Below are positions 1 through 64,000 of a stretch of DNA of 64,000 bases, piece by piece. The stretch is from positions 83,423-147,422 of the forward strand of contig JBAZZP010000003.1 of assembly GCA_041658745.1 (NCBI GenBank). Reading direction: 5' to 3'. The translations under genes were made by a program, and so were the position numbers. This DNA comes from Candidatus Margulisiibacteriota bacterium. Lineage in GTDB: Bacteria; Margulisbacteria; WOR-1; O2-12-FULL-45-9. Every line of letters begins with the position of its first letter. The stretch's first letter is position 1. Under the pieces are notes generated by a model, which did no database searches, was not told the origin of the DNA, and saw only the letters and a list, made by a program, of their open reading frames with translations.

Positions 1-142
1 AAACAATCATCCCACAAAAGATAAACTGCAAATCTTGCTCAGAGAAATCAAACCTTTGGCTGGAAAAATAAAAAGAAAATACTAGTAGTCCAAGAACAAC
101 AAAAGCATTAAAAGCGGCAAATAATTTATAGGGTATTTTCAT
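1..142 (-). CDS. hypothetical protein, N-terminal fragment (continues past left edge)
   Basis: ATG at 142-140 overlaps the stop of the upstream ORF (TAATG). The frame stays open to position 1. Translation MKIPYKLFAAFNAFVVLGLLVFSFYF.. has a hydrophobic N-terminal helix. Confidence 0.3.
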   Translation of the reverse strand, partial: MKIPYKLFAAFNAFVVLGLLVFSFYFSSQRFDFSEQDLQFIFCGMIV

Positions 143-921
143 TATGGGATCCAAGGCACCTCCACGGTAATAACGGCTCCCGTACTAGCATTAATTTCGC
201 AGCGGGCAAACTCAGATTGAGCATTATAATCAAAAATAATTTGCCATATAGCATCACCGCCTAGCGTTAATGGGGAACTTAACCGAAAAACATCAAGAAA
301 CGGTTCAGTCTTTCCACTTTCCCAGCTAGCAACCAGTGGAATATTCCTAAAAATGGCAATTGCTTGCGTGCTGTCGATCGGCCAAGTTTCTAAGCTATTG
401 GAAAACGAAGGATAAAAATTAATATAAAGTTCATTTAATTTTGCAGAGTCTGTTTCGGGATATCGATAAGCGCCTCCGTCCACTCTAATTACCTCAAAAG
501 TTACTCCATCACTATAACAAAAATCCCAGTTTTCCGCAGTGGACACGACCGTTCCGCTTCCATGTTGCTCAGAAAGCCAGGCTTTTACTCCTACCAAGTG
601 ATATCCATCTGGGACAAGCCCCCAAGGTTCGCCCATTATATAACACCATCTTAGTCCGCCTACGGCAATAGTGGAAGTAGTCATCCCAGTTGTGGTGCTC
701 GTACTAGTTGTACTCGTCGAGGTCGAAGTTGTGCTCGTTGTGGTTGAAGTGGTTGTCTCGGTTGTTGTGGAAGTGCTGGAAGTGGAGGTTTCAGTTGAGG
801 TTGTAGCTGTGCTGGTTGTAGTAGTAGAAGTAGTAGCTCCGCAACCCATCCCAAACAAAACCAACAGAATAAAAAGGAACCCAAACGAACTAAAAAAAAC
901 TAAACCATTGTTTTTATACAT
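142..921 (-). CDS. putative lipoprotein with Thr/Ser-rich linker and C-terminal domain of unknown function
   Basis: 259-aa ORF. Signal peptide ends in a lipobox-like LFGMGC. A ~55-residue T/S run is encoded at about 671-840. No catalytic motif recognised. Confidence 0.6.
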   Translation of the reverse strand: MYKNNGLVFFSSFGFLFILLVLFGMGCGATTSTTTTSTATTSTETSTSSTSTTTETTTSTTTSTTSTSTSTTSTSTTTGMTTSTIAVGGLRWCYIMGEPWGLVPDGYHLVGVKAWLSEQHGSGTVVSTAENWDFCYSDGVTFEVIRVDGGAYRYPETDSAKLNELYINFYPSFSNSLETWPIDSTQAIAIFRNIPLVASWESGKTEPFLDVFRLSSPLTLGGDAIWQIIFDYNAQSEFARCEINASTGAVITVEVPWIP

Positions 922-933
922 CTTTTATTTCCT

Positions 934-2115
934 TCAGCTGAATAGATTTTTTAAAAGCTGGCTTCCTCGCACAATCTTCAACTTCGCCTTCCTCGCCTCT
1001 TTCTCATTATACCCCTGAATGCCTTTCCTTGCCATTCCTTGCCCTCCCTTGCCATCATAAATTACGAAAGGCACATCGTCCGCCGTATGTGTCATGTATT
1101 TGATCGGGGTTGGATGATCAGGAAGAACGAGTATCCGGGTATCCGGGGATCCGGGGATCAGGGAATGGTTTAATATATTCCCCACAACATATTTATCAAA
1201 ATCCTCAATCGCTTTAATTTTATGTTTAATATTGCCTTCATGACCGGCTTCGTCGGGCGCTTCAACGTGAACAAAGACAACATCGTGCTTTTTTAGTGCT
1301 CTCAGAGCAGCCTTTGCTTTCCCCACATAATTAGTATCTAAATAGCCGGTTGCTCCTGGGACTTTGATGACTTCAAGTCCAATAATTTTGCCAATTCCTT
1401 TTAGCAAGCCAACAGCAGTTATAATTGCTCCGCTTTTCCCAAATTGTTTTTTAAAAGTCGGCATCGTTGGCGCAGTTCCCTGCCCCCACAACCAAATCAT
1501 GTTAGCTTTTGACTTTAAATCATGCAGAATAACTTCGCCTTCGTTCATCAAGCGCAAAATAGCTTCAGACCCCTTCCCTTTCGGTAAATAATCGTGGATG
1601 CATTGGCCGGTGATGTCATGAGGTGGGGTAGTACCAACATTTGACATTTGACATTTGTCATTTGTCATTATCGTCATGATATGGCGATAGCTAACTCCAG
1701 TGTAAAAGCAAACATCTTTGCTTCCCAACTTCGCATTGAGTTGACGAATTATTTTGTCCGCTTCCTTGGTAGAAATGTGTCCAGCCGTGAAATCTTTCAT
1801 CTTGCCGTCTTTAACGGTCACCAGGTTGCAGCGGAAGGCTAATTCATTGTTCCGCAGTTTAATTCCCAGACTAGCAGCTTCGAGTGGTCCTCTACCCGAA
1901 TAATACTTTTTGGGATCGTAACCAAAAATGCTCATAGCAGCAACGTCAGATCCGGGCGGCATTTTGGGCGGAACGTTATTGGTCCAACCAACAAGGCCAT
2001 TGCGGGCCATAAAATCCAAGTTGGGGGTTTTGGCAACTTCAAGGGGAGTTTTCCCTCCCAAAGCTTTGAGTGGCAGATCGGACATTCCATCGCCGATGAG
2101 AACTAAATACTTCAT
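934..2115 (-). CDS. apgM: cofactor-independent phosphoglycerate mutase, archaeal type
   Basis: 393 aa. N-terminus MKYLVLIGDGMSDLP..GGKTPLEVAKTPNLDFMA, plus PPHD and VLPDHPTP..HTADDVPF motifs typical of ApgM. Confidence 0.85.
   Translation of the reverse strand: MKYLVLIGDGMSDLPLKALGGKTPLEVAKTPNLDFMARNGLVGWTNNVPPKMPPGSDVAAMSIFGYDPKKYYSGRGPLEAASLGIKLRNNELAFRCNLVTVKDGKMKDFTAGHISTKEADKIIRQLNAKLGSKDVCFYTGVSYRHIMTIMTNDKCQMSNVGTTPPHDITGQCIHDYLPKGKGSEAILRLMNEGEVILHDLKSKANMIWLWGQGTAPTMPTFKKQFGKSGAIITAVGLLKGIGKIIGLEVIKVPGATGYLDTNYVGKAKAALRALKKHDVVFVHVEAPDEAGHEGNIKHKIKAIEDFDKYVVGNILNHSLIPGSPDTRILVLPDHPTPIKYMTHTADDVPFVIYDGKGGQGMARKGIQGYNEKEARKAKLKIVRGSQLLKNLFS
1021..1056. repeat. decamer array GCCNTTCCTT (3.6 units) inside apgM
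   Basis: Reads gcctttcctt gccattcctt gccctccctt gccatc. It encodes ..DGKGGQGMARKG.. and belongs to the same family as 47901-47946. Confidence 0.8.
1133..1164. repeat. 4 x octamer array ATCCGGGN inside apgM
   Basis: Reads atccgggt atccgggg atccgggg atcaggga. On the coding strand it encodes ..SLIPGSPDTRIL.. Confidence 0.8.
1641..1677. repeat. heptamer array TTGNCAT x4 plus TATCGTCAT inside apgM
   Basis: Reads ttgacat ttgacat ttgtcat ttgtcat tatcgtcat. It encodes ..MTIMTNDKCQMSN.. Confidence 0.8.
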
Positions 2116-2516
2116 TTTTTGTTCAACGGCAATTGCAACTCAGGCACAGCAGGGATAGCCATTTTGGGCATCATTTTTTCCACCGCCGGAATACTGGGAA
2201 GCTCTGGGGTAGAAGTCTGAGTAGACATAATTTTATCTTTTATATATGAATTTACCTTGGGTGCTCCATTTTCAATCGTCGGGTAAATGGTTTTGATGAT
2301 GTTGTATGACAGATTAACCACAAACGAATCTTTTAAATACTGTCTCCCAGCCCCCAAGATTGGCCAATCAACGATAAAACTGGTTACAATTCCAAAAATA
2401 ATCAAAGCACAGATGATGATTACAATACTTTTTAAGGTTTTAAAGATTCCACCAAAGTTCTTGACGAGGTAAATTAAAATCAGCGCCCCAATAACAATAT
2501 CGATAATGTTTATCAT
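2112..2516 (-). CDS. CvpA-like small integral membrane protein
   Basis: 134 aa. N-terminus [18 protein letters not shown].. and two or three TM helices resemble the colicin V production protein family. It is next to a pur gene, as cvpA often is. Confidence 0.45.
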   Translation of the reverse strand: MINIIDIVIGALILIYLVKNFGGIFKTLKSIVIIICALIIFGIVTSFIVDWPILGAGRQYLKDSFVVNLSYNIIKTIYPTIENGAPKVNSYIKDKIMSTQTSTPELPSIPAVEKMMPKMAIPAVPELQLPLNKK

Positions 2517-2971
2517 TATCCTTTGCGCATTTCCTGTTTAAACTTTTTTAGTTTGGCTTTTAGCTCGGGGTACTTAAGGGCTAAGATTTGAGCCGCTAAT
2601 ATCGCTGCATTCTTGGCTCCATCAATCGCAACGGTTGCAACCGGAACCCCTGGCGGCATCTGCACAATCGAAAACAAAGCGTCGTGGCCTTCTAGGCCTT
2701 TGGAGTGAATTGGAATCCCAATCACCGGCAAAATAGTGTGACCGGCAATTACGCCGGGCAGCGCCGCCGCCATCCCCGCCGCAGCGATAATTAGATCATA
2801 TTTTTTTTCGGCATTGGCTGCATACCTTGCAACTTGTTGAGGGGTGCGATGGGCCGAGGCGACCGTAATATCATAAGCAACGCCAAATTCTTTTAGCATG
2901 CTTTCAGTTTTAATTAAAATCGGCAGGTCTGACCGACTACCAGTAATGATTCCTACTTTTGGTTGTTTCAT
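2516..2971 (-). CDS. purE: N5-carboxyaminoimidazole ribonucleotide mutase
   Basis: 151 aa. Motifs [18 protein letters not shown] and [14 protein letters not shown] are PurE hallmarks. Confidence 0.92.
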
Positions 2972-2980
2972 TTTTTCTCC

Positions 2981-4219
2981 CTATTCAGGAGTAACGGTCA
3001 TTATCAGTTTGGCTTGGTCCGGATACTTGGCAATAAAAATCAATTCTTCTTTGGTGAGTGGCTTTTGGGTATGGACATTGGCATAGCGCACCAGTTCTAG
3101 AACTCGGGCTGCTTCTTTGTCATCTTTAAATTCTACTTCTAATTTTCCATAGACATTGGCAAAGCCTTTTATTCCGCTGTATTCACCTACAGTAATCATA
3201 CGGCCAGATTCAACTAGTTCGGGTTCCCCTCGGCCCAATTCTTCGTAATCATATAATTCGTAATTGCGGCGGTTTTTAAGGGCTCCGTCAGCATGAATCC
3301 CTGATTCGTGGGCAAAAGCATTCGAACCTACCCCTACCTGATTAACCGGCAAAGGAATGCCAAAAGCGTATGAAGCATATTTGGCAAACTGCCATATTTT
3401 ATTTAACTTGATATTTTCGGGGAAAAGATTTAAATCTTTAAAACCACTGGAATATTTCAAGGCTAAAAGAACAGAAAGCAAGTCGGCATTACCGGCTCTT
3501 TCTCCCATCCCATTAATGGTCGTATTAATATAAGCGTCTTGTCCGCCGTCAATAATTCCTTTGGCTCCCATCACCGAACAAGCCACTGCCATTCCCAGAT
3601 CATTATGGCAATGCGTCTCAAGTGCAATTTTAGCTTTTTGAGCTATCGTCTTTAGTTTTTCATAAATCGTGAAAGGATCATCGGCCCCCAAAGTATCGCA
3701 ATAGCGAACTCGTTTTGCACCAACTTCTTTGGCAGCTTGGGCAAATTCAACTAGAAAATTAATATCCGTCCTTGAAGCATCTTCAGCGTTAACCCCTATC
3801 GTTTCAGCTCCCATTTTATACCCGGCCTTAACGGCACGCTGCATATTGGTAATAATTTCCTGGCGCGAAAATTTGCCGCTAAACTTGGCTTCGAGCATAA
3901 TATCCGAGGTTGAAATCGACATATTTAAATGCTTTATTGTAGGCACTAATTTATAAGCCAATTCAACGTCTTTGGTAATCGCTCGGATCCAGCCTTCGAG
4001 TTTAATTGGGCTCAGAGCGCCTATCTCGGCGAGTTGTAAATTAGCATTCAGATAATTAACTTCGTGTTGGGTGAAAGGGAAACCAAATTCAGACTGGTAA
4101 ACCCCAATATCGTTGAGATACATATTAACAATGGTTTTTTCTAATTTGGCAAGGCCAATGCGTGAAGTTTGCACCCCATCGCGGTTTGTAACATCCAGAA
4201 TATGAATTTTTGGCATCAT
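2981..4219 (-). CDS. 2-isopropylmalate/homocitrate/citramalate synthase family enzyme (short form, no LeuA regulatory domain)
   Basis: 412 aa. Motifs ILDVTNRDGVQ, HCHNDLGMAVA and AFAHESGIH match the DRE-TIM aldolase HMGL-like family. Substrate specificity cannot be told from sequence by eye. Confidence 0.8.
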   Translation of the reverse strand: MMPKIHILDVTNRDGVQTSRIGLAKLEKTIVNMYLNDIGVYQSEFGFPFTQHEVNYLNANLQLAEIGALSPIKLEGWIRAITKDVELAYKLVPTIKHLNMSISTSDIMLEAKFSGKFSRQEIITNMQRAVKAGYKMGAETIGVNAEDASRTDINFLVEFAQAAKEVGAKRVRYCDTLGADDPFTIYEKLKTIAQKAKIALETHCHNDLGMAVACSVMGAKGIIDGGQDAYINTTINGMGERAGNADLLSVLLALKYSSGFKDLNLFPENIKLNKIWQFAKYASYAFGIPLPVNQVGVGSNAFAHESGIHADGALKNRRNYELYDYEELGRGEPELVESGRMITVGEYSGIKGFANVYGKLEVEFKDDKEAARVLELVRYANVHTQKPLTKEELIFIAKYPDQAKLIMTVTPE

Positions 4220-4289
4220 TTTCCTCCCGTAAAAGTAAATTATAGCTTATTTTTATTTGCGCTGCAACTATGCTATACTCGCCTTAAAG

Positions 4290-5141
4290 ATGCACAAAAT
4301 TACCGGATTATTGGGATTTCCGCTTGGACACACTCTTTCCCCCGCTATGCAAAACGCGGCCTTCAAAGAATTGGGCCTTGATTGGGAATATAAAAAGTTT
4401 GAAGTTGCGCCAGAAGATCTCAAGGCAGCTGTTGATGGATTCAAGGCCATGCATCTAGCCGGATTTAATGTTACCATCCCCCACAAAGAAAAAATTATTC
4501 CATTGCTAGATGACGTCACTAAGCTTGCCTCCTTGATTGGCGCGGTTAATACCGTAAAATATCAAAATGGCAGTTTAATTGGTTACAACACCGACGGAGA
4601 AGGATTTATCGCTTCCTTAAAGAACGATGCCAATGAAAGTCCGGCCGGAAAAAACATCGTAGTATTAGGGGCGGGAGGAGCTGGTCGCGCGGTTTGTGTG
4701 ATGCTAGCAGAAAACAAGGCCAGCAATTTAACAATATCGGATATTGACCAAACCAAATCCGCAGAATTAGCAAAACATATTCGATCAAATTTTAAAATAA
4801 CTTGCTCAAGCCTACTGCCCAACAGTCCAGCACTGCAAGCCGCCATTAATTCAGCTCATATTTTAGTCAACACAACTCCGATCGGCATGCTTCCTAAAAT
4901 TGATTTTTCTCCGATCGACGAAACCATTCTTCTTCCTTCACAATTATTAGTTTATGACTTAGTCTACAATCCGGCTGAAACCAAATTAATTAAACAAGCC
5001 AAAGCTGCCGGCTGTCGCACCTGCTCTGGTCTAGGCATGCTGGTCTATCAAGGAGCTTTTGCTTTTACCATCTGGACCGGTGAAGAGGCCCCGCTTGAAG
5101 TAATGCGAGCAGCGGCGAAAAAGGCGCTAGGCCTGTCGTAA
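4290..5141 (+). CDS. aroE: shikimate dehydrogenase
   Basis: Motifs GLLGFPLGHTLSPAMQNAAF, NVTIPHK, NTDGEGF and GAGGAGRAV. I prefer the ATG at 4290 over the track start at 4257, because a TATACT -10 lies at about 4273. Confidence 0.9.
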   Translation: MHKITGLLGFPLGHTLSPAMQNAAFKELGLDWEYKKFEVAPEDLKAAVDGFKAMHLAGFNVTIPHKEKIIPLLDDVTKLASLIGAVNTVKYQNGSLIGYNTDGEGFIASLKNDANESPAGKNIVVLGAGGAGRAVCVMLAENKASNLTISDIDQTKSAELAKHIRSNFKITCSSLLPNSPALQAAINSAHILVNTTPIGMLPKIDFSPIDETILLPSQLLVYDLVYNPAETKLIKQAKAAGCRTCSGLGMLVYQGAFAFTIWTGEEAPLEVMRAAAKKALGLS

Positions 5142-5207
5142 TTTCGACACCATTCCTCGTAATTTACCCGCAAATAGCTTGGCAATAACATTGCTGGGTT
5201 GCTAAGC

Positions 5208-6209
5208 ATGCATTCATATCGCGAAACGCCCGCTCTATTAGATGAGATTATTGCACAGGCAATTTCCCAAAATGCATCTGATATCCATTTAGAGCCGCAC
5301 GAGAATCATCTTAAAGTGCGTTATCGAGTGGACGGGCTTCTGCAAGAAGGAGCCTCTGTTCCCAAGATAAAACAAGCATCGCTTACTTCCCGCCTTAAAG
5401 TGATGGTTAACCTCGATATCGCCGAAAGCCGACAACCGCAAGACGGAAGAACCAATCTGCAAATTAACAAAACAGCCTTTGATGTTCGGGTATCCACCAT
5501 TCCAACGATACATGGCGAAAAAGTAGTTATGCGACTGCTCAACCGCCAGCATGCCGCCCTGAAAATTGACGAGTTAGGGATGGAAAAAGAGGATTTAATA
5601 AAATATGAGAGGATGTTAAAGAAAAGAAGCGGAATAATTTTGGTAACTGGCCCAACGGGATCAGGCAAAACGACCACCCTCTACGCCACACTGTCCTATC
5701 TAAATTCGAAAGAGATAAACATCACGACCATTGAAGATCCGGTAGAATACCAATTGACAGGAATCAACCAAATTCAAATTAATCCAAAGGCAGGATTAAC
5801 TTTTGCTCGCGGGTTGCGCTCTATTTTGCGCCAAGATCCTGACGTTATCATGGTTGGTGAAATTCGCGATTTGGAAACGGCCAAGATCGCCCTACAAGCA
5901 GCGCTAACTGGGCATTTAGTCTTTTCAACCCTGCATACCAATGATGCGACATCAACCATTTGTCGTCTAATCGACATAGGGATCGAAAAATATTTAATCG
6001 AGTCAACCATTGTTGGAGTAATTGCGCAAAGACTAGTGCGCAAGAGAACTAGTGAGGGATATAAGGGACGCATTGGAATCTACGAAGTAATGGAAGGCAT
6101 CCAATCAAACACTGACATGTCTTCTCTTGCACAGAACGGAGAATTAAAAGTAGCACAGGGAATAACCACTAAAGAAGAATTAGCTCGCGTGCTTTATCTC
6201 GAACATTAA
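5208..6209 (+). CDS. compact GspE/PilB-family type II/IV secretion ATPase (core only)
   Basis: Motifs SDIHLEP..LKVRYRVDGLL, Walker A GPTGSGKTT, Asp box and His box TGHLVFSTLHTND. It lacks the N-terminal domains and the C-terminal tetracysteine motif. Confidence 0.8.
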   Translation: MHSYRETPALLDEIIAQAISQNASDIHLEPHENHLKVRYRVDGLLQEGASVPKIKQASLTSRLKVMVNLDIAESRQPQDGRTNLQINKTAFDVRVSTIPTIHGEKVVMRLLNRQHAALKIDELGMEKEDLIKYERMLKKRSGIILVTGPTGSGKTTTLYATLSYLNSKEINITTIEDPVEYQLTGINQIQINPKAGLTFARGLRSILRQDPDVIMVGEIRDLETAKIALQAALTGHLVFSTLHTNDATSTICRLIDIGIEKYLIESTIVGVIAQRLVRKRTSEGYKGRIGIYEVMEGIQSNTDMSSLAQNGELKVAQGITTKEELARVLYLEH

Positions 6210-6553
6210 CCACCACCGCCACCACCACCGCCGCCTCCGCCACCGGCCCCACCTCCAGCCCCTGCTCCTCCACCAGCTCCAGCTCCACCACTAGAACCAA
6301 CTCCTGGTCCTCCTCCCATATGCGCAAGAAGCGAAATAGCCAAAGCTTTGACATGTTGAAACAGGTTTTTCATGACATTGGTTTCTTGCAAAATTTGAAC
6401 CCGTGGGCATCTTTCGCAGAATTTAAACTCGGCCTTTAGCGGATTACAGGCAGCTTCTGGATAATAAATGCACTTTTTAAACCCTTCTTTTCTACGCTTC
6501 ATTTCTTTAGGGCTAATCAGCTTATTTGCCTCATCAATCTTATTTATTTCCAT
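6206..6553 (-). CDS. small Cys4 protein with hydrophobic helix and C-terminal Gly/Ala tail ending in G12
   Basis: 115-aa ORF. Cys pattern is C-x7-C-x9-C-x2-C, followed by NVMKNLFQHVKALAISLLAHM and then GGGPGVGSSGGAGAGGGAGAGGGAGGGGGGGGGGGG. Mixed GGT/GGC/GGA codons are used. Confidence 0.5.
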   Translation of the reverse strand: MEINKIDEANKLISPKEMKRRKEGFKKCIYYPEAACNPLKAEFKFCERCPRVQILQETNVMKNLFQHVKALAISLLAHMGGGPGVGSSGGAGAGGGAGAGGGAGGGGGGGGGGGG

Positions 6554-6576
6554 GATTTCTGATATACTAGCACCAA

Positions 6577-7281
6577 ATGCTTTCTAAAGTCATCCGCACT
6601 ATCCTATTTTATTTTGTTTTAGTGGTAACTTTCTTTATTGGTACAACCATTACTTTTTTCTTCTTACCTTTCCACAGCAACAAGCACCGCCCCTTTCAAA
6701 TCGCCGCTCGCCTTTGGGCTAGGCTGCTGGTTAAAACCTCCAGGATCCCGCTCCAAATTGTTGGGCTAGAAAATATCGATAAAAATCAAACCTACTTGAT
6801 CGCGGCCAACCATCAAGGAGCAGCCGATATTCTGATTGTTTTAGCTGGATTGCCGATTAATTTCCTTTTCGCTATCAAAAAAGAATTATTTGAAATACCC
6901 GTCTTTGGCTGGTACCTTAAAAGAGCCGGTTATATTCCTGTTGACCGTGCTTTAATTCTAAGTGCCTATAAATTGGTAGAAACTTTTGCGGGACATTTGT
7001 CAGCCGGTGAATCTATTTTAGTTTTTCCGGAAGGGACCAGGACTAAGACTGGAGAACTAGGAGAATTTAAGCGCGGCAGTCTTCTCTCTGCTCCCAAAGC
7101 CAACGTGCCGGTTTTGCCGGTAGCCATTTCCGGCAGTTTTCATCTCCTGCCCAAAGGCTCCAAAATCATTGTCCCCCACCCGGTTAAAATGTCGATTGGC
7201 AAACCAATCACTTTTAGCCCAAGCGATGATTACGAAGAAAAAGTAAAAGAAGTCCACGATACAATTGCCAAGCTGCTTTAA
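6577..7281 (+). CDS. plsC: 1-acyl-sn-glycerol-3-phosphate acyltransferase
   Basis: NHQGAADILIV (NHxxxxD) and FPEGTRT motifs, with an N-terminal TM segment. Confidence 0.85.
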   Translation: MLSKVIRTILFYFVLVVTFFIGTTITFFFLPFHSNKHRPFQIAARLWARLLVKTSRIPLQIVGLENIDKNQTYLIAANHQGAADILIVLAGLPINFLFAIKKELFEIPVFGWYLKRAGYIPVDRALILSAYKLVETFAGHLSAGESILVFPEGTRTKTGELGEFKRGSLLSAPKANVPVLPVAISGSFHLLPKGSKIIVPHPVKMSIGKPITFSPSDDYEEKVKEVHDTIAKLL

Positions 7282-7303
7282 GATTTGTTATACTTAAATT
7301 AAT

Positions 7304-7807
7304 ATGCAACTAAACGGCAAAGCTCGGCGCTTTAAACAAAACGATGACATCAATACCGATTATGTAATTTCCGGTCGCTACAAATTTAAAATCCAGGATC
7401 CCCATGAATTAGCTAAACACGTGATGGAAGATTTGGATCCTAATTTCTACAATCGCATCCAACAAGGCGATTTTATCGTGGTTGGTCGCAACTTTGGCTG
7501 TGGTTCTTCGAGAGAACAAGCCCCACAATCGATTAAATATGCTGGCATTGCAGCCGTAATAGCCAAATCGTTTGCTCGTATTTTCTATCGCAATTGCTAT
7601 AATCTAGGATTATTAGCGATCGAAGCCAATACTGACGGGATTGATGATGCTGATGAATTAGAACTGGATCTTGATGCTGGAGTGCTGCGCAACAAAACCA
7701 AAAAGCAGGAAATTAAAGTTGCTCCTCTTCCCAAAACTATGCAAACTTTGCTAGCGGACGGGGGATTAATTGAACATTTCAAAAAACATGGTGGGTTTGA
7801 GGTTTAA
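7304..7807 (+). CDS. leuD: 3-isopropylmalate (or homoaconitate) dehydratase small subunit
   Basis: 167 aa. Motifs DINTDYVISGRY and GRNFGCGSSREQAP are typical of the short LeuD/HacB type. No large subunit is adjacent. Confidence 0.8.
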   Translation: MQLNGKARRFKQNDDINTDYVISGRYKFKIQDPHELAKHVMEDLDPNFYNRIQQGDFIVVGRNFGCGSSREQAPQSIKYAGIAAVIAKSFARIFYRNCYNLGLLAIEANTDGIDDADELELDLDAGVLRNKTKKQEIKVAPLPKTMQTLLADGGLIEHFKKHGGFEV

Positions 7808-7837
7808 AATCAACTTTCTTTGTAAATTTTCTGCAAA

Positions 7838-9203
7838 TTACAAATCAACAACTTCTCTTGCCATTGGAACCGTAATTGATTTTGTTGGCAACGTCCTAGC
7901 AAAACGATTCATGGCATCAAGTCTTCCATGACATATAACGTACTTTTGAGCATCTGTGTTTCTTAAAAAATGATCAAGGGGCCCGGAATAGGGATGATCA
8001 AATCCAGGAGGCATTTTAAAAGCCGCTCCTGCCTGTTCGGCGGTCATTCCTAATAGTTTAGCAATTTCAGGATCCAAACAAGTTTTGGGGGGGGAGGAGA
8101 AGCACTCCGCCATCAGCAGCAATCTCTCTAACAAATCTGGTTAACTGAAAAGTGTTTTGGGAAACCCCTGTAAAATTTCGTGTCCTCGTTAAGAATATGG
8201 CTCCTCTATAGTCTCTAGGGTTAAAATTTTTACCGGCGGGTTGCATGGAACTAAAATATTCTCTAAGTTCGGAGCTTTTTCTCCCAAATTTTGCTTTATA
8301 TTCTGGCGTAAAATAGCTGAAATATCTTAGCATTACACGCATCAATTGGTCTGTAAAAAGCTCATGACAGGTATCATTGTCAGTTCTGCCAACACGCTCA
8401 TGATCAAAACAAATAACCGGTTTGGTTGGAAAATCGCTATTTTTTGATCGCATCAAACCAATACAGTGCAAAACAAACTCAAAAGCAAGCCCCCCATAAT
8501 CAATATCAACTAGCACATTCCTCCCACCTGTCAGAGCCTGTTGTAATGATTTAGTTATCAGCCTTAATTCATTAAAATAATCTGGCTCGGGAACCCAAAG
8601 AAGGCTTGCCTCGGAGATAATAGCACGAGCACTGCGCTGTTCATCTGGCAAGTTAAAGGGAGGAAAGACTTTTCTCGCTCGATCTGACCAGTCACCAGTA
8701 AAAACGATCTTCCCGCCGGGATCATCAATCGCTATAGCCGCTGATCCCAGCATATGTCCCGCCGGGAATAAAGTAACAACTGCTGCTTCATGACGCCTTC
8801 CAACACAAGGCAGTTGCAGAATATATTCTTTTCCATAATCAAGCTCAATAATTCTATTTGATTGTAAAAGGGCTCGATCGGCAGCATTTTTACTAAAAAA
8901 TAGAGCTATTAAACGACGTGTTGCCGGAGTACATACTACCTGAGCCTCCCTGTTGGCTCGCATAGCCGAAGCCAACCCCCCCGCATGATCTGGATGGGCG
9001 TGTGAAACAAAAATCAAACGACAGTTTGAGAGAGAAGGAAATTCTTGTCTTTCTAAAGGGGTTCCGGGGTCAAGAAGATACCTATTCCCTCCACTTTCCA
9101 AAACATGCGTATTCCTTGCTGCCCCACTATGCAAACTTCCCCTGTAAGAAACAAAGGACATTGGTCTCTGTTTAACAATTGGTTTTATTCTTGGTGGTAC
9201 CAT
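7838..9203 (-). pseudogene. MBL-fold beta-CASP-like hydrolase split by a frameshift in a C8 (coding-strand) homopolymer
   Basis: ORFs 8067..9203 (VSHAHPDHAGG, FPAGHMLGS, FTGDWS) and 7838..8134 (..YVICHGRLDAM) overlap at the G8 run 8087-8094. Removing one base joins ..LLLPP to KTCLDPEIAKLL.. into one reading frame of ~455 aa. Confidence 0.6.
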
Positions 9204-9214
9204 ATCAGTAAAGT

Positions 9215-9241
9215 ATCATGAATAAATAGCAATAATTTCAC
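9215..9241 (-). promoter_or_regulatory. ECF-sigma-like promoter box GTGAAAT-N16-TGAT, 11 nt before the beta-CASP MBL ATG
   Basis: The coding strand reads AGTGAAAT-tattgctatttattca-TGAT-actttactgat-ATG. There is no SD. Confidence 0.5.
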
Positions 9242-9315
9242 TTTTTCAATTGCAGATTAATTGAATACAGGCTAAAATAGTCTCGGATAGAAGGGGCATT
9301 CTTTTAGGAGAAATT

Positions 9316-9762
9316 ATGTCAGACATAATGGTTGTAGCTAATTTATTAATTTCTTTTCTGCTGGGGGGAGCAATTGGCTGGCTGAGAGAAATAGAAGGCA
9401 AAACTGCTGGGCTCAGAACTCACATTTTGGTCGCGGTTGGTTCCACGCTATTTACCATTCTATCCATGGAAATGATGAATATTTCCGGCAGCTCAGATCC
9501 CGGCAGATTAACCGCGGGAATAGTTACCGGAATTGGTTTTATTGGCGCTGGCTGTATTATTCAAGCTGGGGGCGGAGTAAAAGGAATAACCACGGCTGCA
9601 TCAATCTGGGTTGTGTCTGCGATCGGCGTTGCAGCCGGAATGGGTTATTATGTCGCCGCTGTTGCCACCACCGTTATTTCACTTTTCACCATTCAAGTCC
9701 TCGGCCATGCCGAACATCGGGTAATGAAAAGCAAAGAAAGGGAAGAAGCAAAAAAAGGATAA
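9316..9762 (+). CDS. MgtC/SapB family membrane protein
   Basis: 148 aa. Motif LLGGAIGWLREIEGKTAGLRTHILVAVGS. SD TAGGAG lies upstream. Confidence 0.8.
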   Translation: MSDIMVVANLLISFLLGGAIGWLREIEGKTAGLRTHILVAVGSTLFTILSMEMMNISGSSDPGRLTAGIVTGIGFIGAGCIIQAGGGVKGITTAASIWVVSAIGVAAGMGYYVAAVATTVISLFTIQVLGHAEHRVMKSKEREEAKKG

Positions 9763-9765
9763 AAT

Positions 9766-10443
9766 ATGTTTTATTATGATCCAACTTTTCTATTAATCAT
9801 CCCAGCCCTCCTCTTAGCCTTGTTTGCCCAATATAGAGTTAATTCTACTTATGCCAATTATTCCAAAGTACCCGCTTCCATTGGCATAACTGGCGAAGCG
9901 CTGGCTGAAAGAATATTGGCTAATCAAAATTTACTGATAAAAGTAGAATCCGTAGCCGGCGAGCTCTCTGATCATTATGATCCAACAGCTAAGGTTTTGC
10001 GCTTATCAAAAGGAGTCTATTCTGGCAATTCGGTAGCAGCGATGGGAATTGTTGCTCACGAAATCGGCCACGCCATGCAGGATGCAAAAGCTTATATGCC
10101 CCTAAAACTGCGTAATAATTTTGTGCCAGCGGCCAATTTTGGCACCAATTTTGCCTTTCCGCTCTTTTTTGTCGGGATCATTGCCGGCTTCCCCTTTCTG
10201 ATGGATTTGGCCATTCTGCTTTTTACTTTTGCCGTTGTTTTTTCCGTTATCACCTTGCCGGTTGAATTTAATGCTAGTAAAAGAGCTATGGCATTATTGT
10301 CCGACGGACATTATTTAACCAGCCAAGAACTCCCGATGGCCAAAAGCGTCCTTTCAGCTGCGGCTTTAACCTACGTTGCTGCCACGGCTATGGCAGTGTT
10401 AAACCTCATTCGTCTCCTTATTTTGCGCCGCTCTAGAGATTAG
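9766..10443 (+). CDS. YugP-like putative neutral zinc metallopeptidase (membrane)
   Basis: 225 aa. HEIGHAMQ (HExxH) between TM segments. The N-terminus MFYYDPTFLLIIPALLLALFAQ is typical of the Zn_peptidase_2 family. Confidence 0.75.
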   Translation: MFYYDPTFLLIIPALLLALFAQYRVNSTYANYSKVPASIGITGEALAERILANQNLLIKVESVAGELSDHYDPTAKVLRLSKGVYSGNSVAAMGIVAHEIGHAMQDAKAYMPLKLRNNFVPAANFGTNFAFPLFFVGIIAGFPFLMDLAILLFTFAVVFSVITLPVEFNASKRAMALLSDGHYLTSQELPMAKSVLSAAALTYVAATAMAVLNLIRLLILRRSRD

Positions 10444-10468
10444 GCCACAAGCTTTCCTGCAAAAAAAA

Positions 10469-10495
10469 GCGAAATTTACTCTTCTATTTTTCGAT
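10469..10495 (+). promoter_or_regulatory. ECF-sigma-like promoter box (variant GCGAAAT-N16-CGAT) upstream of the NTase-fold gene
   Basis: Reads GCGAAAT-ttactcttctattttt-CGAT, then 20 nt containing a GGGAG SD before the ATG at 10516. Confidence 0.4.
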
Positions 10496-10515
10496 ATATG
10501 CTTGGGAGAAAGTTT

Positions 10516-11760
10516 ATGTCTAAAATTCGTTTAGCAAAATTTGATCAAACTTATTTACAAATTTGGCGCGGCCAAAACCGAGAAAAAGCAAGCGCAATTC
10601 GCGAAAAAGCTTTGACTAGCGCTAAAACTGGCACCTCGCTCCTACCAATAATTGCTGAACAGCATGATTTTATTGTGGGCGGGATAAATCAAGCATTAAA
10701 GGGAATAACTGAGCCATCAATTGATATTTTAGACGAGAAAGTAATGGTACTTGTTTCCGGCAGCATAGCTAGACTGAGCTGTGTCCCAGGGTCGGATATT
10801 GATCTTGATGTAACCTATCCAGATTCTGAGAGATCCCGTTTTCTCCCGCTAGAAAAGGCCCTTTTTCAGAATATTCGGTGGCTCTTTGAATTCCCCCAAG
10901 AAAGGATTGGCACCAATGTGCATTCACACATCAGCCATACGATTTTTAAAAGATTTCCGCCTAAAATGCCTATAATTGCGGGTCTCCGGAAATTTGGCTG
11001 GCGATCTGGGATTGCCCATATTATTCGGCGCAGTTTATTTCATTGCCGAGCTCTAGAAAAACGGTTACGGGGAAAAAGCGAATCATCGGCCTTTTTAGAG
11101 CGGGCTTATTTTCAGCTGTTTCAACTGGAGCGTAGACTGGCTTTTAGAGAATTTGGGACGATTTGCTCTGGCCTATTAGAACGCTACTCGGAGAAGCAGG
11201 CACTTTCCCTTTACAATTTTGACACCCCATATAATATTGAAAATATCTTTGGGCCATCAGAAAGATTTTTGGCTTACATAGAACAACGTGAGTCGGCCGT
11301 AAAAGCAATTTCACAAGGTCGATTACGCGGCATTGCCATTAACTTGCAAAGACAAGGCCATGCACATAGAAACATTGCATCATCATTACCGGCCTTAAAT
11401 GATTTATATGATTTTCATCGGCAAGTTAAACATGACATATTAATAAATTTCTATTATTTGCTCACCTTTGAAAAAATGGTTGGCATAGACCTATTAGGCG
11501 CCGACAGAGAAAAAGCTTTTGAAGCTTACCAGATGTTGTTAAGGATAAAGGCTGTAATGAATATTTTAAGCCAACCAAAGCCAACGCTTGCCCCTTGCGA
11601 TGAGAGAATGTTTCCCATTACCGACCCATTTCTGCAAAGTACTGCGGTTTTCTTCGGTTGTCATTCCAAGCTAGGGCTTTTTAATTTGATAACACAAGAA
11701 AGTGATACTCTTTTACAAATAATTGAGGCTGCCTATAATCGCTATTTGGCCATGTTATAA
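10516..11760 (+). CDS. nucleotidyltransferase-fold protein (Pol-beta superfamily, GlnD/GlnE-like NTase motif) with helical C-terminal domain
   Basis: VLVSGSIARLSCVPGSDIDLDV fits the G-S..x(n)..D-x-D NTase motif. I prefer the ATG at 10516, which has a GGGAG SD, over the track start at 10498. Confidence 0.45.
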   Translation: MSKIRLAKFDQTYLQIWRGQNREKASAIREKALTSAKTGTSLLPIIAEQHDFIVGGINQALKGITEPSIDILDEKVMVLVSGSIARLSCVPGSDIDLDVTYPDSERSRFLPLEKALFQNIRWLFEFPQERIGTNVHSHISHTIFKRFPPKMPIIAGLRKFGWRSGIAHIIRRSLFHCRALEKRLRGKSESSAFLERAYFQLFQLERRLAFREFGTICSGLLERYSEKQALSLYNFDTPYNIENIFGPSERFLAYIEQRESAVKAISQGRLRGIAINLQRQGHAHRNIASSLPALNDLYDFHRQVKHDILINFYYLLTFEKMVGIDLLGADREKAFEAYQMLLRIKAVMNILSQPKPTLAPCDERMFPITDPFLQSTAVFFGCHSKLGLFNLITQESDTLLQIIEAAYNRYLAML

Positions 11761-11768
11761 TTTAATAA

Positions 11769-12671
11769 ATGCAAACCATTATCCTTTTAGGTCCTACTGC
11801 CGTTGGAAAATCAAAAGCGGCCGTTGAGCTCGCCCTTCAAATCAACGGCGAGATAATTTCCGCCGATTCGATGCAAGTCTATCGCGGCATGGATATTGGG
11901 ACCGCCAAACCGACCAAAGAAGAACAAAAAGGCATTCCCCACCACCTAATTGATATTCGCAACCCTGAAGAAAGCTGGACAGTCTCTGATTTTGTCGAAC
12001 AATCCAACCATCTAACCATCCAACTCTCCTCAAAAGGCAAAACGCCAATCATTGTGGGAGGCACGGGACTCTATTTATGGACCCTAATTAATGGCTATAA
12101 CTTTGCCGGAATTAAATCGGATGAAGCCATCCGGAAACGATTAGAGGAGCTTCCTCCCTCTACGCTCTATGCTCAACTTTCTACGGTCGATCCCCTTTCT
12201 GCCCAAAAAATCCATCCCCACAACAAAAAAAGAGTTATGCGGGCATTGGAAGTGTTTGAATTAACCGGGGAACCGATTTCGAAGCAGCAAGAAAAATTGG
12301 CAAACGGCAAACAGCTAACAGCAACCATTATCGGATTAACTCTGCCTCGCAACCAACTTTACGAACACATCGAACAGCGAATAGAAAATATGATAAAAGC
12401 GGGACTAATTGATGAAGTCAAAGGACTTCTAGACAAGGGATATTCGAAAGGGCTTACTTCTATGCAAGCCCTGGGATATAAAGAAGTGGTTGAATTTTTA
12501 GAGGGACGATGGGATCGAGAAAAATTGATCTATGAGCTCAAAAAACGCACTCGCCACTTTGCCCGCCGGCAAATGACCTGGTTTAGACGCTTCAGAAACG
12601 TTCAATGGATCGATGCAACCCCTGAAAATTTGAATAATCTGGCAAAGTTTGCTAGAATAGAGGAATGGTAA
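11769..12671 (+). CDS. miaA: tRNA dimethylallyltransferase
   Basis: Motifs LLGPTAVGKS, ISADSMQVYRGMDIGTAKPT and RRQMTWFR. Confidence 0.92.
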   Translation: MQTIILLGPTAVGKSKAAVELALQINGEIISADSMQVYRGMDIGTAKPTKEEQKGIPHHLIDIRNPEESWTVSDFVEQSNHLTIQLSSKGKTPIIVGGTGLYLWTLINGYNFAGIKSDEAIRKRLEELPPSTLYAQLSTVDPLSAQKIHPHNKKRVMRALEVFELTGEPISKQQEKLANGKQLTATIIGLTLPRNQLYEHIEQRIENMIKAGLIDEVKGLLDKGYSKGLTSMQALGYKEVVEFLEGRWDREKLIYELKKRTRHFARRQMTWFRRFRNVQWIDATPENLNNLAKFARIEEW

Positions 12672-12749
12672 GACTTAGAAAACAAGAAATCGACCGCCGC
12701 CGCAAACGCCGCAAAGAAAGCTTACGTGCCCGTGGGCTCTGGAAAGCTA

Positions 12750-14039
12750 CTAAGAAAAGCGCACATCAATCGCACGAGCATGCGCATCCAGCCCTTCAAT
12801 CTCAGCCAGCAGCCTAATATCTTTCCAAACATTCTTTAGAGCCGGTTTAGTATAGCCAATAATGCTCTGTGTTTTAACAAAATCATACACCCCAAGTGGC
12901 GATAAAAAGCGCGCAGTTCCCCCTGTTGGCAAGACATGGCTTGGTCCGGCGATATAATCGCCGACCGGGACAGGCGAATATGGTCCCAAAAATACCGCTC
13001 CCGCATTTCTAATTTTTTCCAAGAAACGCTGAGGAGACCCAATTTGCAGTTCTAAGTGCTCTGGCGCAATCTGGTTAGTTATTTCTACAGCATCTTTGAG
13101 GTTATCAACCACAAATATTTTTATTTCGGCACTTTCAATAATTTCCTTACGGGATAATTTCACGGTTTGCTTAATAATTTCCTTGCGGGTATTTTCGGCA
13201 ACCGCCTGAGAATCAGTTAATAATACGGCAAAAGAAGAAGGATCATGTTCAACCTGCGATAATAGATCAGCTGCCATAAATTCGGGCTCAGCATCTTGGT
13301 CAGCAATAATGACCACGTTTGATGGTCCAGCTAAACTGTCAATTCCCACCATCCCAAAGACTTGTTTCTTGGCGAGTGTGACATAAATATTACCTGGCCC
13401 AACAATTTTATCCACTCTTGGAATAGTTTCGGTACCAAAAGCCAGTGCCCCAATGGCCTGGGCTCCACCGACACGATAAACCTGGGAAACCCCAGCTTCG
13501 GCTGCAGCAACCAAAACATGCGGATCAACTGGCGGCGGAGTAACCACCACAATTTCTTTTACTCCGGCAACTTTGGCAGGAATGGCCCCCATTAATACAG
13601 ATGATGGATAAATGGCCCTACCGCCCGGCACATAAACTCCCACTCTGGCTAGTGGTATTAGCCGCTGTCCCAGCACAACATCGAGCGGCAAAGTTTCAAA
13701 CCATTCATCTGGTTTTTGTTTTTGATGAAAAGCAGTAATGTTTTGAATGGCCTTTGAGAGAGCATCCGTATAATCAGAATCTACTTTTAGATAAGCATCC
13801 TTAATCTCTTCTTGAGTAACTTTTATATTTTTAGCACTAAATTGGGAGGCTGCCGGTCGGCTAGCAGAAAAATCAAATTTTTGGGTATATTCAACCAGTG
13901 CCGCATCTTTGCGCTCAATAACATCCAGCAATATTTTTCTAACACTTTCTTCCTGCTGCGATACCAGAGAAAAGCTTTGCCGTGCAACGATTTTGGCTAC
14001 TTCTTCCGCTATTTTATCTTTCTGAAATAATTCGAGCAT
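12750..14039 (-). CDS. hisD: histidinol dehydrogenase
   Basis: 429 aa. Motifs GGAQAIGALAFGTE, IVGPGNIYV and APEHLEL. Confidence 0.92.
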   Translation of the reverse strand: MLELFQKDKIAEEVAKIVARQSFSLVSQQEESVRKILLDVIERKDAALVEYTQKFDFSASRPAASQFSAKNIKVTQEEIKDAYLKVDSDYTDALSKAIQNITAFHQKQKPDEWFETLPLDVVLGQRLIPLARVGVYVPGGRAIYPSSVLMGAIPAKVAGVKEIVVVTPPPVDPHVLVAAAEAGVSQVYRVGGAQAIGALAFGTETIPRVDKIVGPGNIYVTLAKKQVFGMVGIDSLAGPSNVVIIADQDAEPEFMAADLLSQVEHDPSSFAVLLTDSQAVAENTRKEIIKQTVKLSRKEIIESAEIKIFVVDNLKDAVEITNQIAPEHLELQIGSPQRFLEKIRNAGAVFLGPYSPVPVGDYIAGPSHVLPTGGTARFLSPLGVYDFVKTQSIIGYTKPALKNVWKDIRLLAEIEGLDAHARAIDVRFS

Positions 14040-14042
14040 TTT

Positions 14043-15107
14043 TTATATTCCAACCCGTGTTCCGCGCTTAATTAACGATCCGTCAGCTAAAACCAATCCT
14101 TCGCTTATATAAGACTCATCCTCAATAGTACACCCCTTGCCAACAATACAGTTTGAAAGGTGAACATGATTCCCAATCTTTGAACCATCCCAAACAATCG
14201 TCCTGGTTAGCAGGCAATGCTCTCCCACAGTAACGTTATTGCCAAGGACAACATAATCTTTAATTTCTGTCCCCTTTCCGATCCTTACTTTTTCTCCAAT
14301 TACCGATGGGCCGCTCAACCTAACACTTGCATCGGGATATGTATCTTTGGCAATCCAGGTTTTGTTATTCACCCGCGTTCCATCGATACGCACTGCTACT
14401 TCGCCGCGCAAGATTGCCTCATGCGCTTCTTGATATTTAGCCGGGTTGCCAATATCAATCCAATAAGCACTCGAAGAATAGCCATAGACAGCCTCACCGG
14501 AGGCAAGAAGTGACGGATATAGTTCTCTTTCAAAAGAAAAGGGAACACCGGCAGGAACACTAGCAAATATTTTGGGATCTACCACGTAGATGCCTGCATT
14601 GATATTATGGGTAGTTACTCTTTCCCAGCTGGGTTTTTCAATAAATTCAGTAACCCGCCCATCTTGATCGGTTAAAACCAGGCCAAAGGGAGTTGGATCT
14701 TCTACTTCGACCAACGTTAAGGTTACCCGCGCTTTTTTATCTTGGTGGAATTTTACTACTTTCGTAATATTAATATCGGTTAAAATATCGCCATTAAAAA
14801 TAATCATGGGTCCAGCATCAAAATATTTTTCAGCGTTTTTTACCGCCCCCGCCGTTCCCAGAGGGGATTCTTCAATTGAATAATGAACCTTAATTCCCCA
14901 TTTTCGACCATCATCAATTACCCTTTTTATATCTTGAGAAAGATAATGCAAATTTAGAATAACCTCATCTACCCCATGTCGCACCAGCTGCTCAATTTGA
15001 TGGATTACAAAGGGGATATTAACTAGCGGAACAATCGGCTTGGGGGTATTATGGGTCAGAGGTCGAAGCCTTGTCCCTAATCCACCAGCAATAATTACCG
15101 CCTTCAT
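14043..15107 (-). CDS. sugar-1-phosphate nucleotidyltransferase (mannose-1-P guanylyltransferase-like) with C-terminal left-handed beta-helix
   Basis: N-terminus MKAVIIAGGLGTRLRPLTHNTPKPIVPL, with hexapeptide repeats at the C-terminus. Its start overlaps the PGI/PMI gene stop. Confidence 0.8.
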   Translation of the reverse strand: MKAVIIAGGLGTRLRPLTHNTPKPIVPLVNIPFVIHQIEQLVRHGVDEVILNLHYLSQDIKRVIDDGRKWGIKVHYSIEESPLGTAGAVKNAEKYFDAGPMIIFNGDILTDINITKVVKFHQDKKARVTLTLVEVEDPTPFGLVLTDQDGRVTEFIEKPSWERVTTHNINAGIYVVDPKIFASVPAGVPFSFERELYPSLLASGEAVYGYSSSAYWIDIGNPAKYQEAHEAILRGEVAVRIDGTRVNNKTWIAKDTYPDASVRLSGPSVIGEKVRIGKGTEIKDYVVLGNNVTVGEHCLLTRTIVWDGSKIGNHVHLSNCIVGKGCTIEDESYISEGLVLADGSLIKRGTRVGI

Positions 15108-16171
15108 CTTTTCAGTTCCTTCTTAAGCCGCGTAATCGCATCAACTGGAGTAGGATCAATTTTTGAAACCAGCGGCAAATAAACACTGAGCAAATCACCA
15201 TAATAGATTAACGACAAAATTCGAGCTAATTTGCTTTGACCTTGAGAAAAGATTTCACTAAAGCCACCGAGCTGCCTCCCCAGTAGGGACTTGGTTATTT
15301 CGATGCGCTTTTTGTTTTTTTCGAGATCTTTCTCGTCCCGCAAAAATATTGCCATAAATTTATGACTATCACGTTTTAATTCATATAGGTTAACTATTTC
15401 GTTATGGTTCATTTCAGGCAAAACATAGAGAATGGCACAAGACTTACTATTCTCATTAAACTGACATTTTAGGCGCAAGCCGGCCGCCGCAGAGCTACCA
15501 GCAACTGTAAAAATTAGAGGAATTTTACCGACTAATTGCTGGGCTAGGCGCTTGGCTGGGTTATTGCGCATAGGGCGATTAATCCCTATTTCTCCGCGAA
15601 CTTTTTCAAGGACCAAGGTAGCCTCGTTAATGGCCTTATCCAGATTGCTAACTAACCCACTTTTCTGTAGCGCCTTAAGCAGGGCGATTAAAATGTAGGG
15701 AAGCGCCGCTCTGGGCTGAAAACCTGCTGGCAACATGAACGTTGGATATTTTCGCGCAGTTGCTATTTCTTTTAATTTCCCCCCGGCTGTAATACAAACA
15801 ATCCGAGCCCCTAGAGCCTCAGCCTCTTTTAGACTGGCAAGTGTTTCTTCGGTATCTCCAGAATATGAGATTGAAAAAAAGAGGGTCTCGTCGCCAACCA
15901 TCGCCGGAATACGGTAATTTCGGCAAACCTGAATGGGGACTTTTAAATCGGCAATCAATAAATCAGCAACGATATCACCGGCAATCGCTGATCCGCCCAT
16001 TCCGGAAATCACAATATTCTTTATTTTTTTTATCTTAGGAAATTTGGTGTTTTCATATAATGCTTCAGCTTTTTGCAAATGTTCGGGCATGGCAAGAGCA
16101 ATTCCCAACATGCCACTCTTATCAATTTTATTTATTTCATCTTGATTATCAATTACATCAATTTTATTCAT
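15104..16171 (-). CDS. bifunctional phosphoglucose/phosphomannose isomerase (SIS domains)
   Basis: Motifs ISGMGGSAIAGD, SYSGDTEET and C-terminal PTPVDAI. I prefer the ATG at 16171 (MNKIDVID), which overlaps the last codons of ctpA. Confidence 0.75.
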   Translation of the reverse strand: MNKIDVIDNQDEINKIDKSGMLGIALAMPEHLQKAEALYENTKFPKIKKIKNIVISGMGGSAIAGDIVADLLIADLKVPIQVCRNYRIPAMVGDETLFFSISYSGDTEETLASLKEAEALGARIVCITAGGKLKEIATARKYPTFMLPAGFQPRAALPYILIALLKALQKSGLVSNLDKAINEATLVLEKVRGEIGINRPMRNNPAKRLAQQLVGKIPLIFTVAGSSAAAGLRLKCQFNENSKSCAILYVLPEMNHNEIVNLYELKRDSHKFMAIFLRDEKDLEKNKKRIEITKSLLGRQLGGFSEIFSQGQSKLARILSLIYYGDLLSVYLPLVSKIDPTPVDAITRLKKELKR

Positions 16172-17363
16172 GGTTATTCGACTTAGCAATTAACTCTCGC
16201 AAAACTACTATCGCTTGTTGTAATTGGAGATCCTTGGTTTCGTCAAAGTTATCGCTTTCTAACCTCGCTTGAACTTCTTTGGTTGGAACCGTTACTTCGA
16301 TATTGGGAGAAATCCCCTTTTTGCTAATATATTCACCATTTGGAGTTAAATATTTGGCAATGGTAACCAAAACAGCAGAACCGTCATCCAATTGACGCAC
16401 ATTTTGCACAGAAGCTTTTCCAAATGTTTTAGTGCCTACCAAAGTAGCAATTTTATTGTCCCGCAGGGCTCCGGCTAGTATCTCCGAAGCAGAAGCTGAT
16501 CCACCATCAATTAAAACCACCACCGGCTTTGCCCACAAGACTCGCCCATTTGAACGCATTTGATCAGTTGTCCCATTCCGGTCAACTGTTTGCACAATCA
16601 CGCCATCTTCAATAAACATACTACCAATATCAATCGCTGCAGAAAGAAGCCCTCCCCCATTCCCCCGCACATCAATAATCAATCCGTTACGATTCTTCCC
16701 TTTAGAAAGAGCAGCTTGAAATTCTTCGGCCGATTTTAAGTTTTCAAAGGTGATTAGTTTAATATAGGCAATATCTTCCCCAAACTGTTTGCTTTCGCAG
16801 CTTTTTATCACTATTTTTTGACGAACAATTTCAATTATTTTGGGGTCATGCCAGCCATTTCGTTGGATTCCAAGTTTTACTGTGGTCCCTTGCTTGCCAC
16901 GAATCATACTAACAGCTTCTTCCAAGGCCATATCCTTGGTGTTTTTACCGTCAATTGTGACAATTTTATCGCCACTTTTTAATTTCTTGTAGGAAGGGGT
17001 TCCCGGAATTGGTGAAATCACAGAAAGCATATTTTCTTTTATGCCAATATAAATCCCAATGCCAGAATATGAACCTCCCATCCTAACCTTCATTTCTTTG
17101 AAGGCCGAAGGCTCCATAAAACGAGTGTAGGGATCATCTAAAGCAGCTAGTAAACCGCGGATCGATCCATAGACCAATTTTTTATTGTCTAGTTTTTTAT
17201 CGACATATTCATTTTTTACAATATCCAGCGCCTGCAGATAAGTTTCGAGGTCTCTTTCAAGCTGTTCTTCCGCCACTACTTTGCCAATGTAAAAAAAGCC
17301 CGCAGAAACAATTATAACCCCAACAATCAAATACTTAAATTTACTTAATATTTTTAGCATCAT
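16164..17363 (-). CDS. ctpA: S41 carboxy-terminal processing protease
   Basis: N-terminal TM segment, a PDZ region, and the motifs RGNGGGLL and SASASEILAGAL. Confidence 0.85.
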   Translation of the reverse strand: MMLKILSKFKYLIVGVIIVSAGFFYIGKVVAEEQLERDLETYLQALDIVKNEYVDKKLDNKKLVYGSIRGLLAALDDPYTRFMEPSAFKEMKVRMGGSYSGIGIYIGIKENMLSVISPIPGTPSYKKLKSGDKIVTIDGKNTKDMALEEAVSMIRGKQGTTVKLGIQRNGWHDPKIIEIVRQKIVIKSCESKQFGEDIAYIKLITFENLKSAEEFQAALSKGKNRNGLIIDVRGNGGGLLSAAIDIGSMFIEDGVIVQTVDRNGTTDQMRSNGRVLWAKPVVVLIDGGSASASEILAGALRDNKIATLVGTKTFGKASVQNVRQLDDGSAVLVTIAKYLTPNGEYISKKGISPNIEVTVPTKEVQARLESDNFDETKDLQLQQAIVVLRELIAKSNNHE

Positions 17364-17400
17364 TTATCCTTTCTTCTCATCATTATACTCTCTTTTTCCC

Positions 17401-18519
17401 CTACCTCAAGTAAGGGGAGGGATTAACTGGTTTTCCATTTTTGCGGATTTCAAAATGCAAATGCGGACCGGTCGAATAGCCAGTACTGCCCTCAAGCCCA
17501 ATGGTTTGGCCCTTTTCTACCGCCAACCCCACCGTGGCATAAATTTTGGACATATGGCCATAGACAGTAGAAAAACCCTTCCCATGATCAATTACTACCG
17601 CCTTTCCATAACCATCCCACCAACCAGCAAAAATAACTTCCCCCGCGTCAGCCGCTTTAATCGGCGTCCCATACGAAGTAGCAATATCAATTCCAGTATG
17701 CATATTACGCCCACCCCAAAAAGGACTGCGCCGATAGCCAAAAACCGAAGTAATTCGGCCACGCATTGGCCAAGCAAATTGTCCACTCCCCTGTACTCCT
17801 TCGCCTTTTCGGGAAGCAACCGATTTTACAATTAATCTTTCGAGATCGGCGGAGCTCTTCTCGAGCTCTGCAATCTGAGCTTCATACTGTGCTTTTCTGT
17901 CTTCAAGTGAAGAAAATAATTTCTTTTTTTCTTCTGCCTTAATGGTATATTCTTGTTTTTGGACTTCCACCACCCTTGCCAATTGTTTAATCTCGGTAGT
18001 TTTATCTTCTAATATTTTTTTCTTCTGCTCTACAATTTGCACGTCTTCCCGCACCCCAATAACCAAACGGGCATCAGAGGCAATAATTTTTGAGAAGAAG
18101 TAGAGCCGGTTAAAAAAATCGGACATAGAACGTGAAGTGACAATTAACTCCAAATAGCTCATCCCGCTAGATTTATAGATTTCTTGTAAGCGTCTCTTGA
18201 GCTTGGTCTCTTTTGCTTTTAACACTTTTGATCTTGCAGTTATCTCCGAACCCAAAACAATGGTTTGGGTTTCATTCACCACGATCTTCTTTTGAGCCCG
18301 ATTTAAGGTTTGTTGCGTTTTTCTGATTTCTTTACGAATAACAGCTAATTTACCCAAAACATCCTGCTGCTCTGCCTTGGTTTGGTGTAATTTTCTTTTA
18401 CTCTCGATTAATTGTTTTTGGATGGCTTCAAGTTTTTGTTGGGGGGTAAGTTCGTCAGCGTATAACGCTGGCGAAAAAATAACAATTAAACAATAAAGAA
18501 TTAGCGCCGCTAATTTCAT
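17401..18519 (-). CDS. coiled-coil M23 peptidase (EnvC-like murein hydrolase activator/peptidase)
   Basis: Signal peptide MKLAALILYCLIVIFSPALYA, a long coiled coil, and HTGIDI..GSTGYSTGPHLHFEI. I prefer the internal ATG at 18519. Confidence 0.8.
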   Translation of the reverse strand: MKLAALILYCLIVIFSPALYADELTPQQKLEAIQKQLIESKRKLHQTKAEQQDVLGKLAVIRKEIRKTQQTLNRAQKKIVVNETQTIVLGSEITARSKVLKAKETKLKRRLQEIYKSSGMSYLELIVTSRSMSDFFNRLYFFSKIIASDARLVIGVREDVQIVEQKKKILEDKTTEIKQLARVVEVQKQEYTIKAEEKKKLFSSLEDRKAQYEAQIAELEKSSADLERLIVKSVASRKGEGVQGSGQFAWPMRGRITSVFGYRRSPFWGGRNMHTGIDIATSYGTPIKAADAGEVIFAGWWDGYGKAVVIDHGKGFSTVYGHMSKIYATVGLAVEKGQTIGLEGSTGYSTGPHLHFEIRKNGKPVNPSPYLR

Positions 18520-18629
18520 GAGAATATCATCATAACATAACCTAAACCTGCAAAACAAGGCTAAAGAAACAAGCCTTAGCGGGGGCGTATATGACACTCT
18601 CGTGGCCAACAATGAAGAGAAGGCTGACT

Positions 18630-20552
18630 TTAGCGGAAATCGGTGTCAAATTCTATCCCGTTTGCGTGATTCTCTTTGATATAAGTATAAATATCAATTA
18701 AGTTTTGTCGCAAAGCAGCGCGATCGGGAGTTTGACTATAAATAACTCTAAAAACACGGTTTAAAGATTCGCTCCTAAACGGTTCATTTTGTAAAGATTC
18801 TTCCATAGCTGAAGGATTAAGGGCAAATAAAGCAATGATTCTTCGGTAAGTGGCTGGAAATATTGTATAAGCCATCCCCGCGGATGCAATCCCCTCATCC
18901 GGTGCATCTTTTGGATGCCCTGCCCATGGATAATAATCCAGCAATACCGAGTCATCCAACAAATCCCACGTACCTAAACTTCGTCCTGCATAATAAAGAT
19001 TTAAATACTTTTCTTTCGTCGGGGTATAAGGGTGTTCACTGTATGGGGTATAACTGTAATCATAAAATCCGTGGCTTAGTTCGTGAGCAACAACCGTAGC
19101 CAAGACAAGCTCAAATTCCTCTGGCAAGGGAGAAAGTGGCACGCGACTGTCAATGCCTATTGCCGGACCCAATCCTACGCCACTCCCACCAAAAGGAGTT
19201 GGCATACAATCATCAATTTTAAAATAAATACCATTACGTTTGAATATCACTAATCTATCGGCCAAATTAGAAATAACCGTTGAATTAGCTAAGGGAATGG
19301 CACCTCCCAAAAAGATAAAGCTCTTTCCTTTTAAGTTAATGGTTTGTGAAGATTGCCCCTCAACGACATTAATATCCTGACATTCCTTCCCAACTGGAGG
19401 TTCCAAAGACACCCCAGCCAGGGATGATCTCCAGTTGTCACCTTGCGCCAATAAATCGATAAAACGCAGTGTTAGTTCTGTTGCCTTGGCCACAGCTTCC
19501 ATGTTTGGAACCATTATGTCTGCGGCAGTATGAGCCACAAGATTGCCAGGATAAGCACTACCGGCCGGTCCTGGTCCGCCATTTTCTGAAATCATTACTG
19601 ATGGAATACCCTTAAGATAAAATTGTCCCTGATCGCTGCTCATGGCAGCTAAAGGATCATTGATTAAATCGGTAACAACTCCAGCGCTATCGTTAACCTG
19701 ATGCAATATGTCCATGAGCCGCCCAGAAATTCCCTTTCCACCCAGAACCAGGCGATCGGTCAAGGGATTCCCTCCCAACGTATCCAGATTGATAACTCCC
19801 AAAATAGAAGGATCATTTTGCTCTAGCACAGCTGTATAAGCCTTGCTGCCAAGTTGGCCATATTCTTCACCATCAAAGGCAATCAGCTCAATGTCAAAGG
19901 GGAGCTGGTAATTCCGCAAATTCATTGCGATTTCAAGCAATGCGGCAACACCCGAAGCATTGTCATCCGCTCCGGGCGCAAATTCATTGTTTATCCCCTC
20001 TCCAATAGAATCAAAGTGAGCACAAATTATTAATCTTAGGCCTAAAGCTTCCCTCCCTGGAATTCTGGCAATCACATTGTGTAATTCACCAATATTTATA
20101 CCAGGGAGATCATACTTCAGAGACAGCCTGGCAGAATCGTCAATTGGAATCGTCACAGATTCTACTGTAGCCCTACCACCTAAGGCTCGATACAAAGTAT
20201 CATAAATAAATTGTCTTGCAGCTTCATTCCCTTCCGTAAAAATACGTCTTGGCATCAATGACAAAATACGAATGCTTTCTGCAATCCTCTGCCGATCAAC
20301 CTGGCAATGGACAACACTCCCGGCAACCCTTCCTCCCCCACAACCTCGCCGTAGCAATCTCCTTCTGGAAACGCCAACATTGTTGTCTCTTGGTTTTGGG
20401 TTTGCGTGTGATTGATTCATAGGTTGATTTTGTGTGACTAATTCTTGATTTGAATTATTAGTTTCCATGGTAGAAAAAGGGCTAATTGTCTTTAGGCAAC
20501 TGAAAAAGTTGGCACTATTGCTGTTTAAACAATATTGTATTTTATCTGTCAT
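18630..20552 (-). CDS. M28-family aminopeptidase domain fused to a C-terminal HExxH metalloprotease-like domain
   Basis: The M28 part shows ICAHFDS, GADDNASGVAALLEIA and FDGEEYGQLGS. The C-terminal third contains VAHELSHGF. The N-terminus is Q/N-rich and has no clear signal peptide. Confidence 0.65.
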   Translation of the reverse strand: MTDKIQYCLNSNSANFFSCLKTISPFSTMETNNSNQELVTQNQPMNQSHANPKPRDNNVGVSRRRLLRRGCGGGRVAGSVVHCQVDRQRIAESIRILSLMPRRIFTEGNEAARQFIYDTLYRALGGRATVESVTIPIDDSARLSLKYDLPGINIGELHNVIARIPGREALGLRLIICAHFDSIGEGINNEFAPGADDNASGVAALLEIAMNLRNYQLPFDIELIAFDGEEYGQLGSKAYTAVLEQNDPSILGVINLDTLGGNPLTDRLVLGGKGISGRLMDILHQVNDSAGVVTDLINDPLAAMSSDQGQFYLKGIPSVMISENGGPGPAGSAYPGNLVAHTAADIMVPNMEAVAKATELTLRFIDLLAQGDNWRSSLAGVSLEPPVGKECQDINVVEGQSSQTINLKGKSFIFLGGAIPLANSTVISNLADRLVIFKRNGIYFKIDDCMPTPFGGSGVGLGPAIGIDSRVPLSPLPEEFELVLATVVAHELSHGFYDYSYTPYSEHPYTPTKEKYLNLYYAGRSLGTWDLLDDSVLLDYYPWAGHPKDAPDEGIASAGMAYTIFPATYRRIIALFALNPSAMEESLQNEPFRSESLNRVFRVIYSQTPDRAALRQNLIDIYTYIKENHANGIEFDTDFR

Positions 20553-20679
20553 GTTTTCCTTATTTCCTTATAAACAAGTAATTAATTATTTTACTAGCTT
20601 GCCCCCATGCGTTGAATTAATCCCTTCCCTTAAAGGTTCGTGATTTTTTCACTTCCACCAACATCCTCAACAGTAATAT

Positions 20680-20706
20680 ATCGCTACTTCCTTCAGTATA
20701 TTTCAC
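20680..20706 (-). promoter_or_regulatory. ECF-sigma-like promoter box GTGAAAT-N16-CGAT, 127 nt upstream of the M28 peptidase ATG
   Basis: The coding strand reads TGTGAAAT-atactgaaggaagtag-CGAT. The leader ends with an AAGGAAA SD. Confidence 0.45.
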
Positions 20707-20810
20707 ATTATCGCATGTGACCGAGAAATGATTAGGGACATGGTTCCCCTCTGAATCTGGCAAAAATCGGGTTTTAAGACGGCAAAAGTGTGTTTAGGCT
20801 GAGTCATATT

Positions 20811-22073
20811 CTACATAAACAATCTTTGGCTGCGTTTTTGGCGATGGAAAGTAATCGCAAAACGATGGGCTTCATCACGGATCCTTTGCAGTAGCATTAG
20901 CGCAGCAGAATGTTTTTCCAAAACTAGTGAATTTCTTTTATTTGGCATAAATATTTCCTCTTCCCGCTTGGCAAGGCTAATCAACGGTAAATCTAATCTG
21001 TTTGCTACGGATAGAGCTTTTAGCGCCGCTCCAAGCTGAGGCTTTCCCCCATCAATTAAGATTAAATCAGGCCAAGGAAGCTTTTTAGTTAGAGAATTAG
21101 AGTACCGCCGTTTAACAATTTCATAAATAGCAGCGGCATCGTTTGGATCAGGTCCAACTGTTTTAAGATTAAAACGGCGATAATCCCTTTTTAAAGGAAT
21201 TCCTCCCTGAAAAACCACCATAGATCCGACCATGTTGGATCCTTGAATATTTGAAACATCAAAGGCTTCAATCCGCATAGGAATTTTTGAAAGCCCTAAT
21301 GCTTTTTGTAGATCGTTTAATACGCTTACTCGCTGGCCTCCAGCTGGCCTTTCCAAATCTTTTGCTTCTAGCAACTTTTCCAATTGTTCCACTCGATCCC
21401 TTAACATACCTGCCCGCTCATAGTTTTGCTCTTGTGCTGCCTTTTTCATTTCATCATTGAGTTTAACAATTGCTTTATCACTCTTTCCTTCCAACAGCAG
21501 AATAATGCTCTGTATTAACTGCCTGTAGGCGGCATGACTTATCTGTTGCAAACATGGAGCAGCACAACTGCCAATCCGGCCAAACAAACAAGGTTGCGTT
21601 CTTGGTTTCAATGTCACTTCTTTGCACCATCTGACCGGATAAGTTTTTTTAATTAGCCCCAAAATAGTTTTTACCATCCCGCCACGATAGGGCCCAAAAT
21701 AACGAGCACCATCACTTTCTTTTCGACGAACCATAAAAACCCGCGGCCATTCTTCCTTAATAGTTATTTTGATATAGGGATAAGTTTTATCATCTTTTAA
21801 AACAATGTTATAGCGTGGTTGATATTTTTTGATTAGCTTATTTTCTAATATCAAGGCATCCATTTCGGAGGCAGTAAGGATCCAATCCAAATCATAAAGA
21901 CGGGTTAATAAAATAGCGGTTTTTAAATCATTGCCCTTTTTAAAATAGGAGAAAACTCGTTTGCGCAAAGACTTGGCTTTGCCAACATATATAATGTCAC
22001 CATTTTGGTTTTTAAAAAGATAAACACCCGCCGTTTCCGGCAAGGATTTAATTTTATCCTTCAAGGAAAACAT
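20811..22073 (-). CDS. uvrC: compact UvrC-like excinuclease subunit (GIY-YIG + UVR + RNase H-like endonuclease domain, no C-terminal HhH2)
   Basis: Motifs GVYLFKNQNGDIIYVGKAKSLRKRV, the Cys cluster, UVR motif YERAGMLRDRVEQLE, RIEAFDVSNIQGS and DEAHRFAITFHR. It ends at 420 aa. Confidence 0.75.
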   Translation of the reverse strand: MFSLKDKIKSLPETAGVYLFKNQNGDIIYVGKAKSLRKRVFSYFKKGNDLKTAILLTRLYDLDWILTASEMDALILENKLIKKYQPRYNIVLKDDKTYPYIKITIKEEWPRVFMVRRKESDGARYFGPYRGGMVKTILGLIKKTYPVRWCKEVTLKPRTQPCLFGRIGSCAAPCLQQISHAAYRQLIQSIILLLEGKSDKAIVKLNDEMKKAAQEQNYERAGMLRDRVEQLEKLLEAKDLERPAGGQRVSVLNDLQKALGLSKIPMRIEAFDVSNIQGSNMVGSMVVFQGGIPLKRDYRRFNLKTVGPDPNDAAAIYEIVKRRYSNSLTKKLPWPDLILIDGGKPQLGAALKALSVANRLDLPLISLAKREEEIFMPNKRNSLVLEKHSAALMLLQRIRDEAHRFAITFHRQKRSQRLFM

Positions 22074-22528
22074 TATTCTTTTGGAGTAGCAACCACCTTA
22101 ACACGTACTTGCGCAGAAATATCTTTGTAAATTTTAATTTTGGCGTTATAATCACCAATCATTTTGATTGGAGCACTTAGTTCAACTTTCTTCTTCTCAA
22201 CTTCTATGCCAGCAGTGGAGCTAATTGCCTCAACGATGTCTTGAGTGGTAACAGAGCCAAATAATTTGCCCTCTTCGCCAGCGTCCGCAGCAATTTCAAC
22301 GGTCACATCAGATAATTTTTTGGCCATGGCTTCAAATTCATGTCTTCTCGCTTCCAAGGCCTTTTCGCGTAGCGTTATCCGTTTGGCACCGGCAGCAACG
22401 GCACCTTTAGTTGCCCGTAAAGCAATCCCGCGAGGCAACAAATAATTGCGCGCATACCCATCAGCAACGTCCATCACACTATCAACTTCACTCAAATTAG
22501 CTAATTCTTTCTTGATAATTACTTTCAT
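22073..22528 (-). CDS. rplI: 50S ribosomal protein L9
   Basis: MKVIIKKELANL..DGYARNYLLPRGIA. I prefer the ATG at 22528, which is 1 nt after the rpsR stop. Confidence 0.9.
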   Translation of the reverse strand: MKVIIKKELANLSEVDSVMDVADGYARNYLLPRGIALRATKGAVAAGAKRITLREKALEARRHEFEAMAKKLSDVTVEIAADAGEEGKLFGSVTTQDIVEAISSTAGIEVEKKKVELSAPIKMIGDYNAKIKIYKDISAQVRVKVVATPKE

Positions 22529-22529
22529 A

Positions 22530-22787
22530 TTATTCCACCGTATATGGGACAAGCCCCATCTGCCTTGATTTTTTTACTATCGCTGACACCATCCGCTGAT
22601 GAAGAGCACAACATCCGCTCATCCGGCGAGGAGCAATTTTGCCGCGGTCAGTTACAAAGCGGCGTACAAAATTAACATCCTTATAATCTAATGTTTTTTT
22701 GTCGATACAAAACATGCACGGCTTCCTTTTCATCGGCTTCTTATACGTTTGCGGTTTACTTGGTTTTCTTCTTTCTCGATTACTCAT
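22530..22787 (-). CDS. rpsR: 30S ribosomal protein S18
   Basis: 85 aa. Motifs CMFC..IDYKDVNFVRRFVTDRGKIAPRRMSG.CA.HQR. Confidence 0.92.
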   Translation of the reverse strand: MSNRERRKPSKPQTYKKPMKRKPCMFCIDKKTLDYKDVNFVRRFVTDRGKIAPRRMSGCCALHQRMVSAIVKKSRQMGLVPYTVE

Positions 22788-22804
22788 CTATTTCTCCTTG
22801 ATAT

Positions 22805-23269
22805 TTAAAAAGGTATTTCGTCAATTTCTTTACTCTCGTCCCCTTCAATGGCCATTACGGGCCCTTTCTTCCCTTCCTCTCCCTCATGGGCCTTCACGGG
22901 CCCTTTGTCCCCCTCTTCTCTTTTTCCCAACATTTGGATATTATCCGCGATAACTTCGACCATGCTTCTTTTTTCGCCATCTCGTCCCACAAAATTACTG
23001 ACCTGCAGCCGGCCTTCTACCGCCACCGGTCGGCCTTTTTTAAGGTATTCGCCCACAATTTCGGCGGTTCTTCTCCATGCAACAATATTTATAAAATCCA
23101 CATCCTGGTTGGCAGATGAAGAATCATGCCCCGTAGCTTCTTGGGATTCTTCCTTGCGTTTAAACCGGTTTACCGCAACCGTAAAACGACAGACAGGAAT
23201 CCCCGAAGTGGTATAGCGAAGCTCCGGATCCCTCGTTAAATTCCCAATTATAAAAACTTTATTATACAT
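22805..23269 (-). CDS. ssb: single-stranded DNA-binding protein (paralogue 2, with internal 13-aa tandem duplication)
   Basis: OB fold MYNKVFIIGNLTRDPELRYT..CRFTVAVNR..FINIVAWR, with the acidic tip DEIPF. Confidence 0.85.
   Translation of the reverse strand: MYNKVFIIGNLTRDPELRYTTSGIPVCRFTVAVNRFKRKEESQEATGHDSSSANQDVDFINIVAWRRTAEIVGEYLKKGRPVAVEGRLQVSNFVGRDGEKRSMVEVIADNIQMLGKREEGDKGPVKAHEGEEGKKGPVMAIEGDESKEIDEIPF
22841..22918. repeat. 2 x 39-nt tandem duplication inside ssb paralogue 2
   Basis: It encodes EEGDKGPVKAHEG / EEGKKGPVMAIEG. An exact 14-mer, ccctcatgggcctt (22881-22894), recurs intergenically at 23298-23311. Confidence 0.7.
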
Positions 23270-23314
23270 GCCATATACCCTTAATCGCCTTTATGGGCCC
23301 TCATGGGCCTTTTA

Positions 23315-23737
23315 CTAAAAAGGCAAATCGTTATCTAAGTCAGCGTCATCCACCACATCTTCGGCGGCAGCAACACTGGCAAGCGTCGGTTTAGCAGCGT
23401 GTTGGTGATCAGCTCCCAGCAAAAAAACATCTTTCGCTACGACTTCAGTTACCCATTTCCGTTTCCCGCCTTGGTCATCAAAAGAGCGGACCTGAATTCG
23501 TCCTTCAACTAAGACCATTTGGCCGGATTTTAATTTTGCACTGCCTTCGGCAACATTGCGCCAGGCAATAATATCAATTAAATCAGAACCAGATTGGATC
23601 GGCGTTGGTTGTCCTAAAGAAGCCCGCCTCTCAACCAGCAATTTAAATTTGGTCATGGCCAAACCGTCCATCGTAGCACGCGCCTCGGCATCTGTAGCCA
23701 GTTTACCTGACAAAATAATACGGTTTAAACTAGCCAA
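23315..23737 (-). CDS. ssb: single-stranded DNA-binding protein (paralogue 1)
   Basis: OB fold NRIILSGKLATDAE..DIIAWRNVAE..VEGRIQVRSF, with the acidic tip DNDLPF. Confidence 0.85.
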   Translation of the reverse strand: MASLNRIILSGKLATDAEARATMDGLAMTKFKLLVERRASLGQPTPIQSGSDLIDIIAWRNVAEGSAKLKSGQMVLVEGRIQVRSFDDQGGKRKWVTEVVAKDVFLLGADHQHAAKPTLASVAAAEDVVDDADLDNDLPF

Positions 23738-24092
23738 TGGCCTTTACTTCCTCTTTTGGCTGTGGGACGCCTTGAATTTCGGCAAGAGCGGCTTCTTTTT
23801 CTTCTGCACGGTAGACCGAATAGCGAAAAACGTCTTCGGTAACTTTTAAGAAATATTGCAATTCGGCTGGTAAAGTGGAAGGAGCATCAAAGAATAGCAT
23901 TACATAGTAAACATATTGCATTTTTTGGGCTTTCTTAAAAAGATTAGGCAAGCGCTTACTTCCCCACTTTTCGGTCTTTTTCATCTCGCCACCCAAACTT
24001 TTGATCTTATCTTCAATCTTTTTAATCAATAAATCAATTTTTTCTTCGCCCAGCACCGGATCAAATATCAACAACGATTCATACGCATTCAA
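23730..24092 (-). CDS. rpsF: 30S ribosomal protein S6
   Basis: MNAYESLLIFDP..EKWGSKRL, in the rpsF-ssb-rpsR-rplI context. Confidence 0.9.
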   Translation of the reverse strand: MNAYESLLIFDPVLGEEKIDLLIKKIEDKIKSLGGEMKKTEKWGSKRLPNLFKKAQKMQYVYYVMLFFDAPSTLPAELQYFLKVTEDVFRYSVYRAEEKEAALAEIQGVPQPKEEVKAIG

Positions 24093-24173
24093 AGTAAAAC
24101 CCTCCTTATGGCAGATGCAGAATGGTAATTATAGCATAAAAGTGGCTATTTGGGCAAATAGGATGGTCAATCA

Positions 24174-25259
24174 CTACACATTAAACTTAACAATGATCAC
24201 ATCGCCATCTTGAATGGTATAACTCTTCCCTTCAGTGCGCAGTAAGCCTTTTTCGCGAGCCTTAGCCCAAGTAACGCAGTCAATTAAATCTTGCCAATTG
24301 ATTACTTCATCCGCAATAAAGCCTCTTTCCATATCAGAATGGATTTTGCCGGCAGCTTGGGGAGCCTTCGTCCCTTTTTGTACAGTCCAAGCCCGAGATT
24401 CTTTTTCGCCCGCCGTAAAAAAAGTGATTAAATCCAACAATTCATAGCCGGTACGGATTAATTGGTGCAAAGCCGATTCTTTTACCCCCATCTCCAACAA
24501 ATAAGCCTTGGCATCTTCATCAGACAATTCAGCAATTTCAGATTCAAGTTTGGATGAAATGCTAATCACTTTGGCATTTTCAGCTTTAGCAATTTTTTCA
24601 ACAATGGCTACTTGCTCTTTACTGCCTGACTCATCAACATTGGCTACATATAATACCGGTTTTTGGGTTAGGAGTGAAAACCCGACCAATAAAGCCCTTT
24701 CGTCTTCGGTTAAATTTGACTCACGAGCCGGCTTTCCAGCCTCTAAAACACTTTTAAGCCGATTTAAGATTTCGGTTTCTTTAGCGGTTTTCTTATCCCC
24801 GCTGCGAGCCTTGGCAGCAACGGCCGATAAACGTTTTTCTACTTGCGCTAAATCAGCCAATATCAGTTCTAGATTAATAATTTCGATATCTCTTGCGGGA
24901 TCAACATTGCCTGCCACATGAATAATTTCATCATTTTCAAAGCAACGGACAACGTGGGCAATCGCGTCTACCTCGCGGATATGGGCCAAAAATTTATTGC
25001 CTAACCCCTCCCCCTCATGCGCCCCTTTGACTAACCCCGCGATATCGTAGAACTCTATATATGTAGGGACCGTCTTCTTGGAGGCAAAGAGCTGGGACAG
25101 TTTAATCAGCCGTTCATCGGGGACTTCTACTACCCCAACATTGGGATCGATCGTGCAAAAGGGATAATTGGACGCCTCGGCCTTGGCGCGGGAGAGCGCA
25201 TTAAATAAGGTGGATTTCCCAACGTTCGGCAAACCAACAATTCCTAAAGATAAAGCCAT
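24174..25259 (-). CDS. ychF: ribosome-binding ATPase YchF
   Basis: Motifs [17 protein letters not shown] and FCTIDPNVG, plus a C-terminal TGS-like region ending in [11 protein letters not shown]. Confidence 0.92.
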
Positions 25260-25292
25260 ATTTTTAGTATAACACAGACCAGTGTCTTTGAA

Positions 25293-26597
25293 CTATGTCT
25301 GGCGAATCCCAGCACCCCAACGTGCAAGTGTCGCCGTCAGGCAGACATCTAGATTAGTATTACGGATCTCTCCCAAGCCTCTTCCTTGTAGACGGTTGGC
25401 AACACAACCCCCTTGGCATATTTCTATGACATCACAGGGTTGGCAAATGGATGACGGGTATTGCAAATGGTCTTCGATGACCCGGTTTTTAAAAATCTGC
25501 CCAGTTTTCGGGTCCCCCAAAATTAAGCCATCGGTTTTTTCTCCCACTAAGGCTAGACAAAAAACAAACTTTTCTTCTGGCAGGAGAAGGGTGTAAGACT
25601 GCGGAGAATCAAGCATAGGACAAGGTCGGCGCGAAGTAAGATAGGCATTATCCTCAAGTCCTAATTGATAGCGCCAGATCCCTTTGGAATAATAATTTGG
25701 TCCAATGGTCCCCATACTAAGCAGGATCTGCAACTTTTCCTTTGGCCAATTTTTCCGAGCTTCAATCACGGACAACAAAAAGCGATCCATGGCGTCTTCC
25801 GTGAGAGGGGAAACGCCCCCTTTAGCGTTTCCAAGCGGCCGCGTTAAACGCAAAACCACTGTTTCAACTCCCAACTCAACAGCCTCCCGCGCAACTTCTT
25901 GAATTCCTTCTAAATAATCCAAATAAACCTGACTAAATATTCCCACCGAAAATGGTCGCGGATTATGGCTGCGCGAAAACTCAACCATTTCCCCAATATT
26001 TGAAGAGACAGCAGCATGGCTGTTTCTCCCATAAGCTATTTGGTGAAGGGCAGCCGGCAGATGACTAATGCGTAAATGGCGAACCGAAGATTGAGCCAAA
26101 GCCTGCAAATTTTGCTGGGTCAGTCTTCTTTCCCCATTGGTAATGGCATAGGGATCCCCTGCCAAAGTTTTAAGACGCAGCACCTGTTCCAACAGGCGAT
26201 CATTTACATTTAATTCTTTTGGATAGGCGGTAGTTAGAAAGCCTTCAGCTTGCGCGGCACGGATTCTTGCTGAGATTAAATCTTCATCAATAACTGGGCT
26301 CTCTGGTCCTTCGGGTGTCCAAAAACAAAACTCACAGCGGCGATTGCAGGGAGTATTAAGTAGTAGATCGGCCATTGGCTTTACTGGACGCTGCAACAAC
26401 CGCTCTCCATAGCGCTTAATATTCGGCATATTTGTCGCCGCTCGTGCCCGTTGACTGGCCGAGAGGCCAAGGTAAGGAGCAATCAAAGAATACTCCGCCG
26501 GCCCCAAGGTTTTTCCAGCCACAACAATGTTTCCCGATTTACGTGGTAGTAAATGAACAACCATATTATTTTTTCTCCCAACCATTAAACTCGTCAT
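25293..26597 (-). CDS. radical SAM enzyme with C-terminal SPASM-like Cys cluster and ~70-aa N-terminal extension
   Basis: CNRRCEFC (Cx3Cx2C) lies at about residue 84. The C-terminus has CPMLD.., FCLAL.. and CQPCDVIEICQGGCVANR (CxxCx5Cx3C). Confidence 0.75.
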   Translation of the reverse strand: MTSLMVGRKNNMVVHLLPRKSGNIVVAGKTLGPAEYSLIAPYLGLSASQRARAATNMPNIKRYGERLLQRPVKPMADLLLNTPCNRRCEFCFWTPEGPESPVIDEDLISARIRAAQAEGFLTTAYPKELNVNDRLLEQVLRLKTLAGDPYAITNGERRLTQQNLQALAQSSVRHLRISHLPAALHQIAYGRNSHAAVSSNIGEMVEFSRSHNPRPFSVGIFSQVYLDYLEGIQEVAREAVELGVETVVLRLTRPLGNAKGGVSPLTEDAMDRFLLSVIEARKNWPKEKLQILLSMGTIGPNYYSKGIWRYQLGLEDNAYLTSRRPCPMLDSPQSYTLLLPEEKFVFCLALVGEKTDGLILGDPKTGQIFKNRVIEDHLQYPSSICQPCDVIEICQGGCVANRLQGRGLGEIRNTNLDVCLTATLARWGAGIRQT

Positions 26598-26604
26598 CTA
26601 GTCT

Positions 26605-26631
26605 ATCTGAGTAAATAAAAAATAATTTCAC
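26605..26631 (-). promoter_or_regulatory. ECF-sigma-like promoter box GTGAAAT-N16-AGAT, 7 nt before the radical-SAM ATG
   Basis: The coding strand reads AGTGAAAT-tattttttatttactc-AGAT-agactag-ATG. There is no SD. Confidence 0.55.
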
Positions 26632-26661
26632 TAAATAAATTAGGCAAAAGAAAAAATATTC

Positions 26662-26687
26662 TGAAATTATCCTAACTTCCTCTCGAG
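26662..26687 (+). promoter_or_regulatory. near-match to the same promoter box (TGAAAT-N16-CGAG), 8 nt before the MBL ATG
   Basis: Reads cTGAAAT-tatcctaacttcctct-CGAG-attaagtt-ATG. There is no SD. Confidence 0.35.
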
Positions 26688-26695
26688 ATTAAGTT

Positions 26696-27646
26696 ATGAT
26701 TTCGCGCATATCAAAACATGCAGCAAAACCTACACATCAAAAAAATGCTGCTCCAATGCGACCAGGCTTCGCTAAGCTCGAGAAGGTCGGCACCTTTCAA
26801 GAGTGGTTCGAGGTTTACAGGCTCACGCCGGATACATATGCAATTTATGAACCGTATCAATTCCAGGAAGCGATCTGCTATCTTGCTCTGGGCACATCGA
26901 AGGCACTGCTCATAGACACCGGTAACGGCATTGGCAACATTCGAGATGTTGCCTCCACATTAACAGGTTTGCCCATCTCAGTTGTCCTAACTCACGAGCA
27001 CGCGGATCACTACGGCGGCGCGCATTTATTTGAGCACGTTGCCGTTTACAATTTTCAGGCAGCGCTTAAGGAGCTGCGACAAGGGGTTCCGAACGCATCC
27101 GCATGCTGCTCCATCACTGGGAATAACTTATGGGGACCGCTTCCTAATGGGGTTGATCCCGCGACTTGGTCTGTGCTGCCGGTCAATCCCGATTTGCTGC
27201 TCGAAGAGGGCTCAATAGTTGATTTGGGTGGCCGTCAGCTTGAAGTGATCCACACGCCAGGGCACTCGGCTTCCGAAATCTGCCTGCTGGATAACAGCCG
27301 CCGTCTATTGTTCTCGGGAGATCATTTTTACCCCGGTCCGTTGTATTTACAATCGGCAACGGCCGACATCCTCAGCATCTTCGTGGAATCGAACAATAAA
27401 TTAGTACAACGTGTTAATGAGTACGACCATGTGCTTGGCGGTCATAACGAGCCGTGGATCGACGCCGCCGTAATTCCCCGTGTTAGCCAAGCGATGGCGA
27501 TTGTTCTCTGTGGTGGTGGCGCTTTTTCTGAAGATCAGGGAATCAGACGTTATTTCTTCGACGGGTTCGATATCCTGCTTCGCGCTGCGAGCATCAAGAG
27601 TTACATGGTAAAACATCTGCCTGTTAGTGAAAAAAAGATGGATTGA
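26696..27646 (+). CDS. MBL-fold metallo-hydrolase
   Basis: Motifs THEHADHYGG (HxHxDH), HTPGHS and FSGDH. Spot counts suggest it is GC-richer than most of the window. Confidence 0.8.
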   Translation: MISRISKHAAKPTHQKNAAPMRPGFAKLEKVGTFQEWFEVYRLTPDTYAIYEPYQFQEAICYLALGTSKALLIDTGNGIGNIRDVASTLTGLPISVVLTHEHADHYGGAHLFEHVAVYNFQAALKELRQGVPNASACCSITGNNLWGPLPNGVDPATWSVLPVNPDLLLEEGSIVDLGGRQLEVIHTPGHSASEICLLDNSRRLLFSGDHFYPGPLYLQSATADILSIFVESNNKLVQRVNEYDHVLGGHNEPWIDAAVIPRVSQAMAIVLCGGGAFSEDQGIRRYFFDGFDILLRAASIKSYMVKHLPVSEKKMD

Positions 27647-27692
27647 TCTAGCTTAATCCTGGGAAAGAAATAAATCTGGAATTTTAAATCGC

Positions 27693-27719
27693 GTGAAATT
27701 TATTAGAAATATAGAAGAA
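27693..27719 (+). promoter_or_regulatory. near-match promoter box GTGAAAT-N16-AGAA upstream of the FGE-like gene
   Basis: The 13-mer gtgaaatttatta is identical to 28806-28818. It is followed by a 44-nt leader with a TAGGAG SD. Confidence 0.3.
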
Positions 27720-27763
27720 AACAAAGTGAAAGATACAACGCAGAATACTTAGGAGATTAGAAC

Positions 27764-28804
27764 ATGGTTAAAACCTCTGTTGCAGGAAATGTTGGCGGGG
27801 ACAGTTTGGTTAGAGCCCTGCTATGTTCTCAAGCTTCTATAAGAGGGGACCAAAAAAGAAGCCGAAGTTGTGGCATAAGGATATTTTCACAATACTTAGG
27901 GAGAAACTCCGCAAGACAAGAGGCATGGGTGAAAAACACCCCCCTTTCACCGGAAGTGGTTTTTGCTCGTGCTAGTTTAGATAGTGCTTGGCTAAAACAA
28001 GCTGGGCAATGGCTGGAAACCTCAACTGACCCAAAACAACGGGCGGCCATGTTAAAAAGACTTGGGGCTGAAAAGCTTGAACCAGAAAATCTTTACCCCC
28101 TTCCCGAAATTGAGTTACCCATGGTGCCCCACATTCCAACAGGGCCATTCACGATGGGCAGTCAGCAATTTGATGACGCTAAACCTTTGAGAGAAATAAT
28201 CCTTGATCCTTTTAGTATAAGTATTTTCCCAGTAACCAGAGCCCAATATTTGATAGGAATGCAGCAAGCAGGTTTAATCACACCGGAATATTGGAAGCAA
28301 ACAGACGGAGAATTGATTTGCCCTTCCCATCCGGTTACCGGTGTAACTTGGGAACAGGCCAACGCGTTTGCAGAGTGGCTTGGCCGAAGATTACCTACCG
28401 AAGCTGAATGGGAATTCTCCGCTAGAGGTTATGATGAAAAACTCTATCCATGGGGAAACATATTTGATCCTTCACGGGCGGCCTTTCACCAACGGGGAAC
28501 CAGCCCCGTTGATGCCTACCCAACCGGTGTATCTTGGAATGGGATTTTTGGACTAGCTGGTAATATTTGTGAGTGGTGCGCTGATTGGTATGCTTCATAT
28601 GACCCGTCCGCATTACACAACCCTCGCGGCCCAGAAGAAGGAAGCATGCGAGTTTTACGTGGTGGGTCACATTTCTATGATGAGCCCGAATTATTGCGTA
28701 GTGATCGTCGCAACAAGCATTATCCAAGCATCGTCGGCAATAGTTATGGTTTTCGCGTAGCGGAAGGGGGCATTGTTCCCCCAAATGGCTTAGTTAAAAA
28801 ATAG
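27764..28804 (+). CDS. FGE-sulfatase domain protein (SUMF1/EgtB/PvdO family) with ~115-aa N-terminal extension
   Basis: Motifs GPFTMGS, HPVTGVTWEQANAFAEWLGRRLPTEAEWEFSARG, GNICEWCADWY and RVLRGGSHF. Confidence 0.8.
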   Translation: MVKTSVAGNVGGDSLVRALLCSQASIRGDQKRSRSCGIRIFSQYLGRNSARQEAWVKNTPLSPEVVFARASLDSAWLKQAGQWLETSTDPKQRAAMLKRLGAEKLEPENLYPLPEIELPMVPHIPTGPFTMGSQQFDDAKPLREIILDPFSISIFPVTRAQYLIGMQQAGLITPEYWKQTDGELICPSHPVTGVTWEQANAFAEWLGRRLPTEAEWEFSARGYDEKLYPWGNIFDPSRAAFHQRGTSPVDAYPTGVSWNGIFGLAGNICEWCADWYASYDPSALHNPRGPEEGSMRVLRGGSHFYDEPELLRSDRRNKHYPSIVGNSYGFRVAEGGIVPPNGLVKK

Positions 28805-28805
28805 A

Positions 28806-28832
28806 GTGAAATTTATTAAGAGAGGGGCTGAT
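28806..28832 (+). promoter_or_regulatory. ECF-sigma-like promoter box GTGAAAT-N16-TGAT, 8 nt before the M20 peptidase ATG
   Basis: Reads AGTGAAAT-ttattaagagaggggc-TGAT-ataaaggc-ATG. Confidence 0.55.
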
Positions 28833-28840
28833 ATAAAGGC

Positions 28841-30463
28841 ATGAACAAAGTAACGACTCAAGGCACTGCCGCTCAAATCAGGCAGCTATCAGCATTAACT
28901 GCCCGGCTGGTAAAAACGGGGAGCATTAGTCCCTCTCAAGGAGAAAATAGGGTCGCTAAACTAATTGTTAGAACCATGCAACGCGGAGGATTTTCTATCG
29001 CTGATCCGCTAACAAGCGATGTCCTTCTATCCGCCAGCACCGGCTTAATTCCACTGCCCGACGGAAGGGCAAATGCCTTTGCCTTCCTGCCCGCCTTAGA
29101 AAGAACCGATAAAACATTATTACTATTTGGCCACATGGATACTGTTGGGATAGATGATTTTGGCCAGCTAAAAGGTGTGGCAAACGATCCCGTAAAATTA
29201 AGAAAGGCTCTCATAGAAGAAGGAAGCGAAGCTGAGGCCATTAAGGACTTACTAACTGGGAACTGGATGTGCGGACGTGGGTCATTGGATATGAAGAGCG
29301 GTCTCGCCATTGAAATGACAACCTTAATTAATCTTCGCAGTAATCCTTCCAATGGGAATATTCTTTTTATGGGAATGCCCGACGAAGAAAACGATTCGGC
29401 CGGTATGCTGGGCGCTGTCCCATTTTTAAAACATTTTGCCGAATTACACCAGCTCAACCTAATGGGAGCCATTAATGCCGACTATACTACCGAAAGATTT
29501 CCAGGAGATAGCAACCGCTATTTGTATTTGGGAACAGTTGGTAAACTTTTACCAACTTTTTTAGTCATTGGCAGTACAACCCACGTGGGAGAGATTTTTA
29601 ACGGGATCAACCCTTCATTAATCCTTGCCCAGCTAGCTGCTCAAATGGAAACTAATCCGGCCTTTTGCGATACAATGGAAGGAGAAACGACCCTTCCCCC
29701 CACTGCATTAAAGTTTTCCGACCTAAAAGCAGGTTATAATGTGCAAACTCCGCTCTCTGCCTGGGCATATTTTAATTTATTCACCCATTCAATGACTCCG
29801 GAAAACGCCATGCAGCATATTTTGTCTATCGCTCGGGAAGCAGCACATAGGTCCCAACAAATATTGCGGGCAAGAACCAGGGATTTTAATGTGCGGACTG
29901 GCAGCAACCATCCCGATACCCAAATTAACATTTCTGTTTTGCCTTTTGACGAATTAGCTACTGGGCTTACAATTGATTCTTCGGCTGCTGCAATAGCTAC
30001 CGATCCACGGGATAAAAGCCGACTAATTGTTGAAGATTTATGGAGAAGGTCGGGAAGATCGCTTGGTAGACATGAGGCGGTGATTATCCCATTTTTGTCT
30101 CCACCTTACTATCCACATGGACATGTTTCGAAGGAAGAATCGGCCGCTTCCTCTTTTATTTCAGCAGCAACAGCTAGTGCAAAACGGGCCGGATTAGCCG
30201 TCAGGAAATTTTATCCGTATATTTCGGATGCCAGCTTTCTGCGGGCGCCCATGACCGGAGCAGACATGACCAGTCTATTGCCTTTATGGGAAAAGGGCTA
30301 TCGTCTTCCCATCGAAGACATTCGTGCATTAAATTTACCCGTAATTAATTTAGGACCTTGGGGAAAGGGGGCGCATCAGAGAATCGAAAGAATTGAAACC
30401 AGTTATTCTTTTGGAAGGCTTCCACAAATTATGGAAGATGTTATCCGTAATACCTTTAGATAA
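28841..30463 (+). CDS. M20-family metallopeptidase/amidohydrolase, RocB-like (long form)
   Basis: 540 aa. Motifs LLLFGHMDTVGIDDFG, GRGSLDMKSG and MPDEENDSAGM. The size and N-terminal block resemble the arginine-utilisation protein RocB. Confidence 0.7.
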   Translation: MNKVTTQGTAAQIRQLSALTARLVKTGSISPSQGENRVAKLIVRTMQRGGFSIADPLTSDVLLSASTGLIPLPDGRANAFAFLPALERTDKTLLLFGHMDTVGIDDFGQLKGVANDPVKLRKALIEEGSEAEAIKDLLTGNWMCGRGSLDMKSGLAIEMTTLINLRSNPSNGNILFMGMPDEENDSAGMLGAVPFLKHFAELHQLNLMGAINADYTTERFPGDSNRYLYLGTVGKLLPTFLVIGSTTHVGEIFNGINPSLILAQLAAQMETNPAFCDTMEGETTLPPTALKFSDLKAGYNVQTPLSAWAYFNLFTHSMTPENAMQHILSIAREAAHRSQQILRARTRDFNVRTGSNHPDTQINISVLPFDELATGLTIDSSAAAIATDPRDKSRLIVEDLWRRSGRSLGRHEAVIIPFLSPPYYPHGHVSKEESAASSFISAATASAKRAGLAVRKFYPYISDASFLRAPMTGADMTSLLPLWEKGYRLPIEDIRALNLPVINLGPWGKGAHQRIERIETSYSFGRLPQIMEDVIRNTFR

Positions 30464-30484
30464 AAAAACAAGGAGGAAAAGAAA

Positions 30485-31171
30485 ATGGCAGTATTAAGTA
30501 TTGGTTCAATCCACGTGCAAAAATTATACAGAGGAATGAGGACTCCTGAAAGCACAATGAAAATTGGGGGGGAACGCTTGGCCCACATCCTAGGGGTTAG
30601 GCCGGGAACAGCTTCTTTCGGGAGAATTGCTTTCGGCAATCAAGAATTAGATCTCAGGGAAATAGTAAACTTGGCTGCTCCTGCCGACATAGCCGTAAAT
30701 GGCAGGGAAGAGATTGACGCGGCAAAAGCACAAGCAATTTTAGCTGCTAGAGTAACTGGCAACTGGGAAACGGCCAATGGATTGCTTGGAACTAATTTGC
30801 ACGCAAGCCGCACGATAAGAAGATCGCTAGCTTATACTCTTTTGGAAGAAGGAGTAGCAGCCTTTAACCGTTTAAGAGAATCCTTAAGTGAAGCAACTGT
30901 TAATCTGCGCGGCGTCGAAATGCCCGAGATTGACCTTTCTGGCGCTACCCTTTCTGGTGCAGAATTAGCGTTTGCCAATTTGTCTAGGACACGTTTCTCG
31001 AGTAAGACCAGATTAGACGGTGCAGATTTAACCGGCGCAAACCTAGCTGGGGCAGATCTATCAAATGCAGATTTGTCAACGGCGCTTGTTGCAGAGGCGA
31101 CCTATTCTAGCGCTACTCGATTTCCAGCAAATTTCGATCCTGCAAATCTTGGAATGATAAAAATAGGATAA
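30485..31171 (+). CDS. pentapeptide-repeat protein (repeats only in the C-terminal ~80 aa)
   Basis: LSGATLSGAELAFANLSRTRFSSKTRLDGADLTGANLAGADLSNADLS. AAGGAGG SD lies upstream. Confidence 0.8.
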   Translation: MAVLSIGSIHVQKLYRGMRTPESTMKIGGERLAHILGVRPGTASFGRIAFGNQELDLREIVNLAAPADIAVNGREEIDAAKAQAILAARVTGNWETANGLLGTNLHASRTIRRSLAYTLLEEGVAAFNRLRESLSEATVNLRGVEMPEIDLSGATLSGAELAFANLSRTRFSSKTRLDGADLTGANLAGADLSNADLSTALVAEATYSSATRFPANFDPANLGMIKIG

Positions 31172-31187
31172 TAAAGGAGGAAATAAT

Positions 31188-32447
31188 ATGACAACTTTAA
31201 TCGGGACAGCGCTTAGGAATTATTCTCATCTCAAAATGGACACAATTAGAGCCTCAATTCAAGAATCAGTTGGCTCATTAAGGTCAAGATTGAGAGAAAG
31301 ACATCGAGGGACATTGGTTCAACAGGCAACAGAGGTTGCCAGAAAGGGGGCAGCTCTCAGCATTTATTGCCCAATCAACGTAGCACTTGCCCACACCGCC
31401 GCACCAAGATTGGAAGCGGTCGCTAAACCGGACTCACAGTCAAGGATTTTGTCCAGAAGGCCAATGACAATTGTAACTGTTAACTCCGGTTTTTGTGCCG
31501 GAAAATCTACCGATCCCAACCTGCAAACCCCCAACATGGTTGTAAGCAGATTGCGGGAAATGCTTTTAACTTTAGGCGACCAATGGAAATCCATTGGTAA
31601 AAATTTAAAATGGGTGCATGCCCCTACCGTATTTTACCCAAGCAAACCGATTGAATTAGCAAGGGTGGATGATCGCAATCCCAATTCGTTTAAGTATATA
31701 CGAGAAGCTGTTCTAAATTACTACTTTTCTTATTCAACAACTATTAATGGGGTGCTAGAGAGAGGATTTTCTCCATTACTCGTCGGAGGAGATCATTCTT
31801 TGGCTTTTGCGAGCGTCTCTACCGTAAGCAACCACTATTTTAGAAAAACTGGAAAAACCGCCGGATTGGTTTGGGTTGATGCCCATGGAGATATAAACAC
31901 TAGAGCTACTTCGCCGTCAGGAAATTTCCATGGCGGACCAGTTGCTGCCCTGCTTGGGATATCCAACACAGTTATGGATCTTTTCATGGAAAAACCATTA
32001 AACCCCAGAAACATCGTATATATTGCCATTAGAGATTTGGATCCAGGAGAAATTGCAACTATTGCCCGTCTTGGCATAAAAGTTTTTAGCGCCAAGGACA
32101 TTGAAAAAGATGGATTGGAATCGGTAATGCAACAAGCCAGAGCCATTGCCGGCCAAGGAACCTCTGGTATTTGTGTTTCATTTGATATTGATGGAGTTGA
32201 AGGAACCCATGTCCCCGGAACAGGAACTCCGGTTAGTGTTGGAGAAAATATGGACAAGAGGGGCCTTACTCCTCAAGAAGCCAAAGATATGGCAACCATT
32301 TTCGGGAGCTGGAGGAACCTTATTTCTTTTGACATGGTAGAAGTAAATCCCGAAATTGATCAAAAACCGGGGTTTCCAACAGTCCAACTCGCCAGTGAAA
32401 TTCTTACAAACTTTATTGTCAGCCGTAACGACACTTCCATAACATAG
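31188..32447 (+). CDS. arginase/agmatinase/formiminoglutamase-family ureohydrolase with ~90-aa N-terminal extension
   Basis: Motifs VGGDHSLA, VWVDAHGDINT and SFDIDGVEGTHVPGTGTP, so the metal ligands are intact. AAGGAGG SD lies upstream. Confidence 0.8.
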   Translation: MTTLIGTALRNYSHLKMDTIRASIQESVGSLRSRLRERHRGTLVQQATEVARKGAALSIYCPINVALAHTAAPRLEAVAKPDSQSRILSRRPMTIVTVNSGFCAGKSTDPNLQTPNMVVSRLREMLLTLGDQWKSIGKNLKWVHAPTVFYPSKPIELARVDDRNPNSFKYIREAVLNYYFSYSTTINGVLERGFSPLLVGGDHSLAFASVSTVSNHYFRKTGKTAGLVWVDAHGDINTRATSPSGNFHGGPVAALLGISNTVMDLFMEKPLNPRNIVYIAIRDLDPGEIATIARLGIKVFSAKDIEKDGLESVMQQARAIAGQGTSGICVSFDIDGVEGTHVPGTGTPVSVGENMDKRGLTPQEAKDMATIFGSWRNLISFDMVEVNPEIDQKPGFPTVQLASEILTNFIVSRNDTSIT

Positions 32448-32484
32448 CAACAATTTGGCGAATAGTCCAAATAAGGGGGAAAAC

Positions 32485-34344
32485 ATGGCAATCGATAGAG
32501 AAATGGGCCTGCAGAGATTAAGATTTATTCTGCCCGGAAGGCATACACAGCCGATGCTGGCAACCCATCCTGCTCCAAGGACGGAAGGAGTTCCAACCAT
32601 TGCCGGCTTAGGCAGTCCTTTGCGGATTGCTACCCGTCCCCCTCTCTTTAAACCTTTATTGCAGAGAGAGTTTTTTGCAGCTTTAGCCACAGCTTTCCCT
32701 GCCTACCAATTAACCCCTGAAGTAGAAAAACAGCTAGGAGTTACTTATCCAAAACTAGCCGATCATGGCGATTATGCTATCCCCGTTTTTGCTCTGTCCA
32801 AAGCGATAAGACAAGCTCCTGCAACTATCGCCGAAAAAATTGCCTCCGAAATGCGCGCCAATCCGGACATTAACCGTTATTTCGATATTAATGTGATTAA
32901 TGGTTATATTAATTTCCGCTTTAGTGATGCTTTTTTGATGGCCTCTGCCACTTCCCTAGATTCAACTTTTGGGAATAACGATACTTTGGCGGGACAAACC
33001 ATTCAGGTTGAATGGGTCTCGGCTAATCCAACCGGACCGTTACACATTGGCCATGCTCGCTGGGCGGTGATGGGAGATTTACTTTGCAAAATGCTCGAAG
33101 CCTGTGGCGCAACTGTGCAACGCGAATTTTATGTTAATGACGCCGGCGCCCAGATTGAGCGCTTTAGGAAATCCGTCCAAGCCGCCAAAGAAGGAAGCGC
33201 CATCCCGGAAGATGGCTATCATGGACAATATATCTATGAAATTGCCAAACAAGGGGGAGACCCTGTTTTGCTTATGATGGAATATCAACGTCTTTCACTG
33301 GAAGCCATCGGTGTCCATTTTGATCGTTGGTTTTCGGAAAAAACCCTCTACATTCCCGATGCAGAAGGCAGAACGATGGTAGATAAGGGCTTAGCCATTT
33401 TAGAAGCTGCCCACTTAACCTACCGCGCCGCCGAAGGAGAACAGGTTGACGAAGAAATAAACGCTCCCGTAAACAGAAAAGGACAAGCCCAAACCGGAGA
33501 AGCCTTATGGTTTCGTTCTACCCAATTTGGTGACACTAAGGACAGAGTACTCATCAAGGCAAATGGCGCTGCAACCTACTTTTTAGGAGACATTGCTTAT
33601 CACTTAGATAAAGTTGGGCGTGGCTTTGATTTCTTGTTCAATATTTTAGGGGCCGACCACGGCGGTTATGTCGCCCGTCTTTCAGCTGCGATCCAGGCTT
33701 TATCTGACGGAAAACAAGGCCACCACATAATCATTGGCCAATTAGTTAAATTACTAAAGGAAGACCCCGATTCACACCAACTAGTAGAGGCCCGCATGTC
33801 AAAACGCACCGGCGAAATGGTCTCTTTGGGAGATATAACCGAAGCTATTGGGGCAGATGCGGTACGCGTTTTTATGGGGAGCGCCGGATTTGATACCGCC
33901 GTAAATATCAATTTGGATGTTGCTACCAAAAAGTCTTCTGATAATCCAGTATTTTACATCCAGTACGCCCACGCCCGCATTGCCCAGTTATTAAAAAAAG
34001 CACAGGAACAAGGCATCACTCCAGCCACAACCATTCCTGCCGATTATAGACTAAATACCGAAGAGAGAGCGCTATTAGCAGCTATCTACAAAATACCGGA
34101 TGAAATATTAGAGGCTGCTGATGCTCAGGCCACCCAGAGGATCCTTCAATTTACGATGGATCTGGCAACCCGCTTCCATGCTTTTTATCATGCGCACCAT
34201 ATTGTTAACGAACATGATTTGCCTACCAGCCAAGCAAGATTGGCTCTCTGCCAGGCAACTGCGCAAGTTCTTAAAAACGTTTTTGCTCTTATGGGGATTT
34301 CTGCACCAGAAGAAATGGCAGCCAGAGAAGAAGCACCAGTTTAA
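32485..34344 (+). CDS. argS: arginyl-tRNA synthetase with ~55-aa N-terminal extension
   Basis: Motifs SANPTGPLHIGHAR (HIGH) and MSKRTG (KMSK-like), plus the DALR anticodon-binding region. The ATG at 32485 has a strong AAGGGGGA SD. The track start at 32455 is also possible. Confidence 0.88.
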   Translation: MAIDREMGLQRLRFILPGRHTQPMLATHPAPRTEGVPTIAGLGSPLRIATRPPLFKPLLQREFFAALATAFPAYQLTPEVEKQLGVTYPKLADHGDYAIPVFALSKAIRQAPATIAEKIASEMRANPDINRYFDINVINGYINFRFSDAFLMASATSLDSTFGNNDTLAGQTIQVEWVSANPTGPLHIGHARWAVMGDLLCKMLEACGATVQREFYVNDAGAQIERFRKSVQAAKEGSAIPEDGYHGQYIYEIAKQGGDPVLLMMEYQRLSLEAIGVHFDRWFSEKTLYIPDAEGRTMVDKGLAILEAAHLTYRAAEGEQVDEEINAPVNRKGQAQTGEALWFRSTQFGDTKDRVLIKANGAATYFLGDIAYHLDKVGRGFDFLFNILGADHGGYVARLSAAIQALSDGKQGHHIIIGQLVKLLKEDPDSHQLVEARMSKRTGEMVSLGDITEAIGADAVRVFMGSAGFDTAVNINLDVATKKSSDNPVFYIQYAHARIAQLLKKAQEQGITPATTIPADYRLNTEERALLAAIYKIPDEILEAADAQATQRILQFTMDLATRFHAFYHAHHIVNEHDLPTSQARLALCQATAQVLKNVFALMGISAPEEMAAREEAPV

Positions 34345-34350
34345 TTATAT

Positions 34351-34962
34351 TTATCCAGCTTGAATATGCCGGACAAGCTCAATAATGCCATCGCTGATGA
34401 ACTGCACGGCGATGGCGGCAATGATAATAACCATAACCCTTGAAATGGCCTTAAAAAAAGGTCCACCAAGTTTGTTGTAGAAAACTTCTCCCCAATAGAG
34501 GGTCATGAAGCTTAAAAAGAAGTTAATTACTACCGCTATAGCTGTAGCAACAAAACCAACCGTCCCAATTAACACCATCGTAGTCGTAATTGCTCCCGGT
34601 CCAACCAGCAGCGGACAACCCATCGGCATTACACCAACATCTTGCGCCCCTTCTGGCTTGTGGTGTCCACGCACCAACAGCATAATGGCAATTGCCAAAA
34701 GTAAAATCCCACCAGCAATTTTAAAATCGCGAAGAGTAATATGAAAAATGTTGAGGATTAATGATCCAAAAAGGGCAAAGATGCTTAACAGGATAAAACC
34801 AAAGACCACCGCACTAATAAACTGCTTCAATCTTTCTTTTTCGTCCAGGTCGTCGGTAAGTCCCATAAAAATAGGCAAATTGCCCAGTGGGTCAGTGATC
34901 ACAAACAAAGCCGTGACCGCCTGCAATAAACCATACCAATTAAAATCCATCACGCCCAGCAT
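34351..34962 (-). CDS. MarC family (UPF0056) integral membrane protein
   Basis: 203 aa. Motif ITDPLGNLPIFMGLT, with six TM segments. Confidence 0.8.
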   Translation of the reverse strand: MLGVMDFNWYGLLQAVTALFVITDPLGNLPIFMGLTDDLDEKERLKQFISAVVFGFILLSIFALFGSLILNIFHITLRDFKIAGGILLLAIAIMLLVRGHHKPEGAQDVGVMPMGCPLLVGPGAITTTMVLIGTVGFVATAIAVVINFFLSFMTLYWGEVFYNKLGGPFFKAISRVMVIIIAAIAVQFISDGIIELVRHIQAG

Positions 34963-35015
34963 TATAACAGATGCGGACGCTAGTATGCTAGAATATCAAA
35001 GAAAGCAGGCAAAAT

Positions 35016-35474
35016 ATGATTTTTGATTCGCTAGAAAACCTAAAGAAATACAAAGGGATCCCCAATCTAGAAGATCTCCTTGAGTTTATTCAAAACCACT
35101 ACTTAGCTTCTCTGCCAGAAGGCGACATCGCCATCAAAGGCAAGGAATTATATGTAAAAGTTTTGCATTATTTACCAAAGGAAGTAAAAGAAAAGAAATT
35201 TGAAACCCATAAACTTTATGCTGACATACAGGTGATCATAAAAGGCTCTGAAAAAATATTACTGACAAACGAGAAAAACCTACACAAAATTACCGATTAT
35301 GATTCCAAAGATGATTATCAGCTTTTTTCATCCCAAAATGATATTTCCGAACTTATCATCGGCGAAAAGGAATTTGTTGTTTTTTTCCCGGGGGAAGCAC
35401 ATATGCCTGGCTGTCTTAATACTGACTTGAGTGCGCCTGTCATAAAGTTGGTTTTTAAATCTCAGTGCGGATAA
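35016..35474 (+). CDS. YhcH/YjgK/YiaL family (DUF386) protein
   Basis: 152 aa. N-terminus MIFDSLENLKKYKGI.., plus ..HKLYADIQVIIKGSE and FFPGEAHMPG. Confidence 0.7.
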   Translation: MIFDSLENLKKYKGIPNLEDLLEFIQNHYLASLPEGDIAIKGKELYVKVLHYLPKEVKEKKFETHKLYADIQVIIKGSEKILLTNEKNLHKITDYDSKDDYQLFSSQNDISELIIGEKEFVVFFPGEAHMPGCLNTDLSAPVIKLVFKSQCG

Positions 35475-35525
35475 AACAAACCTGACCGATTTACCTCTTC
35501 TTCCTTTTGGGTTAGAATTACAAAT

Positions 35526-37154
35526 ATGCAGCCAGAGCCAACCATTAAAATCCTCACCGAAGAACTAATCAACAAAATCGCTGCCGGAGAAGTGGTTGAG
35601 AGACCAGCCGCTGCGGTTAAAGAATTGGTTGAGAACTCGATTGACGCCGGCGCATCCAAAGTAAGCGTTGAAATTCAAGCAGCTGGCAGTAAACTAATCC
35701 GCGTTGCCGATAACGGCCGGGGAATGAGCCAAGAAGATTTAACTCTTGCGGTCCAACGCCATGCCACTTCCAAAATTAGCACCTTGGAAGACTTATTTAA
35801 CATTCAAACCCTGGGCTTTCGCGGAGAAGCGCTCTCCTCCATTGCCGCGGTTTCAAAATTTGATATCGAACAAAATCCTTCAGGACAAGGCGTTACCGTT
35901 ACGGCCAAAGACTTATTTTACAACACTCCCGCCCGCAAAAAGTTTTTAAAATCACCCTCGACCGAAATGGGACACATTGGCGACGTAGTTTCCAAATACG
36001 CCATGGCCTACCCAGAAATTGCCTTTGAATTAATTGTGGATGGAAAACCCCTCTTGCAATCCCCTGGATCAGGAAAACTAAAAGATGCCGTCTTGTCGGT
36101 TTACGGCTTAGAACTAGTTAAAGACTTGATTGCAATCGAAGGTAAAATTAACAACATTAAGGTCTCGGGCCTCATTAGTTTGCCCACTCTAACCCGGGTG
36201 GATAAAAATTATGAGAATTTTTTTGTCAACCGTCGTTTTGTAAAAAACTTCTTACTCAACCGGGCACTTGAAGACGCTTATCGTACTTTAATTCCCAATA
36301 ATCGTTATCCTGCAGCTATTGTCTTTATCGATGTCGATCCCAAACAAATCGATGTTAACGTCCACCCCACTAAACGCGAAATAAAGTTTGCCAATAATCA
36401 GGCCGTAATGGAAGCTGTTCGCACGGTTGTTCAGCAAGCCTTAGGCAACAAAACTCCCATACTCCATACTCCAAACTCCAATCTCCATACTCATTCCCAC
36501 TGGGATCCTCCGTGCCAGAAATGGGAACCAAGCATGGCTGACGTTCTCTTTCCGGTAGAGTGTGCGACTGGTGAAAATCTTCCTTTAAGGCCTGTTAGCA
36601 CTTACAAAGATACCTACATTATTACCACTGATGGAGAAGACCTGGTAATGATCGATCAGCACGCGGCTCACGAACGAGTGTTATACGACCGGCTCACAGC
36701 TCACAGCTCACAGCAAGCCCACGTTGAACAACAAACTTTGTTATTGCCCGAAAATATTGAGTTGGATACAAAAAGTTATTCAACAACCAAGGCAAATTTA
36801 GATTTACTGCGTGAGCTAGGCTTTGATTTGGAAGAGTTTGGCGGAAATGCCTTAATTTTACGCGCTGTTCCATCAATCTCGTCCAAGCTTAACCCTAAAC
36901 AACTCTTACTAGATATCGTGGCCGAATTAGACAATCTCGGCAAAAGCGTTCAAACCGAAACCAAACAAGAAAATATCCGCAAATTAATCGCTTGCCATAG
37001 TGCAGTCAAAGCAGGGGATAAATTATCCGCTCTCGAAATTAACCAACTGATCAAAGACCTTTATGCAACCCAAAACCCCATGACCTGCCCACACGGTCGA
37101 CCAATCATGTTTCGGATGACCGAAAACGAAATTAAAAAGAAATTTGCCCGCTAG
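35526..37154 (+). CDS. mutL: DNA mismatch repair protein MutL
   Basis: Motifs INKIAAGEVVERPAAAVKELVENSIDAG, DNGRGM, GFRGEAL, and C-terminal DQHAAHER and CPHGRP. Confidence 0.92.
   Translation: MQPEPTIKILTEELINKIAAGEVVERPAAAVKELVENSIDAGASKVSVEIQAAGSKLIRVADNGRGMSQEDLTLAVQRHATSKISTLEDLFNIQTLGFRGEALSSIAAVSKFDIEQNPSGQGVTVTAKDLFYNTPARKKFLKSPSTEMGHIGDVVSKYAMAYPEIAFELIVDGKPLLQSPGSGKLKDAVLSVYGLELVKDLIAIEGKINNIKVSGLISLPTLTRVDKNYENFFVNRRFVKNFLLNRALEDAYRTLIPNNRYPAAIVFIDVDPKQIDVNVHPTKREIKFANNQAVMEAVRTVVQQALGNKTPILHTPNSNLHTHSHWDPPCQKWEPSMADVLFPVECATGENLPLRPVSTYKDTYIITTDGEDLVMIDQHAAHERVLYDRLTAHSSQQAHVEQQTLLLPENIELDTKSYSTTKANLDLLRELGFDLEEFGGNALILRAVPSISSKLNPKQLLLDIVAELDNLGKSVQTETKQENIRKLIACHSAVKAGDKLSALEINQLIKDLYATQNPMTCPHGRPIMFRMTENEIKKKFAR
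36453..36500. repeat. degenerate heptamer array (ACTCCAN x6) in the mutL linker
   Basis: Reads actcccat actccat actccaa actccaa tctccat actcatt, encoding ..TPILHTPNSNLHTHSH.. Confidence 0.75.
36692..36712. repeat. perfect (GCTCACA)x3 tandem heptamer in the mutL C-terminal domain
   Basis: Reads gctcaca gctcaca gctcaca. The 21 nt stay in frame and encode LTAHSSQ. Confidence 0.9.
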
Positions 37155-37253
37155 TGTAGGGGATCTCGACACTGCTGCTGTCTAAAAATCGTCGTTTTTG
37201 TTTTACTTAGCCTTGACCAGAGCTGATTAGGCTTGGCAATACAATTGCTAGGG

Positions 37254-37448
37254 ATTGAATATCTGGTGATCAGGAAATCTGGGAAGGGAGATCGGGGAAT
37301 CAGGATATCTGGATAGGGAAATCAAGACAGTAGAAAATTATAGATTTGAATAATTATTATGAAAATACGGTCTTAAAGGTTTATTTCCCCCTAATTTCCA
37401 GATGCCCGGATTCCCCTTTCCTGATTCCCCGATCCCCAGATACCCAAT
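37254..37448. repeat. 195-bp imperfect inverted repeat built from ATCNGGRN octamer arrays (MITE-like or cruciform-prone element)
   Basis: The left arm 37254-37322 and the reverse complement of the right arm 37383-37448 both read attgRRt-atctggNg-atcNggRa-..-agggRR-..-gggaaat. A 60-nt AT-rich spacer separates them. Confidence 0.7.
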
Positions 37449-37455
37449 AGCATAT

Positions 37456-37485
37456 TTGACAGCTCAACCCATGCTCTGTTACCAT
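37456..37485 (+). promoter_or_regulatory. sigma-70-like promoter candidate for topA
   Basis: TTGACA (37456-37461), then 17-18 nt, then TTACCAT. This is about 25 nt upstream of the ATG at 37509. Confidence 0.35.
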
Positions 37486-37508
37486 CTTATCAGAAGCGCA
37501 AATAATTT

Positions 37509-39668
37509 ATGGCTAAGAAACAAACAAAATTAGTGATCGTTGAGTCTCCTTCTAAGGCCAACACCTTAAAGAAGTTCTTGGGGAGCGAATATACAGTAGA
37601 GGCCTCTGCCGGACATGTTATTGATCTTCCGCCAAAGTCGCTGGGAGTTAATGTTGAAAAAGACTTTACGCCAACCTACAAAACCATTAAAGGCAAAGAG
37701 AAAATCATCAAGCACTTGCAGGAAGCCGCCAAAAACGCCAGCGTAATTCTACTGGCTCCCGATCCGGATCGCGAAGGGGAAGCAATCGCATGGCACCTTT
37801 CAACAGCTCTGGGCAAAAACAAAAACATCAAACGAATAGAATTTCACGAAATCACCAAAGATGCCGTTCTATTTGCCGTTAAACATCCTAGAGAAATCGA
37901 TATGGATCGGGTCAATGCCCAGCAAGCCCGGCGAATACTGGATCGTTTGGTCGGTTACAAAATTAGCCCCCTCCTCTGGCGTAAAGTCCGCAAGGGTCTT
38001 TCGGCTGGCAGAGTCCAATCGGTGGCCGTCCGCTTAATTTGTGAACGCGAAGACCTAATCAATGCCTTTAAAGCTCAAGAATATTGGACTATTATTGCCA
38101 ATTTAGCAAACAATAGTAAAGTCGAGTTTTCTGCTCGTCTAATTTCCAAAGACGGGGAAGCCCTCGGTGGCCGCCCACAAGAAAAAACCAAAATTGTCGT
38201 TTCAGAGGCGGAAGCCAAACAAATTTTAAGTGAATTAGATGGGGCACAATATACTATTTCCCAAATTACCAAAAAAGAATCTCGCCGTTATCCCACCCCA
38301 CCCTTTATCACCAGTACGCTCCAGCAAGAAGCATCTCGCAAACTGGGCTTTTCAGCCAAAAGAACTATGATGCTGGCTCAGAAACTGTACGAAGGGATGG
38401 ATTTAAAAGACGAAGGCAGGCACGGCTTAATCACCTATATGCGTACCGACTCAGTCCGTATTGCCACCGAGGCCGAAACAGCCGTCCGCAAATATATTGT
38501 TGAAAATTTTGGCAAAGAATTTATTCCCGCTCAACCCCTTCACTACAAAAAAAAGAAACAGGCCCAAGATGCCCACGAAGCTATTCGCCCAACCTCTGTC
38601 CTGCGCTCTCCGGAGAAAATCAAAGAAAGCTTAGGGCCAGATGAATATAAACTATACGATTTGATTTGGAAAAGGTTTGTCGCCTGTCAGATGGAAGCCG
38701 CAATTTTTGATCAAACCGCCGCCGACATTGCGGCCAAAAACTATTTATTCCGCGCCAATGGATCAGTCATCAAATTTGAAGGATTTTTAAAAGTTTACAT
38801 GGAAAGCACCGATGAGGACACCCCACAAGAAACTGAAGGACTTTTACCCGAATTAAACGAAAAAGAATTACTAACATTATTAAAATTATTACCAGAACAA
38901 CATTTTACCGAACCGCCTGCCCGCTACAACGAAGCCTCCCTCGTCAAAGAACTGGAAAAAAGAGGGATTGGACGACCATCAACCTACGCCCCCATTATTG
39001 CTACTATCCAAGATCGCGGCTATGTTGAAAAAGAAGGGAAAGCTCTAAAGCCAACCGAAATTGGAGTAACAACCAACACCTTATTGGTGAAACATTTTCC
39101 ACAAATCCTGGACATCAAATTTACCGCCCAAATGGAAGATGAACTGGATGACGTGGCAGAAGCAAAAATTAACTGGGTTAAGGCCTTAAAAGACTTCTAT
39201 GAGCCATTTGCCGCTGCCCTTTCACTAGCTGAAGTAAAAATGGAGAAGGTAAAAAAAGAAATTGCCACTGACGAGGTTTGCCCTACCTGTGGCAAACCCC
39301 TTATTATCCGTGAAGGGCGCTATGGCAATTTTATTGCTTGCTCCGGCTACCCTAAATGCAAATATACAAAGCCCACCAAAGAGGACGAAGTAAAAGTAAC
39401 TGAGGTCTGTGAAAAATGCGGGAAACCGATGGTCATGAAGCATAGTCGTTTTGGCAGTTTTCTAGCTTGCTCTGGATATCCAAACTGCAAAAACACCAAA
39501 AATATCATAAAAAAGATAGACGCCAAATGTCCCAAGTGCGGTGGAGATATATCCGAAAGAAGGACTCGGCGCGGCAAGATCTTTTATGGCTGCAGCAACT
39601 GGCCCAAATGCGACTTTGCCACTTGGCAGCGGCCAGCTCCAGAAAAGAAAGAAGGGGAAAATGCTTAA
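37509..39668 (+). CDS. topA: DNA topoisomerase I
   Basis: Toprim N-terminus KLVIVESPSKA, active-site region YMRTDS, and three C-terminal C4 zinc ribbons (CPTCGKPL.., CEKCGKPM.., CPKCGG..). Confidence 0.93.
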   Translation: MAKKQTKLVIVESPSKANTLKKFLGSEYTVEASAGHVIDLPPKSLGVNVEKDFTPTYKTIKGKEKIIKHLQEAAKNASVILLAPDPDREGEAIAWHLSTALGKNKNIKRIEFHEITKDAVLFAVKHPREIDMDRVNAQQARRILDRLVGYKISPLLWRKVRKGLSAGRVQSVAVRLICEREDLINAFKAQEYWTIIANLANNSKVEFSARLISKDGEALGGRPQEKTKIVVSEAEAKQILSELDGAQYTISQITKKESRRYPTPPFITSTLQQEASRKLGFSAKRTMMLAQKLYEGMDLKDEGRHGLITYMRTDSVRIATEAETAVRKYIVENFGKEFIPAQPLHYKKKKQAQDAHEAIRPTSVLRSPEKIKESLGPDEYKLYDLIWKRFVACQMEAAIFDQTAADIAAKNYLFRANGSVIKFEGFLKVYMESTDEDTPQETEGLLPELNEKELLTLLKLLPEQHFTEPPARYNEASLVKELEKRGIGRPSTYAPIIATIQDRGYVEKEGKALKPTEIGVTTNTLLVKHFPQILDIKFTAQMEDELDDVAEAKINWVKALKDFYEPFAAALSLAEVKMEKVKKEIATDEVCPTCGKPLIIREGRYGNFIACSGYPKCKYTKPTKEDEVKVTEVCEKCGKPMVMKHSRFGSFLACSGYPNCKNTKNIIKKIDAKCPKCGGDISERRTRRGKIFYGCSNWPKCDFATWQRPAPEKKEGENA

Positions 39669-39766
39669 AACTTTTTTTACCCGTAACTTAAACATAAAGT
39701 TCTTGGCCGTTTTCCTATCAATATTACTTTGGTCAATTGCCCGTTTTTGGGGAATAAGATAAATAG

Positions 39767-40615
39767 ATGCGCACAATCAAAGACCCAAAAGAAATGTTTG
39801 CTTTTTCCCAGCGAGCCAAAAACCATGGCAAGACAATTGGCTTTGTGCCAACTATGGGTTCCTTACACGAAGGGCATCTTTCCTTGGTTGCCGAAGCCAA
39901 AAAGAGAGCGGATCTTGTAGTTGTTAGCATCTTTGTTAATCCATTACAGTTTTCGCAAAATGAGGACTTCAAACAATACCCCCGCAACCAAAAACATGAT
40001 AGCAAATTACTGGACAATTTCGCCGTAGACGCCCTTTTTATTCCTGAAGCGTCCAAAATGTATGCGGACAAGTTTACCACCACCGTGGACGTTGGCGATC
40101 TCGGCAAGAAAATGTGCGGCAAATCGCGCCCCCATCACTTCAAGGGCGTAGCCACAATTGTTACCAAACTATTTAATATAGTATGCCCCAATTTTGTTTT
40201 CTTTGGTGAAAAAGACTACCAACAATTTATTATCATAAAACAATTAGTTCAAGACCTAAATCTGCCGATAGAGGTTATTGGCCTGCCAATTGTGCGTGAT
40301 TTCGATGGGCTAGCTCTTTCCTCCCGCAATAAAAATTTAAATGATAAAGAAAGAAAATCGGCAACCATAATTAGCAAGGCCCTTTCCACTGCCCGCGCTG
40401 AGATAGAGGCCGGGGAAAGAGACCCCAACAAAATCCTCTTCCGCATGCGCTCCCTGATTGGCAGTGAACCGGTAGTGCGAATCGATTATATTACGATTGC
40501 TAATCCTATTACCTTAGAAGAAACCAAAACCATAAAAGGCAAATTATTGATAGCGATTGCCGCCCATGTTGGCAACACTCGCTTGATAGACAATATTCAG
40601 CTCTATATAAAATGA
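39767..40615 (+). CDS. panC: pantoate--beta-alanine ligase
   Basis: Motifs GFVPTMGSLHEGHLSLV, VSIFVNPLQF and GEKDYQQ. Confidence 0.92.
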   Translation: MRTIKDPKEMFAFSQRAKNHGKTIGFVPTMGSLHEGHLSLVAEAKKRADLVVVSIFVNPLQFSQNEDFKQYPRNQKHDSKLLDNFAVDALFIPEASKMYADKFTTTVDVGDLGKKMCGKSRPHHFKGVATIVTKLFNIVCPNFVFFGEKDYQQFIIIKQLVQDLNLPIEVIGLPIVRDFDGLALSSRNKNLNDKERKSATIISKALSTARAEIEAGERDPNKILFRMRSLIGSEPVVRIDYITIANPITLEETKTIKGKLLIAIAAHVGNTRLIDNIQLYIK

Positions 40616-40992
40616 CCTCCTCTGCGAAAAAAGGGTTCAGTTTATTAGAGTGCTTAATTGTTGTTGGAATTTTGGGGATTCTCCTTACAATTAGCCTTCC
40701 GACCTTAAAGCAATATCGCGAATCGGTTATTCTGAATGCCTCTGCAATAGCCTTAGCCAGCGACCTTCGAGCGCTGCAAAACCAGGCAATGTTAAACCAT
40801 GGAATTGCCAGGCTTTCTTTGTCAGCTTTAAAGCCCCCTGCTCCAATAAAGATTTTATCTTTCTCATCCATTGCATTTTCTCCGTCCGGACTTCCCATCG
40901 TTGGCGGCAGCGGGACAATTGTATTGGGTAGCTCAGCCAGCATAAGCAAAAAGATAATTGTTTCTTCCCTGGGGAGGATCCGCATTGAATAA
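40612..40992 (+). CDS. prepilin-type N-terminal cleavage/methylation domain protein (GspH/FimT-like pseudopilin)
   Basis: KKGFSLLECLIVVGILGILL. Its ATG overlaps the panC stop (ATGA). Confidence 0.75.
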   Translation: MTSSAKKGFSLLECLIVVGILGILLTISLPTLKQYRESVILNASAIALASDLRALQNQAMLNHGIARLSLSALKPPAPIKILSFSSIAFSPSGLPIVGGSGTIVLGSSASISKKIIVSSLGRIRIE

Positions 40993-41329
40993 CCAAAAAG
41001 GCTTTACTCTAATTGAGATGTTAACTGCTTTTGCCCTGCTTATTTGTATCAGCATGGGTCTCAACTATTTACTAAAAAGCGGCAAATGCGCCATTTCATC
41101 TGCCACGAAACAGCGTCAGGCAATATATGCCGCTCAATCAAAGATGGAAGAAATAAGAGCTGTCCCCTTTTCTAGTTTGGCAGCATTCAACAAAAATTCT
41201 TTTGCCGATGGAAAGGGGAGAATTAGCATTAATTCAGTTGCTTCAAATCTTATGCTAATAACCCTTGAAATGCAGTGGTCAGCCAATAAAAGACCCCTGC
41301 GATTAACTACCTTAAGGAGCAATTTGTGA
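40985..41329 (+). CDS. prepilin-type pseudopilin
   Basis: A TTG start at 40985 gives (M)NNQKGFTLIEMLTAFALLI and overlaps the previous stop. Confidence 0.7.
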   Translation: MNNQKGFTLIEMLTAFALLICISMGLNYLLKSGKCAISSATKQRQAIYAAQSKMEEIRAVPFSSLAAFNKNSFADGKGRISINSVASNLMLITLEMQWSANKRPLRLTTLRSNL

Positions 41330-41754
41330 TGCGCAAAGGCTTTAGCTTGGTAGAAATGATTATCGCCCTTAGTCTTTTTGCGTGCTTATTTTGCAGTTTA
41401 TATTATTTTACTGGCCAATCTATCCGTTTTTGGCAACGAGCGGCAGATAATTGCTCCCACCAGCAGACCGAAAACTTTGTTTTGGAGCAAATCATAACAG
41501 CAGTCCGCCAATCCGATCAAATTATGCCAACTTCAAGCACCTCGACATTAATTCTTTCCAGCGAAGGGGAAAACCTGCAATATTCATTAACAAACCACAA
41601 AGTCCAACGCAAAAAAAACGGATCCATTGGTTATCTGACGGATGAAAATGAAATTAACCAATTGTCGTTTGCCTATCCTTCCGCCAAGCGAGTTCAAATT
41701 TCCCTTGAAACAGTTTCAGCAGAAGCATATATGAGAAATGGCAATGAAAACTAA
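41326..41754 (+). CDS. prepilin-type pseudopilin
   Basis: MMRKGFSLVEMIIALSLFACLF. AAGGAG SD lies at 41314-41319. Confidence 0.7.
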   Translation: MMRKGFSLVEMIIALSLFACLFCSLYYFTGQSIRFWQRAADNCSHQQTENFVLEQIITAVRQSDQIMPTSSTSTLILSSEGENLQYSLTNHKVQRKKNGSIGYLTDENEINQLSFAYPSAKRVQISLETVSAEAYMRNGNEN

Positions 41755-42166
41755 ACATGCCGGGTTTGCTCTGCTGAGCGTAATATTGCTTTGTACTCTT
41801 TTGTTTATAGTAGCTGGCTTATTTGCCAAAATAGTCTATAATTATTCTTTGGGGAACAACGGGTTGCAACAAAGAGCCCAAGCTTATTATCTGGCAGAGG
41901 CAGGAATTGAAAAAGGAAAGACAGAAATTGCCGAAAATCCCGCCTGGTACACCGACCTCCCCAATCATGCCGAAGATGACACTGAGTGGCTTATCAATTC
42001 TGCCGCCGGTCAAACAAACAGCCTAGATTCTGGAAAATTTAAAATTATACGGGAACAAGGCAAAAGCATTCTATATGCGGTTGGTTTTCAGGGAGAAGGG
42101 GTTAATGTCCAAAAAATTGAATTTGCCCCCTTTCCTTTTAAGGAGAAAAAATGGGAAATTATCTAA
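41738..42166 (+). CDS. pseudopilin-like protein lacking Glu5 (GspK/PilX-like)
   Basis: HAGFALLSVILLCTLLFIVAG. Its start overlaps the previous gene. Confidence 0.55.
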   Translation: MAMKTKHAGFALLSVILLCTLLFIVAGLFAKIVYNYSLGNNGLQQRAQAYYLAEAGIEKGKTEIAENPAWYTDLPNHAEDDTEWLINSAAGQTNSLDSGKFKIIREQGKSILYAVGFQGEGVNVQKIEFAPFPFKEKKWEII

Positions 42167-42510
42167 TAGCGGCAACTTCGATTATATTAGCGATCACAGG
42201 TCAATTACTAATGAAAAAAGGGATGATGGTTTTTGGAACCTTTCAAATTTCAGATTTACTCACTAAAATTGTCCCCATGTTTCTTAACCCCTACGTCTTC
42301 CTTGGCTTTTTTTGTTTTGGGCTAAGCTCAATTTTCTGGTTAGTGGTCCTATCTCGTCTCGAAATTAGTTTGGTTTATCCCATGGTAAGTGTGGCATATG
42401 TTATCGTCGCCATTTTTTCCTGGTATGTCTTTAAAGAAAATTTATCGGTTATTCGCTGGGCGGGGATTCTGGTTATTCTTCTCGGGGTATTCTTGATTTC
42501 GCGCAGTTAA
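42151..42510 (+). CDS. small DMT/EamA-half membrane protein (ArnE/ArnF-like, 4 TM)
   Basis: 119 aa with four hydrophobic segments and the C-terminus GILVILLGVFLISRS. Confidence 0.5.
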   Translation: MGNYLIAATSIILAITGQLLMKKGMMVFGTFQISDLLTKIVPMFLNPYVFLGFFCFGLSSIFWLVVLSRLEISLVYPMVSVAYVIVAIFSWYVFKENLSVIRWAGILVILLGVFLISRS

Positions 42511-42512
42511 TT

Positions 42513-43001
42513 TTAACTTTTTCCGTAAAATTTGGTAAAGTCTTCGGGTTTCATATTGTCAATAAAGTCTTTGAATTTTTTAGTTTCTTCCTCGTCCTTC
42601 TCGGCATTTACCAATTTGGCCTGAACCATTACTGTTTCAGAAACTAATATTGGAATGTGAGCACGGACGGCGATGGCAATAGCATCCGAAGGTCTTGAAT
42701 CGAGCAGAATTTTTTTTCCTTCCTTCTCAACTTCAATCGTGGCAAAGAAGGTCCCCTCTTTTATATCACTAATAATTATTCTCTGGATGCTCCCTCCCAT
42801 TTTCTCGACCGCGCTTTTTAGCAAATCATGGGTCATAGGCCGAGGGGGCTTAACGCCTTGCAGCTCCATGGCAATGGCTGCAGCTTCAAATATACCAATC
42901 CAGATAGGAAGAAAATTTATTTCGGCAGCATCACGCAACAATACCAGAGGAGACATGTTTTTGGGATCAAATCCCAATCCACCAATCTGCAGTTCGATCA
43001 T
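42513..43001 (-). CDS. bifunctional nuclease family protein (DUF151/BFN domain)
   Basis: Motifs LPIWIG..EA.AIA, PRPMTHDLL and SRPSDAIAIAVR. Confidence 0.75.
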   Translation of the reverse strand: MIELQIGGLGFDPKNMSPLVLLRDAAEINFLPIWIGIFEAAAIAMELQGVKPPRPMTHDLLKSAVEKMGGSIQRIIISDIKEGTFFATIEVEKEGKKILLDSRPSDAIAIAVRAHIPILVSETVMVQAKLVNAEKDEEETKKFKDFIDNMKPEDFTKFYGKS

Positions 43002-43348
43002 TTTGCGCTTATTTTAGCGATCAACTTCTTCAAATCATCAGCATGATTAATGGCCATGTCGGCAAGCATTTTTCGATCAATTATAATGTTCTGTTTTTTT
43101 AGTAAATGAATAAAGGAGCTATATTTCATCCCTGCTTCTTTTAAGAAAGCATTGATTCTGATAATCCAAAGACCTCGCATGGTCCTCTTTTTAGTTTTGC
43201 GATCAACCGTGGCATGTCGTTGAGCCTTATAGACCGCTTGCTTAGAACGCCTAAACTGGACTCTTAGTGAACCACGAAAACCCTTTGCCCTGGCGCGAAC
43301 CTTCTTGCGGCGGCGACGAGCAACAAATCCACGTTTTACCCTAACCAT
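42998..43348 (-). CDS. rplT: 50S ribosomal protein L20
   Basis: MVRVKRGFVARRRRKKV..DRK.LADMAI. Confidence 0.93.
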   Translation of the reverse strand: MVRVKRGFVARRRRKKVRARAKGFRGSLRVQFRRSKQAVYKAQRHATVDRKTKKRTMRGLWIIRINAFLKEAGMKYSSFIHLLKKQNIIIDRKMLADMAINHADDLKKLIAKISAK

Positions 43349-43349
43349 T

Positions 43350-43550
43350 TTAAAAACCTCCCGGCAGCATGAGTTTTACTCGAGCCCTATCAGAATCAGA
43401 CACCATGCCTGCTTTTCCAAGGCCCCTCTTTGATTTTGATCGCTTCGTGGCTAAAAGATGTCTCATGCCCGAATGATGACGCTTTACTTTGCCGGAACTT
43501 GTAACATGAAATCGTTTTGCGGCTGCTTTTCTGGTCTTTATTTTTGGCAT
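43350..43550 (-). CDS. rpmI: 50S ribosomal protein L35
   Basis: MPKIKTRKAAAKRF..SGKVKR. Confidence 0.92.
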   Translation of the reverse strand: MPKIKTRKAAAKRFHVTSSGKVKRHHSGMRHLLATKRSKSKRGLGKAGMVSDSDRARVKLMLPGGF

Positions 43551-43559
43551 TTTTTTACC

Positions 43560-44063
43560 TTACTTTGGGACAATAATTGCAATTAGCAACTTCCCGAACA
43601 TTTTGGGCGGTGATTCAACCTTTGCAACATCCGTCACCGCATCAATTAATCTTTCCATTATCTTTTTCCCCAATTCCGAATGCATCATTTCTCTTCCCCG
43701 GAATTGGAGAGTTGCTTTTACTTTATTCTTTTTCTCAATACACTCGCGTACCTTTTGGACGCGGACTTCAAAATCGTGTTGGGCAATTTTGGCAGAAAGC
43801 TTAACTTCTTTTAAGACGCCGGCTTTTTGAGCCTTACGAGCTTCTTTGTCGCGCTTGCTTTCTTCATATTTCAATTTTCCGATATCACTGATCCGGCAAA
43901 CTGGAGGGTTGGCATCTGGTGCAATTAAAACTAAGTCCAAACCTCTCTCGCGGGCGGCACTCAAGGCATTCGGCAGAGGCATAACCCCCAACTGCCCACC
44001 AGCTTCATCCACAACTCGAACCTCTCGAGCGCGAATCCTATCGTTTATGATGAAATACTTAAT
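43560..44063 (-). CDS. infC: translation initiation factor IF-3 (ATT start codon)
   Basis: The frame is open back to a TAA at 44072-44070. The only plausible initiator is ATT at 44063-44061, giving IKYFIINDRIRAREVRVVDEAGGQLGV.., which matches the conserved IF-3 N-terminus. Confidence 0.85.
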   Translation of the reverse strand: MKYFIINDRIRAREVRVVDEAGGQLGVMPLPNALSAARERGLDLVLIAPDANPPVCRISDIGKLKYEESKRDKEARKAQKAGVLKEVKLSAKIAQHDFEVRVQKVRECIEKKNKVKATLQFRGREMMHSELGKKIMERLIDAVTDVAKVESPPKMFGKLLIAIIVPK

Positions 44064-44099
44064 ACCTAATTAACCCCCGATGTCTCTATTATATACGAT

Positions 44100-45818
44100 T
44101 TAGCTTTTCTTGTCTATCTCTAAGCGCAGAAGGGCAACAAAATCGATAAGACTGATTGAGCCCATATCGCCAGTTGTTCGGTGTCGCAAAGACAATACGC
44201 CGGCTTGTTCTTCTTTATCGCCCAAGATTAGCATATAAGGCACTTTTTGCATTTGGGCATCACGGATCTTGGCCCCAATTTTCTCGCGCCGCGCGTCAAG
44301 CTCAACACGAAACCCATTATTTTTTAATTCATCCGCCATTTTTTGGGCATAAGCATTGTGGCGATCGGCAATCGGAAGAAGAATGGCTTGTACCGGCGCT
44401 AACCAGAGCGGGAAATTGCCCGCATAATGTTCTATCAGCGCACCAAAAAAGCGCTCAATGCTCCCCAATACCGCCCGATGAACCATTACTGGAACCTGTT
44501 TGGTTCCATCTTCGGCAGTATAAGACAGATTAAAGCGCTGCGGCAAATTAAAATCAACCTGAACAGTTGGCCCCTGCCAAAGACGACCAAGGGCGTCTTT
44601 TAATTTAACGTCAATTTTGGGCCCATAAAATACGCCAGCTCCGGGATCAATTTGAAACGGAATATTCCGATCTTGCAGCGTTTTTTCTAAAACTGAGGTT
44701 GCGTGATCCCAGTTTTCAATTGTTCCCGCATAGCTTTCGGGGCGAGTAGAAAGATTAACTTCATATTCAAACTTGAAGACTTGCATCACATAATTAATGA
44801 ACTCCAATACAGCTAAAATCTCATCTTCTAATTGTTCCGGTCGGCAAAAGATATGGGCATCGTCTTGCGTAAAACCACGAACTCGAAGCAGGCCGTGTAA
44901 GACCCCCGATTTTTCATAGCGATAAACCGTCCCTAATTCAAAAAAACGCATGGGTAAATCTCGGTAGCTGACCGGTTTGCGCTGATAAATTAAAATATGA
45001 CCCGGGCAATTCATCGGCTTGATGACATAATCCTGCTCATCGATCTGCATAAAATACATGTTTTCTTTGTAATAATTGGTATGGCCAGAGGTGTTCCACA
45101 AATCCACTTTGGCGATGTGGGGAATATTAACTAATTCATAGCCTCTTTTTAAATTTTCGTCCTTTAAAAAAGTTTCAATAATGTTGCGAATAATCGCGCC
45201 TTTGGGATGATAATAGACGAAGCCCGCCCCTGCTTCTTCGTGGATAGAAAACAAATCCAGGTCTTTGCCTAATTTACGATGATCCCGCTTTTTTGCTTCT
45301 TCCAGATTTTTTAAATACTCATCTAATTCTTTTTGTGAAAAGAAGGCAATTCCATAAATTCGTTGCATGACCGGATTAGTTTCAATCCCATGCCAATAGG
45401 CTCCGGCAATAGAGGTCAATTTAAAAGCTTTGATGTGACTAGTGGATTCCAGATGAGGGCCGCGGCACAAATCGATAAAATCTCCATTGCGGTAAATAGT
45501 TACATTGTCGCCTTCTATTTCCCGAATCAGTTCAACTTTAAATTTTTGTTGTTTTTCTTCAAATAACTTAGTCGCTTCCGCTTTTGAGAGTAATTGTTGT
45601 TCAAACTTTTGGTTGACTTTAACAATTTCTGCCATTTTATCTTCAATTTTGGGCAAATCTTCGGGGGTTAATTGCTGAGGGATTTCAAAGTCATAATAAA
45701 ACCCGTCTTCAATCGCCGGGCCAATCCCTAATTTCGCTTCAGGAAAGAGAGAAAGCACCGCTTGCGCCATGACATGGGCCGTCGAATGTCGAAGAGTTTC
45801 GAGATCAGGGTGAGACAT
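44100..45818 (-). CDS. thrS: threonyl-tRNA synthetase lacking the N-terminal TGS domain
   Basis: 572 aa. It starts directly at the editing-domain motif LRHSTAHVMAQAV..GPAIEDGFYYDF. Class II motifs and the anticodon-binding domain are present. Confidence 0.92.
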   Translation of the reverse strand: MSHPDLETLRHSTAHVMAQAVLSLFPEAKLGIGPAIEDGFYYDFEIPQQLTPEDLPKIEDKMAEIVKVNQKFEQQLLSKAEATKLFEEKQQKFKVELIREIEGDNVTIYRNGDFIDLCRGPHLESTSHIKAFKLTSIAGAYWHGIETNPVMQRIYGIAFFSQKELDEYLKNLEEAKKRDHRKLGKDLDLFSIHEEAGAGFVYYHPKGAIIRNIIETFLKDENLKRGYELVNIPHIAKVDLWNTSGHTNYYKENMYFMQIDEQDYVIKPMNCPGHILIYQRKPVSYRDLPMRFFELGTVYRYEKSGVLHGLLRVRGFTQDDAHIFCRPEQLEDEILAVLEFINYVMQVFKFEYEVNLSTRPESYAGTIENWDHATSVLEKTLQDRNIPFQIDPGAGVFYGPKIDVKLKDALGRLWQGPTVQVDFNLPQRFNLSYTAEDGTKQVPVMVHRAVLGSIERFFGALIEHYAGNFPLWLAPVQAILLPIADRHNAYAQKMADELKNNGFRVELDARREKIGAKIRDAQMQKVPYMLILGDKEEQAGVLSLRHRTTGDMGSISLIDFVALLRLEIDKKS

Positions 45819-45874
45819 ATAAAATCAGTATAGCACGGGGTGAAAAGCACTGTAAAGAAGGGAAAATGGGACAA

Positions 45875-46432
45875 TCAGCGATATATACGAAGATTGATCT
45901 CTGGTTTCCCCAGCCAATTTTCGCTGTTGAGGTTATATAAAGCGCGCGGAGAAAGCGTCCCACGCATACTAAGCATGGCCTGCGCAATACGCAAACCCAG
46001 AAAAGCGAAAACCCAACTTCTTATTTCTTCAAAATCCATACCAAGCTTATCAGCCATATGATAATGAAAGAGCTGAAAGATGCCCATCGCCATCATTGGC
46101 CATTTTTCTATTCGCTTAAAGCCATTATCTTTATTGGTTTCATAACACAAATCTAGGTCGGCTTGATCGACCGACAAAAACTGGTCAATTAAGGATAGAT
46201 AATGCCCCTGCATCGCACGGGCAGCTGCTTTTCCGTAACTTTTTTCGGAGAGATGCAGAAAAAAGGCCGTAAACTCAGCATCCCACTCTCCGAAAGTGAG
46301 CGGACCAAGCAGTAGTTTGCGGGGGATATCGGCCGCGTTTATAACTGGCGAAGAATTTTGTTCAGAATTTATAATCGCAATTACTTCTTGAGGAACAAGC
46401 TGCTTAGTCTCAATATTGTTTTCCATGTGCAT
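45875..46432 (-). CDS. hypothetical protein
   Basis: 185-aa ORF. TAATAT lies 7 nt upstream of the ATG. No motif recognised. Confidence 0.5.
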   Translation of the reverse strand: MHMENNIETKQLVPQEVIAIINSEQNSSPVINAADIPRKLLLGPLTFGEWDAEFTAFFLHLSEKSYGKAAARAMQGHYLSLIDQFLSVDQADLDLCYETNKDNGFKRIEKWPMMAMGIFQLFHYHMADKLGMDFEEIRSWVFAFLGLRIAQAMLSMRGTLSPRALYNLNSENWLGKPEINLRIYR

Positions 46433-46477
46433 TTCATAAATATTATCGGAGGAAAACCAGAAAAACTTGCGTGAAAG

Positions 46478-47620
46478 CTATGCCGGGGAGTTTTCTCTTG
46501 CCCATTTGTCGGCGGCTAGAATATCTTCCAATGTTGGGTTTTCAATGTTTTGGTGCTGATCCATCGCCGCTTTAATCTTCTCTGCAATCTGGCCAAAATT
46601 AATTTTCCCTTTGAGGAACAACTTTATCGCTTCTTCGTTGGCTGCATTAACCACGGCTGGCATGGTTCCCTTTTTCTGCCCAGCTTCATAGGCAAAGCCA
46701 AGGCAAGGGAATTTAATTTTATCGGGTGGAAGAAAGCTCATTTCCATAGTTTTTGCAAAGCTTAAACGACTCCACATGTTAGGAAAGCGCGTTTCTTCTA
46801 GCAAAGCGTACTGGATCGGAATGCGCATGTCCGGCGCCCCTAGCTGGGCTTTAACCGAACCATCCGCAAACTCAACCATCGAATGAATAATGCTTTGCGG
46901 ATGGACAACAACTTCAATTTGGGAATAATCTAGACCAAATAAATAATGGGCCTCGATTACTTCAAAACCCTTATTCATTAATGTGGCTGAATCAATGGTA
47001 ATTTTGGGCCCCATTTTCCAGGTTGGGTGCTGGAGCGCTTCTTTTGCGGTCATCAAAGCCATCTTTTCAGACGGGGTTTTTAAAAATGGGCCACCTGAAG
47101 CGGTTAGAATTAACTTTTTGATGCTTTTTGGGTCCTCGCCTTTTAAGCATTGGGCAATAGCGCTGTGTTCCGAATCAATGGGAAAGATTTTTATTCCAGC
47201 TGCCTTGGCCTCGCGCATAAAAATTTCGCCGGCTGCCACCAAAACTTCTTTGGTCGCTAAAGCAATATCCTTTTTGAGTTTGACCGCCTCAAGCACCGCC
47301 GTTAAAGCTAAAGATCCGGGGATAGCTACAACCAGCATTTTGGCTTCAGGAATAGTCGCAACTTTCAAAAGGCCTTCGGCACCAAACACAATTTGAACTT
47401 TTGAAGTTCCTAGTTTTTCTTCAACTTTAGCTTTTACAGCTTCGTTTTCAACCGAAACCAACTTGGGAGCAAACTTTTTAATTTGTCCAACGATTAAATC
47501 AACTTCGTCTTTGGCAGCTAGGGCGACAACAGTTAAGCTACTGGGGAAAATTGAGACGACTTCCAAGGTTTGTTTGCCGATGGAGCCAGTGGAACCAAGA
47601 ATTGATAGCCCTTTTTTCAT
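46478..47620 (-). CDS. dxr: 1-deoxy-D-xylulose 5-phosphate reductoisomerase
   Basis: Motifs ILGSTGSIGKQTL, DSEHSAI and NAANEEA. Confidence 0.93.
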   Translation of the reverse strand: MKKGLSILGSTGSIGKQTLEVVSIFPSSLTVVALAAKDEVDLIVGQIKKFAPKLVSVENEAVKAKVEEKLGTSKVQIVFGAEGLLKVATIPEAKMLVVAIPGSLALTAVLEAVKLKKDIALATKEVLVAAGEIFMREAKAAGIKIFPIDSEHSAIAQCLKGEDPKSIKKLILTASGGPFLKTPSEKMALMTAKEALQHPTWKMGPKITIDSATLMNKGFEVIEAHYLFGLDYSQIEVVVHPQSIIHSMVEFADGSVKAQLGAPDMRIPIQYALLEETRFPNMWSRLSFAKTMEMSFLPPDKIKFPCLGFAYEAGQKKGTMPAVVNAANEEAIKLFLKGKINFGQIAEKIKAAMDQHQNIENPTLEDILAADKWARENSPA

Positions 47621-47631
47621 GATAATTGATT

Positions 47632-48486
47632 TTATACCAGCTTCAAATTTATATCCAGTGCCTTAGAGGAATGCGTTAGCTCGCCAATCGAAATAAAATC
47701 CACGCCAGTAGCGGCAATTTTCGCAACTGTTTTTAAATTTACTCCGCCAGACGCTTCGGTTTTTATCCCAGCCTCTTTGCATAATTTAACCGCTTGCCTT
47801 AGAGTTTTAATCTCCATATTATCTAAAAGTATCCTCCCAGCCCCCACTTCAATTGCTTCTTTGACTTCCCCTATTGTCTTTGCTTCAATTTCCGCCCTAA
47901 GCCCTCTCCATCTTCCCTTGCCCTTCCTTGCCTTTCCTTGCCCCTCAACTGCTTCAATCGCTTCTTTCACGCCTCCCGCCAAAGCAATGTGATTATCTTT
48001 AATTAACACAGCATCGTAAAGCCCCATCCGATGGTTAGTTCCGCCACCACACTTGACCGCGTACTTTTCCAAGGAACGTAATCCTGGGATCGTTTTTCGA
48101 GTATCTAGCACTTTGACCATCGACAATGGACCCTGGACTTTTGCAACGAATTTTGCCGTCAGCGTAGAAACCCCAGAAAGATGTTGCAGAAAATTTAACG
48201 CTACGCGCTCGCCCGTTAGTATCCCGCGAGCTGGCCCAGACAGTTCAGCTAAAATTGTCCCCGCCTTAACTAATTGGCCATCTCGGCATTTTGGAATAAA
48301 TTTAATTCTACAATCGATCTGCCGAAAAACCTCACGGGCAATGTCTATCCCCGCAATAACTCCGGCTTCTTTAGCGCGAATAACCGCTTTGGCAATTTTA
48401 TCTCTTGCCACAATCGCATTGGTCGTGATATCTCCCGTGCCAACGTCTTCTTTTAGCGCCGCTTTAATTATTTCAATATAACCCAT
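47632..48486 (-). CDS. nadC: nicotinate-nucleotide pyrophosphorylase (carboxylating)
   Basis: Motifs DVGTGDITT, LDTRKTIPGLR, GGG.NHR.GLYDAVLIKDNH and LLDNM. Confidence 0.9.
   Translation of the reverse strand: MGYIEIIKAALKEDVGTGDITTNAIVARDKIAKAVIRAKEAGVIAGIDIAREVFRQIDCRIKFIPKCRDGQLVKAGTILAELSGPARGILTGERVALNFLQHLSGVSTLTAKFVAKVQGPLSMVKVLDTRKTIPGLRSLEKYAVKCGGGTNHRMGLYDAVLIKDNHIALAGGVKEAIEAVEGQGKARKGKGRWRGLRAEIEAKTIGEVKEAIEVGAGRILLDNMEIKTLRQAVKLCKEAGIKTEASGGVNLKTVAKIAATGVDFISIGELTHSSKALDINLKLV
47901..47946. repeat. decamer array GCCYTTCCTT (about 4.5 units) inside nadC
   Basis: Reads gccctctcca tcttccctt gcccttcctt gcctttcctt gcccctc. It encodes ..EGQGKARKGKGRWRG.. and belongs to the same family as 1021-1056. 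Confidence 0.75.
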
Positions 48487-49274
48487 ACTAGATAATAGTA
48501 GACGATCGGTGCAGCCAAAATAAAGCTGTCCATCCGATCCAACATCCCTCCGTGTCCTGGAACTAATTGGGAAGAATCCTTAACTCCAGCATCCCGCTTA
48601 ATTAAAGACTCCACCAAATCACTGAACTGGGCCACGATGCCAATAATTGCCCCTAAGATCAAAGAATGTACCATTTCAAACCCAGCGTAATAACCAAACA
48701 CTCCTGCCGCAATAATACAAAAAACAAAACCGGCAGCGGCCCCCTCAATGCTTTTCTTAGGAGAAACCGAAGGCCAAAGCTTATGTCGGCCAAACTTTTT
48801 TCCCACAAAATAGGCAATGGTATCTAGCGCCCAAATCGTTACCATCATAAACAATAAATAACCACCACGTTCGGTTAGCGCTCGAATGTATAAAAAATAA
48901 CTAAAAAACCACCCAATATAAATCATGCCTAGCAAAGTTACCGCAATATCGACAATTGCTTCCTTGGGTCGTTGTTTTAAAAAGAGAGTGGCAATCATCG
49001 TTGCCAAAGCTGCTCCCGTAAAAATGGCCGATTGAGCAGGTTCCCAGTTTTTCTTTAGAGCAAGATATGCGAAAACAATAAAAAAGATGGTAAAAAAATT
49101 ACCCACCCAATAGGCCGGGTGAAAATCTTTATTGCGCATCATATTGTAAAATTCATTGATAGCAATAATGGCTAGAAAAAGCACCATGGCCAAAAAGGGA
49201 ATCCCGCCCCAATAGACACACAAGACCAAAAGAGGGACAGAGATTAAAGCCGTAATAATTCTAAGCCACATCAC
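48468..49274 (-). CDS. cdsA: phosphatidate cytidylyltransferase
   Basis: 268 aa, multi-TM, with C-terminal motif SLIKRDAGVKDSSQLVPGHGGMLDRMDS. Confidence 0.9.
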   Translation of the reverse strand: MMWLRIITALISVPLLVLCVYWGGIPFLAMVLFLAIIAINEFYNMMRNKDFHPAYWVGNFFTIFFIVFAYLALKKNWEPAQSAIFTGAALATMIATLFLKQRPKEAIVDIAVTLLGMIYIGWFFSYFLYIRALTERGGYLLFMMVTIWALDTIAYFVGKKFGRHKLWPSVSPKKSIEGAAAGFVFCIIAAGVFGYYAGFEMVHSLILGAIIGIVAQFSDLVESLIKRDAGVKDSSQLVPGHGGMLDRMDSFILAAPIVYYYLVWVILK

Positions 49275-49980
49275 TCACCTGCTCTTTAGTTTTACCAAAT
49301 TTGCGTGTACGTTTCTGAAAATCTTCGATGGCAGCAATTAGTTGTTCCCGGCGAAAATCGGGCCAATAAGTAGGAGTCACATAAATTTCGGCATAGGCTA
49401 TTTGCCATAACAGAAAATTGGACACTCGCATCTCATTAGCAGTACGAATCAGCAGGTCAGGGTCAGGCATGTTTTTTGTGTATAGATATTGGGAAATTGT
49501 TTCCTCGTTTATTTCGTCATTTTTTAATTCGTCATTCGTCATTCGTTTACATGCATCTACTAGTTCGGCTCGCCCCCCATAATTAACCATTACATTTAAA
49601 GTGATGCGAGAATTGTTTTTGGTGGTTTCCATTGAGTTCTTCATTCTTTGTTGCAAGGCCAAAGAAAATTGTTCGAGCCGACCTAAGAAGTTAAGCTTAA
49701 CACTATTGGCCATCAAATCATCGATTTCACTATCAATGGTTTGCATAAAAAGATCCATTAAAAAATCAACTTCTTCTTGTGGTCTCCTCCAATTTTCGGT
49801 AGAAAAAGCATAGACGGTTAAATATTTTACGCCAAACTCAGCACAAGCCTTGAGGATTGCTCGAACAGATTCTGCTCCTTCTTTGTGGCCAGCAATGCGC
49901 GGCAGACCCTTTGCCTGCGCCCAACGCCCGTTCCCATCCATGATAATTGCAATGTGTTGAGGAATGTTATTGCGATCCAT
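49261..49980 (-). CDS. uppS: di-trans,poly-cis-undecaprenyl-diphosphate synthase
   Basis: Motifs HIAIIMDGNGRWA, AFSTENW.RP and RVSNFLLWQIAYAE. Confidence 0.92.
   Translation of the reverse strand: MDRNNIPQHIAIIMDGNGRWAQAKGLPRIAGHKEGAESVRAILKACAEFGVKYLTVYAFSTENWRRPQEEVDFLMDLFMQTIDSEIDDLMANSVKLNFLGRLEQFSLALQQRMKNSMETTKNNSRITLNVMVNYGGRAELVDACKRMTNDELKNDEINEETISQYLYTKNMPDPDLLIRTANEMRVSNFLLWQIAYAEIYVTPTYWPDFRREQLIAAIEDFQKRTRKFGKTKEQVSDVA
49513..49548. repeat. heptamer repeats TTCGTCA (1 + 3 tandem) inside uppS
   Basis: Reads ttcgtca(49513-19) .. ttcgtca ttcgtca ttcgttt(49528-48). It encodes KRMTNDELKNDEI. Confidence 0.75.
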
Positions 49981-49995
49981 TTGCCCATCCTAAAA

Positions 49996-50550
49996 CTAAA
50001 CCTCGAGAATTTCTTTTTCCTTAGAATGTAATATTTTGTCAATGTCGGCAGAATATTTGTCGGTTAGTTCCTGGACTTTTTTGTCCTGGGTTTTTTCTTC
50101 ATCCTCGGTGATTTGTTTTTCGTTTTTCTTTTTTTTGAGAGCTTCCACTGCTTCGCGACGAATATTACGCAACGCTACCTTGCTTTCTTCCGATTCCTTT
50201 TTAACCGTTTTTACGAGTTCTTTGCGCCGTTCCTCGGAAGGGGAAGGGAGGGAAAGGCGAATAACGTTAGCATCTCTCCGCGGATTAAGTCCCAAATCAG
50301 ACGACATCAAGGCCCTTTCAATATCGGCAGAAGCATTTTTATCGAACGGGGTGATCACCAAACTGCGTGGCTCTGGAGCGGAAACCTGGGCAATTTGTTT
50401 TAGAGGCACATCCGACCCATAATATGAAACCTTAATGTGATCAAGCAAGGAGGGATTGGCGCGACCAGTCCTAACCCCCGACAGGTTCTTCTTTAATGCT
50501 TCCAGTGCTTTTTGCATTTTAATTTCGCTTTCTTTAATTACATCTTGCAT
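49996..50550 (-). CDS. frr: ribosome recycling factor
   Basis: 184 aa. Motifs VRTGRANPSLLD, LGLNP and EERRKELVK. Confidence 0.93.
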   Translation of the reverse strand: MQDVIKESEIKMQKALEALKKNLSGVRTGRANPSLLDHIKVSYYGSDVPLKQIAQVSAPEPRSLVITPFDKNASADIERALMSSDLGLNPRRDANVIRLSLPSPSEERRKELVKTVKKESEESKVALRNIRREAVEALKKKKNEKQITEDEEKTQDKKVQELTDKYSADIDKILHSKEKEILEV

Positions 50551-50559
50551 AGTTCCCTC

Positions 50560-51282
50560 CTAGTTTTCTTCGCTAACCAAAGTTCCAACGTCTTTACCAA
50601 GAATTGCTTTTTTAATATTCCCGCGCTCGGTTAAATTGAGAACTAAAATGGGGATTTTGTTTTCCATACACAGAGAAGCCGCTGTTGTATCCATAACTTT
50701 TAACCGGCGCTGAATAACTTCCATGTGACTAATATTTTTATACTTTTTGGCATCGGGATATTGCATGGGGTCTTTATCATAAACACCGCCAACTTTAGTG
50801 GCTTTTAGGATAATGTCAACGTCTAATTCGGCAGCTCGCAAGGCCGCAGCTGTGTCAGTTGAGAAATATGGGTTGCCTGTTCCTGCCGCCAGAATAATGA
50901 CGCGACCTTTTTCCATGTGGCGAATCGCCCGCCGCCGAATAAACGGTTCGGCAATTGATTGCATAGGAATCGCGCTTTGCACACGAGAAGGAACCCCAAT
51001 TCGCTCCAAAGCATCTTGCAGGGCCAATGAATTGATGACTGTAGCCAACATTCCCATATAGTCGCCGGTGGCACGATCAATCCCTTTAACAGCCCCCGCC
51101 ACCCCACGAAAAATATTACCCCCACCCACTATGATGGCAATATCTACCCCTAACTTGCGAATTGCTTTTATCTCTTCGGCTACAACGTTTAAGATTTCGA
51201 GGTCAATGCCATATTTTTGTTTGCCGCCGAAGACTTCACCTGAGAGTTTTAAGAGGATACGTTTGTATCTAACCCTAGCCAT
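50560..51282 (-). CDS. pyrH: uridylate kinase
   Basis: Motifs [20 protein letters not shown] and [17 protein letters not shown]. Confidence 0.93.
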
Positions 51283-51313
51283 GTTACAGCGATTATAACA
51301 TAAGCCAAATCGC

Positions 51314-51342
51314 TTGTCACAAGCCGTTTGCTATACTATAAT
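51314..51342 (+). promoter_or_regulatory. sigma-70-like promoter giving a leaderless transcript of the PAS sensor gene
   Basis: TTGTCA (51314-19), then 17 nt, then TATAAT (51337-42), then 7 nt to the ATG at 51350. There is no SD. Confidence 0.5.
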
Positions 51343-51349
51343 TCGAAGC

Positions 51350-52387
51350 ATGATCCTTTATCCATATTTTGAGTTGGCCGCTTCGCTTTTTATTTTGCTC
51401 TTTGCCCTCGAACTCCATCTTTGGCATCACGAGAACCGCGCAGCTCGCTTCTTTGTCCGCTGCGCTGTGGTTTCTTTTTTAGCCTGTATTATGGTTTATT
51501 CGCTCCGCATTGCCTTCACTCTTGAGCTAGCCGCTTTTATCGATCGAATTGCCACCTGCTTAACAACTTTTAGTTTTGCTATGTATTTGCATTTTGCCAT
51601 AATTTTTACCCGCCGAGAAAGCTTCTTCGACAAAAAATGGGCACTGCCATTATTTTATACTCCTCCCGCAATTGTGGCTTTATTAGCGTTATGTACTAAT
51701 TTGATTTACAACCGCTATGACATCTTTGCTTATGGTATTATTGGGCAACCTTCGTCATTGTATTTTGTTTATGCCCTGCAAACCATGCTTTACACTTTTT
51801 GGGGAATCGTTTTGTTTTTTATTTACTCTCGGCAGGCAATCCAACCATCTGTTCGCAATCAATCTTTGGCCATTGCCATTGGGACATTGATTCCAGTCTC
51901 TATTGGTGTGGTGTTTGATCAAATTTTGCCAATTATTTTTGGATTTCACGTTTTTCCTCCCACGGTTATTTTTGATTACGCCCTGATGATATTTTTTATT
52001 TATCTAGCCATGCGGCGCTACAGCCTATTTGCTATTTCTCCATCTCTAGCCGCCAAACAAATCATTGAGACCATGCCTGATTCTCTTTTGGTAACTGATT
52101 TGGATGGGAGAATTATTTTTGTTAATAACGAGGCCCACAAATTTTTCCATGTTGACAAGGCCGAAATCCACGGCCGCAACATAAAAGACTTATTTACTGA
52201 GAAAGAAAATTACGAAAAACTTTACGATGAAGTGGTCAACAAAAAGCTGAAGATTGAACGTTTTGGGGCCCGTCTCTGTGATCCTCGGGGAGAATGCATC
52301 CCTTCTTTAATTAATTCTTCCCTCTTCCGCGACGACTTTGGTGCTCTGCTCGGCATCATCTTCATTTGTCGGGATGTAAGGGGATAA
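51350..52387 (+). CDS. polytopic membrane protein (about 7 TM) with a single C-terminal PAS domain and no output domain
   Basis: Hydrophobic N-terminal ~230 aa, then IIETMPDSLLVTDLDGRIIFVNNEAHKFF..GRNIKDLF.. (PAS). I prefer the ATG at 51350 because of the promoter geometry. Confidence 0.65.
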   Translation: MILYPYFELAASLFILLFALELHLWHHENRAARFFVRCAVVSFLACIMVYSLRIAFTLELAAFIDRIATCLTTFSFAMYLHFAIIFTRRESFFDKKWALPLFYTPPAIVALLALCTNLIYNRYDIFAYGIIGQPSSLYFVYALQTMLYTFWGIVLFFIYSRQAIQPSVRNQSLAIAIGTLIPVSIGVVFDQILPIIFGFHVFPPTVIFDYALMIFFIYLAMRRYSLFAISPSLAAKQIIETMPDSLLVTDLDGRIIFVNNEAHKFFHVDKAEIHGRNIKDLFTEKENYEKLYDEVVNKKLKIERFGARLCDPRGECIPSLINSSLFRDDFGALLGIIFICRDVRG

Positions 52388-52427
52388 TCTTCCGTTTTTG
52401 CCATAATTCTGGTAAAATATAACTACT

Positions 52428-54254
52428 GTGCCTCTCGAAACCACCCATTATCCTAAAGAATATGATGTAATCGTCATTGGCGCTGGGCATGCAGGAATTG
52501 AAGCTGCCTTGGCGGCAGCTCGCATGGGTTGTCAGACCTTACTCTTAACTATCAACCTTGATACGATTGCTTTTATGGCCTGTAATCCCGCCGTGGGGGG
52601 GCCGGCAAAAAGCCAATTAGTACGCGAAGTTGACGCTTTAGGCGGACAAATGGGAGTATCGACCGATTTAACTTTCTTGCAGATGAAAATGCTCAACACC
52701 ACCAAAGGCCCAGCGGTTCAAGCTTTGAGAGCCCAGTCTGACCGCAATTCCTATCACGTCACTATGAAACAGGTCCTCGAAGAACAAACCAATCTTGATC
52801 TAAAACAAGGGATTGTCGAAGAACTTCTTTCCGACTCACGCCCCCATACGCCCACCGATTCACCCGACGCAACCACCACCGCTAGACGCATTACGGGAGT
52901 CCGCACAAATCTCAACATGGTTTACTCAAGCAAAACCGTTGTGGTAACAACAGGAACGTTCCTCAATGGCATCGTTCACGTTGGAATGACCCACATGGAA
53001 GCCGGCCGAGCAGGAGAATTGCCCGCTAAAGGTATGTCTGAAAGTTTGGTAGCACTGGGATTAGAACTTGGAAGATTAAAAACCGGGACTCCAGCCCGAT
53101 TAAATAAACGCTCGATCGATTTTTCTAAAATGATCCCGCAGCCTGGCGACGAACCACCAAAAATGTTTTCATTTGTCTGGGAATATCAACAATACGGGTT
53201 ATCGGGGAATCCGATGATCGGGGGATCTGGGACAAATCAAATTCCTTGTCATTTAACCTGGACTACTCCTCAAACTCACGCAATTATCCGAGCAAATCTT
53301 GATCGTTCACCGTTATTTCAGGGGAAAATTAAAGGAACGGGGCCTCGCTATTGTCCGTCGATTGAAGATAAAGTTGTTCGCTTCCCTGAAAAAGATCGAC
53401 ATCAATGTTTCATTGAACCGTGCGGGAGAGACACGCTGGAAATGTACGCCCAAGGCATGAGCACCAGCCTTCCCGCCGATGTACAACTAGAAATGCTAAG
53501 AACTATGCCAGGGCTTGAAAATGTAGAAATGCTGCGGCCGGGATACGCCGTTGAGTATGATTACGTCAAGCCCTCTCAACTCTTGCCCACCTTAGAAACC
53601 AAACAGATTACTGGGTTGTTTTGTGCTGGACAAATTAACGGGACTTCGGGCTACGAAGAAGCGGCCGCGCAAGGAATTGTAGCGGGGATAAACGCCGCAC
53701 TTAAAGTTAAAGAGAAAGAGCCGCTCGTGCTGGGGAGAGAAAACTCATATATTGGAACTTTAATTGACGACCTAATCACCAAAGATATTGACGAGCCTTA
53801 TCGCATGTTAACTTCACGCTCCGAATATCGCTTGCTTCTGCGACAAGATAATGCCGACCTGCGGTTGACAGAAAAAGGTTATCAGGTTGGTTTAATTTCT
53901 AAAGAACGTTTTTCTAGTTTTCAGAAAAAGAAAGCGGCAGTTGAATCTGAAACAGTTATTTCCCCGGAAACAGAAGAACAAATCGCCATAACCAAAAAAT
54001 ATGCAGGCTATATAATGCGCCAATTGCAACAAATCGAGCGTTTTAAAAAACTGGAACACAAAAAATTGCCCTCGGATTTTGATTACTCGGAACTACGAGG
54101 ATTATCTAATGAGGCTCGAATTAAACTGGCCAAAATTCAACCCCTTTCCATCGGACAAGCCACCAGAATTGCGGGAGTTTCTCCAGCCGACATTTCTGTT
54201 TTGCTAATTCACCTTGAAACCCGTGGACGCTCAAAAGAATCTATGCTAAAATAA
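52428..54254 (+). CDS. mnmG: tRNA uridine 5-carboxymethylaminomethyl modification enzyme MnmG/GidA
   Basis: Motifs [35 protein letters not shown] and [16 protein letters not shown]. The start codon is non-ATG (GTG). Confidence 0.92.
53201..53232. repeat. 4 x octamer array ATCNGRNN inside mnmG
   Basis: Reads atcgggga atccgatg atcggggg atctggga. It encodes ..[12 protein letters not shown].. and belongs to the same family as 1133-1164 and the arms of 37254-37448. Confidence 0.75.
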
Positions 54255-54282
54255 TGCCCGATTGATTGTTTAGGAGGGAAAA

Positions 54283-54738
54283 ATGAAAAAGATAATTGGA
54301 ATTCTTCTCGGGGTTACGTTTCTAGCTACAATTGCCTCAGCCGCTTCGGTTTCTTCGATTGGTTTTATCGATGTTCAGAGAGTATTTAAAGAATACAAGG
54401 CCACCTCTAAGGCCCAGGATGAATTAAAAAAACAAGAAGAATCATTTAAAAAAGAATTTGAAGAAAGCCAGGCAAAACTAGAGAAGGCCGAGAAAGACGG
54501 AAAAAGCAAGGAAGTTTTGGAAAAAATGAAAGCTGAGCTGGAAGAAAAGCTGGCCCCTAAAAGAGAGACTTTGTTAAAGCTTAATGAACAATTAACCGGC
54601 AAACTACAACAAGATATCCTTGCCGCAGTAAAAAGTGTCGGCAAAAAAGTGGGAATCGACTTAATCCTCGACAAACAAGTGGTTATTACTGGCGGCACCG
54701 ACCTTTCGGAATTGGTAGTTAACGAACTCAATAAATGA
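54283..54738 (+). CDS. skp: OmpH/Skp family periplasmic chaperone
   Basis: Signal peptide, then K/E-rich coiled coil starting IGFIDVQRVFKEYK. It lies immediately upstream of lpxD. Confidence 0.85.
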   Translation: MKKIIGILLGVTFLATIASAASVSSIGFIDVQRVFKEYKATSKAQDELKKQEESFKKEFEESQAKLEKAEKDGKSKEVLEKMKAELEEKLAPKRETLLKLNEQLTGKLQQDILAAVKSVGKKVGIDLILDKQVVITGGTDLSELVVNELNK

Positions 54739-55652
54739 AATTAAAGGCCCTTGCCAAACTTGTAGCCGGACAGCTAGTGGGTGACGGCGAAGTAGAGATT
54801 GCGCATGTTGCCCAGATCGAAAACGCCCAAAAGGGCGATCTGGTTTTTGTTCTCGAGGAAAAGCTACTTGCTAAGGCCATCAACTCCAAAGCGTCTGCTT
54901 GTATTGCTAGCAAAAAAAGTGGGAATTTAAACAAGCCAGCAATCTTGGTTGATAGTCCGCGGCTTGCCATGGTGACTCTTCTCCCTCTCTTTGCCCCCCA
55001 ACCACGCAAAAAACCAAGTATCCATAAAACTGCCCTTATTCCAAAGTCCTGTCGGATAGGCAAAAAAGTCTCGATTGGCGCCTATGCCGTCCTAGGAGAA
55101 AACGTAAAAATTGGAGATGGCTCACAAATTTATCCCAACGTAACAATTTATGACAACACCATTATTGGCAAAAGAGTAACGATCCACGCCGGAGCAAGGA
55201 TTGGAGTGGATGGCTATGGCTACGTTCAACAAGATGGAAAACACATAAAAATTCCCCAAATCGGCACAGTTGTTATTGAAAATGATGTTGAAATCTACGC
55301 CAACGTATGCGTTTCAAGAGGGACTATGGGACCAACGGTCATTGGCGCTGGGACAAAAATTGACAGCCTTACCCATGTTGCACACAATTGTAAAATTGGT
55401 CAAGACTGTGCCATTGTCAGTCTAGTGGGAGTTGCTGGCTCGGTTACTTTGGGCGACCGTGTTTTCGTGGGTGGCCAAGCGGGGTTTAATGGCCATATTT
55501 CAATTGGAGAAAACACCATTATCATGGCCCGCTCGGGAGTAACTAAAGATATCCCCGCCAATTCAATTGTTTCTGGGTTTCCCGCTATGAACCATCGCGA
55601 AGATATGGCTAATCAAGCTGCCCTGCGCCGTTTTGCTAAAAAAGCAAAATGA
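54735..55652 (+). CDS. lpxD: UDP-3-O-acylglucosamine N-acyltransferase
   Basis: N-terminal uridine-binding domain, hexapeptide repeats, and GVDGYGYV..KIPQIGTVVIENDVEI..HVAHNCKIG. Confidence 0.88.
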   Translation: MKLKALAKLVAGQLVGDGEVEIAHVAQIENAQKGDLVFVLEEKLLAKAINSKASACIASKKSGNLNKPAILVDSPRLAMVTLLPLFAPQPRKKPSIHKTALIPKSCRIGKKVSIGAYAVLGENVKIGDGSQIYPNVTIYDNTIIGKRVTIHAGARIGVDGYGYVQQDGKHIKIPQIGTVVIENDVEIYANVCVSRGTMGPTVIGAGTKIDSLTHVAHNCKIGQDCAIVSLVGVAGSVTLGDRVFVGGQAGFNGHISIGENTIIMARSGVTKDIPANSIVSGFPAMNHREDMANQAALRRFAKKAK

Positions 55653-56818
55653 AAATTGCCTTCTTTTCTAATTGCTACCTGCCCTATCTTAGCGGAATAA
55701 CGATTTCCATTAAGACTCTGCGAGAAAGCTTAGAAGCTCTAGGACACGAAGTTTTTGTGGTTGGACCAGAATATCCTAATTTTAAAGAAACCGATCGGCA
55801 CGTTTTACGCTTGCCTTCCATCCCAGCCCCCTACCCAGGCTATCGTTTTGTTTTTCCGTTTTCGGCCAAAGTTTTTAAGCAGCTGAAAGAAGAAAAGATC
55901 GATATTATCCATGCTCATCAGCCATTTGGAATCGGTCTTTCTGCTCTATATTTATCACGCAAATTACAAATCCCTTTAGTGTATACTTTTCACACTCTTT
56001 TCCCCCGTTATGTCCACAACGTTCCGTTCGTTCCGTCGGTAATTTCTAAAGCGATCACTGTTCGTTATCTCCGTTTCTTCTGCAATCAAGTAAATGCGGT
56101 GATCGCTCCGTCGACGATGGTTAAAAGATATTTAAAGATCTTAGGTGTAAAAAAACCAATCGAGGTTGTGCCAACGGGGGTTAATGTCGGAAAGATACAA
56201 GACACAAGGGACAAGGCACAAATATTATCCAAACATCAAATTCCAAATAATTCAAAAATACTCCTCTTTAGCGGGAGGATTTCGGAAGAGAAAAACATCT
56301 TGTTTCTTATAAAAGCATTCCCTTCTATTTTAGAAAAAGCTCCCGGCACATATCTTGTCCTGTGCGGTGGGGGACCAAAAGAGGCTGAATACCGAAAATT
56401 TGCTAAACAATTTACCGATCGGATTATTTTTGCCGGCCAAATCCCGCACACAGAATTAACCGCTTATTATCAGGCAGCCGATCTATTTGTTTATTCTTCA
56501 ATCTCAGAAACCCAAGGGCTGGTTTTATGCGAAGCTAAGGCTAATGGACTCCCCATTGTTGCCCTTTTTGGCGGAGGATTAACCGATGTGGTAGAAAGCG
56601 GGATTGACGGATATCTTGTTCCGCGCAATCCAGCCATTTTTGTTGAGCATGTGGTCCGTTTATTAAACGACGATCAATTACGCGCTAAAATGGCCACAAG
56701 GGCCAAAGAAGATGCACTAGCCCGCTTTTCACCAAAAACAGTCGCCAATAAAATGATTTCTGTTTACCAGAATTTAGCCGGCATACAGATTTGCATATCA
56801 AAAGATAGTGCTTTATAA
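55649..56818 (+). CDS. GT4-family (GT-B fold) glycosyltransferase
   Basis: N-terminus MKIAFFSNCYLPYLSGITISI and the C-terminal E-x7-E region SISETQGLVLCEAKANGLP. Confidence 0.8.
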   Translation: MKIAFFSNCYLPYLSGITISIKTLRESLEALGHEVFVVGPEYPNFKETDRHVLRLPSIPAPYPGYRFVFPFSAKVFKQLKEEKIDIIHAHQPFGIGLSALYLSRKLQIPLVYTFHTLFPRYVHNVPFVPSVISKAITVRYLRFFCNQVNAVIAPSTMVKRYLKILGVKKPIEVVPTGVNVGKIQDTRDKAQILSKHQIPNNSKILLFSGRISEEKNILFLIKAFPSILEKAPGTYLVLCGGGPKEAEYRKFAKQFTDRIIFAGQIPHTELTAYYQAADLFVYSSISETQGLVLCEAKANGLPIVALFGGGLTDVVESGIDGYLVPRNPAIFVEHVVRLLNDDQLRAKMATRAKEDALARFSPKTVANKMISVYQNLAGIQICISKDSAL

Positions 56819-56851
56819 TGGCAAACAACTAATTGTCAGGGGGGGGTTATT

Positions 56852-57571
56852 ATGAAATCGTTTAGTTTAATTATTATTGGATTGGTATTGTGCTTCTCTC
56901 TTCTCAGCCCTGCCGGAGCCATCACAAATGTTTTTCCGTCTCCTTGTATCGGCGGTGAAACGGGTTTAGTTAGAATTCCTTCAGCCGATATTGTCCCTTA
57001 CAAAAACTTTAATATTGGTGCAAATTTCGGCACAAAAATCACCAGCGATTCTGCTTCGGTTACCAGCGCCACCTACATGATGAATATCGGGATCTTCAAC
57101 GGAATGGAGCTTGGGATTGTAGGGGGGACGGAGCTAGACACTAATCAATTGCGCGATGGAGTCTATGTTAACTCCAAGCTTTCCCTTTCTTCGGGCGATG
57201 AACCTTACCCTATGCATTTAGCCATTGGGGTTGAAAATCTGTTTTCCAGAACCCAAGCCGATGTGTATATGGTTGCTACCAAACACTTCAAGCAAGGCTT
57301 TAAATTAACTTTTGGATTCATGGGTGATTTTCCTGATTCCCGCTTTCGTCCGCTGGGAATGTTAGGCGCAGAAACCAACCTAGGCTCAACCCTTTTTGTT
57401 GCGGGAGATATGCTCCTTGGCGAAACGCTATCGCAAGTTAATGCTGGAGTAAAATTGTATTTTACCCCCGTTTTTTCCCTCAACCTTTATGGTTTAAATT
57501 TATTAAACAGTACTGTTTGCAAAGACAATCGCTCAGCCTTGCTCGGGTTTAGCTGGGCCAATCCGTTTTAG
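56852..57571 (+). CDS. putative outer-membrane beta-barrel protein (possibly YjbH/DUF940-like)
   Basis: Signal peptide ..LLSPAGA, alternating beta-strand pattern, GETGLVRIPSADIV, and a C-terminal ..FSWANPF ending in aromatic Phe. Confidence 0.55.
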   Translation: MKSFSLIIIGLVLCFSLLSPAGAITNVFPSPCIGGETGLVRIPSADIVPYKNFNIGANFGTKITSDSASVTSATYMMNIGIFNGMELGIVGGTELDTNQLRDGVYVNSKLSLSSGDEPYPMHLAIGVENLFSRTQADVYMVATKHFKQGFKLTFGFMGDFPDSRFRPLGMLGAETNLGSTLFVAGDMLLGETLSQVNAGVKLYFTPVFSLNLYGLNLLNSTVCKDNRSALLGFSWANPF

Positions 57572-57576
57572 GTGAC

Positions 57577-58644
57577 ATGGAAGAATCTTTATTGCGCCCA
57601 CTGGTGAAAGAGATAAAAGACTACGTGCCTGGAAAAAACACTACCGAACCCGGCATGATCAAATTGGCGTCCAACGAAAATCCCTTTGGCCCTTCCCCTA
57701 AAGCCCTAGAGGCTATCGCCAAAGAAGCCTCGAAGTTACATGTTTATCCTGACCAAAAAGCTGTCCTGCTTCGAGACTCCCTTTCAAAAACTTTGGGAAT
57801 TGAAAGCGAAAAGATAATTGTTGGCAACGGCTCCGATGAAATCATGCAAATAGCAATTGCAACCTGCCTCAAGCCCGGCGAGGAAGTAATTATTTCTAGC
57901 AACACCTTTAGTGTTTATGAGTTTGTTACTCGCTTATTTGACGGCTTCCCGGTTTTTGTCCCACTTAATAATTACGAACAAGACTTGGACTCAATTCTCA
58001 AGGCAATTTCTCCTAAGACAAAGGCCATTTTTCTGTGCAACCCCCACAATCCGACCGGGACATATATCATCAATCAAAAACTAAACGCTTTTTTAACCAG
58101 TGTTCCAGACAATATTTTAGTGGTTGTCGACGAAGCCTATGCCGAGTTTGCAGAAGCAGCGGATTTTCCTTCTTCCCTAGAGCAAACCAAAAAGCATGGA
58201 CATGTTTTAATTTTGCGAACCTTTTCCAAATATTATGGTTTAGCCGGGTTACGAGTTGGCTACGGGGTTGCTTGTCCAGAATTGATTCACTATATGTTCC
58301 GTACCAAGTTGCCCTTTAATGTTGGCCGACTAGCTCAAGTTGGAGCCACTGCTGCCTTAGAGGATAAAGAATTCTTGGCTAAAACATTTCAAAACAATAG
58401 CTTAGGAAAAAAATATTTGTACGCCGAGCTAGATAAATTGGGATTGGACTACAAAAAAACTGAATCTAATTTTATTTTTATAAACATCAAAAAGTCGGCC
58501 GACGAAATGTTTATGGAATTAATGCGGGCGGGAATAATCATTCGCCCCCTTACTTCTTTTGGTTTGCCAGAAGCCATTCGGGTTTCAATTGGAACCCCGG
58601 AACAGAACGAAAAGCTAGTTTTTGCTTTCTCGCAAGCCTTTTGA
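57577..58644 (+). CDS. hisC: histidinol-phosphate aminotransferase
   Basis: Motifs KLASNENPFGPSP, NPHNPTG, DEAYAEF and RTFSKYYGLAGLRVGY. Confidence 0.92.
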   Translation: MEESLLRPLVKEIKDYVPGKNTTEPGMIKLASNENPFGPSPKALEAIAKEASKLHVYPDQKAVLLRDSLSKTLGIESEKIIVGNGSDEIMQIAIATCLKPGEEVIISSNTFSVYEFVTRLFDGFPVFVPLNNYEQDLDSILKAISPKTKAIFLCNPHNPTGTYIINQKLNAFLTSVPDNILVVVDEAYAEFAEAADFPSSLEQTKKHGHVLILRTFSKYYGLAGLRVGYGVACPELIHYMFRTKLPFNVGRLAQVGATAALEDKEFLAKTFQNNSLGKKYLYAELDKLGLDYKKTESNFIFINIKKSADEMFMELMRAGIIIRPLTSFGLPEAIRVSIGTPEQNEKLVFAFSQAF

Positions 58645-59298
58645 TGGCATTGGACTAGAAGGAGCTCCCGTACTTGCGGTTTCTTTTTTTTTGTTTTCTT
58701 TTGTTTTCATTGTTTCATATTTTGCCTTAACTGCTAATATTTCAGTCCGCGACTCAAAGGGCTTTTGGACTAATTTGTCTAAAGCAGGATATATTATTCT
58801 GTTCTCAACACTTTCACAACCAGGCGAAGCAGGCAATTTTTTGGCAGTTGTCGCCAAGGCTATTAATAGATTCCCCGCTTCCGCTAAAAAGCTTGGGGAA
58901 AAAGAGTTGTCCATGGCCACAATCAAATAACTAGCTACCTCCTCAACTGCGGACAGGATCAAATAGCTCTCATCTGCGGCCCCTTCTTTATAAGCAGCAT
59001 TGGCACATTCTGTCGCAATCTCCGACGCCAACAGAAGCAACGCCCTCTCTTGGCTCCTCTGCCGCACTGGGTTTGCATAAAAAGGAAAGTTGTTTTTCCC
59101 TTTTAATGCTGCTGAAGCGTAAAGTTCTAGCCGTTGATTTTCGCTTAGGTTCGTTGCTTTGTGGACATCATGCACAACTTCCAATAATTCCGTGGGGGAT
59201 TGTTTATGGCATATTCTACGGGCAAAAGAGTATTCGTTTTGTTGGCACCCAGAAAACGCCATCATTCCCAACATTACCGGCAAAAACCTAATTCTCAT
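58615..59298 (-). CDS. hypothetical lipoprotein
   Basis: Lipobox MLGMMAFSGC. 227 aa. Its 3' end overlaps the hisC 3' end by 30 nt (convergent). Confidence 0.55.
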   Translation of the reverse strand: MRIRFLPVMLGMMAFSGCQQNEYSFARRICHKQSPTELLEVVHDVHKATNLSENQRLELYASAALKGKNNFPFYANPVRQRSQERALLLLASEIATECANAAYKEGAADESYLILSAVEEVASYLIVAMDNSFSPSFLAEAGNLLIALATTAKKLPASPGCESVENRIIYPALDKLVQKPFESRTEILAVKAKYETMKTKENKKKETASTGAPSSPMPSKGLRESKN

Positions 59299-59963
59299 TG
59301 TGTCTTCCTTTCAGTAGAAAAAAGGGCCGCATACTGAATTGTTGTTTCTCTTCTGGTGTTTTCTAAGAACTGCATATCACTAGCAAGCAAACGGCCCAAG
59401 CTCGTTCTTACAATGACCTCTTTAGCAAACAATTCATCGTCGACACAATATACGACATTGCTTTTCCAGCTAGCGAACTTTGCCCTTGCCCCTTCCATCT
59501 TTGTCCCTGCACAGGGATGATCCTCGTTGTTGAGCGGATCTACCGCCAAGTACACTGTAATGTTTGGGTTCTGTATTCTTACAAAACCGAAGAAGATCCG
59601 ATTGATTTCGTCATCTGAGAATCGGCCCACCGTTTTGTTTTCCATAAATTCAGCTTTGGCCGAAAAAGCAAGTCTATTCACAATAAGCTTAGCTAATTCC
59701 TGTGGTGTTTGCTTTTCCTCCGGCAAATTAAAAAATGCGCTCAGCAATTCTATCGGCAGCTCATACTCGAGTTTTGGCAAAAGAGCCCTTTTGGCTTCCA
59801 CTATCTGCTTGCCTTCAGCTCCCATTTTTTCAGCAGTTATTTGTCCAATCAGGGCATCAAGCTCGGCAGCAATCTCGGCATCGGTTTGCCCAGCCCTTGG
59901 TTGAGCGGCTCCCCTGCCTTCCGCTTGAAAATATTTCAATGGACTAACGAATTGAATGGCCAT
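59295..59963 (-). CDS. hypothetical protein
   Basis: 222-aa ORF with an AGGAAGGAG SD. It is coupled to the downstream lipoprotein gene by a 4-nt overlap. Confidence 0.55.
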   Translation of the reverse strand: MAIQFVSPLKYFQAEGRGAAQPRAGQTDAEIAAELDALIGQITAEKMGAEGKQIVEAKRALLPKLEYELPIELLSAFFNLPEEKQTPQELAKLIVNRLAFSAKAEFMENKTVGRFSDDEINRIFFGFVRIQNPNITVYLAVDPLNNEDHPCAGTKMEGARAKFASWKSNVVYCVDDELFAKEVIVRTSLGRLLASDMQFLENTRRETTIQYAALFSTERKTQ

Positions 59964-60007
59964 TTGTTCTCCTTCCTATAATGAAACACGAAATCGGACA
60001 TAATATT

Positions 60008-60034
60008 ATCTGCATAAAAATAAAATAATTTCAG
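60008..60034 (-). promoter_or_regulatory. ECF-sigma-like promoter box (cTGAAAT-N16-AGAT) upstream of the hypothetical gene pair
   Basis: The coding strand reads ACTGAAAT-tattttatttttatgc-AGAT. It is 44 nt from the ATG at 59963. Confidence 0.45.
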
Positions 60035-60046
60035 TTTGGTGGGATT

Positions 60047-61144
60047 TTATTTTTCCGAATCTTCTCCCCGAGAAAGCCATAAAGCAAAAAGATGGGAGAC
60101 AGGATCATTTTGAGGAACCGCAAGAAAAGGGGTGGCAATCCCAAAGGCTTGCCCCAAGGCACTCAAAGCAAACTCTTTTCTTCTCCCCTTAGAGATTACG
60201 GCTCCACAAAGAGAAAAGAAGACCTCGCCTAAAAGACTTCTTTCGGTTAATATAAAGTCCCGACCTTGCGACGGGCCTGTCAAAGAAAGCAGCTTTATTG
60301 GCCTATATGCCGACTGTATGCCTGCCTTGAAAGAACCTGGCCTCCCCCCTTCGGCAGGATGATGCCAAAAACGTGAAAGAGGCATAAAAACTAATTGCCA
60401 CTCTTTTGCCACTCGATTAGCAAATTCAGAATCCTCCGCTTTAGTATACCCGGGGAAATTTACTTCATCATAATGCTCTTTCTCAAAAACTTCCTTTCTA
60501 AAAGCGGCCACTCCCCCAAACACATTTGTCCTTGTTGGATGGTTGGTCCAATTAACTTTTGCTAAATAACCATTGGGCAACAATAGCCCATCATATTCTT
60601 CCCCAAATGGTTGGAATAGGTGAAATATTGTAGCTTTTACGCCTCCTCTCCTCGGCTTGTTCACCCAAAAGCCATCAACTCCCCCTATTTTTTTCTCTTT
60701 ATCTGCTACAAATATCCTTAAGGTTTGTTCTAGGTACTCTTTATCAAAAAAAATGTCATCATCTGCAAAAAAGACAATTTCGCCAAGAGCTCTTCTTTCT
60801 CCTCTGTTCCTGGAGGCCGAAATCCCACTTATTACTTCATTTGAAACAATCGAACAGGTTATCCCAGCGGATTCGATTTTTTGTTTAAGCCCGTTATGCA
60901 AAAAGTGTCCGTCGTCAACAATGATAATTTCAAATGGTTTTATGGTCTGGGCAATTAACGAATCAACACAGGCATCAAGAACCTTGCGGCGATTACGCGT
61001 CGGGATAACAACTGAAACCCTTGGGAGATTAATCCCCGCCAAAGAACTTGGCAGGACAGACGTATATCTCCGCTCTTCTGCCGTTTTGAGTCGAGAAGAA
61101 TAGTTTTTGACAAACATTCTCTTTATTGCCGCTCCAACTTTCAT
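60047..61144 (-). CDS. GT2-family glycosyltransferase
   Basis: VSVVIPTRNRRKVLDACVDSL.., IIVDDG and FADDD (DxD). Confidence 0.8.
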   Translation of the reverse strand: MKVGAAIKRMFVKNYSSRLKTAEERRYTSVLPSSLAGINLPRVSVVIPTRNRRKVLDACVDSLIAQTIKPFEIIIVDDGHFLHNGLKQKIESAGITCSIVSNEVISGISASRNRGERRALGEIVFFADDDIFFDKEYLEQTLRIFVADKEKKIGGVDGFWVNKPRRGGVKATIFHLFQPFGEEYDGLLLPNGYLAKVNWTNHPTRTNVFGGVAAFRKEVFEKEHYDEVNFPGYTKAEDSEFANRVAKEWQLVFMPLSRFWHHPAEGGRPGSFKAGIQSAYRPIKLLSLTGPSQGRDFILTERSLLGEVFFSLCGAVISKGRRKEFALSALGQAFGIATPFLAVPQNDPVSHLFALWLSRGEDSEK

Positions 61145-61152
61145 ATTTAATA

Positions 61153-61179
61153 ATCGTTCTGTCTCATAGTAAATTTCAC
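61153..61179 (-). promoter_or_regulatory. ECF-sigma-like promoter box GTGAAAT-N16-CGAT, 8 nt before the GT2 ATG
   Basis: The coding strand reads TGTGAAAT-ttactatgagacagaa-CGAT-tattaaat-ATG. There is no SD. Confidence 0.5.
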
Positions 61180-61209
61180 AATTTAGCCAAAAAGTTATAT
61201 AATATTTTT

Positions 61210-62286
61210 ATGTCCAAACAAACTCCCCTTTATTCCCAACATATAAAGCTTGGTGCCAAAATGGTTCCCTTTGGCGGCTGGGATATGCCGGTTTCGTATA
61301 AGGGCATCATTGAAGAGCACAATGCTACCCGCAAGGCGGCGGGACTGTTTGATATTGGCCATATGGGACTGATTAAAATTGAAGGCAAAGACGATCTGAC
61401 TTTTATCCAAAGTGTTGCTACCAATGATGCTTCCCTTTTGGCACTAAACGAATGCCAATATTCTATTCTTTGTACTCCTAGCGGTGGAGCAATTGACGAT
61501 ATTTTGGTTTACCGTTTACCGATGTTTTATATGATTATTTGCAATGCCTCTAATTTTGATAAAGTCATGGCATGGCTAACCGAAAAAGCAAAAGATTATT
61601 CTTCTTTAATTGTCGCGCCCTATGAAAATTATTGCGCTATCGCCCTGCAGGGCCCAAAAGCAATTTCGCTGACCGAAAAAACCCTAAAGGTTCCGCTTTC
61701 TTCTCTCAAACGCAACCATACGCTTTGGTGGCGCGATATTATTATCTCCCGCACCGGCTATACCGGCGAGGACGGGGTTGAAATGGTTATCGCCAAAAAT
61801 GAAGTGGCAAAGATTTGGGAAATGTTTATCGCAGCGGGAGCACAACCCTGCGGCCTGGGCGCACGCGACACCCTGCGGCTTGAAGCGGGGCTTCCACTTT
61901 ACGGACATGAATATAATGATCAGACCTCTCCGCTTGAAGTTGGTTATAGTTGGGCGGTAAAGTTGAACAAGGGAGAATTTGTTGGGCGAGAAGCATTGCT
62001 TAAACAAAAAGAGCAAGGATTAACAAAAAAGCTGGTTGGATTGGAAGTTGAGGGAAGGGCAATTGCAAGACAAGGGGGCGAAGTGTATGGTCAAGAGAAA
62101 GTAGAAAATGGAAAATTGAAAATAGGAACTGTATCGAGTGGAACGTTCTCCCCAACCCTGCAAAAACCAATTGCTTTGGCCTTCTTGGATCCAACACATG
62201 CCAAGATTGGAAACCTGGTCCAAGTTAAAATCCGCGAAAATTTCGCAAACGCTAAGATTGTTGCTAAATCGTTCTATAAGCGATAA
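61210..62286 (+). CDS. gcvT: glycine cleavage system aminomethyltransferase T
   Basis: MSKQTPLYSQHIKLGAKMVPFGGWDMPVSY.., with GYTGEDG. I prefer the ATG at 61210, because TATAAT lies at 61198-61203, 6 nt upstream. Confidence 0.92.
   Translation: MSKQTPLYSQHIKLGAKMVPFGGWDMPVSYKGIIEEHNATRKAAGLFDIGHMGLIKIEGKDDLTFIQSVATNDASLLALNECQYSILCTPSGGAIDDILVYRLPMFYMIICNASNFDKVMAWLTEKAKDYSSLIVAPYENYCAIALQGPKAISLTEKTLKVPLSSLKRNHTLWWRDIIISRTGYTGEDGVEMVIAKNEVAKIWEMFIAAGAQPCGLGARDTLRLEAGLPLYGHEYNDQTSPLEVGYSWAVKLNKGEFVGREALLKQKEQGLTKKLVGLEVEGRAIARQGGEVYGQEKVENGKLKIGTVSSGTFSPTLQKPIALAFLDPTHAKIGNLVQVKIRENFANAKIVAKSFYKR
62103..62123. repeat. 3 x tandem heptamer NGAAAAT inside gcvT
   Basis: Reads agaaaat ggaaaat tgaaaat. 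The 21 nt stay in frame and encode ..VENGKLKI.. Confidence 0.7.
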
Positions 62287-62294
62287 AATAGGAA

Positions 62295-62624
62295 TTGGAA
62301 ATGAACCTCGACGTAAAAAAATTTTATTATTACGCTCTGTGCGGAATGGCCTTTTTTGCCTTAATGTGGGGGGCGATTGATTTCGCCAGCTCCTCTCTCG
62401 GGTTAGCCTTGGCAGGGCCTTCAGAACCCAGCAACTCGCAACCTGTCCTGCCTGAAGAGATTAATCCTCAAGCCGAAAAAAACGGAGAACAAACCTTGGA
62501 TGTTTACTATCAAAAGAAAATGCTGGGCGACCGACTTTGGGATAGCTTTGCACGGGTAGTTGTTTCCGGCGCAATTTTTGCCTACTGTCGCGTCCAAGCC
62601 AAGAAAACGGAGGGAAAAGCATGA
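62295..62624 (+). CDS. small hypothetical membrane protein inserted between gcvT and gcvH
   Basis: 109-aa ORF with two hydrophobic segments. Its stop overlaps the gcvH ATG (ATGA). Confidence 0.45.
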   Translation: MEMNLDVKKFYYYALCGMAFFALMWGAIDFASSSLGLALAGPSEPSNSQPVLPEEINPQAEKNGEQTLDVYYQKKMLGDRLWDSFARVVVSGAIFAYCRVQAKKTEGKA

Positions 62625-63001
62625 GCAATTATCCAGAAGATTTGAAATATAGCAAAGAGCACGAGTGGGTTAAGGCGGAAGGCAAAATCGCCACAATTGG
62701 CATTAGCTATCATGCTCAAGACGCTTTGGGAGACGTAGTTTACGTTGAGCTCCCTTCGGTTGGAAAAGAATTGAAAGCGATGGAAGAGTTTGGGGTAGTT
62801 GAATCAGTTAAATCCGTTTCTTCTCTGTTCTGTCCCATCAGTGGCAAAGTTGTCGAAGTTAATTCCGCGTTAAATGATGCTCCTCAGGCAGTCAACGAAG
62901 ATCCTTATGGCAAGGGATGGATAATTAAAGTAGAAATGGCCAATCCAGCCGAAATCAACACACTTTTGTCTTCGGCAGATTATCAGAAAACTTTTGCTTA
63001 G
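62621..63001 (+). CDS. gcvH: glycine cleavage system H protein
   Basis: YSKEHEWV.., with the lipoyl-lysine motif ESVKSVS. Confidence 0.93.
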   Translation: MSNYPEDLKYSKEHEWVKAEGKIATIGISYHAQDALGDVVYVELPSVGKELKAMEEFGVVESVKSVSSLFCPISGKVVEVNSALNDAPQAVNEDPYGKGWIIKVEMANPAEINTLLSSADYQKTFA

Positions 63002-64000
63002 ATGGGAAATTATATCCCCAATACCGCCAAGGATCAAAAAGAGCTCCTAAAAACGGTCGGACAAGCTTCTCTTGAAAATCTTTTGGCTGACATTCCAGCA
63101 AAAGCACGCTTTAAGGGTGAATTAAGCCTTCCCTCCCCCCTTTCCGAGCCAGAATTATTAGATGAATTAACCGCCTTAAGCAAACAAAATAAGCCCTCTT
63201 CTTCGTTTTTGGGAGGCGGAAGTTACAACCATTTTATTCCAAGCGTGGTGAAGCATTTAGTTAGCCGTTCAGAATTTTATACAGCCTACACCCCCTATCA
63301 AGCTGAGATGAGCCAGGGAATGTTGCAAGCCATCTATGAGTATCAAAGTTTAATTTGTGCCTTAACGGGCATGGAAGCCGCCAATGCGTCGATGTATGAC
63401 GGGGCAACTGCCCTAGCAGAAGCTGCGTTTCTTGCGTGCCATGCCAAAGGCAAAAACGAAATTGTTATTTCAAATAGCGTGCATCCCGAATATCGCAAAG
63501 TACTTAAGACCTATGCCAAGGCGGCCGGTTTAATAATAAAAGAAGCCCCCTATCGTCCCTTGCTTCTACAAGCCATGGACAATAAGACTGCTTGTGTGAT
63601 TATTCAACAACCAAACTTTTTTGGTTGCATTGAAGAGGTTGCTGGTTTAGCCGAAAAAATCCATGCCGCTGGCGCATTGTTTATTGTAAGCGTTGACCCC
63701 ATTTCGCTTGGTATCTTAAAATCCCCCGGAGAATACGGAGCCGATATTGTAACCGGCGAAGGCCAATCTCTGGGGAATCCTCGCTCATTTGGCGGGCCGG
63801 GTCTTGGAATTATGGCCGTAAAAAAAGAATTGATTCGTCACTTGCCCGGCAGAGTGGTTGGGCAAACAGTTGATCACGATGGCAAAAGAGGTTTCTGTTT
63901 AACCCTACAGACCCGGGAACAACATATCCGCCGCGAAAAAGCATCCTCAAATATTTGCAGCAACGAAGCTCTTGCCGCACTTGCCGCCTGCATATATCTT
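63002..64000 (+). CDS. gcvPA: glycine dehydrogenase (decarboxylating) subunit 1, partial (runs off right edge)
   Basis: ATG at 63002. Translation MGNYIPNTAKDQKELLKTVG.., with YTPYQAEMSQGMLQAIYEYQ and ASSNICSNEAL. Confidence 0.9.
   Translation, partial: MGNYIPNTAKDQKELLKTVGQASLENLLADIPAKARFKGELSLPSPLSEPELLDELTALSKQNKPSSSFLGGGSYNHFIPSVVKHLVSRSEFYTAYTPYQAEMSQGMLQAIYEYQSLICALTGMEAANASMYDGATALAEAAFLACHAKGKNEIVISNSVHPEYRKVLKTYAKAAGLIIKEAPYRPLLLQAMDNKTACVIIQQPNFFGCIEEVAGLAEKIHAAGALFIVSVDPISLGILKSPGEYGADIVTGEGQSLGNPRSFGGPGLGIMAVKKELIRHLPGRVVGQTVDHDGKRGFCLTLQTREQHIRREKASSNICSNEALAALAACIYL

Follow-up and report, generated by a model that had tools for sequence, protein, structure and literature searches.

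Short tandem repeats with a unit length not divisible by three are usually regarded as belonging between genes or as acting as on/off switches, and they are reportedly depleted within genes. Phase-variable repeats are non-triplet arrays in which copy number switches a gene, typically a surface or restriction-modification gene. Heptamer repeats were found in 1990 in cyanobacteria, the lineage to which Margulisiibacteriota is sibling. The Rickettsia palindromic elements, which span 100–150 bases and are present in many genome copies, lie in frame in conserved genes and are tolerated at the protein surface. The small dispersed repeats (SDR) of Nostocaceae, associated with Elhai et al. in 2008, are reportedly very short repeats at many sites, thought to be mobile and sometimes accompanied by heptamer arrays. 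Their units are 21–27 bases long with a conserved hairpin, and they have been reported solely in Nostocaceae (PMC5861425). According to Mrazek et al. (2007), as summarised in PMC4679880, heptamers are the commonest of the 5–11-base bacterial repeats, and polymerase-linked slippage has been proposed for them. The accounts in PMC4692102 and PMC4679880 describe such repeats (STRR/LSSR5-11) as mainly intergenic, with non-triplet units rare in coding regions. The TAACTGA heptamer of marine Beggiatoaceae is one unit used genome-wide, mostly upstream of start codons, and the few copies within ORFs fall mostly at the termini of proteins in a stop-free orientation, encoding a seven-residue repeat (MacGregor 2015, PMC4679880). 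In Xanthomonas and Nostoc, GGGNATC repeats form quadruplexes in vitro, with four units favoured (Rehm et al. 2015, PMC4692102).

The window analysed here, a 64-kb stretch from a Margulisiibacteriota MAG, carries nearly the same decamer array in the genes of two unrelated housekeeping enzymes, as a preliminary description had claimed. The letters quoted there matched those of both arrays exactly, and the translations given (DGKGGQGMARKG and EGQGKARKGKGRWRG, both Gly/Lys/Arg peptides) were correct. The ApgM protein of the window matched P0121, from a Candidatus Margulisiibacteriota MAG, at 100%. The two genes and their arrays are as follows:

934–2115, minus strand: apgM, cofactor-independent phosphoglycerate mutase, 393 aa (PDB 2zkt, E = 4e-62; PF10143/PF01676).
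1020–1056, minus strand: decamer array 1, in apgM; coding strand GGCAAGGGAG GGCAAGGAAT GGCAAGGAAA GGCA; peptide GKGGQGMARKG, ApgM aa 354–366.
47632–48486, minus strand: nadC, quinolinate phosphoribosyltransferase, 284 aa (PDB 1x1o, E = 2e-71).
47901–47946, minus strand: decamer array 2, in nadC; coding strand GGCAAGGAAA GGCAAGGAAG GGCAAGGGAA GATGGAGAGG; peptide GQGKARKGKGRWRG, NadC aa 181–196.

TRF assigned a period of 10 to both arrays, with 3.6 copies in apgM (1020–1055) and 2.8 copies in nadC (47916–47943). The decamers of both loops share the unit GGCAAGGRRN, and the genes, both on the minus strand, are separated by 47 kb. The coding-strand stretch common to both, GGGCAAGGAA[T/A]GGCAAGGAA[A/G]GGCA, agrees at 23 of 25 bases and is read in one and the same frame, as GQG(M/K)ARKG. 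This was the sole distant pair of 25-mers with at most two mismatches when both strands of the 64-kb window were compared, and 20 codon-shuffled windows yielded none. With at most one mismatch allowed, GCCNTTCCTTGCC matched five times in the window against 0.57 expected, a count reached in 0 of 100 shuffles, and all five matches fell at the apgM and nadC array sites. Furthermore, the 23-base pattern GCCNTTCCTTGCCNTTCCTTGCC was found in only 25 stretches within 596 billion bases (185,579 species genomes); therefore, two copies of it within 64 kb are far beyond chance.

The wider class was defined as tandem arrays with a period of 5–11 bases, multiples of three excluded, and with at least 2.8 copies. 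The window held 14 such arrays, all 14 within ORFs, compared with 0.5 in codon shuffles. The two decamers of the preliminary description are among these 14. Heptamers predominate in the class, which also includes 8- and 10-base units. The hosts are housekeeping genes (those for ApgM, NadC, MiaA, SSB, MutL, UppS, RRF, MnmG, GcvT, an M23 peptidase and a GT4 glycosyltransferase), and apgM holds three non-triplet arrays with periods of 10, 8 and 7. A search of the 64-kb window for Rfam families and tRNA returned none. Further repeats in the window are as follows:

1133–1163, minus strand: octamer CCCCGGAT, 3.9 copies, in apgM; encodes LIPGSPDTRI.
1637–1669, minus strand: heptamer TGACAAA/TGTCAAA, 4.7 copies, in apgM; encodes MTNDKCQMSNV.
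11998–12024, plus strand: octamer AACCATCC, 3.4 copies, in miaA.
12300–12324, plus strand: heptamer GCAAACA, 3.6 copies, in miaA.
22836–22913, minus strand: disordered C-terminal tail of ssb, with two 39-base units that contain AAGGCCCRTG and encode KGPV(K/M)A(H/I)EG.
23287–23312, minus strand: intergenic copy of the AAGGCCCRTG family immediately upstream of ssb, AAGGCCCATG AGGGCCCATA AAGGC.
36457–36492, plus strand: heptamer CCATACT, 5.1 copies, in the mutL linker.
36692–36714, plus strand: heptamer GCTCACA, 3.3 perfect copies, in mutL.
49527–49546, minus strand: heptamer GACGAAT, 2.9 copies, in uppS.
53196–53222, plus strand: repeat of the GGGGAATC/GATCGGGG type in mnmG, where the L106 orthologue carries an array of the heptamer CCCTAGT.
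56192–56221, plus strand: heptamer AAGACAC, 4.3 copies, in the GT4 glycosyltransferase gene.
62104–62128, plus strand: heptamer GAAAATG, 3.4 copies, in gcvT.

A clear excess of arrays was also present in three of five related Margulisbacteria loci, namely L098 (7 arrays vs. 1.2 expected), L100 (4 vs. 0.07) and L103 (7 vs. 0.2), while L101 and L102 had few or none. L098 and L099, both from P0168, are identical over 21 kb and so yielded no strain polymorphism. Across 25 unrelated control loci, from each of which the selecting array had first been taken out, 9 arrays were counted against 8.1 expected.

Like STRR/LSSR5-11, this class consists of head-to-tail non-triplet units, dominated by heptamers, in many dispersed arrays of few copies each with lineage-specific units, and its 5–11-base tandem repetition exceeds chance. 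The STRR heptamer analogy drawn in the preliminary description was apt, given a Margulisiibacteriota source and the dominance of heptamers. Unlike the mainly intergenic STRR/LSSR5-11, all 14 arrays lay in ORFs, in frame and in the loops of housekeeping enzymes, and their units were mostly site-specific instead of being few and genome-wide; the decamer recurred at two loci in 64 kb. The TAACTGA system is comparable as a family of heptamer arrays with few copies in ORFs, but it relies on a single unit genome-wide, with intragenic copies mostly terminal. A likeness to GGGNATC repeats, as dispersed G-rich units of about four copies, may apply at most to the octamer at 1133–1163 and to 37256–37437, whereas the decamer GGCAAGGRRN is a different unit. 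The proposed analogy with SDR failed on unit size and structure, as the decamer unit has 10 bases and no hairpin whereas SDR bear hairpins. The Rickettsia elements share with these arrays the placement of repeated DNA in frame at tolerated surface positions; however, the arrays here are tandem and 20–50 bases long, and the decamers (28–46 bases) are non-palindromic. In contrast to phase-variable contingency repeats, the arrays are short, in frame and in internal loops, and the hosts are core enzymes (ApgM, NadC, UppS, RRF, SSB and MutL). A literature search found no paper joining Margulisbacteria with tandem repeats.

Orthologue alignment, suggested as a check in the preliminary description, placed both decamer arrays in variable surface loops and identified them as lineage-specific, with PDB alignments, orthologues and AlphaFold models in agreement. 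Alignments with the PDB homologues 2zkt and 1x1o showed gaps at both arrays. In the AlphaFold models, the ApgM decamer is predicted as coil at about residues 351–370 (pLDDT 74–79), and the NadC decamer region as coil at 188–198, with pLDDT < 50 at 190–195. The arrays of the wider class likewise coincide with loops that differ among orthologues and are predicted as coil, in most cases at reduced confidence. The ApgM decamer loop was hypervariable among 62 orthologues, and the NadC loop of the query was 8 aa longer than in the modal relative and 10–11 aa longer than in P0006, P0002 and P0003. The repetition resides at the DNA level and not at the protein level: the unit is out of codon register, and the same loops of relatives hold other units. 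In ApgM loops of orthologues, we found arrays of TTTCCAG (4.4 copies), ACGGGTT (3.4), AACATCC (5.4) and GTCATCC (4.4), and the loop that carries the octamer in the query contained octamers or heptamers of other sequence (ATCAAAGR, 4 copies, in L100; TATCCGGN, 3.9 copies, in L103). Loops of the query were likewise occupied by different units in orthologues of UppS (GTAGAAA) and MnmG (CCCTAGT). Loop 3 of ApgM showed a seven-residue periodicity among 114 orthologues (lag-7 identity of 0.149 vs. about 0.06). Loop length was near-constant across orthologues, with modes of 17, 16 and 15 residues, although the units differed, which simple slippage would not predict. Protein-level selection for Gly/Lys loops was considered as the main cause and rejected, because the unit is out of codon register and the orthologue peptides are unrelated at the loop. 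The encoded Gly/Lys/Arg peptide is probably a by-product and not the target of selection.

The NadC loop of relatives provides a local precursor. Its DNA reads GGCAAGG GGCAAGC GGCAAGG GGCAAGA in P0008, GGCAAGG GTCAGGG GGCAAGG GGCAAGG in P0004 and TTAAGGG TCAAGGG TCAAGGA in P0006. Because the loop of relatives is thus a (GGCAAGG)n heptamer array with a shared core, the nadC decamer appears to have evolved in place, with no arrival from outside. Similar seeds might have been amplified locally in both genes without any exchange, provided that Gly-Gln-Gly (GGN CAA GGN) was ancestral in both loops. Many relatives have GQG or QG at the NadC loop, as do P0128, P0129, P0135, P0138, P0143, P0150 and P0122 at ApgM loop 3, and the ApgM loop of P0129 consists of 9-base units with a CAGGGC core that reads CAAGGC in the first unit. 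However, such convergence would need an equal AAR extension, 10-base period and frame to arise twice within one genome, whereas the decamer was at neither loop in any other genome fetched and the pair is unique in the window. We therefore consider convergence quite improbable.

The preliminary description had interpreted the pair as a mobile dispersed repeat, that is, a very small element in which a ready-made array about 30 bases long, or a unit family, is copied to new sites and survives in tolerant loops. The 23-of-25-base match in equal frame between two non-homologous genes would be expected from such an element, and other observations would fit one. The AAGGCCCRTG family was found at DNA level at the ssb tail, at the intergenic site next to that gene and, among relatives, in the P0122 ApgM loop, and the PVKAHEG peptide suggests that it is probably present in the ApgM loops of P0123 and P0220. 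The SSB relative P0241 is 97% identical. An octamer of the GGGGATC type is present in apgM and mnmG and at two places within a single intergenic region; the GGGGATC(C)/GGGAATC units of apgM, of mnmG and at 37256–37437 resemble the GGGNATC repeats. The presence of these two G-rich unit families at non-homologous sites hints at some form of dispersal. Insertions in the ApgM orthologues P0141 and P0223 are nested in the middle of a heptamer array, which would also fit a mobile repeat. Finally, a 32-base string of the apgM heptamer array is identical in the distant apgM orthologue of P0168 (L098), amid genes with 63% nucleotide identity and 38% identity at third codon positions; this suggests constraint at the nucleotide level, or exchange, in preference to local turnover that is neutral.

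Mobility of the decamer itself was nevertheless not borne out. It occupies only two loci in 64 kb, and in 146 kb of related genomes arrays of at least three units with the GCAAGG core were confined to the orthologous NadC loop, the one further match being a two-unit antisense one in L107. Neither terminal repeats nor flank similarity were found between the two decamer arrays. A palindromic element was rejected, as the arrays have no hairpin; the nadC array showed no folding (z = +1.14), and the apgM fold depends on flanking bases and not on the array. The 25 matches to GCCNTTCCTTGCCNTTCCTTGCC were scattered across the 185,579 species genomes, a set that does not include the source genome, with no genome having more than one locus and none of them Margulisbacteria. 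The same pattern gave 70 stretches in JGI metagenomes, the source contig not among them; the matches inspected were rejected as relatives, being unrelated, long GGAAA/GGCAA-type satellites, many of them at contig ends. Heptamer units from non-orthologous sites did not resemble one another more than random units of matched composition did (8 pairs vs. 5.3, P = 0.14). Compared as insertions, the arrays are lineage-specific, and the nadC array has its heptamer ancestor in place, with one other decamer copy known. Taken together, a mobile repeat is an unlikely explanation. Thus, the parts of the earlier interpretation that stood were the lineage-specific loop arrays and the likeness to STRR, and those that did not were mobility and the likeness to SDR.

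The nucleotide-level conservation of the 32-base array also bears on a selected function in nucleic acid or peptide, such as a G-quadruplex, a protein-binding site in DNA or mRNA, or a flexible charged loop. The decamer coding strands are rich in GG/GGG runs, and the strand opposite the apgM octamer has four G-runs (GGG/GGGG) that might, by analogy, behave like the quadruplex-forming GGGNATC repeats (PMC4692102). However, most arrays have no G-runs (CAAATGT, TTTCCAG, AACATCC and CCATACT), their peptide compositions are unrelated and units differ freely between orthologues at one loop. Model confidence is reduced at the decamer loops, and the inserted residues are gaps against solved homologues. 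Selection for such a function is therefore highly improbable as the explanation.

We consider it probable that the decamer blocks are part of a lineage-wide set of short tandem DNA arrays that fill permissive surface loops, through slippage or template switching combined with selection. These arrays, with units mostly of 7 but also of 8 and 10 bases in about three to five copies, would characterise conserved Margulisiibacteriota proteins. Short units would be amplified at the DNA level by replication slippage or template switching, with steps of about 7 bases favoured. Because the source genome is about 94% coding, most amplification events would hit genes, and selection would retain length changes by multiples of three bases (three units of 21, 24 or 30 bases) and arrays that are stop-free in any frame and sited in tolerant loops. 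Since many arrays are near-perfect while their host genes are only about 65% identical between lineages, the process presumably still operates, or else homogenisation of the arrays is continual. The heptamer array of NadC would, in the query lineage, have been re-registered to a 10-base unit (GGCAAGG + AAR) and grown by about 30 bases. The apgM loop would then have gained a nadC-like decamer with its frame kept, most simply by non-reciprocal copying between arrays that have the GGCAAGG core in common and lie on a shared strand at the 47-kb distance given above. The identity between apgM and nadC may thus come from copying between arrays. Against this explanation, slippage needs more than one unit to start, and steps of one unit would throw essential genes out of frame. 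Both the emergence of three-unit arrays and the re-registration from 7 to 10 bases are proposed, unobserved steps.

A more far-reaching and rather doubtful reading is that a process in Margulisbacteria continually rewrites permissive loops as arrays of 7–10-base units, with the unit turning over, the length remaining near-constant and arrays sometimes copied between loci. Examples would be copying from nadC to apgM, and from the tail of ssb into the loop of ApgM in relatives. If true, this would represent a previously undescribed way in which loop diversity arises and is kept up in essential enzymes, which could possibly extend to the cyanobacterial relatives and could be a possible origin of cyanobacterial STRRs.

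Across part of a phylum, non-triplet arrays appear as a normal way of encoding the variable loops of core enzymes, and these loops are re-used with units that differ from one lineage to another. Should the process be ongoing, these lineages would offer a tractable case for the origin of heptamer-class repeats, a long-standing question since their discovery, as well as a natural map of insertion-tolerant loops in ApgM, NadC, AroA, MutL and other enzymes. Alignments and trees of these uncultured lineages would then include segments that change by means other than point substitution.

The decamer arrays of apgM (cofactor-independent phosphoglycerate mutase) and nadC (quinolinate phosphoribosyltransferase) were read from the window letter for letter as quoted in the preliminary description. 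Their products each gave a 100% match to database entries named Candidatus Margulisiibacteriota MAG.

Arrays and host genes in the window (arrays as called by TRF)
934..2115, minus strand: apgM; best solved homologue 2zkt (E=4e-62)
1020-1055: apgM decamer array, period 10, 3.6 copies
1133-1163: apgM octamer array, CCCCGGAT x 3.9
1637-1669: apgM heptamer array, 4.7 copies
47632..48486, minus strand: nadC; best solved homologue 1x1o (E=2e-71)
47916-47943: nadC decamer array, period 10, 2.8 copies

With at most one mismatch, GCCNTTCCTTGCC occurred five times in the window (0.57 expected), only at the two array sites. On the coding strand, the arrays agree at 23 of 25 bases, GGGCAAGGAA[T/A]GGCAAGGAA[A/G]GGCA, and are read in the identical frame, giving the peptide GQG(M/K)ARKG. 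This was the sole pair of distant 25-mers with at most two mismatches in the whole window, and 20 codon-shuffled windows contained no such pair. The 23-base pattern was found in only 25 stretches among 596 billion bases of reference genomes, scattered with at most one locus per genome. The metagenome matches to it that were inspected were unrelated long satellites.

Both arrays are lineage-specific and lie in loops that vary among orthologues. The NadC array coincides with a gap of 8-9 residues in every solved homologue, and solved homologues of ApgM are four residues shorter at the decamer array. Compared with 62 close relatives, the query NadC loop exceeds the modal length by 8 residues, and it exceeds the orthologues P0006, P0002 and P0003 by 10-11 residues. 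In the AlphaFold model of NadC (mean pLDDT 90.5), the array lies at the end of helix 173-187 and within coil 188-198, with pLDDT < 50 at residues 190-195. The ApgM decamer loop, hypervariable among 62 orthologues, corresponds to coil 354-370 in the model (pLDDT 74-79).

Counting non-overlapping TRF arrays of at least 2.8 copies whose period was 5-11 bases and not divisible by three, the 64 kb window held 14, compared with 0.5 in codon shuffles. All 14 lay inside ORFs and in frame; eight were heptamers, and apgM alone hosted three (decamer, octamer and heptamer). Further hosts were MiaA, an M23 peptidase, MutL (two arrays), UppS, RRF, a GT4 glycosyltransferase, GcvT and a protein without a Pfam match (58615-59298); related repeats in SSB and MnmG fall outside this count. 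The mismatch-repair gene mutL is itself a host.

mutL and its heptamer arrays
35526-37154, plus strand: mutL
36457-36492, plus strand: array in the linker, where the orthologue at locus L100 is ~32 residues longer
36692-36714, plus strand: array in the C-terminal domain, GCTCACA x 3.3 (perfect)

Arrays were also counted in loci fetched around orthologues in other Margulisbacteria, with expectations from shuffles. In the seven ApgM orthologues read at the DNA level, all three loops consisted of tandem arrays, the unit differing per orthologue.

Arrays in other Margulisbacteria and in control DNA
L098: 7 arrays, 1.2 expected; in ApgM, ACGGGTT x 3.4 and AACATCC x 5.4
L100: 4 arrays, 0.07 expected; in ApgM, GTCATCC x 4.4 and ATCAAAGR x 4
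L101: 1 array, 0.17 expected; in ApgM, TTTCCAG x 4.4
L102: 0 arrays, 0.13 expected
L103: 7 arrays, 0.2 expected; in ApgM, TATCCGGN x 3.9
L107: in ApgM, a 9-base array, CAGGGC
25 unrelated control loci (191 kb): 9 arrays, each locus counted minus the one array it was chosen for, 8.1 expected

Orthologues of UppS, MnmG and MiaA likewise carried arrays with their own units at matching loops, and AroA and prephenate dehydrogenase had arrays in both L098 and L103. In an mnmG orthologue (L106, 3354-5180), a CCCTAGT heptamer array stands where the window gene has a GGGGAATC-type repeat; this unit is close to CCCCAGT, the classic cyanobacterial STRR1 unit. Across 114 orthologues, ApgM loop length had a sharp mode, and loop 3 showed a 7-residue periodicity (lag-7 identity 0.149 vs. 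about 0.06). Several arrays were perfect in host genes only about 65% identical, suggesting that they are young or kept homogeneous. A 32-base string, ATGACAAATGACAAATGTCAAATGTCAAATGT, was identical between window apgM (1637-1669, minus strand) and L098 apgM (10444-10476), genes with 63% nucleotide identity (38% at third codon positions) and a second-longest exact run of 11 bases. The string folds into a weak imperfect hairpin, and the ApgM of P0141 and P0223 has additional residues at the centre of this region.

The NadC loops of relatives contained heptamer arrays with a core identical or related to that of the query.

NadC loop units
P0008: GGCAAGG GGCAAGC GGCAAGG GGCAAGA
P0004: GGCAAGG GTCAGGG GGCAAGG GGCAAGG
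P0006: TTAAGGG TCAAGGG TCAAGGA
Query: GGCAAGGAAA GGCAAGGAAG GGCAAGGGAA

Judging from these sequences, the array is old at this site, and in the query lineage the unit changed from 7 to 10 bases as the loop gained about 30 bases, a history that speaks against its having recently come from another site. GCAAGG arrays of at least three units were confined, across 210 kb of Margulisbacteria DNA, to the NadC loop (three genomes) and query apgM, apart from a minor antisense match of two units in the window and another in L107. Since decamer, period and frame are identical in two genes of one genome, copying is the simplest account: array-to-array copying probably brought the apgM array into agreement with that of nadC. 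The two decamers may instead have converged from similar seeds: ApgM loop 3 has QG repeats in several relatives and starts with GGACAAGGG in P0122, so a CAAGG core may predate the apgM decamer. Similarity among heptamer units at non-orthologous sites did not exceed a composition-matched null (8 pairs vs. 5.3, P=0.14).

Two other G-rich families recurred, AAGGCCCRTG and a GGGGATC-type octamer.

Sites of the G-rich families
22836-22913, minus strand: AAGGCCCRTG, two 39-base units in the disordered SSB tail, peptide GPVKAHEG
23287-23312, minus strand: AAGGCCCRTG, intergenic, directly upstream of ssb
L096, 1094-1150: AAGGCCCRTG, ApgM loop of relative P0122
apgM, mnmG and intergenic region 37256-37437: GGGGATC-type octamer

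The matching peptide PVKAHEG occurred in the ApgM of P0123 and P0220. In SSB, the motif was confined to the query's close clade, with two copies in the query and P0241 and one in P0242 (85% identical), and none in the remaining relatives inspected. Between mutL and an ORF (37509..39668) whose L100 orthologue has topoisomerase I domains, 37240-37450 forms a long imperfect hairpin (MFE -71 kcal/mol, z = -3.6, equalled by 0 of 200 shuffles) without an Rfam match; its two arms are a series of ATCNGGNN octamer-like units and an inverted copy of that series. Loop 2 of L107 ApgM contains an inserted perfect 14-base palindrome, GCCTGCCGGCAGGC (peptide PAGRQ). Similar peptides (ACRQAG, LPVRQAG) in different ApgM loops of P0151, P0174, P0204, P0230 and P0141 suggest a separate family of small palindromic inserts. 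Elsewhere, ORF 142-921 (minus strand, 259 aa) combines a signal-like N-terminus with an ensuing long low-complexity region rich in Thr and Ser, for which repeats of 21-24 bases (706-775) code. A CCACCACCG/CCAGCT-type block (6209-6291; periods 9, 18 and 30) lies within ORF 6206..6553 (minus strand), where it would encode a Gly-rich tail, and adjoins the end of ORF 5199..6209 (plus strand).

According to Mrazek et al. (2007), as summarised in PMC4679880, heptamers are the commonest 5-11-base repeats in bacteria, polymerase-linked slippage has been proposed for them, and repeats within genes usually have units of multiple-of-three length. Most copies of the TAACTGA repeat in Beggiatoaceae lie between genes and a few lie within them (PMC4679880). 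Our literature search found no paper connecting Margulisbacteria to tandem repeats. The window arrays work as do STRR (cyanobacterial heptamer repeats) and LSSR5-11 (simple sequence repeats with 5-11-base units), but are almost wholly intragenic and frame-preserving, and are bound to fixed loops with unit turnover. They lack the defining features of the SDR (small dispersed repeats) of Nostocaceae and of Rickettsia-type palindromic elements, and probably also those of phase-variable repeats. The apgM and nadC decamers form no hairpin, and the window contained no Rfam family or tRNA.

The preliminary description of a small dispersed, possibly mobile repeat holds in part: the arrays are DNA-level, lineage-specific, STRR-like and located in loops. 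Mobility is the less likely reading, given the in-place nadC heptamers and the restriction of GCAAGG arrays to two sites in the 210 kb. We consider it reasonably likely that a lineage-wide process generates short tandem arrays, which would be filtered by reading frame and by what the loops tolerate. Under this reading, the array of nadC would have arisen at its present site, and that of apgM would have been matched to it, probably via copying between arrays.

Follow-up and report, generated by a model that had tools for sequence, protein, structure and literature searches.

An octanucleotide array inside apgM is one of a population of non-triplet tandem repeats in variable loops of housekeeping proteins of a Margulisiibacteriota bacterium and its relatives

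Results

In the 64,000-nt stretch of a Candidatus Margulisiibacteriota contig analysed here, which we call the window, the minus strand carries at positions 934-2115 the gene apgM (1,182 nt) for the cofactor-independent phosphoglycerate mutase, intact and matching NCBIfam PRK04200 over its full length (549.8 bits). Positions 1133-1164 of the plus strand consist of four phased octamers, ATCCGGGT ATCCGGGG ATCCGGGG ATCAGGGA (ATCCGGGN on the plus strand, CCCGGATN on the coding minus strand). The original prediction of a four-unit array within apgM is confirmed by direct reading, by the PRK04200 match and by Tandem Repeats Finder, which gives a period of 8 at 1133-1163 with 3.9 copies, 91% matches and a score of 48. 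The unit is CCGGATNN on the coding strand and ATCCGGNN or GGGNATCN on the opposite one. The stop codon lies 200-230 nt downstream of the array, which falls in the last fifth of the gene; the array region translates to ..NHSLIPGSPDTRILVLPDHPTP.. and its product corresponds to residues ~318-329 of ApgM (SLIPGSPDTRIL). In the AlphaFold model (pLDDT 89) it maps to a helix-to-strand connection, made up of the last residues of helix 296-318, the coil 319-325 and the first residues of strand 326-332, the strand that leads to the metal-binding Asp-His of LPDHPTP just past the octamer-coded loop. The ApgM of the window is the single member of its protein cluster. It had been suggested that orthologue alignment be used to test for an insertion here; compared with the P. 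horikoshii enzyme the loop has 3 extra residues, and it exceeds orthologues of ~50% identity by a similar amount, but it is a remodelled loop rather than a clean insertion.

The periodicity of the tract exceeds what its peptide demands. At lag 8, 26 of 31 positions match, whereas 20,000 synonymous recodings that keep the peptide average 13.4 matches and never exceed 23. Since none of these recodings reaches the observed value, the repeat is a feature of the DNA, which supports the DNA-level origin proposed earlier. It is a repeat that the protein tolerates; a protein repeat is ruled out, as the 8-nt period yields no peptide repeat. The periodicity might otherwise be read as a by-product of codon bias and selection for a Pro/Gly/Ser/Asp-rich turn, in keeping with the related peptides G[YSC]P[DE][ITV]R present in 9 of 30 orthologues, but such an origin is refuted by the recoding test and deserves practically no credence, the more so as the octamer unit also occurs on the opposite strand of another gene and in non-coding DNA, and in the closest relative the octamer site encodes an unrelated peptide. 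Nor do orthologues with an IRLSGYPDIR-like peptide encode it without the DNA repeat; they keep the octamer periodicity.

The unit family recurs elsewhere in the window. The two-unit pattern ATCNGGRNATCNGGR was hit 10 times where dinucleotide shuffles predict 0.05 hits, and 0 of 100 shuffles gave that many; all of the hits fall at three loci (1133-1163; 37269-37313 on the plus strand with 37397-37441 on the minus strand; 53217-53231), which makes the proposed kinship of the apgM array, the mutL-topA inverted repeat and an array in mnmG statistically solid. The mnmG array (53195-53232, plus strand, within the gene at 52428-54254) encodes 12 residues that E. coli MnmG lacks, an insertion as had been supposed. 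It had also been described as four units of the form ATCNGGRN; the array is present, but only three of its four units fit because one among ATCGGGGA ATCCGATG ATCGGGGG ATCTGGGA is deviant. A Saganbacteria genome has a homologous octamer array at the same site of mnmG. As claimed, the G-rich strand is the antisense one in apgM and the sense one in mnmG, and the presence of one unit family on opposite coding strands and in an intergenic inverted repeat is further evidence for an origin at the level of DNA. The inverted repeat is real: its arms, at 37254-37308 (plus strand) and 37394-37448 (units on the minus strand), are built of ATCNGGRN units, measure 55 nt each, are 76% complementary and stand 85 nt apart, and the whole folds better than shuffles (z = -3.9). 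A terminator scan at this element gave none, no obvious target-site duplication was seen by eye, and it is present in a single copy in the window; the window as a whole has no match to an Rfam family.

The octamer family is not limited to these three loci. Arrays of at least four ATCNGGRN units were found in at least 120 stretches from many bacterial phyla, inverted octamer arrays are likewise present in other phyla, and only 7 viral stretches have four-unit arrays. In the related metagenome-assembled genome (MAG) L008 the family occurs in an ORF that is ComEA-like as judged by eye alone; the family is dispersed and in frame in apgM and mnmG of the window and in the L008 ORF, and it also has non-coding copies. 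That one GGGNATC(N) motif recurs in phyla very far apart hints at a sequence-specific cause.

The array might be a functional G-quadruplex or other non-B DNA structure through which the transcription, replication or translation of apgM is modulated. The plus strand, GGGTATCCGGGGATCCGGGGATCAGGG, presents a canonical four-tract motif with 4-5-nt loops, one of only two in the window, and has the GGG-N-ATC core and the four units of published repeats that form quadruplexes in vitro (PMC4692102). A quadruplex on the apgM template strand is possible as judged from the sequence, but a functional one seems improbable to us: the two motifs do not amount to an enrichment over the 0.64 expected, the apgM and mnmG arrays face opposite ways with respect to transcription, the homologous arrays of orthologues are of the CCGGATAT type and have no G-tracts, and most neighbouring arrays (AAATGTC, CCATACT and others) are unable to form quadruplexes. 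Folding of the apgM array into a hairpin equals that of shuffles on either strand (z about 0).

The octamer belongs to a broader set of non-triplet arrays that the original prediction had missed. A lag census of the window found 8 arrays at lag 7 (0.17 in shuffles), 2 at lag 8 (0.2) and 2 at lag 10 (0.07), all other lags being at background level, and heptamers are the dominant class. All census arrays lie in housekeeping coding sequences: apgM (three), miaA, mutL, nadC, uppS, frr, a GT4 glycosyltransferase gene and gcvT; the mnmG array, which the census did not detect, was added to the list by hand. The three arrays of apgM, a heptamer, an octamer and a decamer, coincide with the three hypervariable, indel-prone loops of ApgM. 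Loop 1 (MTNDKCQMSNV) is encoded by the heptamer composite (AAATGAC)2(AAATGTC)3 at 1637-1669 (minus strand), and loop 3 (GKGGQGMARKGI), with a pLDDT below 50 in the AlphaFold model, by ~3.5 copies of the decamer GGCAAGGRAN (coding strand) at 1020-1053 (minus strand). A decamer array of the loop 3 unit family lies in nadC (47916-47942, minus strand; GQGKARKGKG), with 4-5 units in the window against about 2 in the relative L210 and a product ~9 residues longer, and a decamer-type element of ~72 nt (GGGCCCGTGAAGGCCCATGA...) lies in the region of ssb that encodes the C-terminal linker (22842-22912, minus strand) and is homologous to the loop 3 array of ApgM in L001. On the plus strand, mutL carries CCATACT in ~4.5 copies just past the N-terminal domain (36457-36487) and GCTCACA in 3.3 copies (36692-36714), and miaA carries ~3.4 copies of the octamer AACCATCC (11998-12024), of a different unit family from that of apgM. 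The array in uppS (49527-49546, minus strand; KRMTNDEL) is a heptamer of the GAATGAC type. A palindrome, CCTGCCGGCAGG ('ACRQAG'), that is in frame in relatives was not found in the window.

Phase-variable genes classically carry a repeat unit of non-triplet length in their coding sequence; in apgM, gain or loss of one 8-nt unit would shift the frame and switch the enzyme off or on, and slippage-prone repeats are abundant in this genome. We regard a contingency locus as highly improbable, however, and the reading as weakly refuted: the hosts are core housekeeping genes and not surface or restriction genes, the array sits in the last fifth of apgM and has just four imperfect units, internal stops occur in 0 of 84 apgM genes examined, and cluster members vary by in-frame replacement without frameshift. 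Two further readings of the arrays were rejected, namely CRISPR, as the units are too short and have no spacers, and a sequencing artefact, as the same arrays are present in independent assemblies.

Comparison with relatives shows that arrays recur at these sites and that their units differ. Non-triplet arrays occupy all three ApgM loops in each of the four genes compared at codon level, and while 8 of 9 close relatives have arrays at the loops, 1 of 75 orthologues of ~50% identity does. Some relatives have the octamer in the same frame (L002, L129, L207 and L208), others unrelated 7-, 8-, 10-, 11- or 14-mers. Because the same-frame homologous arrays occur in orthologues that are 68-70% identical, the apgM octamer is old; it has ~4 units in all five lineages that possess it, and its units are 0.77-0.81 identical within arrays, not clearly above the 0.62-0.84 between lineages, so that ongoing homogenisation does not emerge from this comparison. 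In many other lineages, the closest relative included, it is overwritten by unrelated arrays, and in 0 of the 9 ApgM sequences with an octamer-type loop does the nearest neighbour share that type. In two near-identical strain pairs the differences lie almost only in loop 3, and the loci of L003 and L004 are identical. In two strains with only 4 SNPs over ~1.8 kb, loop 3 is replaced wholesale, an 11-mer array (51 nt) standing against an 8-mer array (66 nt) with sharp borders. Where strains of the relatives differ in loop 3, the changes seen are transitions without exception and run in both directions. A diversity-generating retroelement target was rejected on account of these transitions, of the lack of a second copy of the region in the window, and of the lack of a reverse transcriptase in the scanned ORFs.

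Some of these sequences are also shared between loci. The 32-mer of the composite (AAATGAC)2(AAATGTC)3 is identical in apgM of the window and of L003 and in aroA of L207, and a longer composite lies at a gene end in a contig of L221, a fourth copy that was reached through one 55-aa ORF matching a chimeric 42-aa query of element peptides; across the copies the composite has 3 or 5 GTC units. The ~72-nt element common to ssb of the window and ApgM loop 3 of L001, the closest relative, has a local alignment score of 75 against a shuffle maximum of 34. The loop 3 replacement, the shared 32-mer and the shared ssb/ApgM element point to copying between loci, and it is conceivable, though rather unlikely in our estimation, that the octamer is itself a copy of a very small dispersed element, pasted from one locus to another by ectopic template switching during repair at fragile repeats or by unrecognised mobile machinery. 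Such copies would survive only on landing in frame in permissive loops, much like Rickettsia palindromic elements or the small dispersed repeats of Nostoc. Besides the three observations just named, this would be consistent with the L221 composite, which at a gene end cannot be accounted for by reading-frame constraint, with the decamer family common to apgM and nadC, with the spread of the octamer family over apgM, mnmG, the intergenic inverted repeat and the L008 ORF, and with the patchy distribution of the octamer-type loop. Several observations stand against it. Neither target-site duplications nor constant termini were seen, sizes and unit numbers are variable, and a Pfam and NCBIfam scan of 34 window ORFs, all of them housekeeping or unannotated, gave no transposase or reverse transcriptase (~25 further ORFs lay outside the scan). 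A search of all the loci compared for donor copies of the replaced loops, the octamer and the decamer gave only trivial or same-family matches, and viral contigs contained neither the heptamer composite nor the decamer element. The sharing of units is partly explicable by a stop-codon filter, and the octamer arrays of apgM and mnmG look old and vertically inherited in several lineages.

Discussion

In this study, we show that the octamer of apgM belongs to a population of 7-, 8- and 10-nt arrays that occupy variable loops and linkers in housekeeping proteins, both in the genome studied here and in its relatives. We consider it probable that the apgM tract is a long-standing octanucleotide repeat which is tolerated in a permissive loop and which came about by strand misalignment or template switching, and no function of its own is required for it. 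In many bacteria the heptanucleotide class of long simple sequence repeats (SSRs) outnumbers all others, and polymerase slippage has been named as its origin (Mrazek 2007, as summarised in PMC4679880). Arrays of 7-10 nt would arise and be reshaped by replication slippage, by template switching within and between arrays, and by conversion between similar units, and such strand-misalignment processes appear to be unusually productive for units of this size in this lineage. Selection would then retain the events that keep the frame, avoid stop codons and fall in permissive loops. Since slippage of a single 8-nt unit would frameshift an important gene, only rare three-unit or compensated events are viable. 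The replacement of one unit by another exceeds simple slippage, which alters the copy number and not the unit. We entertain, tentatively, the idea that in Margulisbacteria and their relatives an active, sequence-templated process overwrites loop-coding segments of housekeeping genes with tandem-repeat cassettes from a shared repertoire. If so, new protein loops would be made continually, and the apgM octamer would be one old product.

One would expect essential coding sequence to be cleared of tandem repeats whose unit is not a triplet. In Margulisbacteria such repeats form the variable loops of core enzymes across a whole candidate phylum, and it is in these loops that near-identical strains differ. 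A literature search on tandem repeats in Margulisbacteria found nothing. Arrays of the apgM type offer a testable system both for the origin and movement of short tandem repeats and for the birth of new loop sequence in conserved proteins. In practical terms, Margulisbacteria MAGs are misaligned, misplaced in phylogenies and mistyped as to strain on account of array loops, which are at the same time natural markers when metagenomes are resolved to strains.

It is of interest to compare these arrays with known systems. NCBI places Margulisiibacteriota, a sister lineage of the cyanobacteria, within the Cyanobacteriota/Melainabacteria group. The STRR heptamer families of cyanobacteria, which Mazel in 1990 and Elhai in 2008 are said to have described, reportedly carry embedded dispersed sequences of 20-30 nt and sometimes lie in conserved genes. 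To our knowledge, a mechanism for the STRR and small dispersed repeats has been lacking for decades, and we know of no description of systematic occupation of protein loops or of strain-level loop replacement for the cyanobacterial STRR. The families of heptamer arrays in Margulisbacteria resemble the STRR and small dispersed repeats of Nostoc punctiforme; in contrast to STRR1-3 of heterocystous cyanobacteria, the apgM unit is an octamer and the neighbouring heptamers differ in sequence.

The GGGNATC repeats of Xanthomonas and Nostoc have a 7-nt unit, typically in four copies, are dispersed genome-wide on both strands, and prefer intergenic DNA no more than 50 bp away from an ORF end (Rehm et al. 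2015, PMC4692102). The apgM octamer shares with them, at the level of the motif only, the GGG-N-ATC core and the four G-tracts, but its period is 8 and not 7, it is intragenic, and its homologous copies in relatives lose the G-tracts. Rickettsia palindromic elements are palindromes of ~100-150 bp that encode a conserved peptide and share the reading frame of the unrelated housekeeping genes in which they lie (Ogata et al. 2000, 2002; PMC10969869). The likeness lies in a dispersed DNA repeat family that is in frame in unrelated housekeeping genes at sites compatible with the fold; unlike these elements, the apgM tract is 32 nt long and tandem, with no significant hairpin and no constant ends. 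The mutL-topA element (37254-37448) is similar to REPIN and MITE hairpins (PMC3116915, PMC10969869) in having two inverted arms of ~55 nt and a spacer between convergent or co-directional genes. However, its arms are tandem octamers, and a cognate transposase, a target duplication and multiple full-length copies were not found.

A parallel in form is offered by the long SSRs, including the TAACTGA repeats of Beggiatoaceae and cyanobacteria, which consist of head-to-tail 7-10-nt units present far above chance with heptamers dominant, are sporadic in phylogeny with families common to distant taxa, and are ascribed to polymerase slippage (Mrazek 2007, PMC4679880). The apgM octamer is likewise a short unit repeated head to tail, in a window with more arrays than expected by chance. 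Long SSRs with 5-11-nt units are described as mostly intergenic and non-triplet units are reported to be avoided in coding regions (Mrazek 2007, PMC4679880), whereas the Margulisbacteria arrays lie essentially all in frame in housekeeping genes, at loops, with units that turn over between relatives.

RESULTS

The apgM tract is a DNA-level repeat

In this analysis, we show that the tract within apgM is a DNA-level octanucleotide repeat located in a permissive loop of the protein. Direct reading of the plus strand at 1133-1164 gives four phased octamers, ATCCGGGT ATCCGGGG ATCCGGGG ATCAGGGA, and Tandem Repeats Finder returned period 8, 3.9 copies and 91% matches, in agreement with the four ATCNGGRN units described in the original prediction. 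The host gene (934-2115, minus strand) matches cofactor-independent phosphoglycerate mutase over its full length. Its coding strand reads CCCTGATC CCCGGATC CCCGGATA CCCGGATA across the array and encodes SLIPGSPDTRIL, ApgM residues 318-329, which in the AlphaFold model (mean pLDDT 89) finish helix 296-318, form coil 319-325 and begin strand 326-332. By alignment and model, this strand runs on to the invariant LPDH metal-binding residues. An insertion in ApgM, which the original prediction had proposed to look for by orthologue alignment, was seen only as three additional residues relative to the solved P. horikoshii enzyme; the loops of outgroup orthologues at ~50% identity are non-periodic and slightly shorter.

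The same peptide was recoded 20,000 times with the codon usage of the window and lag-8 matches were counted. The tract has 26 of 31, against a mean of 13.4 and a maximum of 23 in the synonymous recodings, none of which reached 26. Because the recodings fail, the 8-nt period yields no repeat in the peptide, and the unit is found antisense to apgM, in the sense orientation in mnmG and in non-coding DNA between mutL and topA, the claim central to the original prediction, an origin at the DNA rather than the protein level, is supported, and selection on the peptide is an unlikely account of the periodicity.

The ATCNGGRN family within and beyond the window

That these three loci form one family was confirmed by the two-unit pattern ATCNGGRNATCNGGR, whose 10 matches in the window (0.05 expected) are confined to the apgM tract, both arms of the mutL-topA inverted repeat, and mnmG. 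The arms of the inverted repeat (37254-37308 and 37394-37448) are 55 nt each, 76% complementary and 85 nt apart, and fold better than shuffles (z = -3.9); the hairpin energy of the apgM array equals that of its shuffles. An Rfam scan and a terminator scan were negative. The window has two canonical quadruplex motifs, one of which is the apgM array, but with 0.64 expected there is no enrichment, and it is unlikely that the array regulates through a quadruplex. Phase variation by means of the array is also improbable.

The four-unit array predicted in mnmG is present, with one unit deviating. Compared with solved structures, the octamer-encoded stretch of MnmG (residues 256-269) is an insertion of 12 residues against the E. 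coli protein and of 6 against that of Aquifex, and most Margulisbacteria orthologues have a loop of this length with a related peptide. At the same site, a Saganbacteria genome carries GGTTATCC GGTTATCC GGATAACC GGTTAGCC GGATTGCC, and a 13-mer array takes the place of octamers in the closest relative. A related MAG contains an octamer array encoding DRVSGNQGIRGSGT in a putative ComEA-like ORF (likeness by eye). A second insertion in mnmG relative to solved structures, of ~15 residues (52830-52875, residues ~135-150), is hypervariable or missing in orthologues and lacks clean periodicity.

When 185,579 species genomes were scanned for four ATCNGGRN units in succession, at least 120 stretches were found, where ~0.07 would be expected by chance according to our own estimate. 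Among the matches listed are Streptomyces, Acidobacteriota, Planctomycetota, Omnitrophota, Gemmatimonadota, WOR-1/Margulisbacteria and others, and the arrays are often long and perfect. Restriction of the family to the three loci, the first part of the outcome named beforehand as contrary to the prediction, is thereby contradicted. Inverted ATCNGGRN array pairs with a short spacer, which mirror the mutL-topA element, were observed in unrelated, partly GC-rich genomes (L086 5564-5688; L017 1260-1390).

Other repeat arrays in the window

In a lag census of the window against dinucleotide shuffles, there were 8 arrays of period 7 (0.17 in shuffles), 2 of period 8 (0.2) and 2 of period 10 (0.07), with other periods at background. 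All lie inside housekeeping coding sequences (apgM, miaA, mutL, nadC, uppS, frr, a GT4 glycosyltransferase and gcvT); the mnmG octamer array was missed by the census and entered by hand. Within apgM there are also a decamer array, GGCAAGGRAN (1020-1053), of one unit family with the nadC decamer, and a heptamer composite (1637-1669). Two heptamer arrays, CCATACT (36457-36487) and GCTCACA (36692-36714), lie in or near the MutL interdomain region, and the periodicity of both was reached by none of 20,000 synonymous recodings.

Weaker 7- or 8-nt arrays occur in miaA (11998-12024, 12299-12322), the GT4 interdomain linker (56192-56221) and gcvT (62096-62123). ORF 142-921 (minus strand, 259 aa, no Pfam match) has a hydrophobic N-terminal segment and a long Thr/Ser-rich region built from 21-/24-nt repeats (706-775). 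ORF 6206-6553 (minus strand, 115 aa) lies immediately downstream of a T2SSE ATPase gene on the opposite strand; its product terminates in a long poly-Gly/Ala tail encoded by triplet, 12-nt and 30-nt repeats (6209-6291). The UvrC ORF (20811-22073) is just 420 aa, with GIY-YIG, UVR and RNase H-like domains and no match to the usual C-terminal helix-hairpin-helix region.

Arrays in ApgM orthologues

When ApgM was aligned with 29 relatives at 63-86% identity, the apgM arrays fell precisely on its three hypervariable, indel-prone loops: loop 1 (heptamer), loop 2 (octamer) and loop 3 (decamer). At the codon level, all three loops are non-triplet arrays in 4 of 4 apgM genes (window and three relatives). 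Loop 2 holds TATCCGGA x 4 in L002, in the family and frame of the window octamer, AACATCM x 7 in L003, and a 14-mer array in L001, the closest relative (86% identity). Across 84 apgM genes, arrays were found at the loops in 8 of 9 close relatives (62-86% identity) versus 1 of 75 orthologues at ~50%. The tract is one of a population of in-frame non-triplet arrays throughout the phylum Margulisiibacteriota (placed in the Cyanobacteriota/Melainabacteria group in the NCBI taxonomy). Period-7 arrays occur at 7.7 per 100 kb in the genomes L130-L204, whose apgM is at ~50% identity, versus ~0.3 in window shuffles; this enrichment lies outside their apgM loops.

Octamer-type loop 2 is present in 9 of 30 ApgM sequences; the nearest neighbour of each (75-94% identity outside the loops) lacks it. 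The array therefore appears, from sequence comparison, to be old but repeatedly overwritten. Identity of octamer units within arrays is not clearly above that between lineages, and the comparison thus gives no clear sign that the octamer is still being homogenised.

DISCUSSION

Loops that carry such arrays are hot spots of mutation. Within ApgM clusters formed at 90% identity, the three loops account for most or all of the differences between members. Outside loop 3, 4 SNPs in ~1.8 kb separate the near-identical strains L205 and L206; loop 3 is swapped whole (a 51-nt 11-mer array versus a 66-nt 8-mer array). A second near-identical pair, L211 and L213, shows 10 differences over 21,230 nt, 8 of which, all transitions, fall within 56 nt of the loop-3 array. 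Between L207 and L208, arrays in an aroA loop differ, and one member has a 21-nt palindrome insertion in its prephenate dehydrogenase gene. We infer that strand misalignment, through slippage and template switching, probably generates and reshapes the arrays, and that selection then filters them for an intact frame, freedom from stop codons and position in a loop.

A serious rival, though one we consider rather unlikely, is that arrays may be copied and pasted between loci, either through ectopic templated repair or by a mobile element of very small size. Unit replacement and identical composites in different genes go beyond simple slippage. The 32-nt composite (AAATGAC)2(AAATGTC)3, encoding MTNDKCQMSN, is found as the identical 32-mer AATGACAAATGACAAATGTCAAATGTCAAATG in apgM loop 1 of the window (1637-1669) and of L003 (10444-10476; 66% identical protein) and in aroA of L207 (14724-14755). 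A version of this composite that has five GTC units was located at the end of a gene in a fourth contig (L221, ~4000-4047), and because of that position a reading-frame filter cannot explain it. The sequence for the C-terminal linker of SSB contains a ~72-nt element of decamer type (22842-22912, minus strand; peptide GDKGPVKAHEGEEGKKGPVMAIEG) that shares homology with loop 3 of ApgM in the closest relative (alignment score 75, shuffle maximum 34; 22 nt exact). No transposase or reverse transcriptase was found among the 34 window ORFs scanned. A short palindrome, GCCTGCCGGCAGGC (translated ACRQAG), was observed as an in-frame insertion in different genes of relatives (L208 17928-17939; L008 7502-7513; L147 1329-1340) and in loop 2 of one ApgM sequence, P0054; it is absent from the window.

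Strand misalignment followed by selection remains our preferred reading, and by definition the apgM octamer tract is a simple-sequence repeat. Cyanobacterial STRR and small dispersed repeats, which are cited in PMC3116915, are counted among its closest known kinds. Our literature search found no report of in-frame non-triplet arrays in Margulisbacteria. Long simple-sequence repeats, with their heptamer dominance (Mrazek, 2007, as summarised in PMC4679880), are also among the closest kinds. The same applies to the Rickettsia palindromic elements, which are in frame (PMC10969869) and from which the apgM tract departs in size and in not being a palindrome. The GGGNATC heptamer repeats of Xanthomonas and Nostoc, which form G-quadruplexes in vitro, favour four units and are mainly intergenic (PMC4692102), also belong to the closest kinds and are of the same motif class as the ATCNGGRN arrays, but the apgM tract differs from them in both period and location.

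Follow-up and report, generated by a model that had tools for sequence, protein, structure and literature searches.

Genes and box sites in the window

The window, by which we mean the whole 64-kb stretch of DNA analyzed here, is an unremarkable piece of bacterial chromosome with a GC content of 43% that is rich in housekeeping genes (uvrC, rplI, ssb, rpsF, ychF, argS, mutL, topA, panC, thrS, infC, rplT, dxr, frr, pyrH, mnmG, lpxD, gcvT/H, miaA, and hisD). Its intergenic DNA amounts to about 4.2 kb and is AT-rich (39% GC). Neither a tRNA nor an Rfam family was found in the window, and no gene for a sigma or anti-sigma factor was found within the 64 kb. Positions 22805-23737 are taken up by a tandem pair of SSB-family genes (154 and 140 aa), with rpsF on one side and rplI on the other, and a short rpsR, below the 100-aa cutoff for open reading frames (ORFs), probably sits in the 252-nt gap at 22553-22804. 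A 7TM (HisKA_7TM) and PAS protein encoded at 51314-52387, divergent from pyrH, stops short of any kinase or output domain. Genes for a type II/IV secretion ATPase and for a series of small proteins bearing N-terminal methylation (pilin-like) motifs occur at 5199-6209 and 40612-42166; the sequence box that is the subject of this study is absent from these genes.

This box consists of two parts separated by a fixed spacer. An initial annotation of the sequence had noticed it upstream of several dispersed genes outside a neighboring radical-SAM island, and every site quoted there was found, at its coordinates and in its orientation. Distances to start codons are counted below from the GAT of the box, and scores are those of a position weight matrix (PWM).

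Five of the sites lie outside the island. On the reverse strand, the box at 9215-9241 reads (A)GTGAAAT-N16-TGATAC (AGTGAAAT-N16-TGAT; PWM score 29.1) and stands 11 nt from the ATG of gene 8067-9203 (reverse strand), which encodes an orphan MBL-fold protein. The nearest solved relatives of this protein are beta-CASP nucleases, its next homologue shares 31% identity, and a scan of genome contigs found no relative. On the forward strand, GCGAAAT-N16-CGATAT at 10469-10495 (PWM score 32.0) is 2 nt from ATG 10498 of gene 10498-11760 (forward strand), the product of which is a 420-aa protein. Of the “NTase-fold” label given to this protein, the sequence shows only a nucleotidyltransferase-like motif, GS...DIDLD; Pfam, NCBIfam, and PDB returned no match. 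A second in-frame ATG of the same gene, at 10516, lies 18 nt past ATG 10498 and is preceded by a Shine-Dalgarno-like GGGAGA; judging from these letters, ATG 10516 rather than 10498 is likely to be the real start.

The remaining three non-island sites are all on the reverse strand, as are their genes. At 20680-20706, TGTGAAAT-N16-CGATAT lies 127 nt upstream of ORF 18630-20552, which encodes an M28-family metallopeptidase with a C-terminal extension containing HELSH. No known riboswitch (Rfam) was found in the 127-nt leader. At 61153-61179, TGTGAAAT-N16-CGATTA is 8 nt from the ATG of gene 60047-61144, coding for a family 2 glycosyltransferase (GT2). At 60008-60034, ACTGAAAT-N16-AGATAA stands 44 nt before the hypothetical gene 59295-59963, the first of a pair (58615-59963) encoding a 222-aa protein and a putative lipoprotein of 227 aa, with no family match for either. 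A 21-codon ORF (MSDFVFHYRKENKWPFNSLVH) at 59936-60001 of the reverse strand begins 6 nt past the GAT of this box and extends over the beginning of the 222-aa gene; it may encode a leaderless leader peptide or have no meaning at all. Scans of metagenomes found no relatives of the 420-aa and 222-aa proteins.

Four further copies fall in the island at 25293-32447, between ychF and argS. This island encodes a radical-SAM protein (CNRRCEFC) with a SPASM-like domain, an MBL hydrolase, an FGE-sulfatase/EgtB-like protein, an M20/DapE-like deacylase, a pentapeptide-repeat protein, and an arginase-family protein, and has the look of a small biosynthetic cluster that may modify peptides. On the reverse strand, AGTGAAAT-N16-AGATAG at 26605-26632 is 7 nt from the ATG of the radical-SAM/SPASM gene 25293-26597. 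Divergent from it, on the forward strand, CTGAAAT-N16-CGAG at 26661-26687 (PWM score 20.1) is 8 nt from the ATG of the MBL gene 26696-27646. Also on the forward strand are AGTGAAAT-N16-TGATAT at 28805-28832, 8 nt from the ATG of the M20-like gene 28841-30463, and a weaker, ninth site, GTGAAAT-N16-AGAA at 27693-27719, 44 nt before the FGE-sulfatase/EgtB-like gene 27764-28804. One 12-mer, AATAATTTCACT, occurs both at 9231-9242 and, in the island, at 26621-26632, where 0.06 such occurrences are expected.

The earlier functional labels of the M28 peptidase and the GT2 protein are supported, as is that of the beta-CASP MBL protein in the sense of its beta-CASP-like relatives. The description of the box-bearing genes as “accessory” is apt in that they are orphan or narrowly distributed; it does not extend to recent horizontal transfer, as their composition is native and the compositional test for such transfer was not significant. 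PADLOC returned no defense-system match for any box gene.

Frequency and anatomy of the box

The pattern TGAAAT-N17-GAT was matched 7 times across the window, against 1.30 expected, and none of 100 shuffles of the window reached 7. In 1.4 Mb of unrelated bacterial loci, it occurred at a rate of 1.3 per 64 kb. These control loci came from a YchF scan of genome contigs, which yielded mostly Firmicutes; the only Margulisbacteria it yielded, L001 and L056, do not belong to the controls. Within the ~4.2 kb of intergenic DNA, 6 matches were found, against 0.057 expected and a maximum of 2 over 3,000 shuffles, which is an enrichment of ~100-fold. The supposition that the motif is more frequent than chance, at first a rough estimate, thus agrees with all three comparisons (window shuffles, 1.4 Mb of control loci, and intergenic shuffles), each of which rejects chance.

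A PWM scan of the window gave a bimodal distribution, in which eight sites score from 20 to 32 and the next best scores 12.8. The divergent island copy at 26661-26687 reached its score of 20.1 even though it was outside the first training set of the PWM. All eight high-scoring sites lie between genes and are directed at the neighboring one, just as had been claimed, and in the intergenic regions with codirectional flanking genes the box is on the gene strand in every case (5 of 5). Two pattern matches were set aside as products of chance: one at 3434-3459, which lies inside a gene and has a PWM score of <8, and one in L056, which is intragenic, on the antisense strand, and without GTG.

Twelve sites, 7 from the window and 5 from relatives, were aligned to obtain a consensus. 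It comprises an A-rich stretch, the upstream block GTGAAATT, a nonconserved N15 spacer, and CGATAW. The upstream block is longer and better conserved than the downstream (-10) part; its AAA recurs without exception among the 12 sites, and the preceding base is G, not T. Exactly 16 nt separate GAAAT from CGAT at every site, most of the sites having been found with fixed-spacing patterns; a spacer range of 16 to 18 nt was allowed in the search of L081-L084 only. The two-part structure with N16 spacing put forward in the initial annotation is therefore retained, and its downstream part, written there as NGAT, is better described by the CGATAW of the 12-site alignment. Among the eight high-scoring window sites, the core of this part is CGAT in three, CGAG in one, and TGAT or AGAT in the rest; all six CGAT-type sites of relatives (two in L081, three in L082, and one in L087) read CGATA(A/T). 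Neither the spacer nor the flanking DNA is conserved between sites, which argues that the box is not a repeat element.

The housekeeping genes of the window are preceded by promoters of another kind, near-canonical TTGACA-N17-TATAAT. In the cases of ychF, thrS, pyrH, dxr, mutL, argS, and gcvT (the last with a corrected start), the -10 hexamer ends 6 to 9 nt before the start codon; examples of TATAAT near a start codon are found at 25260-25290, 45819-45860, 51283-51313, and 61190-61212. This spacing points to many leaderless mRNAs in the genome from which the window comes, and leaderless mRNAs seem, on such sequence grounds, to be common in the organism. The mechanically called start of gcvT (TTG 61126) overlaps the putative GT2 promoter, and ATG 61210 (MSKQTPLYSQH...) sits 6 nt past a TATAAT; TTG 61126 is probably wrong, and ATG 61210 is the likely, leaderless, start. 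At several box sites the start codon is likewise found 7 to 11 nt past GAT, so that leaderless or near-leaderless mRNAs would be expected there as well, and the spacing of 7, 8, or 11 nt between GAT and ATG fits the genome's own leaderless architecture. No separate sigma-70-like promoter (a match of at least 9 of 12 positions) was found for the box genes; the box before gene 59295-59963 itself reads as a weak one.

Conservation of the box in related genomes

Orthologues were compared for the GT2 and M28 genes, that is, for 2 of the 5 non-island genes or units. Conservation of the motif upstream of orthologues, a point on which the proposed regulon could be judged, was borne out: the box with its N16 spacing is kept in all four GT2 orthologue groups and in the single M28 orthologue. 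The four GT2 clusters are 35 to 44% identical at the protein level, derive from different metagenomes, and have aligned N termini. Their boxes read TGTGAAAT-N16-CGAT, 8 nt from the ATG, in L081; CCGAAAT-N16-CGATAT, 12 nt from the ATG, in L082-84; CTGAAAT-N16-CGAG in L085; and ATGAAAT-N16-CGAA, 10 nt from the ATG, in L086. The M28 orthologue in L087 is 61% identical, and its box, AAAAGTGAAAT-N16-CGATAAT at 9842-9868, lies 132 nt upstream of the gene, against 127 nt in the window; the two leaders do not align. The M28 orthologue, P0053, carries a twin-arginine-like signal and a lipobox (RRDFLRLG...LASCG), and the first 60 residues of the window protein (SRRRLLRRGCGGG) are divergent and do not align with it.

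Weight matrices can be transferred in both directions. A PWM built from the window sites alone gave scores of 27.8, 24.9, 24.7, 19.0, and 18.6 to the sites of relatives, against a maximum of 18.4 in 1.37 Mb of controls, and in the reverse test a PWM built from the relatives alone ranked the window sites first. L001 is a named Margulisiibacteriota MAG (51% GC) with a strong box (PWM score 24.7) upstream of a manA-like gene. Additional boxes in the relatives precede unrelated lineage-specific genes (for a 303-aa protein in L081 and a 326-aa protein in L082, both lacking a family match, and for a methyltransferase in L082). Boxes form divergent pairs in both L081 and L082. At positions 2602-2643 of L081, two divergent boxes have a common, perfectly palindromic -35 block, GTGAAATTTCAC, with the GT2 orthologue on one strand and the 303-aa gene on the other. 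The GT2-orthologue locus of L082, on a 340-kb contig, also shows an odd repeated arrangement at 6571-9649, where three Fic-domain genes are interleaved with two genes for TruA-type pseudouridine synthases. No sigma factor gene was found in the examined loci from relatives.

Since the box is kept upstream of orthologues and the PWMs transfer both ways, it is under selection, and on this comparison of sequences it is a candidate promoter class of the whole lineage that is not confined to the genome of the window. The density of the box is about 9 per 64 kb in the window and about 3 extra copies per 50 kb in the relatives. By extrapolation only, this density suggests a large regulon, of a size unusual for sigma-28 or ECF factors.

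A candidate alternative-sigma promoter class

The position of the box, its orientation, and its spacing to start codons all fit a promoter. We consider it likely that the two blocks are the -35 and -10 elements of a class of promoters recognized by an alternative sigma factor that belongs to this Margulisbacteria lineage, most likely a group 3, sigma-28-like factor and otherwise one of the ECF type. Weighing the candidates roughly within this model, a sigma-28-like factor is the foremost, at not quite an even chance; an ECF factor is a possible second, and some other kind of factor is a slightly fainter prospect. What the sequences show is enrichment, placement, orientation, fixed spacing, and conservation in front of orthologues; we infer from this that the box is a promoter, where transcription begins, that the genes are co-regulated, and which kind of sigma factor is involved. 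The regulon is drawn from the shared, conserved box only; the sequence comparisons support a shared promoter box that would define such a putative regulon.

RNA polymerase carrying the alternative sigma factor would start transcription about 7 to 9 nt past GAT. With +1 set 8 nt past GAT, GTGAAAT spans -35 to -29 and CGAT spans -12 to -9; GTGAAAT would then serve as the -35 element (about -35 to -29) and CGATAW as the -10 element (about -12 to -7). For several targets the predicted start coincides with the ATG or immediately precedes it; for others it lies 44 to 130 nt upstream. Whenever the sigma factor is active, all box-bearing units would be switched on together, i.e., the beta-CASP-like MBL protein, the NTase-like protein, the M28 peptidase, GT2, the hypothetical pair, and the adjacent radical-SAM island.

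Among the other explanations, the one that survives best, and which we nevertheless regard as unlikely, makes GTGAAATT the site of an activator overlapping the -35 region (class II), with the primary sigma factor using a weak -10-like GATAWT; the genes would then form the regulon of a DNA-binding regulator. The greater length and conservation of the upstream element over the -10 would suit such a protein, and one site, read as CTGAAA-N18-GATAAT, scores as a weak sigma-70 promoter. The perfect palindrome GTGAAATTTCAC between the divergent boxes of L081 is what a dimeric regulator would be expected to bind; it is, however, a simple consequence of two overlapping -35 elements in opposite orientations, and the window sites are not palindromic. 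Against an activator, too, all lineages keep CGATA at the constant N16 distance, the T that sigma-70 requires at -7 is not maintained, and the element at about -35 to -29 is exactly where sigma region 4 is positioned.

Somewhat less probable still is that the box is an ordinary variant of a housekeeping or group 2 sigma promoter (GTGAAA-N18-GATAAT) in front of weakly expressed genes, with no separate regulon. GTGAAA agrees with TTGACA at 4 of 6 positions and GATAAT with TATAAT at 5 of 6, an 18-nt spacer is allowed, and the density of the box is high for a specialized sigma factor. Yet the housekeeping genes of the same window have near-canonical TTGACA/TATAAT promoters, and the box is sharply set apart by the bimodal PWM scores and by its invariant G/AAAT and GA. 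Moreover, G at -12 and, at most sites, a base other than T at -7 suit sigma-70 poorly, and the noncanonical letters are kept across orthologues at only 35 to 61% protein identity. A chance or compositional pattern of AT-rich (39% GC) intergenic DNA, or a dispersed mobile repeat, in either case without a regulatory role, is very improbable: one match (3434-3459) is indeed due to chance, but the intergenic matches number 6 against the 0.057 of the shuffles, spacer and flanks are not conserved as they would be in a mobile repeat, and the box is kept upstream of orthologues in five other lineages.

A conserved alternative promoter motif, once validated, has several uses. It helps to annotate start codons and transcription units, as in the cases of the leaderless starts, the start of the 420-aa gene, and that of gcvT; it brings orphan genes together in a set whose co-regulation can be tested; it links the control of this set with that of the neighboring radical-SAM island; and it offers a concrete way to track down, in complete genomes, the sigma factor responsible. 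Margulisbacteria, which are uncultivated, form a sister group of the Cyanobacteria. A search of the literature found no paper describing Margulisbacteria promoters, and a search on the letters of the motif returned nothing relevant.

Promoters of the sigma-70 type that give rise to leaderless mRNAs are common, for example, in Actinobacteria and Deinococcus. The box resembles them in that the start codon follows 6 to 11 nt past the -10, with the transcript predicted to start at or next to the ATG, and differs in its recognition elements, which are not TTGACA and TATAAT.

ECF (group 4) promoters include those of Bacillus subtilis SigW (TGAAAC-N16-CGTA) and Pseudomonas aeruginosa PvdS (TAAAT-N16-CGT). 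With these the box shares two blocks at a rigid 16-nt spacing, a -35 of the xGAAAx type that runs into T-rich sequence, a -10 that begins with CG, and accessory targets. It departs from them in both hallmarks: in place of the AAC of the -35 (GGAAC/TGAAAC), all sites have GAAAT, with T for C, and the -10 is CGA(T/G/A) rather than CGT. Furthermore, no co-located, autoregulated sigma/anti-sigma pair was seen in the window or in the loci of relatives, and the regulon suggested by the box looks larger than a typical ECF regulon.

The closest likeness is to promoters of sigma-28 (FliA/SigD/WhiG, group 3; TAAA-N15-GCCGATAA). In the open complex at P. aeruginosa fliC, the sigma-28 elements are TCTAAAG at -36 to -30 and GCCGATAA at -15 to -8 (PMC12784957). 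The box has the same geometry, the first A of AAA preceding the C of CGA by 20 nt, and shares the -10 core CGATA(A/T), a long -10 region, and the location of the AAA core (about -33 to -31). It differs in its -35, which is GTGAAAT rather than the TCTAAAG/TAAAGTTT of sigma-28, in that the GC before CGATAA is not conserved at box sites, and in that T or A takes the place of the C of CGA at half of the window sites. Also unlike the flagellar regulons, no flagellar or chemotaxis genes are among the targets seen, and no FliA or FlgM gene was found in the window. Nonflagellar sigma-28 regulons are known, e.g., the late genes of Chlamydia and the WhiG regulon of Streptomyces. Homologues of FlgV are carried by Margulisbacteria, and FlgV has been reported to be co-conserved with sigma-28 (PMC11607428). 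A FliA-type factor is thus plausible for the phylum, a statement about Margulisbacteria at large and with no tie to the MAG of the window.

It is tempting, if rather unlikely, to assume that a promoter class of sigma-28 geometry has become detached from flagellar control and acts as a global switch for lineage-specific genes, with possibly 100 to 200 promoters per genome, the radical-SAM/SPASM island among their targets and much of the output leaderless. Most likely, the box represents a fairly ordinary kind of regulon and reveals no new regulatory principle; it would add a member, from a phylum about which little is known, to a familiar kind of system, the alternative-sigma promoter class.

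Follow-up and report, generated by a model that had tools for sequence, protein, structure and literature searches.

The gene block and its promoter-like boxes

Six adjacent genes precede argS in the 64-kb window (the whole stretch of DNA that was analysed), part of a Candidatus Margulisiibacteriota MAG, and around them lie the housekeeping genes ychF, rpsF-ssb-rpsR-rplI and mutL. The rSAM/SPASM gene occupies the minus strand (25293–26597). On the plus strand follow an MBL gene (26696–27646), an FGE-like gene (27764–28804), an M20/RocB gene (28841–30463), a PRP gene (30485–31171) and an arginase gene (31188–32447), and then argS itself (32485–34344, with its ATG at 32485). All six open reading frames proposed in the first-pass annotation are present at these positions and its family assignments hold, with profile-HMM matches to Lactamase_B, FGE-sulfatase, Peptidase_M20, Pentapeptide and Arginase. 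The M20, PRP, arginase and argS genes are separated by gaps of 21, 16 and 37 nt, as had been noted, each carrying a GGAGG/GGGGG Shine-Dalgarno sequence.

The first-pass annotation also described one promoter box common to all transcription units of the block, which we recover with some variation in quality. The box is an exact 13-mer, GTGAAATTTATTA, present twice on the plus strand: at 27693–27705, 58 nt ahead of the FGE-like gene, and at 28806–28818, 22 nt before RocB begins, where a GATATA element stands at a fixed spacing to it. The divergent rSAM/MBL intergenic region (26598–26695) has a promoter-like box on each strand. A version one base shorter stands upstream of rSAM (GTGAAATTATT, position 26631, minus strand); the copy ahead of MBL is weaker (CTGAAATTATCC, position 26662, plus strand). 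The motif recurs widely across these genomes as a general promoter motif. The box common to rSAM, FGE and RocB may mean that all units are co-regulated. In the 36-nt gap between the FGE-like gene and RocB a terminator was not found, so read-through from FGE is possible.

The RocB, PRP, arginase and ArgRS genes

The product of 28841–30463 is predicted to be a RocB-family M20 hydrolase, that is, a citrullinase (N-carbamoyl-L-ornithine hydrolase). It matches Peptidase_M20 (Pfam, 3e-8), aligns over its full length with proteins named RocB (97% coverage, 33–38% identity) and contains all of the metal motifs HMDTVG, DMKSG and DEEN. RocB of B. subtilis is a Mn-dependent citrullinase (PMC10404663), and the window protein is ~35% identical to characterised RocB.

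The product of 31188–32447 belongs to the arginase family (Pfam Arginase, 1e-47) and scores 170 bits against TIGR01229 (rocF), under the cut-off of 227.6. As the first-pass annotation had claimed, the metal ligands are intact: all six Mn ligands align with those of B. caldovelox arginase (1cev). So do the arginine-binding Asn/Ser/Asn/His, Asp/Glu, Thr and Glu residues, and the contacts to the alpha-carboxylate and alpha-amino groups of free arginine are kept. Identity to free-arginine arginases is 35–45%; beyond its own clade, the closest relatives are ordinary arginases of ~300 aa. The protein, which carries an insertion besides its N-terminal extension, is predicted to be an arginase that turns L-arginine into ornithine plus urea and to belong to an extended clade. 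The argS product exceeds the cut-off of TIGR00456 (329 against 261.65 bits) and contains the HIGH motif.

The PRP consists of an N-terminal 135 aa followed by ~90 aa of repeats, with the Pentapeptide match (6e-17) covering only aa ~137–224. An immunity function, one of the first-pass suggestions, finds no footing here: the protein lies far under the Qnr cut-off (29.7 against 240 bits) and the MfpA cut-off, and its gene is missing from the orthologous operon of L177. Nor was a PRP gene found in the operons or loci of L011, L006 and L008, and it is specific to the window's version of the operon.

Related loci repeat the association of argS with an arginine hydrolase. L177, a metagenome contig, carries the order OAT (3' end)-RocB (49% identical)-extended arginase (51%)-ArgRS, with abutting stop and start codons. 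The order in L011 is OAT-RocB (46%)-DDAH/arginine-dihydrolase-like-ArgRS (54%), with a 1-nt gap; the arginase slot is thus filled by a non-homologous arginine hydrolase. In three further lineages (L006/L007, L095 and L008), ArgRS is followed directly by the extended arginase. The ArgRS proteins of L006, L008, L011 and L095 are 50–57% identical and adjoin arginase or DDAH-like genes, and the partial ArgRS of L177 likewise lies next to arginase. In total, the adjacency of argS and hydrolase is found in at least five lineages with ArgRS 50–64% identical, in two gene orders and with one non-orthologous hydrolase replacement, and in 5/6 lineages of the arginase clade; the intergenic gaps in these operons measure 0–37 nt and contain Shine-Dalgarno sequences. 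The extended arginase of L094 has no argS nearby. Among argS loci from other phyla (fetched flanks up to 10 kb), 0/80 had arginase or RocB, and argS was seen in 0/78 ordinary arginase loci. In L009, linked to the window through housekeeping genes 60–65% identical to the window's, RocB sits in another context, which means that the block of six genes is not ancestral.

Several proteins of these loci carry N-terminal extensions, which had been remarked on in the first-pass annotation. In the window their reading frames are uninterrupted, and the scores mark them as coding, with codon log-likelihoods of +0.06 to +0.18 for the true frame versus −0.2 to −0.8 for other frames. Arginase (window, L177) and ArgRS (window, L011, L177) bear extensions of ~60–100 aa, as do OAT and both DDAH-like proteins in L011; the housekeeping proteins of the window have none. 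The arginase extension spans 88–92 aa and is conserved from residue 45 (45–92) in the L177 orthologue (51% identical). The ArgRS extension (~60 aa) is basic and is found in four lineages, with weak alignment; the ArgRS of L006 is a GNAT fusion. Repeats form the tails of other lineages' arginases (LRR in P0010, TPR in L094). We detected no similarity of the extensions to each other or to Pfam families. A shared N-terminal motif spotted by eye was not confirmed by profile search.

The rSAM, MBL and FGE-like genes

The rSAM protein has the motif CNRRCEFC (CX3CX2C), six invariant C-terminal Cys in SPASM spacing and a seventh, C420. It falls under the curated thresholds of Pfam Radical_SAM (14.9 versus 29.5 bits) and TIGR04085 (23.6 versus 27). 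Alignment with homologues and the NCBI call make Met12 (26564) the more probable start, giving 423 aa. By sequence comparison the protein represents a very rare subfamily, a tiny clade: 7 homologues appeared among 5.8 G proteins, and of 1.84 G searched, 5 representatives reached E<=1e-30; the named members are all Margulisbacteria. Margulisbacteria names occur only on rSAM-bearing loci; the argS/arginase loci are those of L006, L008, L011, L094, L095 and L177. An N-terminal domain of ~60 aa is conserved in 7/7 homologues and gave no PqqD/RRE signal in sequence searches; the low-confidence AF2 model (pLDDT 60.7) places a beta-beta-alpha-alpha-alpha unit there, and among its full-length Foldseek matches SuiB and CteB rank highest (TM 0.47–0.49).

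Synteny, as judged from the homologous loci, does not appear to tie rSAM to the rest of the block. In two other Margulis lineages rSAM is preceded by a saccharopine-dehydrogenase-like (Sacchrp_dh) gene. Its context differs in L176, and L178 (rSAM 74% identical) keeps the rSAM-ychF adjacency with a divergent neighbour that is not MBL. For these reasons we regard rSAM as unlinked to the arginine genes.

The MBL protein matches Lactamase_B (6e-19) with an intact THEHADH (HxHxDH) motif and reaches no NCBIfam model cut-off. The FGE-like protein matches FGE-sulfatase (1e-47) over aa 123–333 only, behind a 119-aa extension. Its FYDEPEL segment aligns with MCHRSYC of human FGE (1y1e), so the catalytic Cys pair is missing. 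SenA and EgtB models match only its C-terminal part, at 85–87 bits versus cut-offs of 360–420, and it has no DinB domain. None of the related loci fetched contained an FGE or MBL homologue. MBL is a compositional outlier (GC3 0.525 versus 0.401 +/- 0.035) and was probably acquired horizontally. Codon usage is atypical in MBL and FGE (FGE codon score 2 sd low) and ordinary in RocB, PRP and arginase. The description of the block as an accessory island thus suits MBL and perhaps FGE, and does not suit RocB, PRP or arginase.

A probable mosaic locus and its relation to known systems

The block is probably a mosaic whose parts, two or more in number, are unrelated: a Roc-type arginine operon that includes argS, and an unlinked set of rSAM, MBL and FGE-like genes. 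The first part (28841–34344, plus strand) would be an arginine utilisation operon that begins with RocB and ends in the housekeeping gene argS, with PRP between RocB and arginase, co-transcribed across the 21-, 16- and 37-nt gaps. Its arginase would convert free L-arginine to ornithine and urea, and the RocB homologue citrulline to ornithine and carbamate; ArgRS, presumably encoded by this argS alone, would charge tRNA-Arg out of the same arginine pool. Whether run as catabolism or as ornithine supply, such an operon would control translation jointly with the other use of arginine, its conversion to ornithine for glutamate/proline or polyamines. Points against this reading are the rocF score of the arginase below the cut-off, its extension and insertion, the ~35% identity to characterised RocB, the PRP inside the operon and the absence of OAT or ODC (ornithine-consuming enzymes) from the window. 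The arginine-catabolism option raised in the first-pass annotation is supported for M20-PRP-arginase-argS by RocB homology, the arginine-binding residues and the recurring RocB-arginase-ArgRS order. The second part, rSAM/SPASM, MBL and FGE-like, would comprise genes with a promoter-like box each that are adjacent in this genome only. The earlier interpretation as a whole is partly supported.

A single undescribed pathway that tailors a peptide, a cofactor or a metabolite with a guanidino group, in which the rSAM/SPASM protein is the key maturase, the MBL, FGE-like, M20 and arginase proteins catalyse further steps and argS may be included, is highly improbable. The genes are physically adjacent, similar boxes precede rSAM, MBL (the weak copy), FGE and M20, and the low-confidence rSAM model has its beta-beta-alpha-alpha-alpha unit and matches SuiB and CteB, which are RRE-containing RiPP maturases. 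However, related loci do not keep the six genes together: rSAM, MBL and FGE-like genes are not syntenic with the others there, none of the three accompanying RocB or arginase at any such locus, and the conserved partner of rSAM elsewhere is the Sacchrp_dh-like gene. In these genomes the box recurs as a promoter motif of general use. RiPP- or PQQ-like tailoring as first proposed is not supported: no precursor ORF was found, the rSAM N-terminal domain gives no PqqD/RRE sequence signal, the FGE-like protein is without catalytic residues and the arginase keeps its free-arginine contacts.

The remaining alternatives concern argS. That it is an independent housekeeping gene, standing meaninglessly beside accessory genes in a variable region, would accord with the position of the block among ychF, rpsF-ssb-rpsR-rplI and mutL, with RocB lying elsewhere in L009 and with L094, whose extended arginase has no neighbouring argS. 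We consider this quite improbable because of the synteny counts, 5/6 arginase-clade lineages plus the DDAH-like substitute against controls of 0/80 and 0/78; the short gaps with their Shine-Dalgarno sequences also speak against it. Coupling of argS and arginase through a physical or regulatory complex, beyond a shared operon, is unlikely. Here the lineage-specific basic N-terminal extensions, together with the N-domain and LRR/TPR tails that arginases of other lineages carry, would dock or bind tRNA/RNA, and arginine hydrolases, OAT and ArgRS would form one assembly that splits arginine between charging and breakdown. The distribution of the extensions over arginase, ArgRS, OAT and DDAH-like proteins, their coding scores and partial conservation, the protein-interaction repeats on other arginases and an adjacency that outlasts gene-order change and hydrolase replacement are consistent with such an assembly. 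Against it, no similarity of the extensions to each other or to any Pfam family was detected, the motif seen by eye failed profile confirmation, and operon linkage alone accounts for the adjacency.

The genes of the second part resemble known systems in general features. The rSAM protein resembles anSME, PqqE, SuiB, CteB and AhbD/NirJ in its CX3CX2C motif, in a Cys-rich, SPASM-like C-terminus and, generically, in structure, and differs in scoring under every curated cut-off, in its own N-terminal domain and in its Sacchrp_dh neighbour. The FGE-like protein has the FGE-sulfatase (C-type-lectin-like) domain of FGE, EgtB and SenA without the Cys pair of FGE or the DinB-type iron-binding domain of EgtB/SenA, and with its extension added.

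Within the arginine operon, the PRP has pentapeptide repeats in common with Qnr, MfpA and McbG; unlike these, its repeats are short and it has no toxin or topoisomerase context. Peptide arginases such as OspR (landornamide) share the arginase fold and binuclear metal site. The window arginase would differ in keeping, as judged by alignment with 1cev, the residues that contact the alpha-carboxylate and alpha-amino ends of free L-arginine, and it has no precursor or other RiPP genes linked to it.

In the B. subtilis Roc pathway (rocABC and rocDEF), RocF is an arginase, RocB a citrullinase and RocD an ornithine aminotransferase. The operon described here is similar in that ornithine would be fed by enzymes of the same families, arginase and RocB-type M20 hydrolase, with OAT in the L177 and L011 operons. 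It differs in its inclusion of argS, the inserted PRP, the N-terminal extensions on arginase and ArgRS and a RocB identity of ~35%, and RocR/SigL control, permeases and RocA were not seen in the window; it would be a novel version of arginine catabolism of the Roc type. As a precedent, the ArgRS gene likewise adjoins arginine-degrading genes in L. lactis argR-argS-arcABD1C1C2TD2, where argS immediately precedes the arginine deiminase genes arcABDC (PMC5300872). There, the products are an ATP-yielding ADI/OTC/CK route and an antiporter, whereas here they are an arginase or DDAH-like enzyme plus a citrullinase, and the linkage recurs over several deep lineages in two gene orders.

Predicted arginine and citrulline hydrolases upstream of argS

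All six ORFs of the block at 25293-32447 were found where the first-pass annotation had placed them, and profile searches bore out the families assigned to them. The same is true of the 21-, 16- and 37-nt gaps, with their strong Shine-Dalgarno sequences, that separate the RocB-like M20, pentapeptide-repeat protein (PRP), arginase and argS genes (argS from 32485). The same gene order occurs in Logan contig L005. We favor, with somewhat better than even confidence, a Roc-type operon leading from arginine and citrulline to ornithine, with argS co-transcribed; its three neighbors in this genome would be unrelated to it. The earlier proposal of arginine or guanidino-compound catabolism is supported for the RocB-PRP-arginase-argS segment. 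If this main reading is true, a supposed orphan biosynthetic cluster is removed and four Margulisbacteria genes are assigned to ordinary arginine and citrulline use. Elsewhere in the window, rpsF and rpsR-rplI are separated by a tandem pair of ssb-like genes, of 154 and 140 aa (22805-23737).

The window arginase (Pfam Arginase, E = 1e-47) contains the motifs GGDHS, DAHGDIN and SFDIDG, which align with the binuclear Mn-site motifs (His, Asp-x-His-x-Asp and Asp-x-Asp) of 1cev, and in an alignment with the Bacillus caldovelox enzyme six of the six metal ligands are kept. Alignment with 1cev also shows conservation of the substrate-binding segments NTRATSPSGNFHG, RDLDPGE, GTGTPV and EVNP, with the Asn/Ser/Asn/His, Asp/Glu, Thr and Glu contacts to the alpha-carboxylate, alpha-amino and guanidinium groups; in human numbering the residues that bind free L-arginine are Asn130, Ser137, Asn139, His141, Asp183, Glu186, Thr246 and Glu277. 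Because both the metal ligands and the L-arginine-binding residues are kept, the predicted substrate is most probably free arginine, not a peptide. The score against the rocF equivalog model TIGR01229 (170.2 bits) is under the cut-off of 227.6 because the N-terminal third is unusual and divergent.

Proteins labelled 'arginine utilization protein RocB' by several sources align with 96-98% of the M20 protein at 33-38% identity, with E-values down to about 1e-97 among Bacillota-type homologues. RocB proteins are ~550 aa long and combine an M20 catalytic domain with a large insert. The metal and catalytic motifs HMDTVG, DMKSG and DEEN are present in the translation, and Peptidase_M20 is matched with 34 bits (cut-off 24.6, E = 3e-8); no solved structure homologous to RocB was detectable by sequence. 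Judged by these matches, the protein is a RocB homologue and a predicted citrullinase. The Mn-dependent hydrolysis of citrulline to ornithine has been demonstrated only for B. subtilis RocB (PMC10404663). A further RocB homologue (44% identity) is found at 8001-9569 in the loci L012/L013, amid the archaeal genes PolD DP1/DP2 and Cdc6; it overlaps the end of the DP2 gene, and no arginine genes are nearby.

The PRP (30485-31171, plus strand; Pentapeptide, E = 6e-17) had also been considered as an immunity factor. Proteins of the Qnr/MfpA type have ~200 aa of continuous repeats, whereas the repeats of the window PRP are confined to residues ~137-224, its last ~90 residues. Its scores against the Qnr (29.7 bits, cut-off 240) and MfpA (24 bits, cut-off 360) models are far under threshold, and that role is without support. 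Another candidate, that the PRP is a split-off form of the ~190-aa arginase N-terminal domain of other lineages, is likewise unsupported: the hhalign match spanned just 14 columns with 7% probability, BLASTP gave nothing, and Pfam found no pentapeptide repeats in those N-terminal domains.

The rSAM/SPASM, MBL and FGE-like genes

The annotated start of the 434-aa rSAM ORF is Met12. Cysteines C84, C88 and C91 of the CX3CX2C motif are invariant in seven homologues, as are C326, C347, C385, C388, C394 and C398 of a seven-Cys auxiliary-cluster pattern; the seventh, C420, is present in six of the seven and absent only from the truncated homologue P0006. The protein scores under the Pfam Radical_SAM (14.9 vs 29.5 bits) and TIGR04085 SPASM (23.6 vs 27 bits) thresholds. 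The family is tiny, with seven proteins among 5.8 billion, and when 1.84 billion representatives were searched exhaustively with a profile, five reached E <= 1e-30 and 33 reached E <= 1e-10. All named members are from Margulisbacteria, and the next relatives are generic uncharacterized rSAM/SPASM proteins. The N-terminal domain gave no PqqD/RRE signal against Pfam or PDB sequences; in a low-confidence AF2 model (pLDDT 60.7 overall) it forms a beta-beta-alpha-alpha-alpha unit with pLDDT 52-66, and the best full-length structural matches of this model are SuiB and CteB (TM 0.47-0.49).

In two other Margulis lineages the rSAM gene lies 3-8 nt downstream of a saccharopine-dehydrogenase-like (Sacchrp_dh-like) gene; the pair is found in the related loci L001-L004 (8781-14143), L174 and L175, and in L001-L004 it adjoins an AlaDh_PNT-like gene and lysS. 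Enzymes of basic amino acids seem to cluster with the cognate aminoacyl-tRNA synthetase in these bacteria. A 41%-identical orthologue of the AlaDh_PNT-like gene lies downstream of argS in another related locus, L011.

The MBL protein (26696-27646, plus strand; Lactamase_B, E = 6e-19, 69 bits vs 22.7) has the HxHxDH motif as THEHADH and reached no specific subfamily cut-off in profile searches. Its gene has a GC content of 0.505 and a GC3 of 0.525 vs 0.401 +/- 0.035, some 3.5 sd higher than in the rest of the window's genes, and this outlying composition suggests recent horizontal acquisition. Its codon score is 2 sd low and that of the FGE-like gene is also low; those of RocB, PRP and arginase are ordinary. 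The FGE-like protein matches FGE-sulfatase (E = 1e-47) only over its C-terminal two thirds. Human FGE uses the catalytic, copper-binding pair C336 and C341, whereas the FGE-like protein lacks both, FYDEPEL aligning with the catalytic MCHRSYC of 1y1e. EgtB and SenA have an N-terminal DinB-like iron-binding domain; the FGE-like protein matches only the C-terminal ~145 positions of these models, with 85-87 bits against cut-offs of 360-420. On these alignments the protein is neither an FGE nor an EgtB.

The first-pass annotation had raised the possibility of a peptide- or cofactor-tailoring cluster, and more generally of a single pathway for all six genes. Neither found support in the related loci. 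No FGE-like or MBL homologue was present in any related locus fetched. In L176 the rSAM gene sits among other genes, in a context different from the Sacchrp_dh pair, and in L178, a 74%-identical relative, the adjacency to ychF is kept and the divergent neighbor is an unrelated ORF, not MBL. Across L001, L174, L176 and L178 the maturase and tailoring genes are thus not jointly conserved, and the single pathway is without support. The tailoring proposal would call for a precursor gene, and no conserved small precursor-like ORF adjoins the rSAM gene in the window, L001, L174, L176 or L178; with neither conserved maturase/tailoring co-occurrence nor a catalytic Cys pair in the FGE-like protein, this proposal is likewise without support.

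A promoter-like motif and the N-terminal extensions

An exact 13-mer, GTGAAATTTATTA, lies upstream of the FGE-like and RocB genes, with near-copies upstream of the rSAM and MBL genes. The 13-mer makes up the upstream half of a two-part motif, TGAAAT-N17-(C)GATA, which occurs eight times in the window (2.1 +/- 1.5 in shuffles); six of the eight copies precede an ORF start by no more than 160 nt. Copies in the window include those at 27694(+), 28807(+), 26630(-), 60033(-), 20705(-) and 9240(-); elsewhere the motif is found at L006:7593, L009:4251/5214/7207/11216, L011:2716/5667, L094:7775/11574/13967/18017, L001:8637, L174:2332 and L176:1113(-). Since it precedes many unrelated operons in L006, L009, L011, L094, L001/L174, L176 and L178, these genomes most probably use it as a general type of promoter, and in the block it most probably gives rSAM, FGE and RocB each a transcription start of their own and does not denote a dedicated regulon. 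The distance from motif start to start codon is often 33-37 nt, so that the mRNAs would be leaderless, and the motif possibly drives leaderless transcripts. It resembles ECF-type promoters such as that of B. subtilis SigW (TGAAAC-N16-CGTA). Scans for sigma-70 promoters and intrinsic terminators gave chance-level results.

The N-terminal extensions of the block proteins are open reading frame, with positive in-frame codon scores. A leader RNA or T-box in their place was rejected: Rfam gave no hit in the window at gathering thresholds and none at E <= 1 in 25000-33200. Conservation of the rSAM extension reaches all homologues; L177, a JGI metagenome locus, keeps the arginase extension from residue 45 on, about half of it; and four lineages have an ArgRS extension. 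The ornithine aminotransferase (OAT) and both DDAH-like proteins of L011 have 80-100-aa extensions too. The extensions, of basic character and with a high content of Arg, Ser, Gly and Pro, gave no Pfam match and no detectable similarity to one another. A common tag on the proteins of the block was rejected by profile and phmmer searches: for the tag seen by eye, F-G-G-R-I-L-R-H, the arginase N-terminus profile matched only arginases and a small L094 ORF, and an all-against-all phmmer comparison of N-terminal 125-aa segments gave a single cross-family pair. In that pair the extension (aa 6-104) of the L011 OAT (6475-7989) resembles the N-terminus of an unrelated 392-aa protein without Pfam match, encoded at L094:14004-15182 near the L094 arginase (E = 1e-7), a likeness that hints at a mobile N-terminal module. 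The small L094 ORF (10228-10428, 66 aa) shares 10 nt with the end of the gene for the 796-aa arginase and begins with the arginase N-terminal motif (ISFNFGDRILRY; profile E = 1.6e-5).

Linkage of argS to arginine hydrolases

The window ArgRS (TIGR00456, 329.3 bits vs cut-off 261.65; DALR_1, E = 2.8e-31) has the PLHIGH motif. The arginase is one of a small clade whose members begin with the motif NSGFCAG, and argS adjoins nearly every arginase of this clade found. L177 has the order OAT (3' end)-RocB (49%)-arginase (51%)-ArgRS, with abutting stop and start codons. In L006/L007, L095 and L008, the gene after ArgRS encodes an arginase of 510-642 aa that includes a ~190-aa N-terminal domain. This domain is conserved in a long-arginase clade (P0009, P0010, L094:7847-10237, L095 ~1800-3176) and belongs to no known family; the C-terminal tails carry LRR repeats in P0010 and TPR in the 796-aa L094 protein. 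The L006 ArgRS (7627-9966, 779 aa), encoded directly upstream of a 642-aa arginase, is fused to an N-terminal GNAT acetyltransferase (Acetyltransf_3, E = 1.8e-14).

The linkage survives both changed gene order and replacement of the arginase by a DDAH/arginine-dihydrolase-like enzyme. L011 has the order DDAH/arginine-dihydrolase-like, B12-rSAM, unknown, OAT (TIGR01885, 513 bits), RocB (46%), second DDAH-like, ArgRS (54%, after a 1-nt gap) and AlaDh_PNT-like. The DDAH-like gene between RocB and ArgRS means that a non-homologous arginine-guanidino hydrolase fills the arginase slot, and with RocB and OAT the DDAH-like enzyme would make up a coherent route by which arginine is turned into citrulline, ornithine and finally glutamate semialdehyde. 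The B12-binding radical SAM gene inside this cluster (4086-5645, 519 aa) is under all curated cut-offs, and its neighbor encodes a 224-aa protein with no family match.

The linkage has its exceptions. L094 has no argS near the arginase-TPR gene, and a pyruvoyl-dependent arginine decarboxylase gene lies 0.7 kb away; L009, a relative with 60-65% identity in pyrH-frr-uppS-cdsA, has RocB (53%) elsewhere, without arginase, argS, FGE or MBL. The ArgRS proteins of the linked loci are 50-64% identical to one another, except for the L006/L095 pair (79%) and the partial L177 ArgRS, and several separate lineages therefore carry the linkage. Among the matches listed from an ArgRS alignment scan we took 80 argS loci of distant phyla (35-42% identity), which served as negative control and were not counted as relatives; an arginase or RocB gene was present at none of the 80 (flanks up to 10 kb). 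Similarly, argS was present at 0 of 78 ordinary arginase loci, and a scan of GTDB genomes with ArgRS as single protein gave no match.

A stronger reading, which we consider improbable, is a functional, and perhaps also a physical, coupling of ArgRS to the arginine hydrolases in these uncultured bacteria. Arginase, the DDAH-like enzyme, OAT and ArgRS would each have acquired a basic N-terminal extension or an interaction domain, and through these they could assemble an arginine 'metabolon' or bind tRNA or RNA. Were this true, it would be a hitherto undescribed way to split an amino acid between translation and catabolism. As a separate point of the same improbable reading, the rare rSAM/SPASM family, with its usual Sacchrp_dh-like partner near lysS, may act on a small molecule derived from a basic amino acid. 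Most worth pursuing are the N-terminal extensions and the tight linkage, seen again and again, between argS and arginine hydrolases. If the main reading is true, a synthetase co-expressed, and possibly complexed, with the destroyer of its own substrate would give an uncultured phylum an unusual control point for allocating an amino acid. For argS beside arginine catabolism there is a published precedent: in Lactococcus lactis argS precedes arcABDC (PMC5300872).
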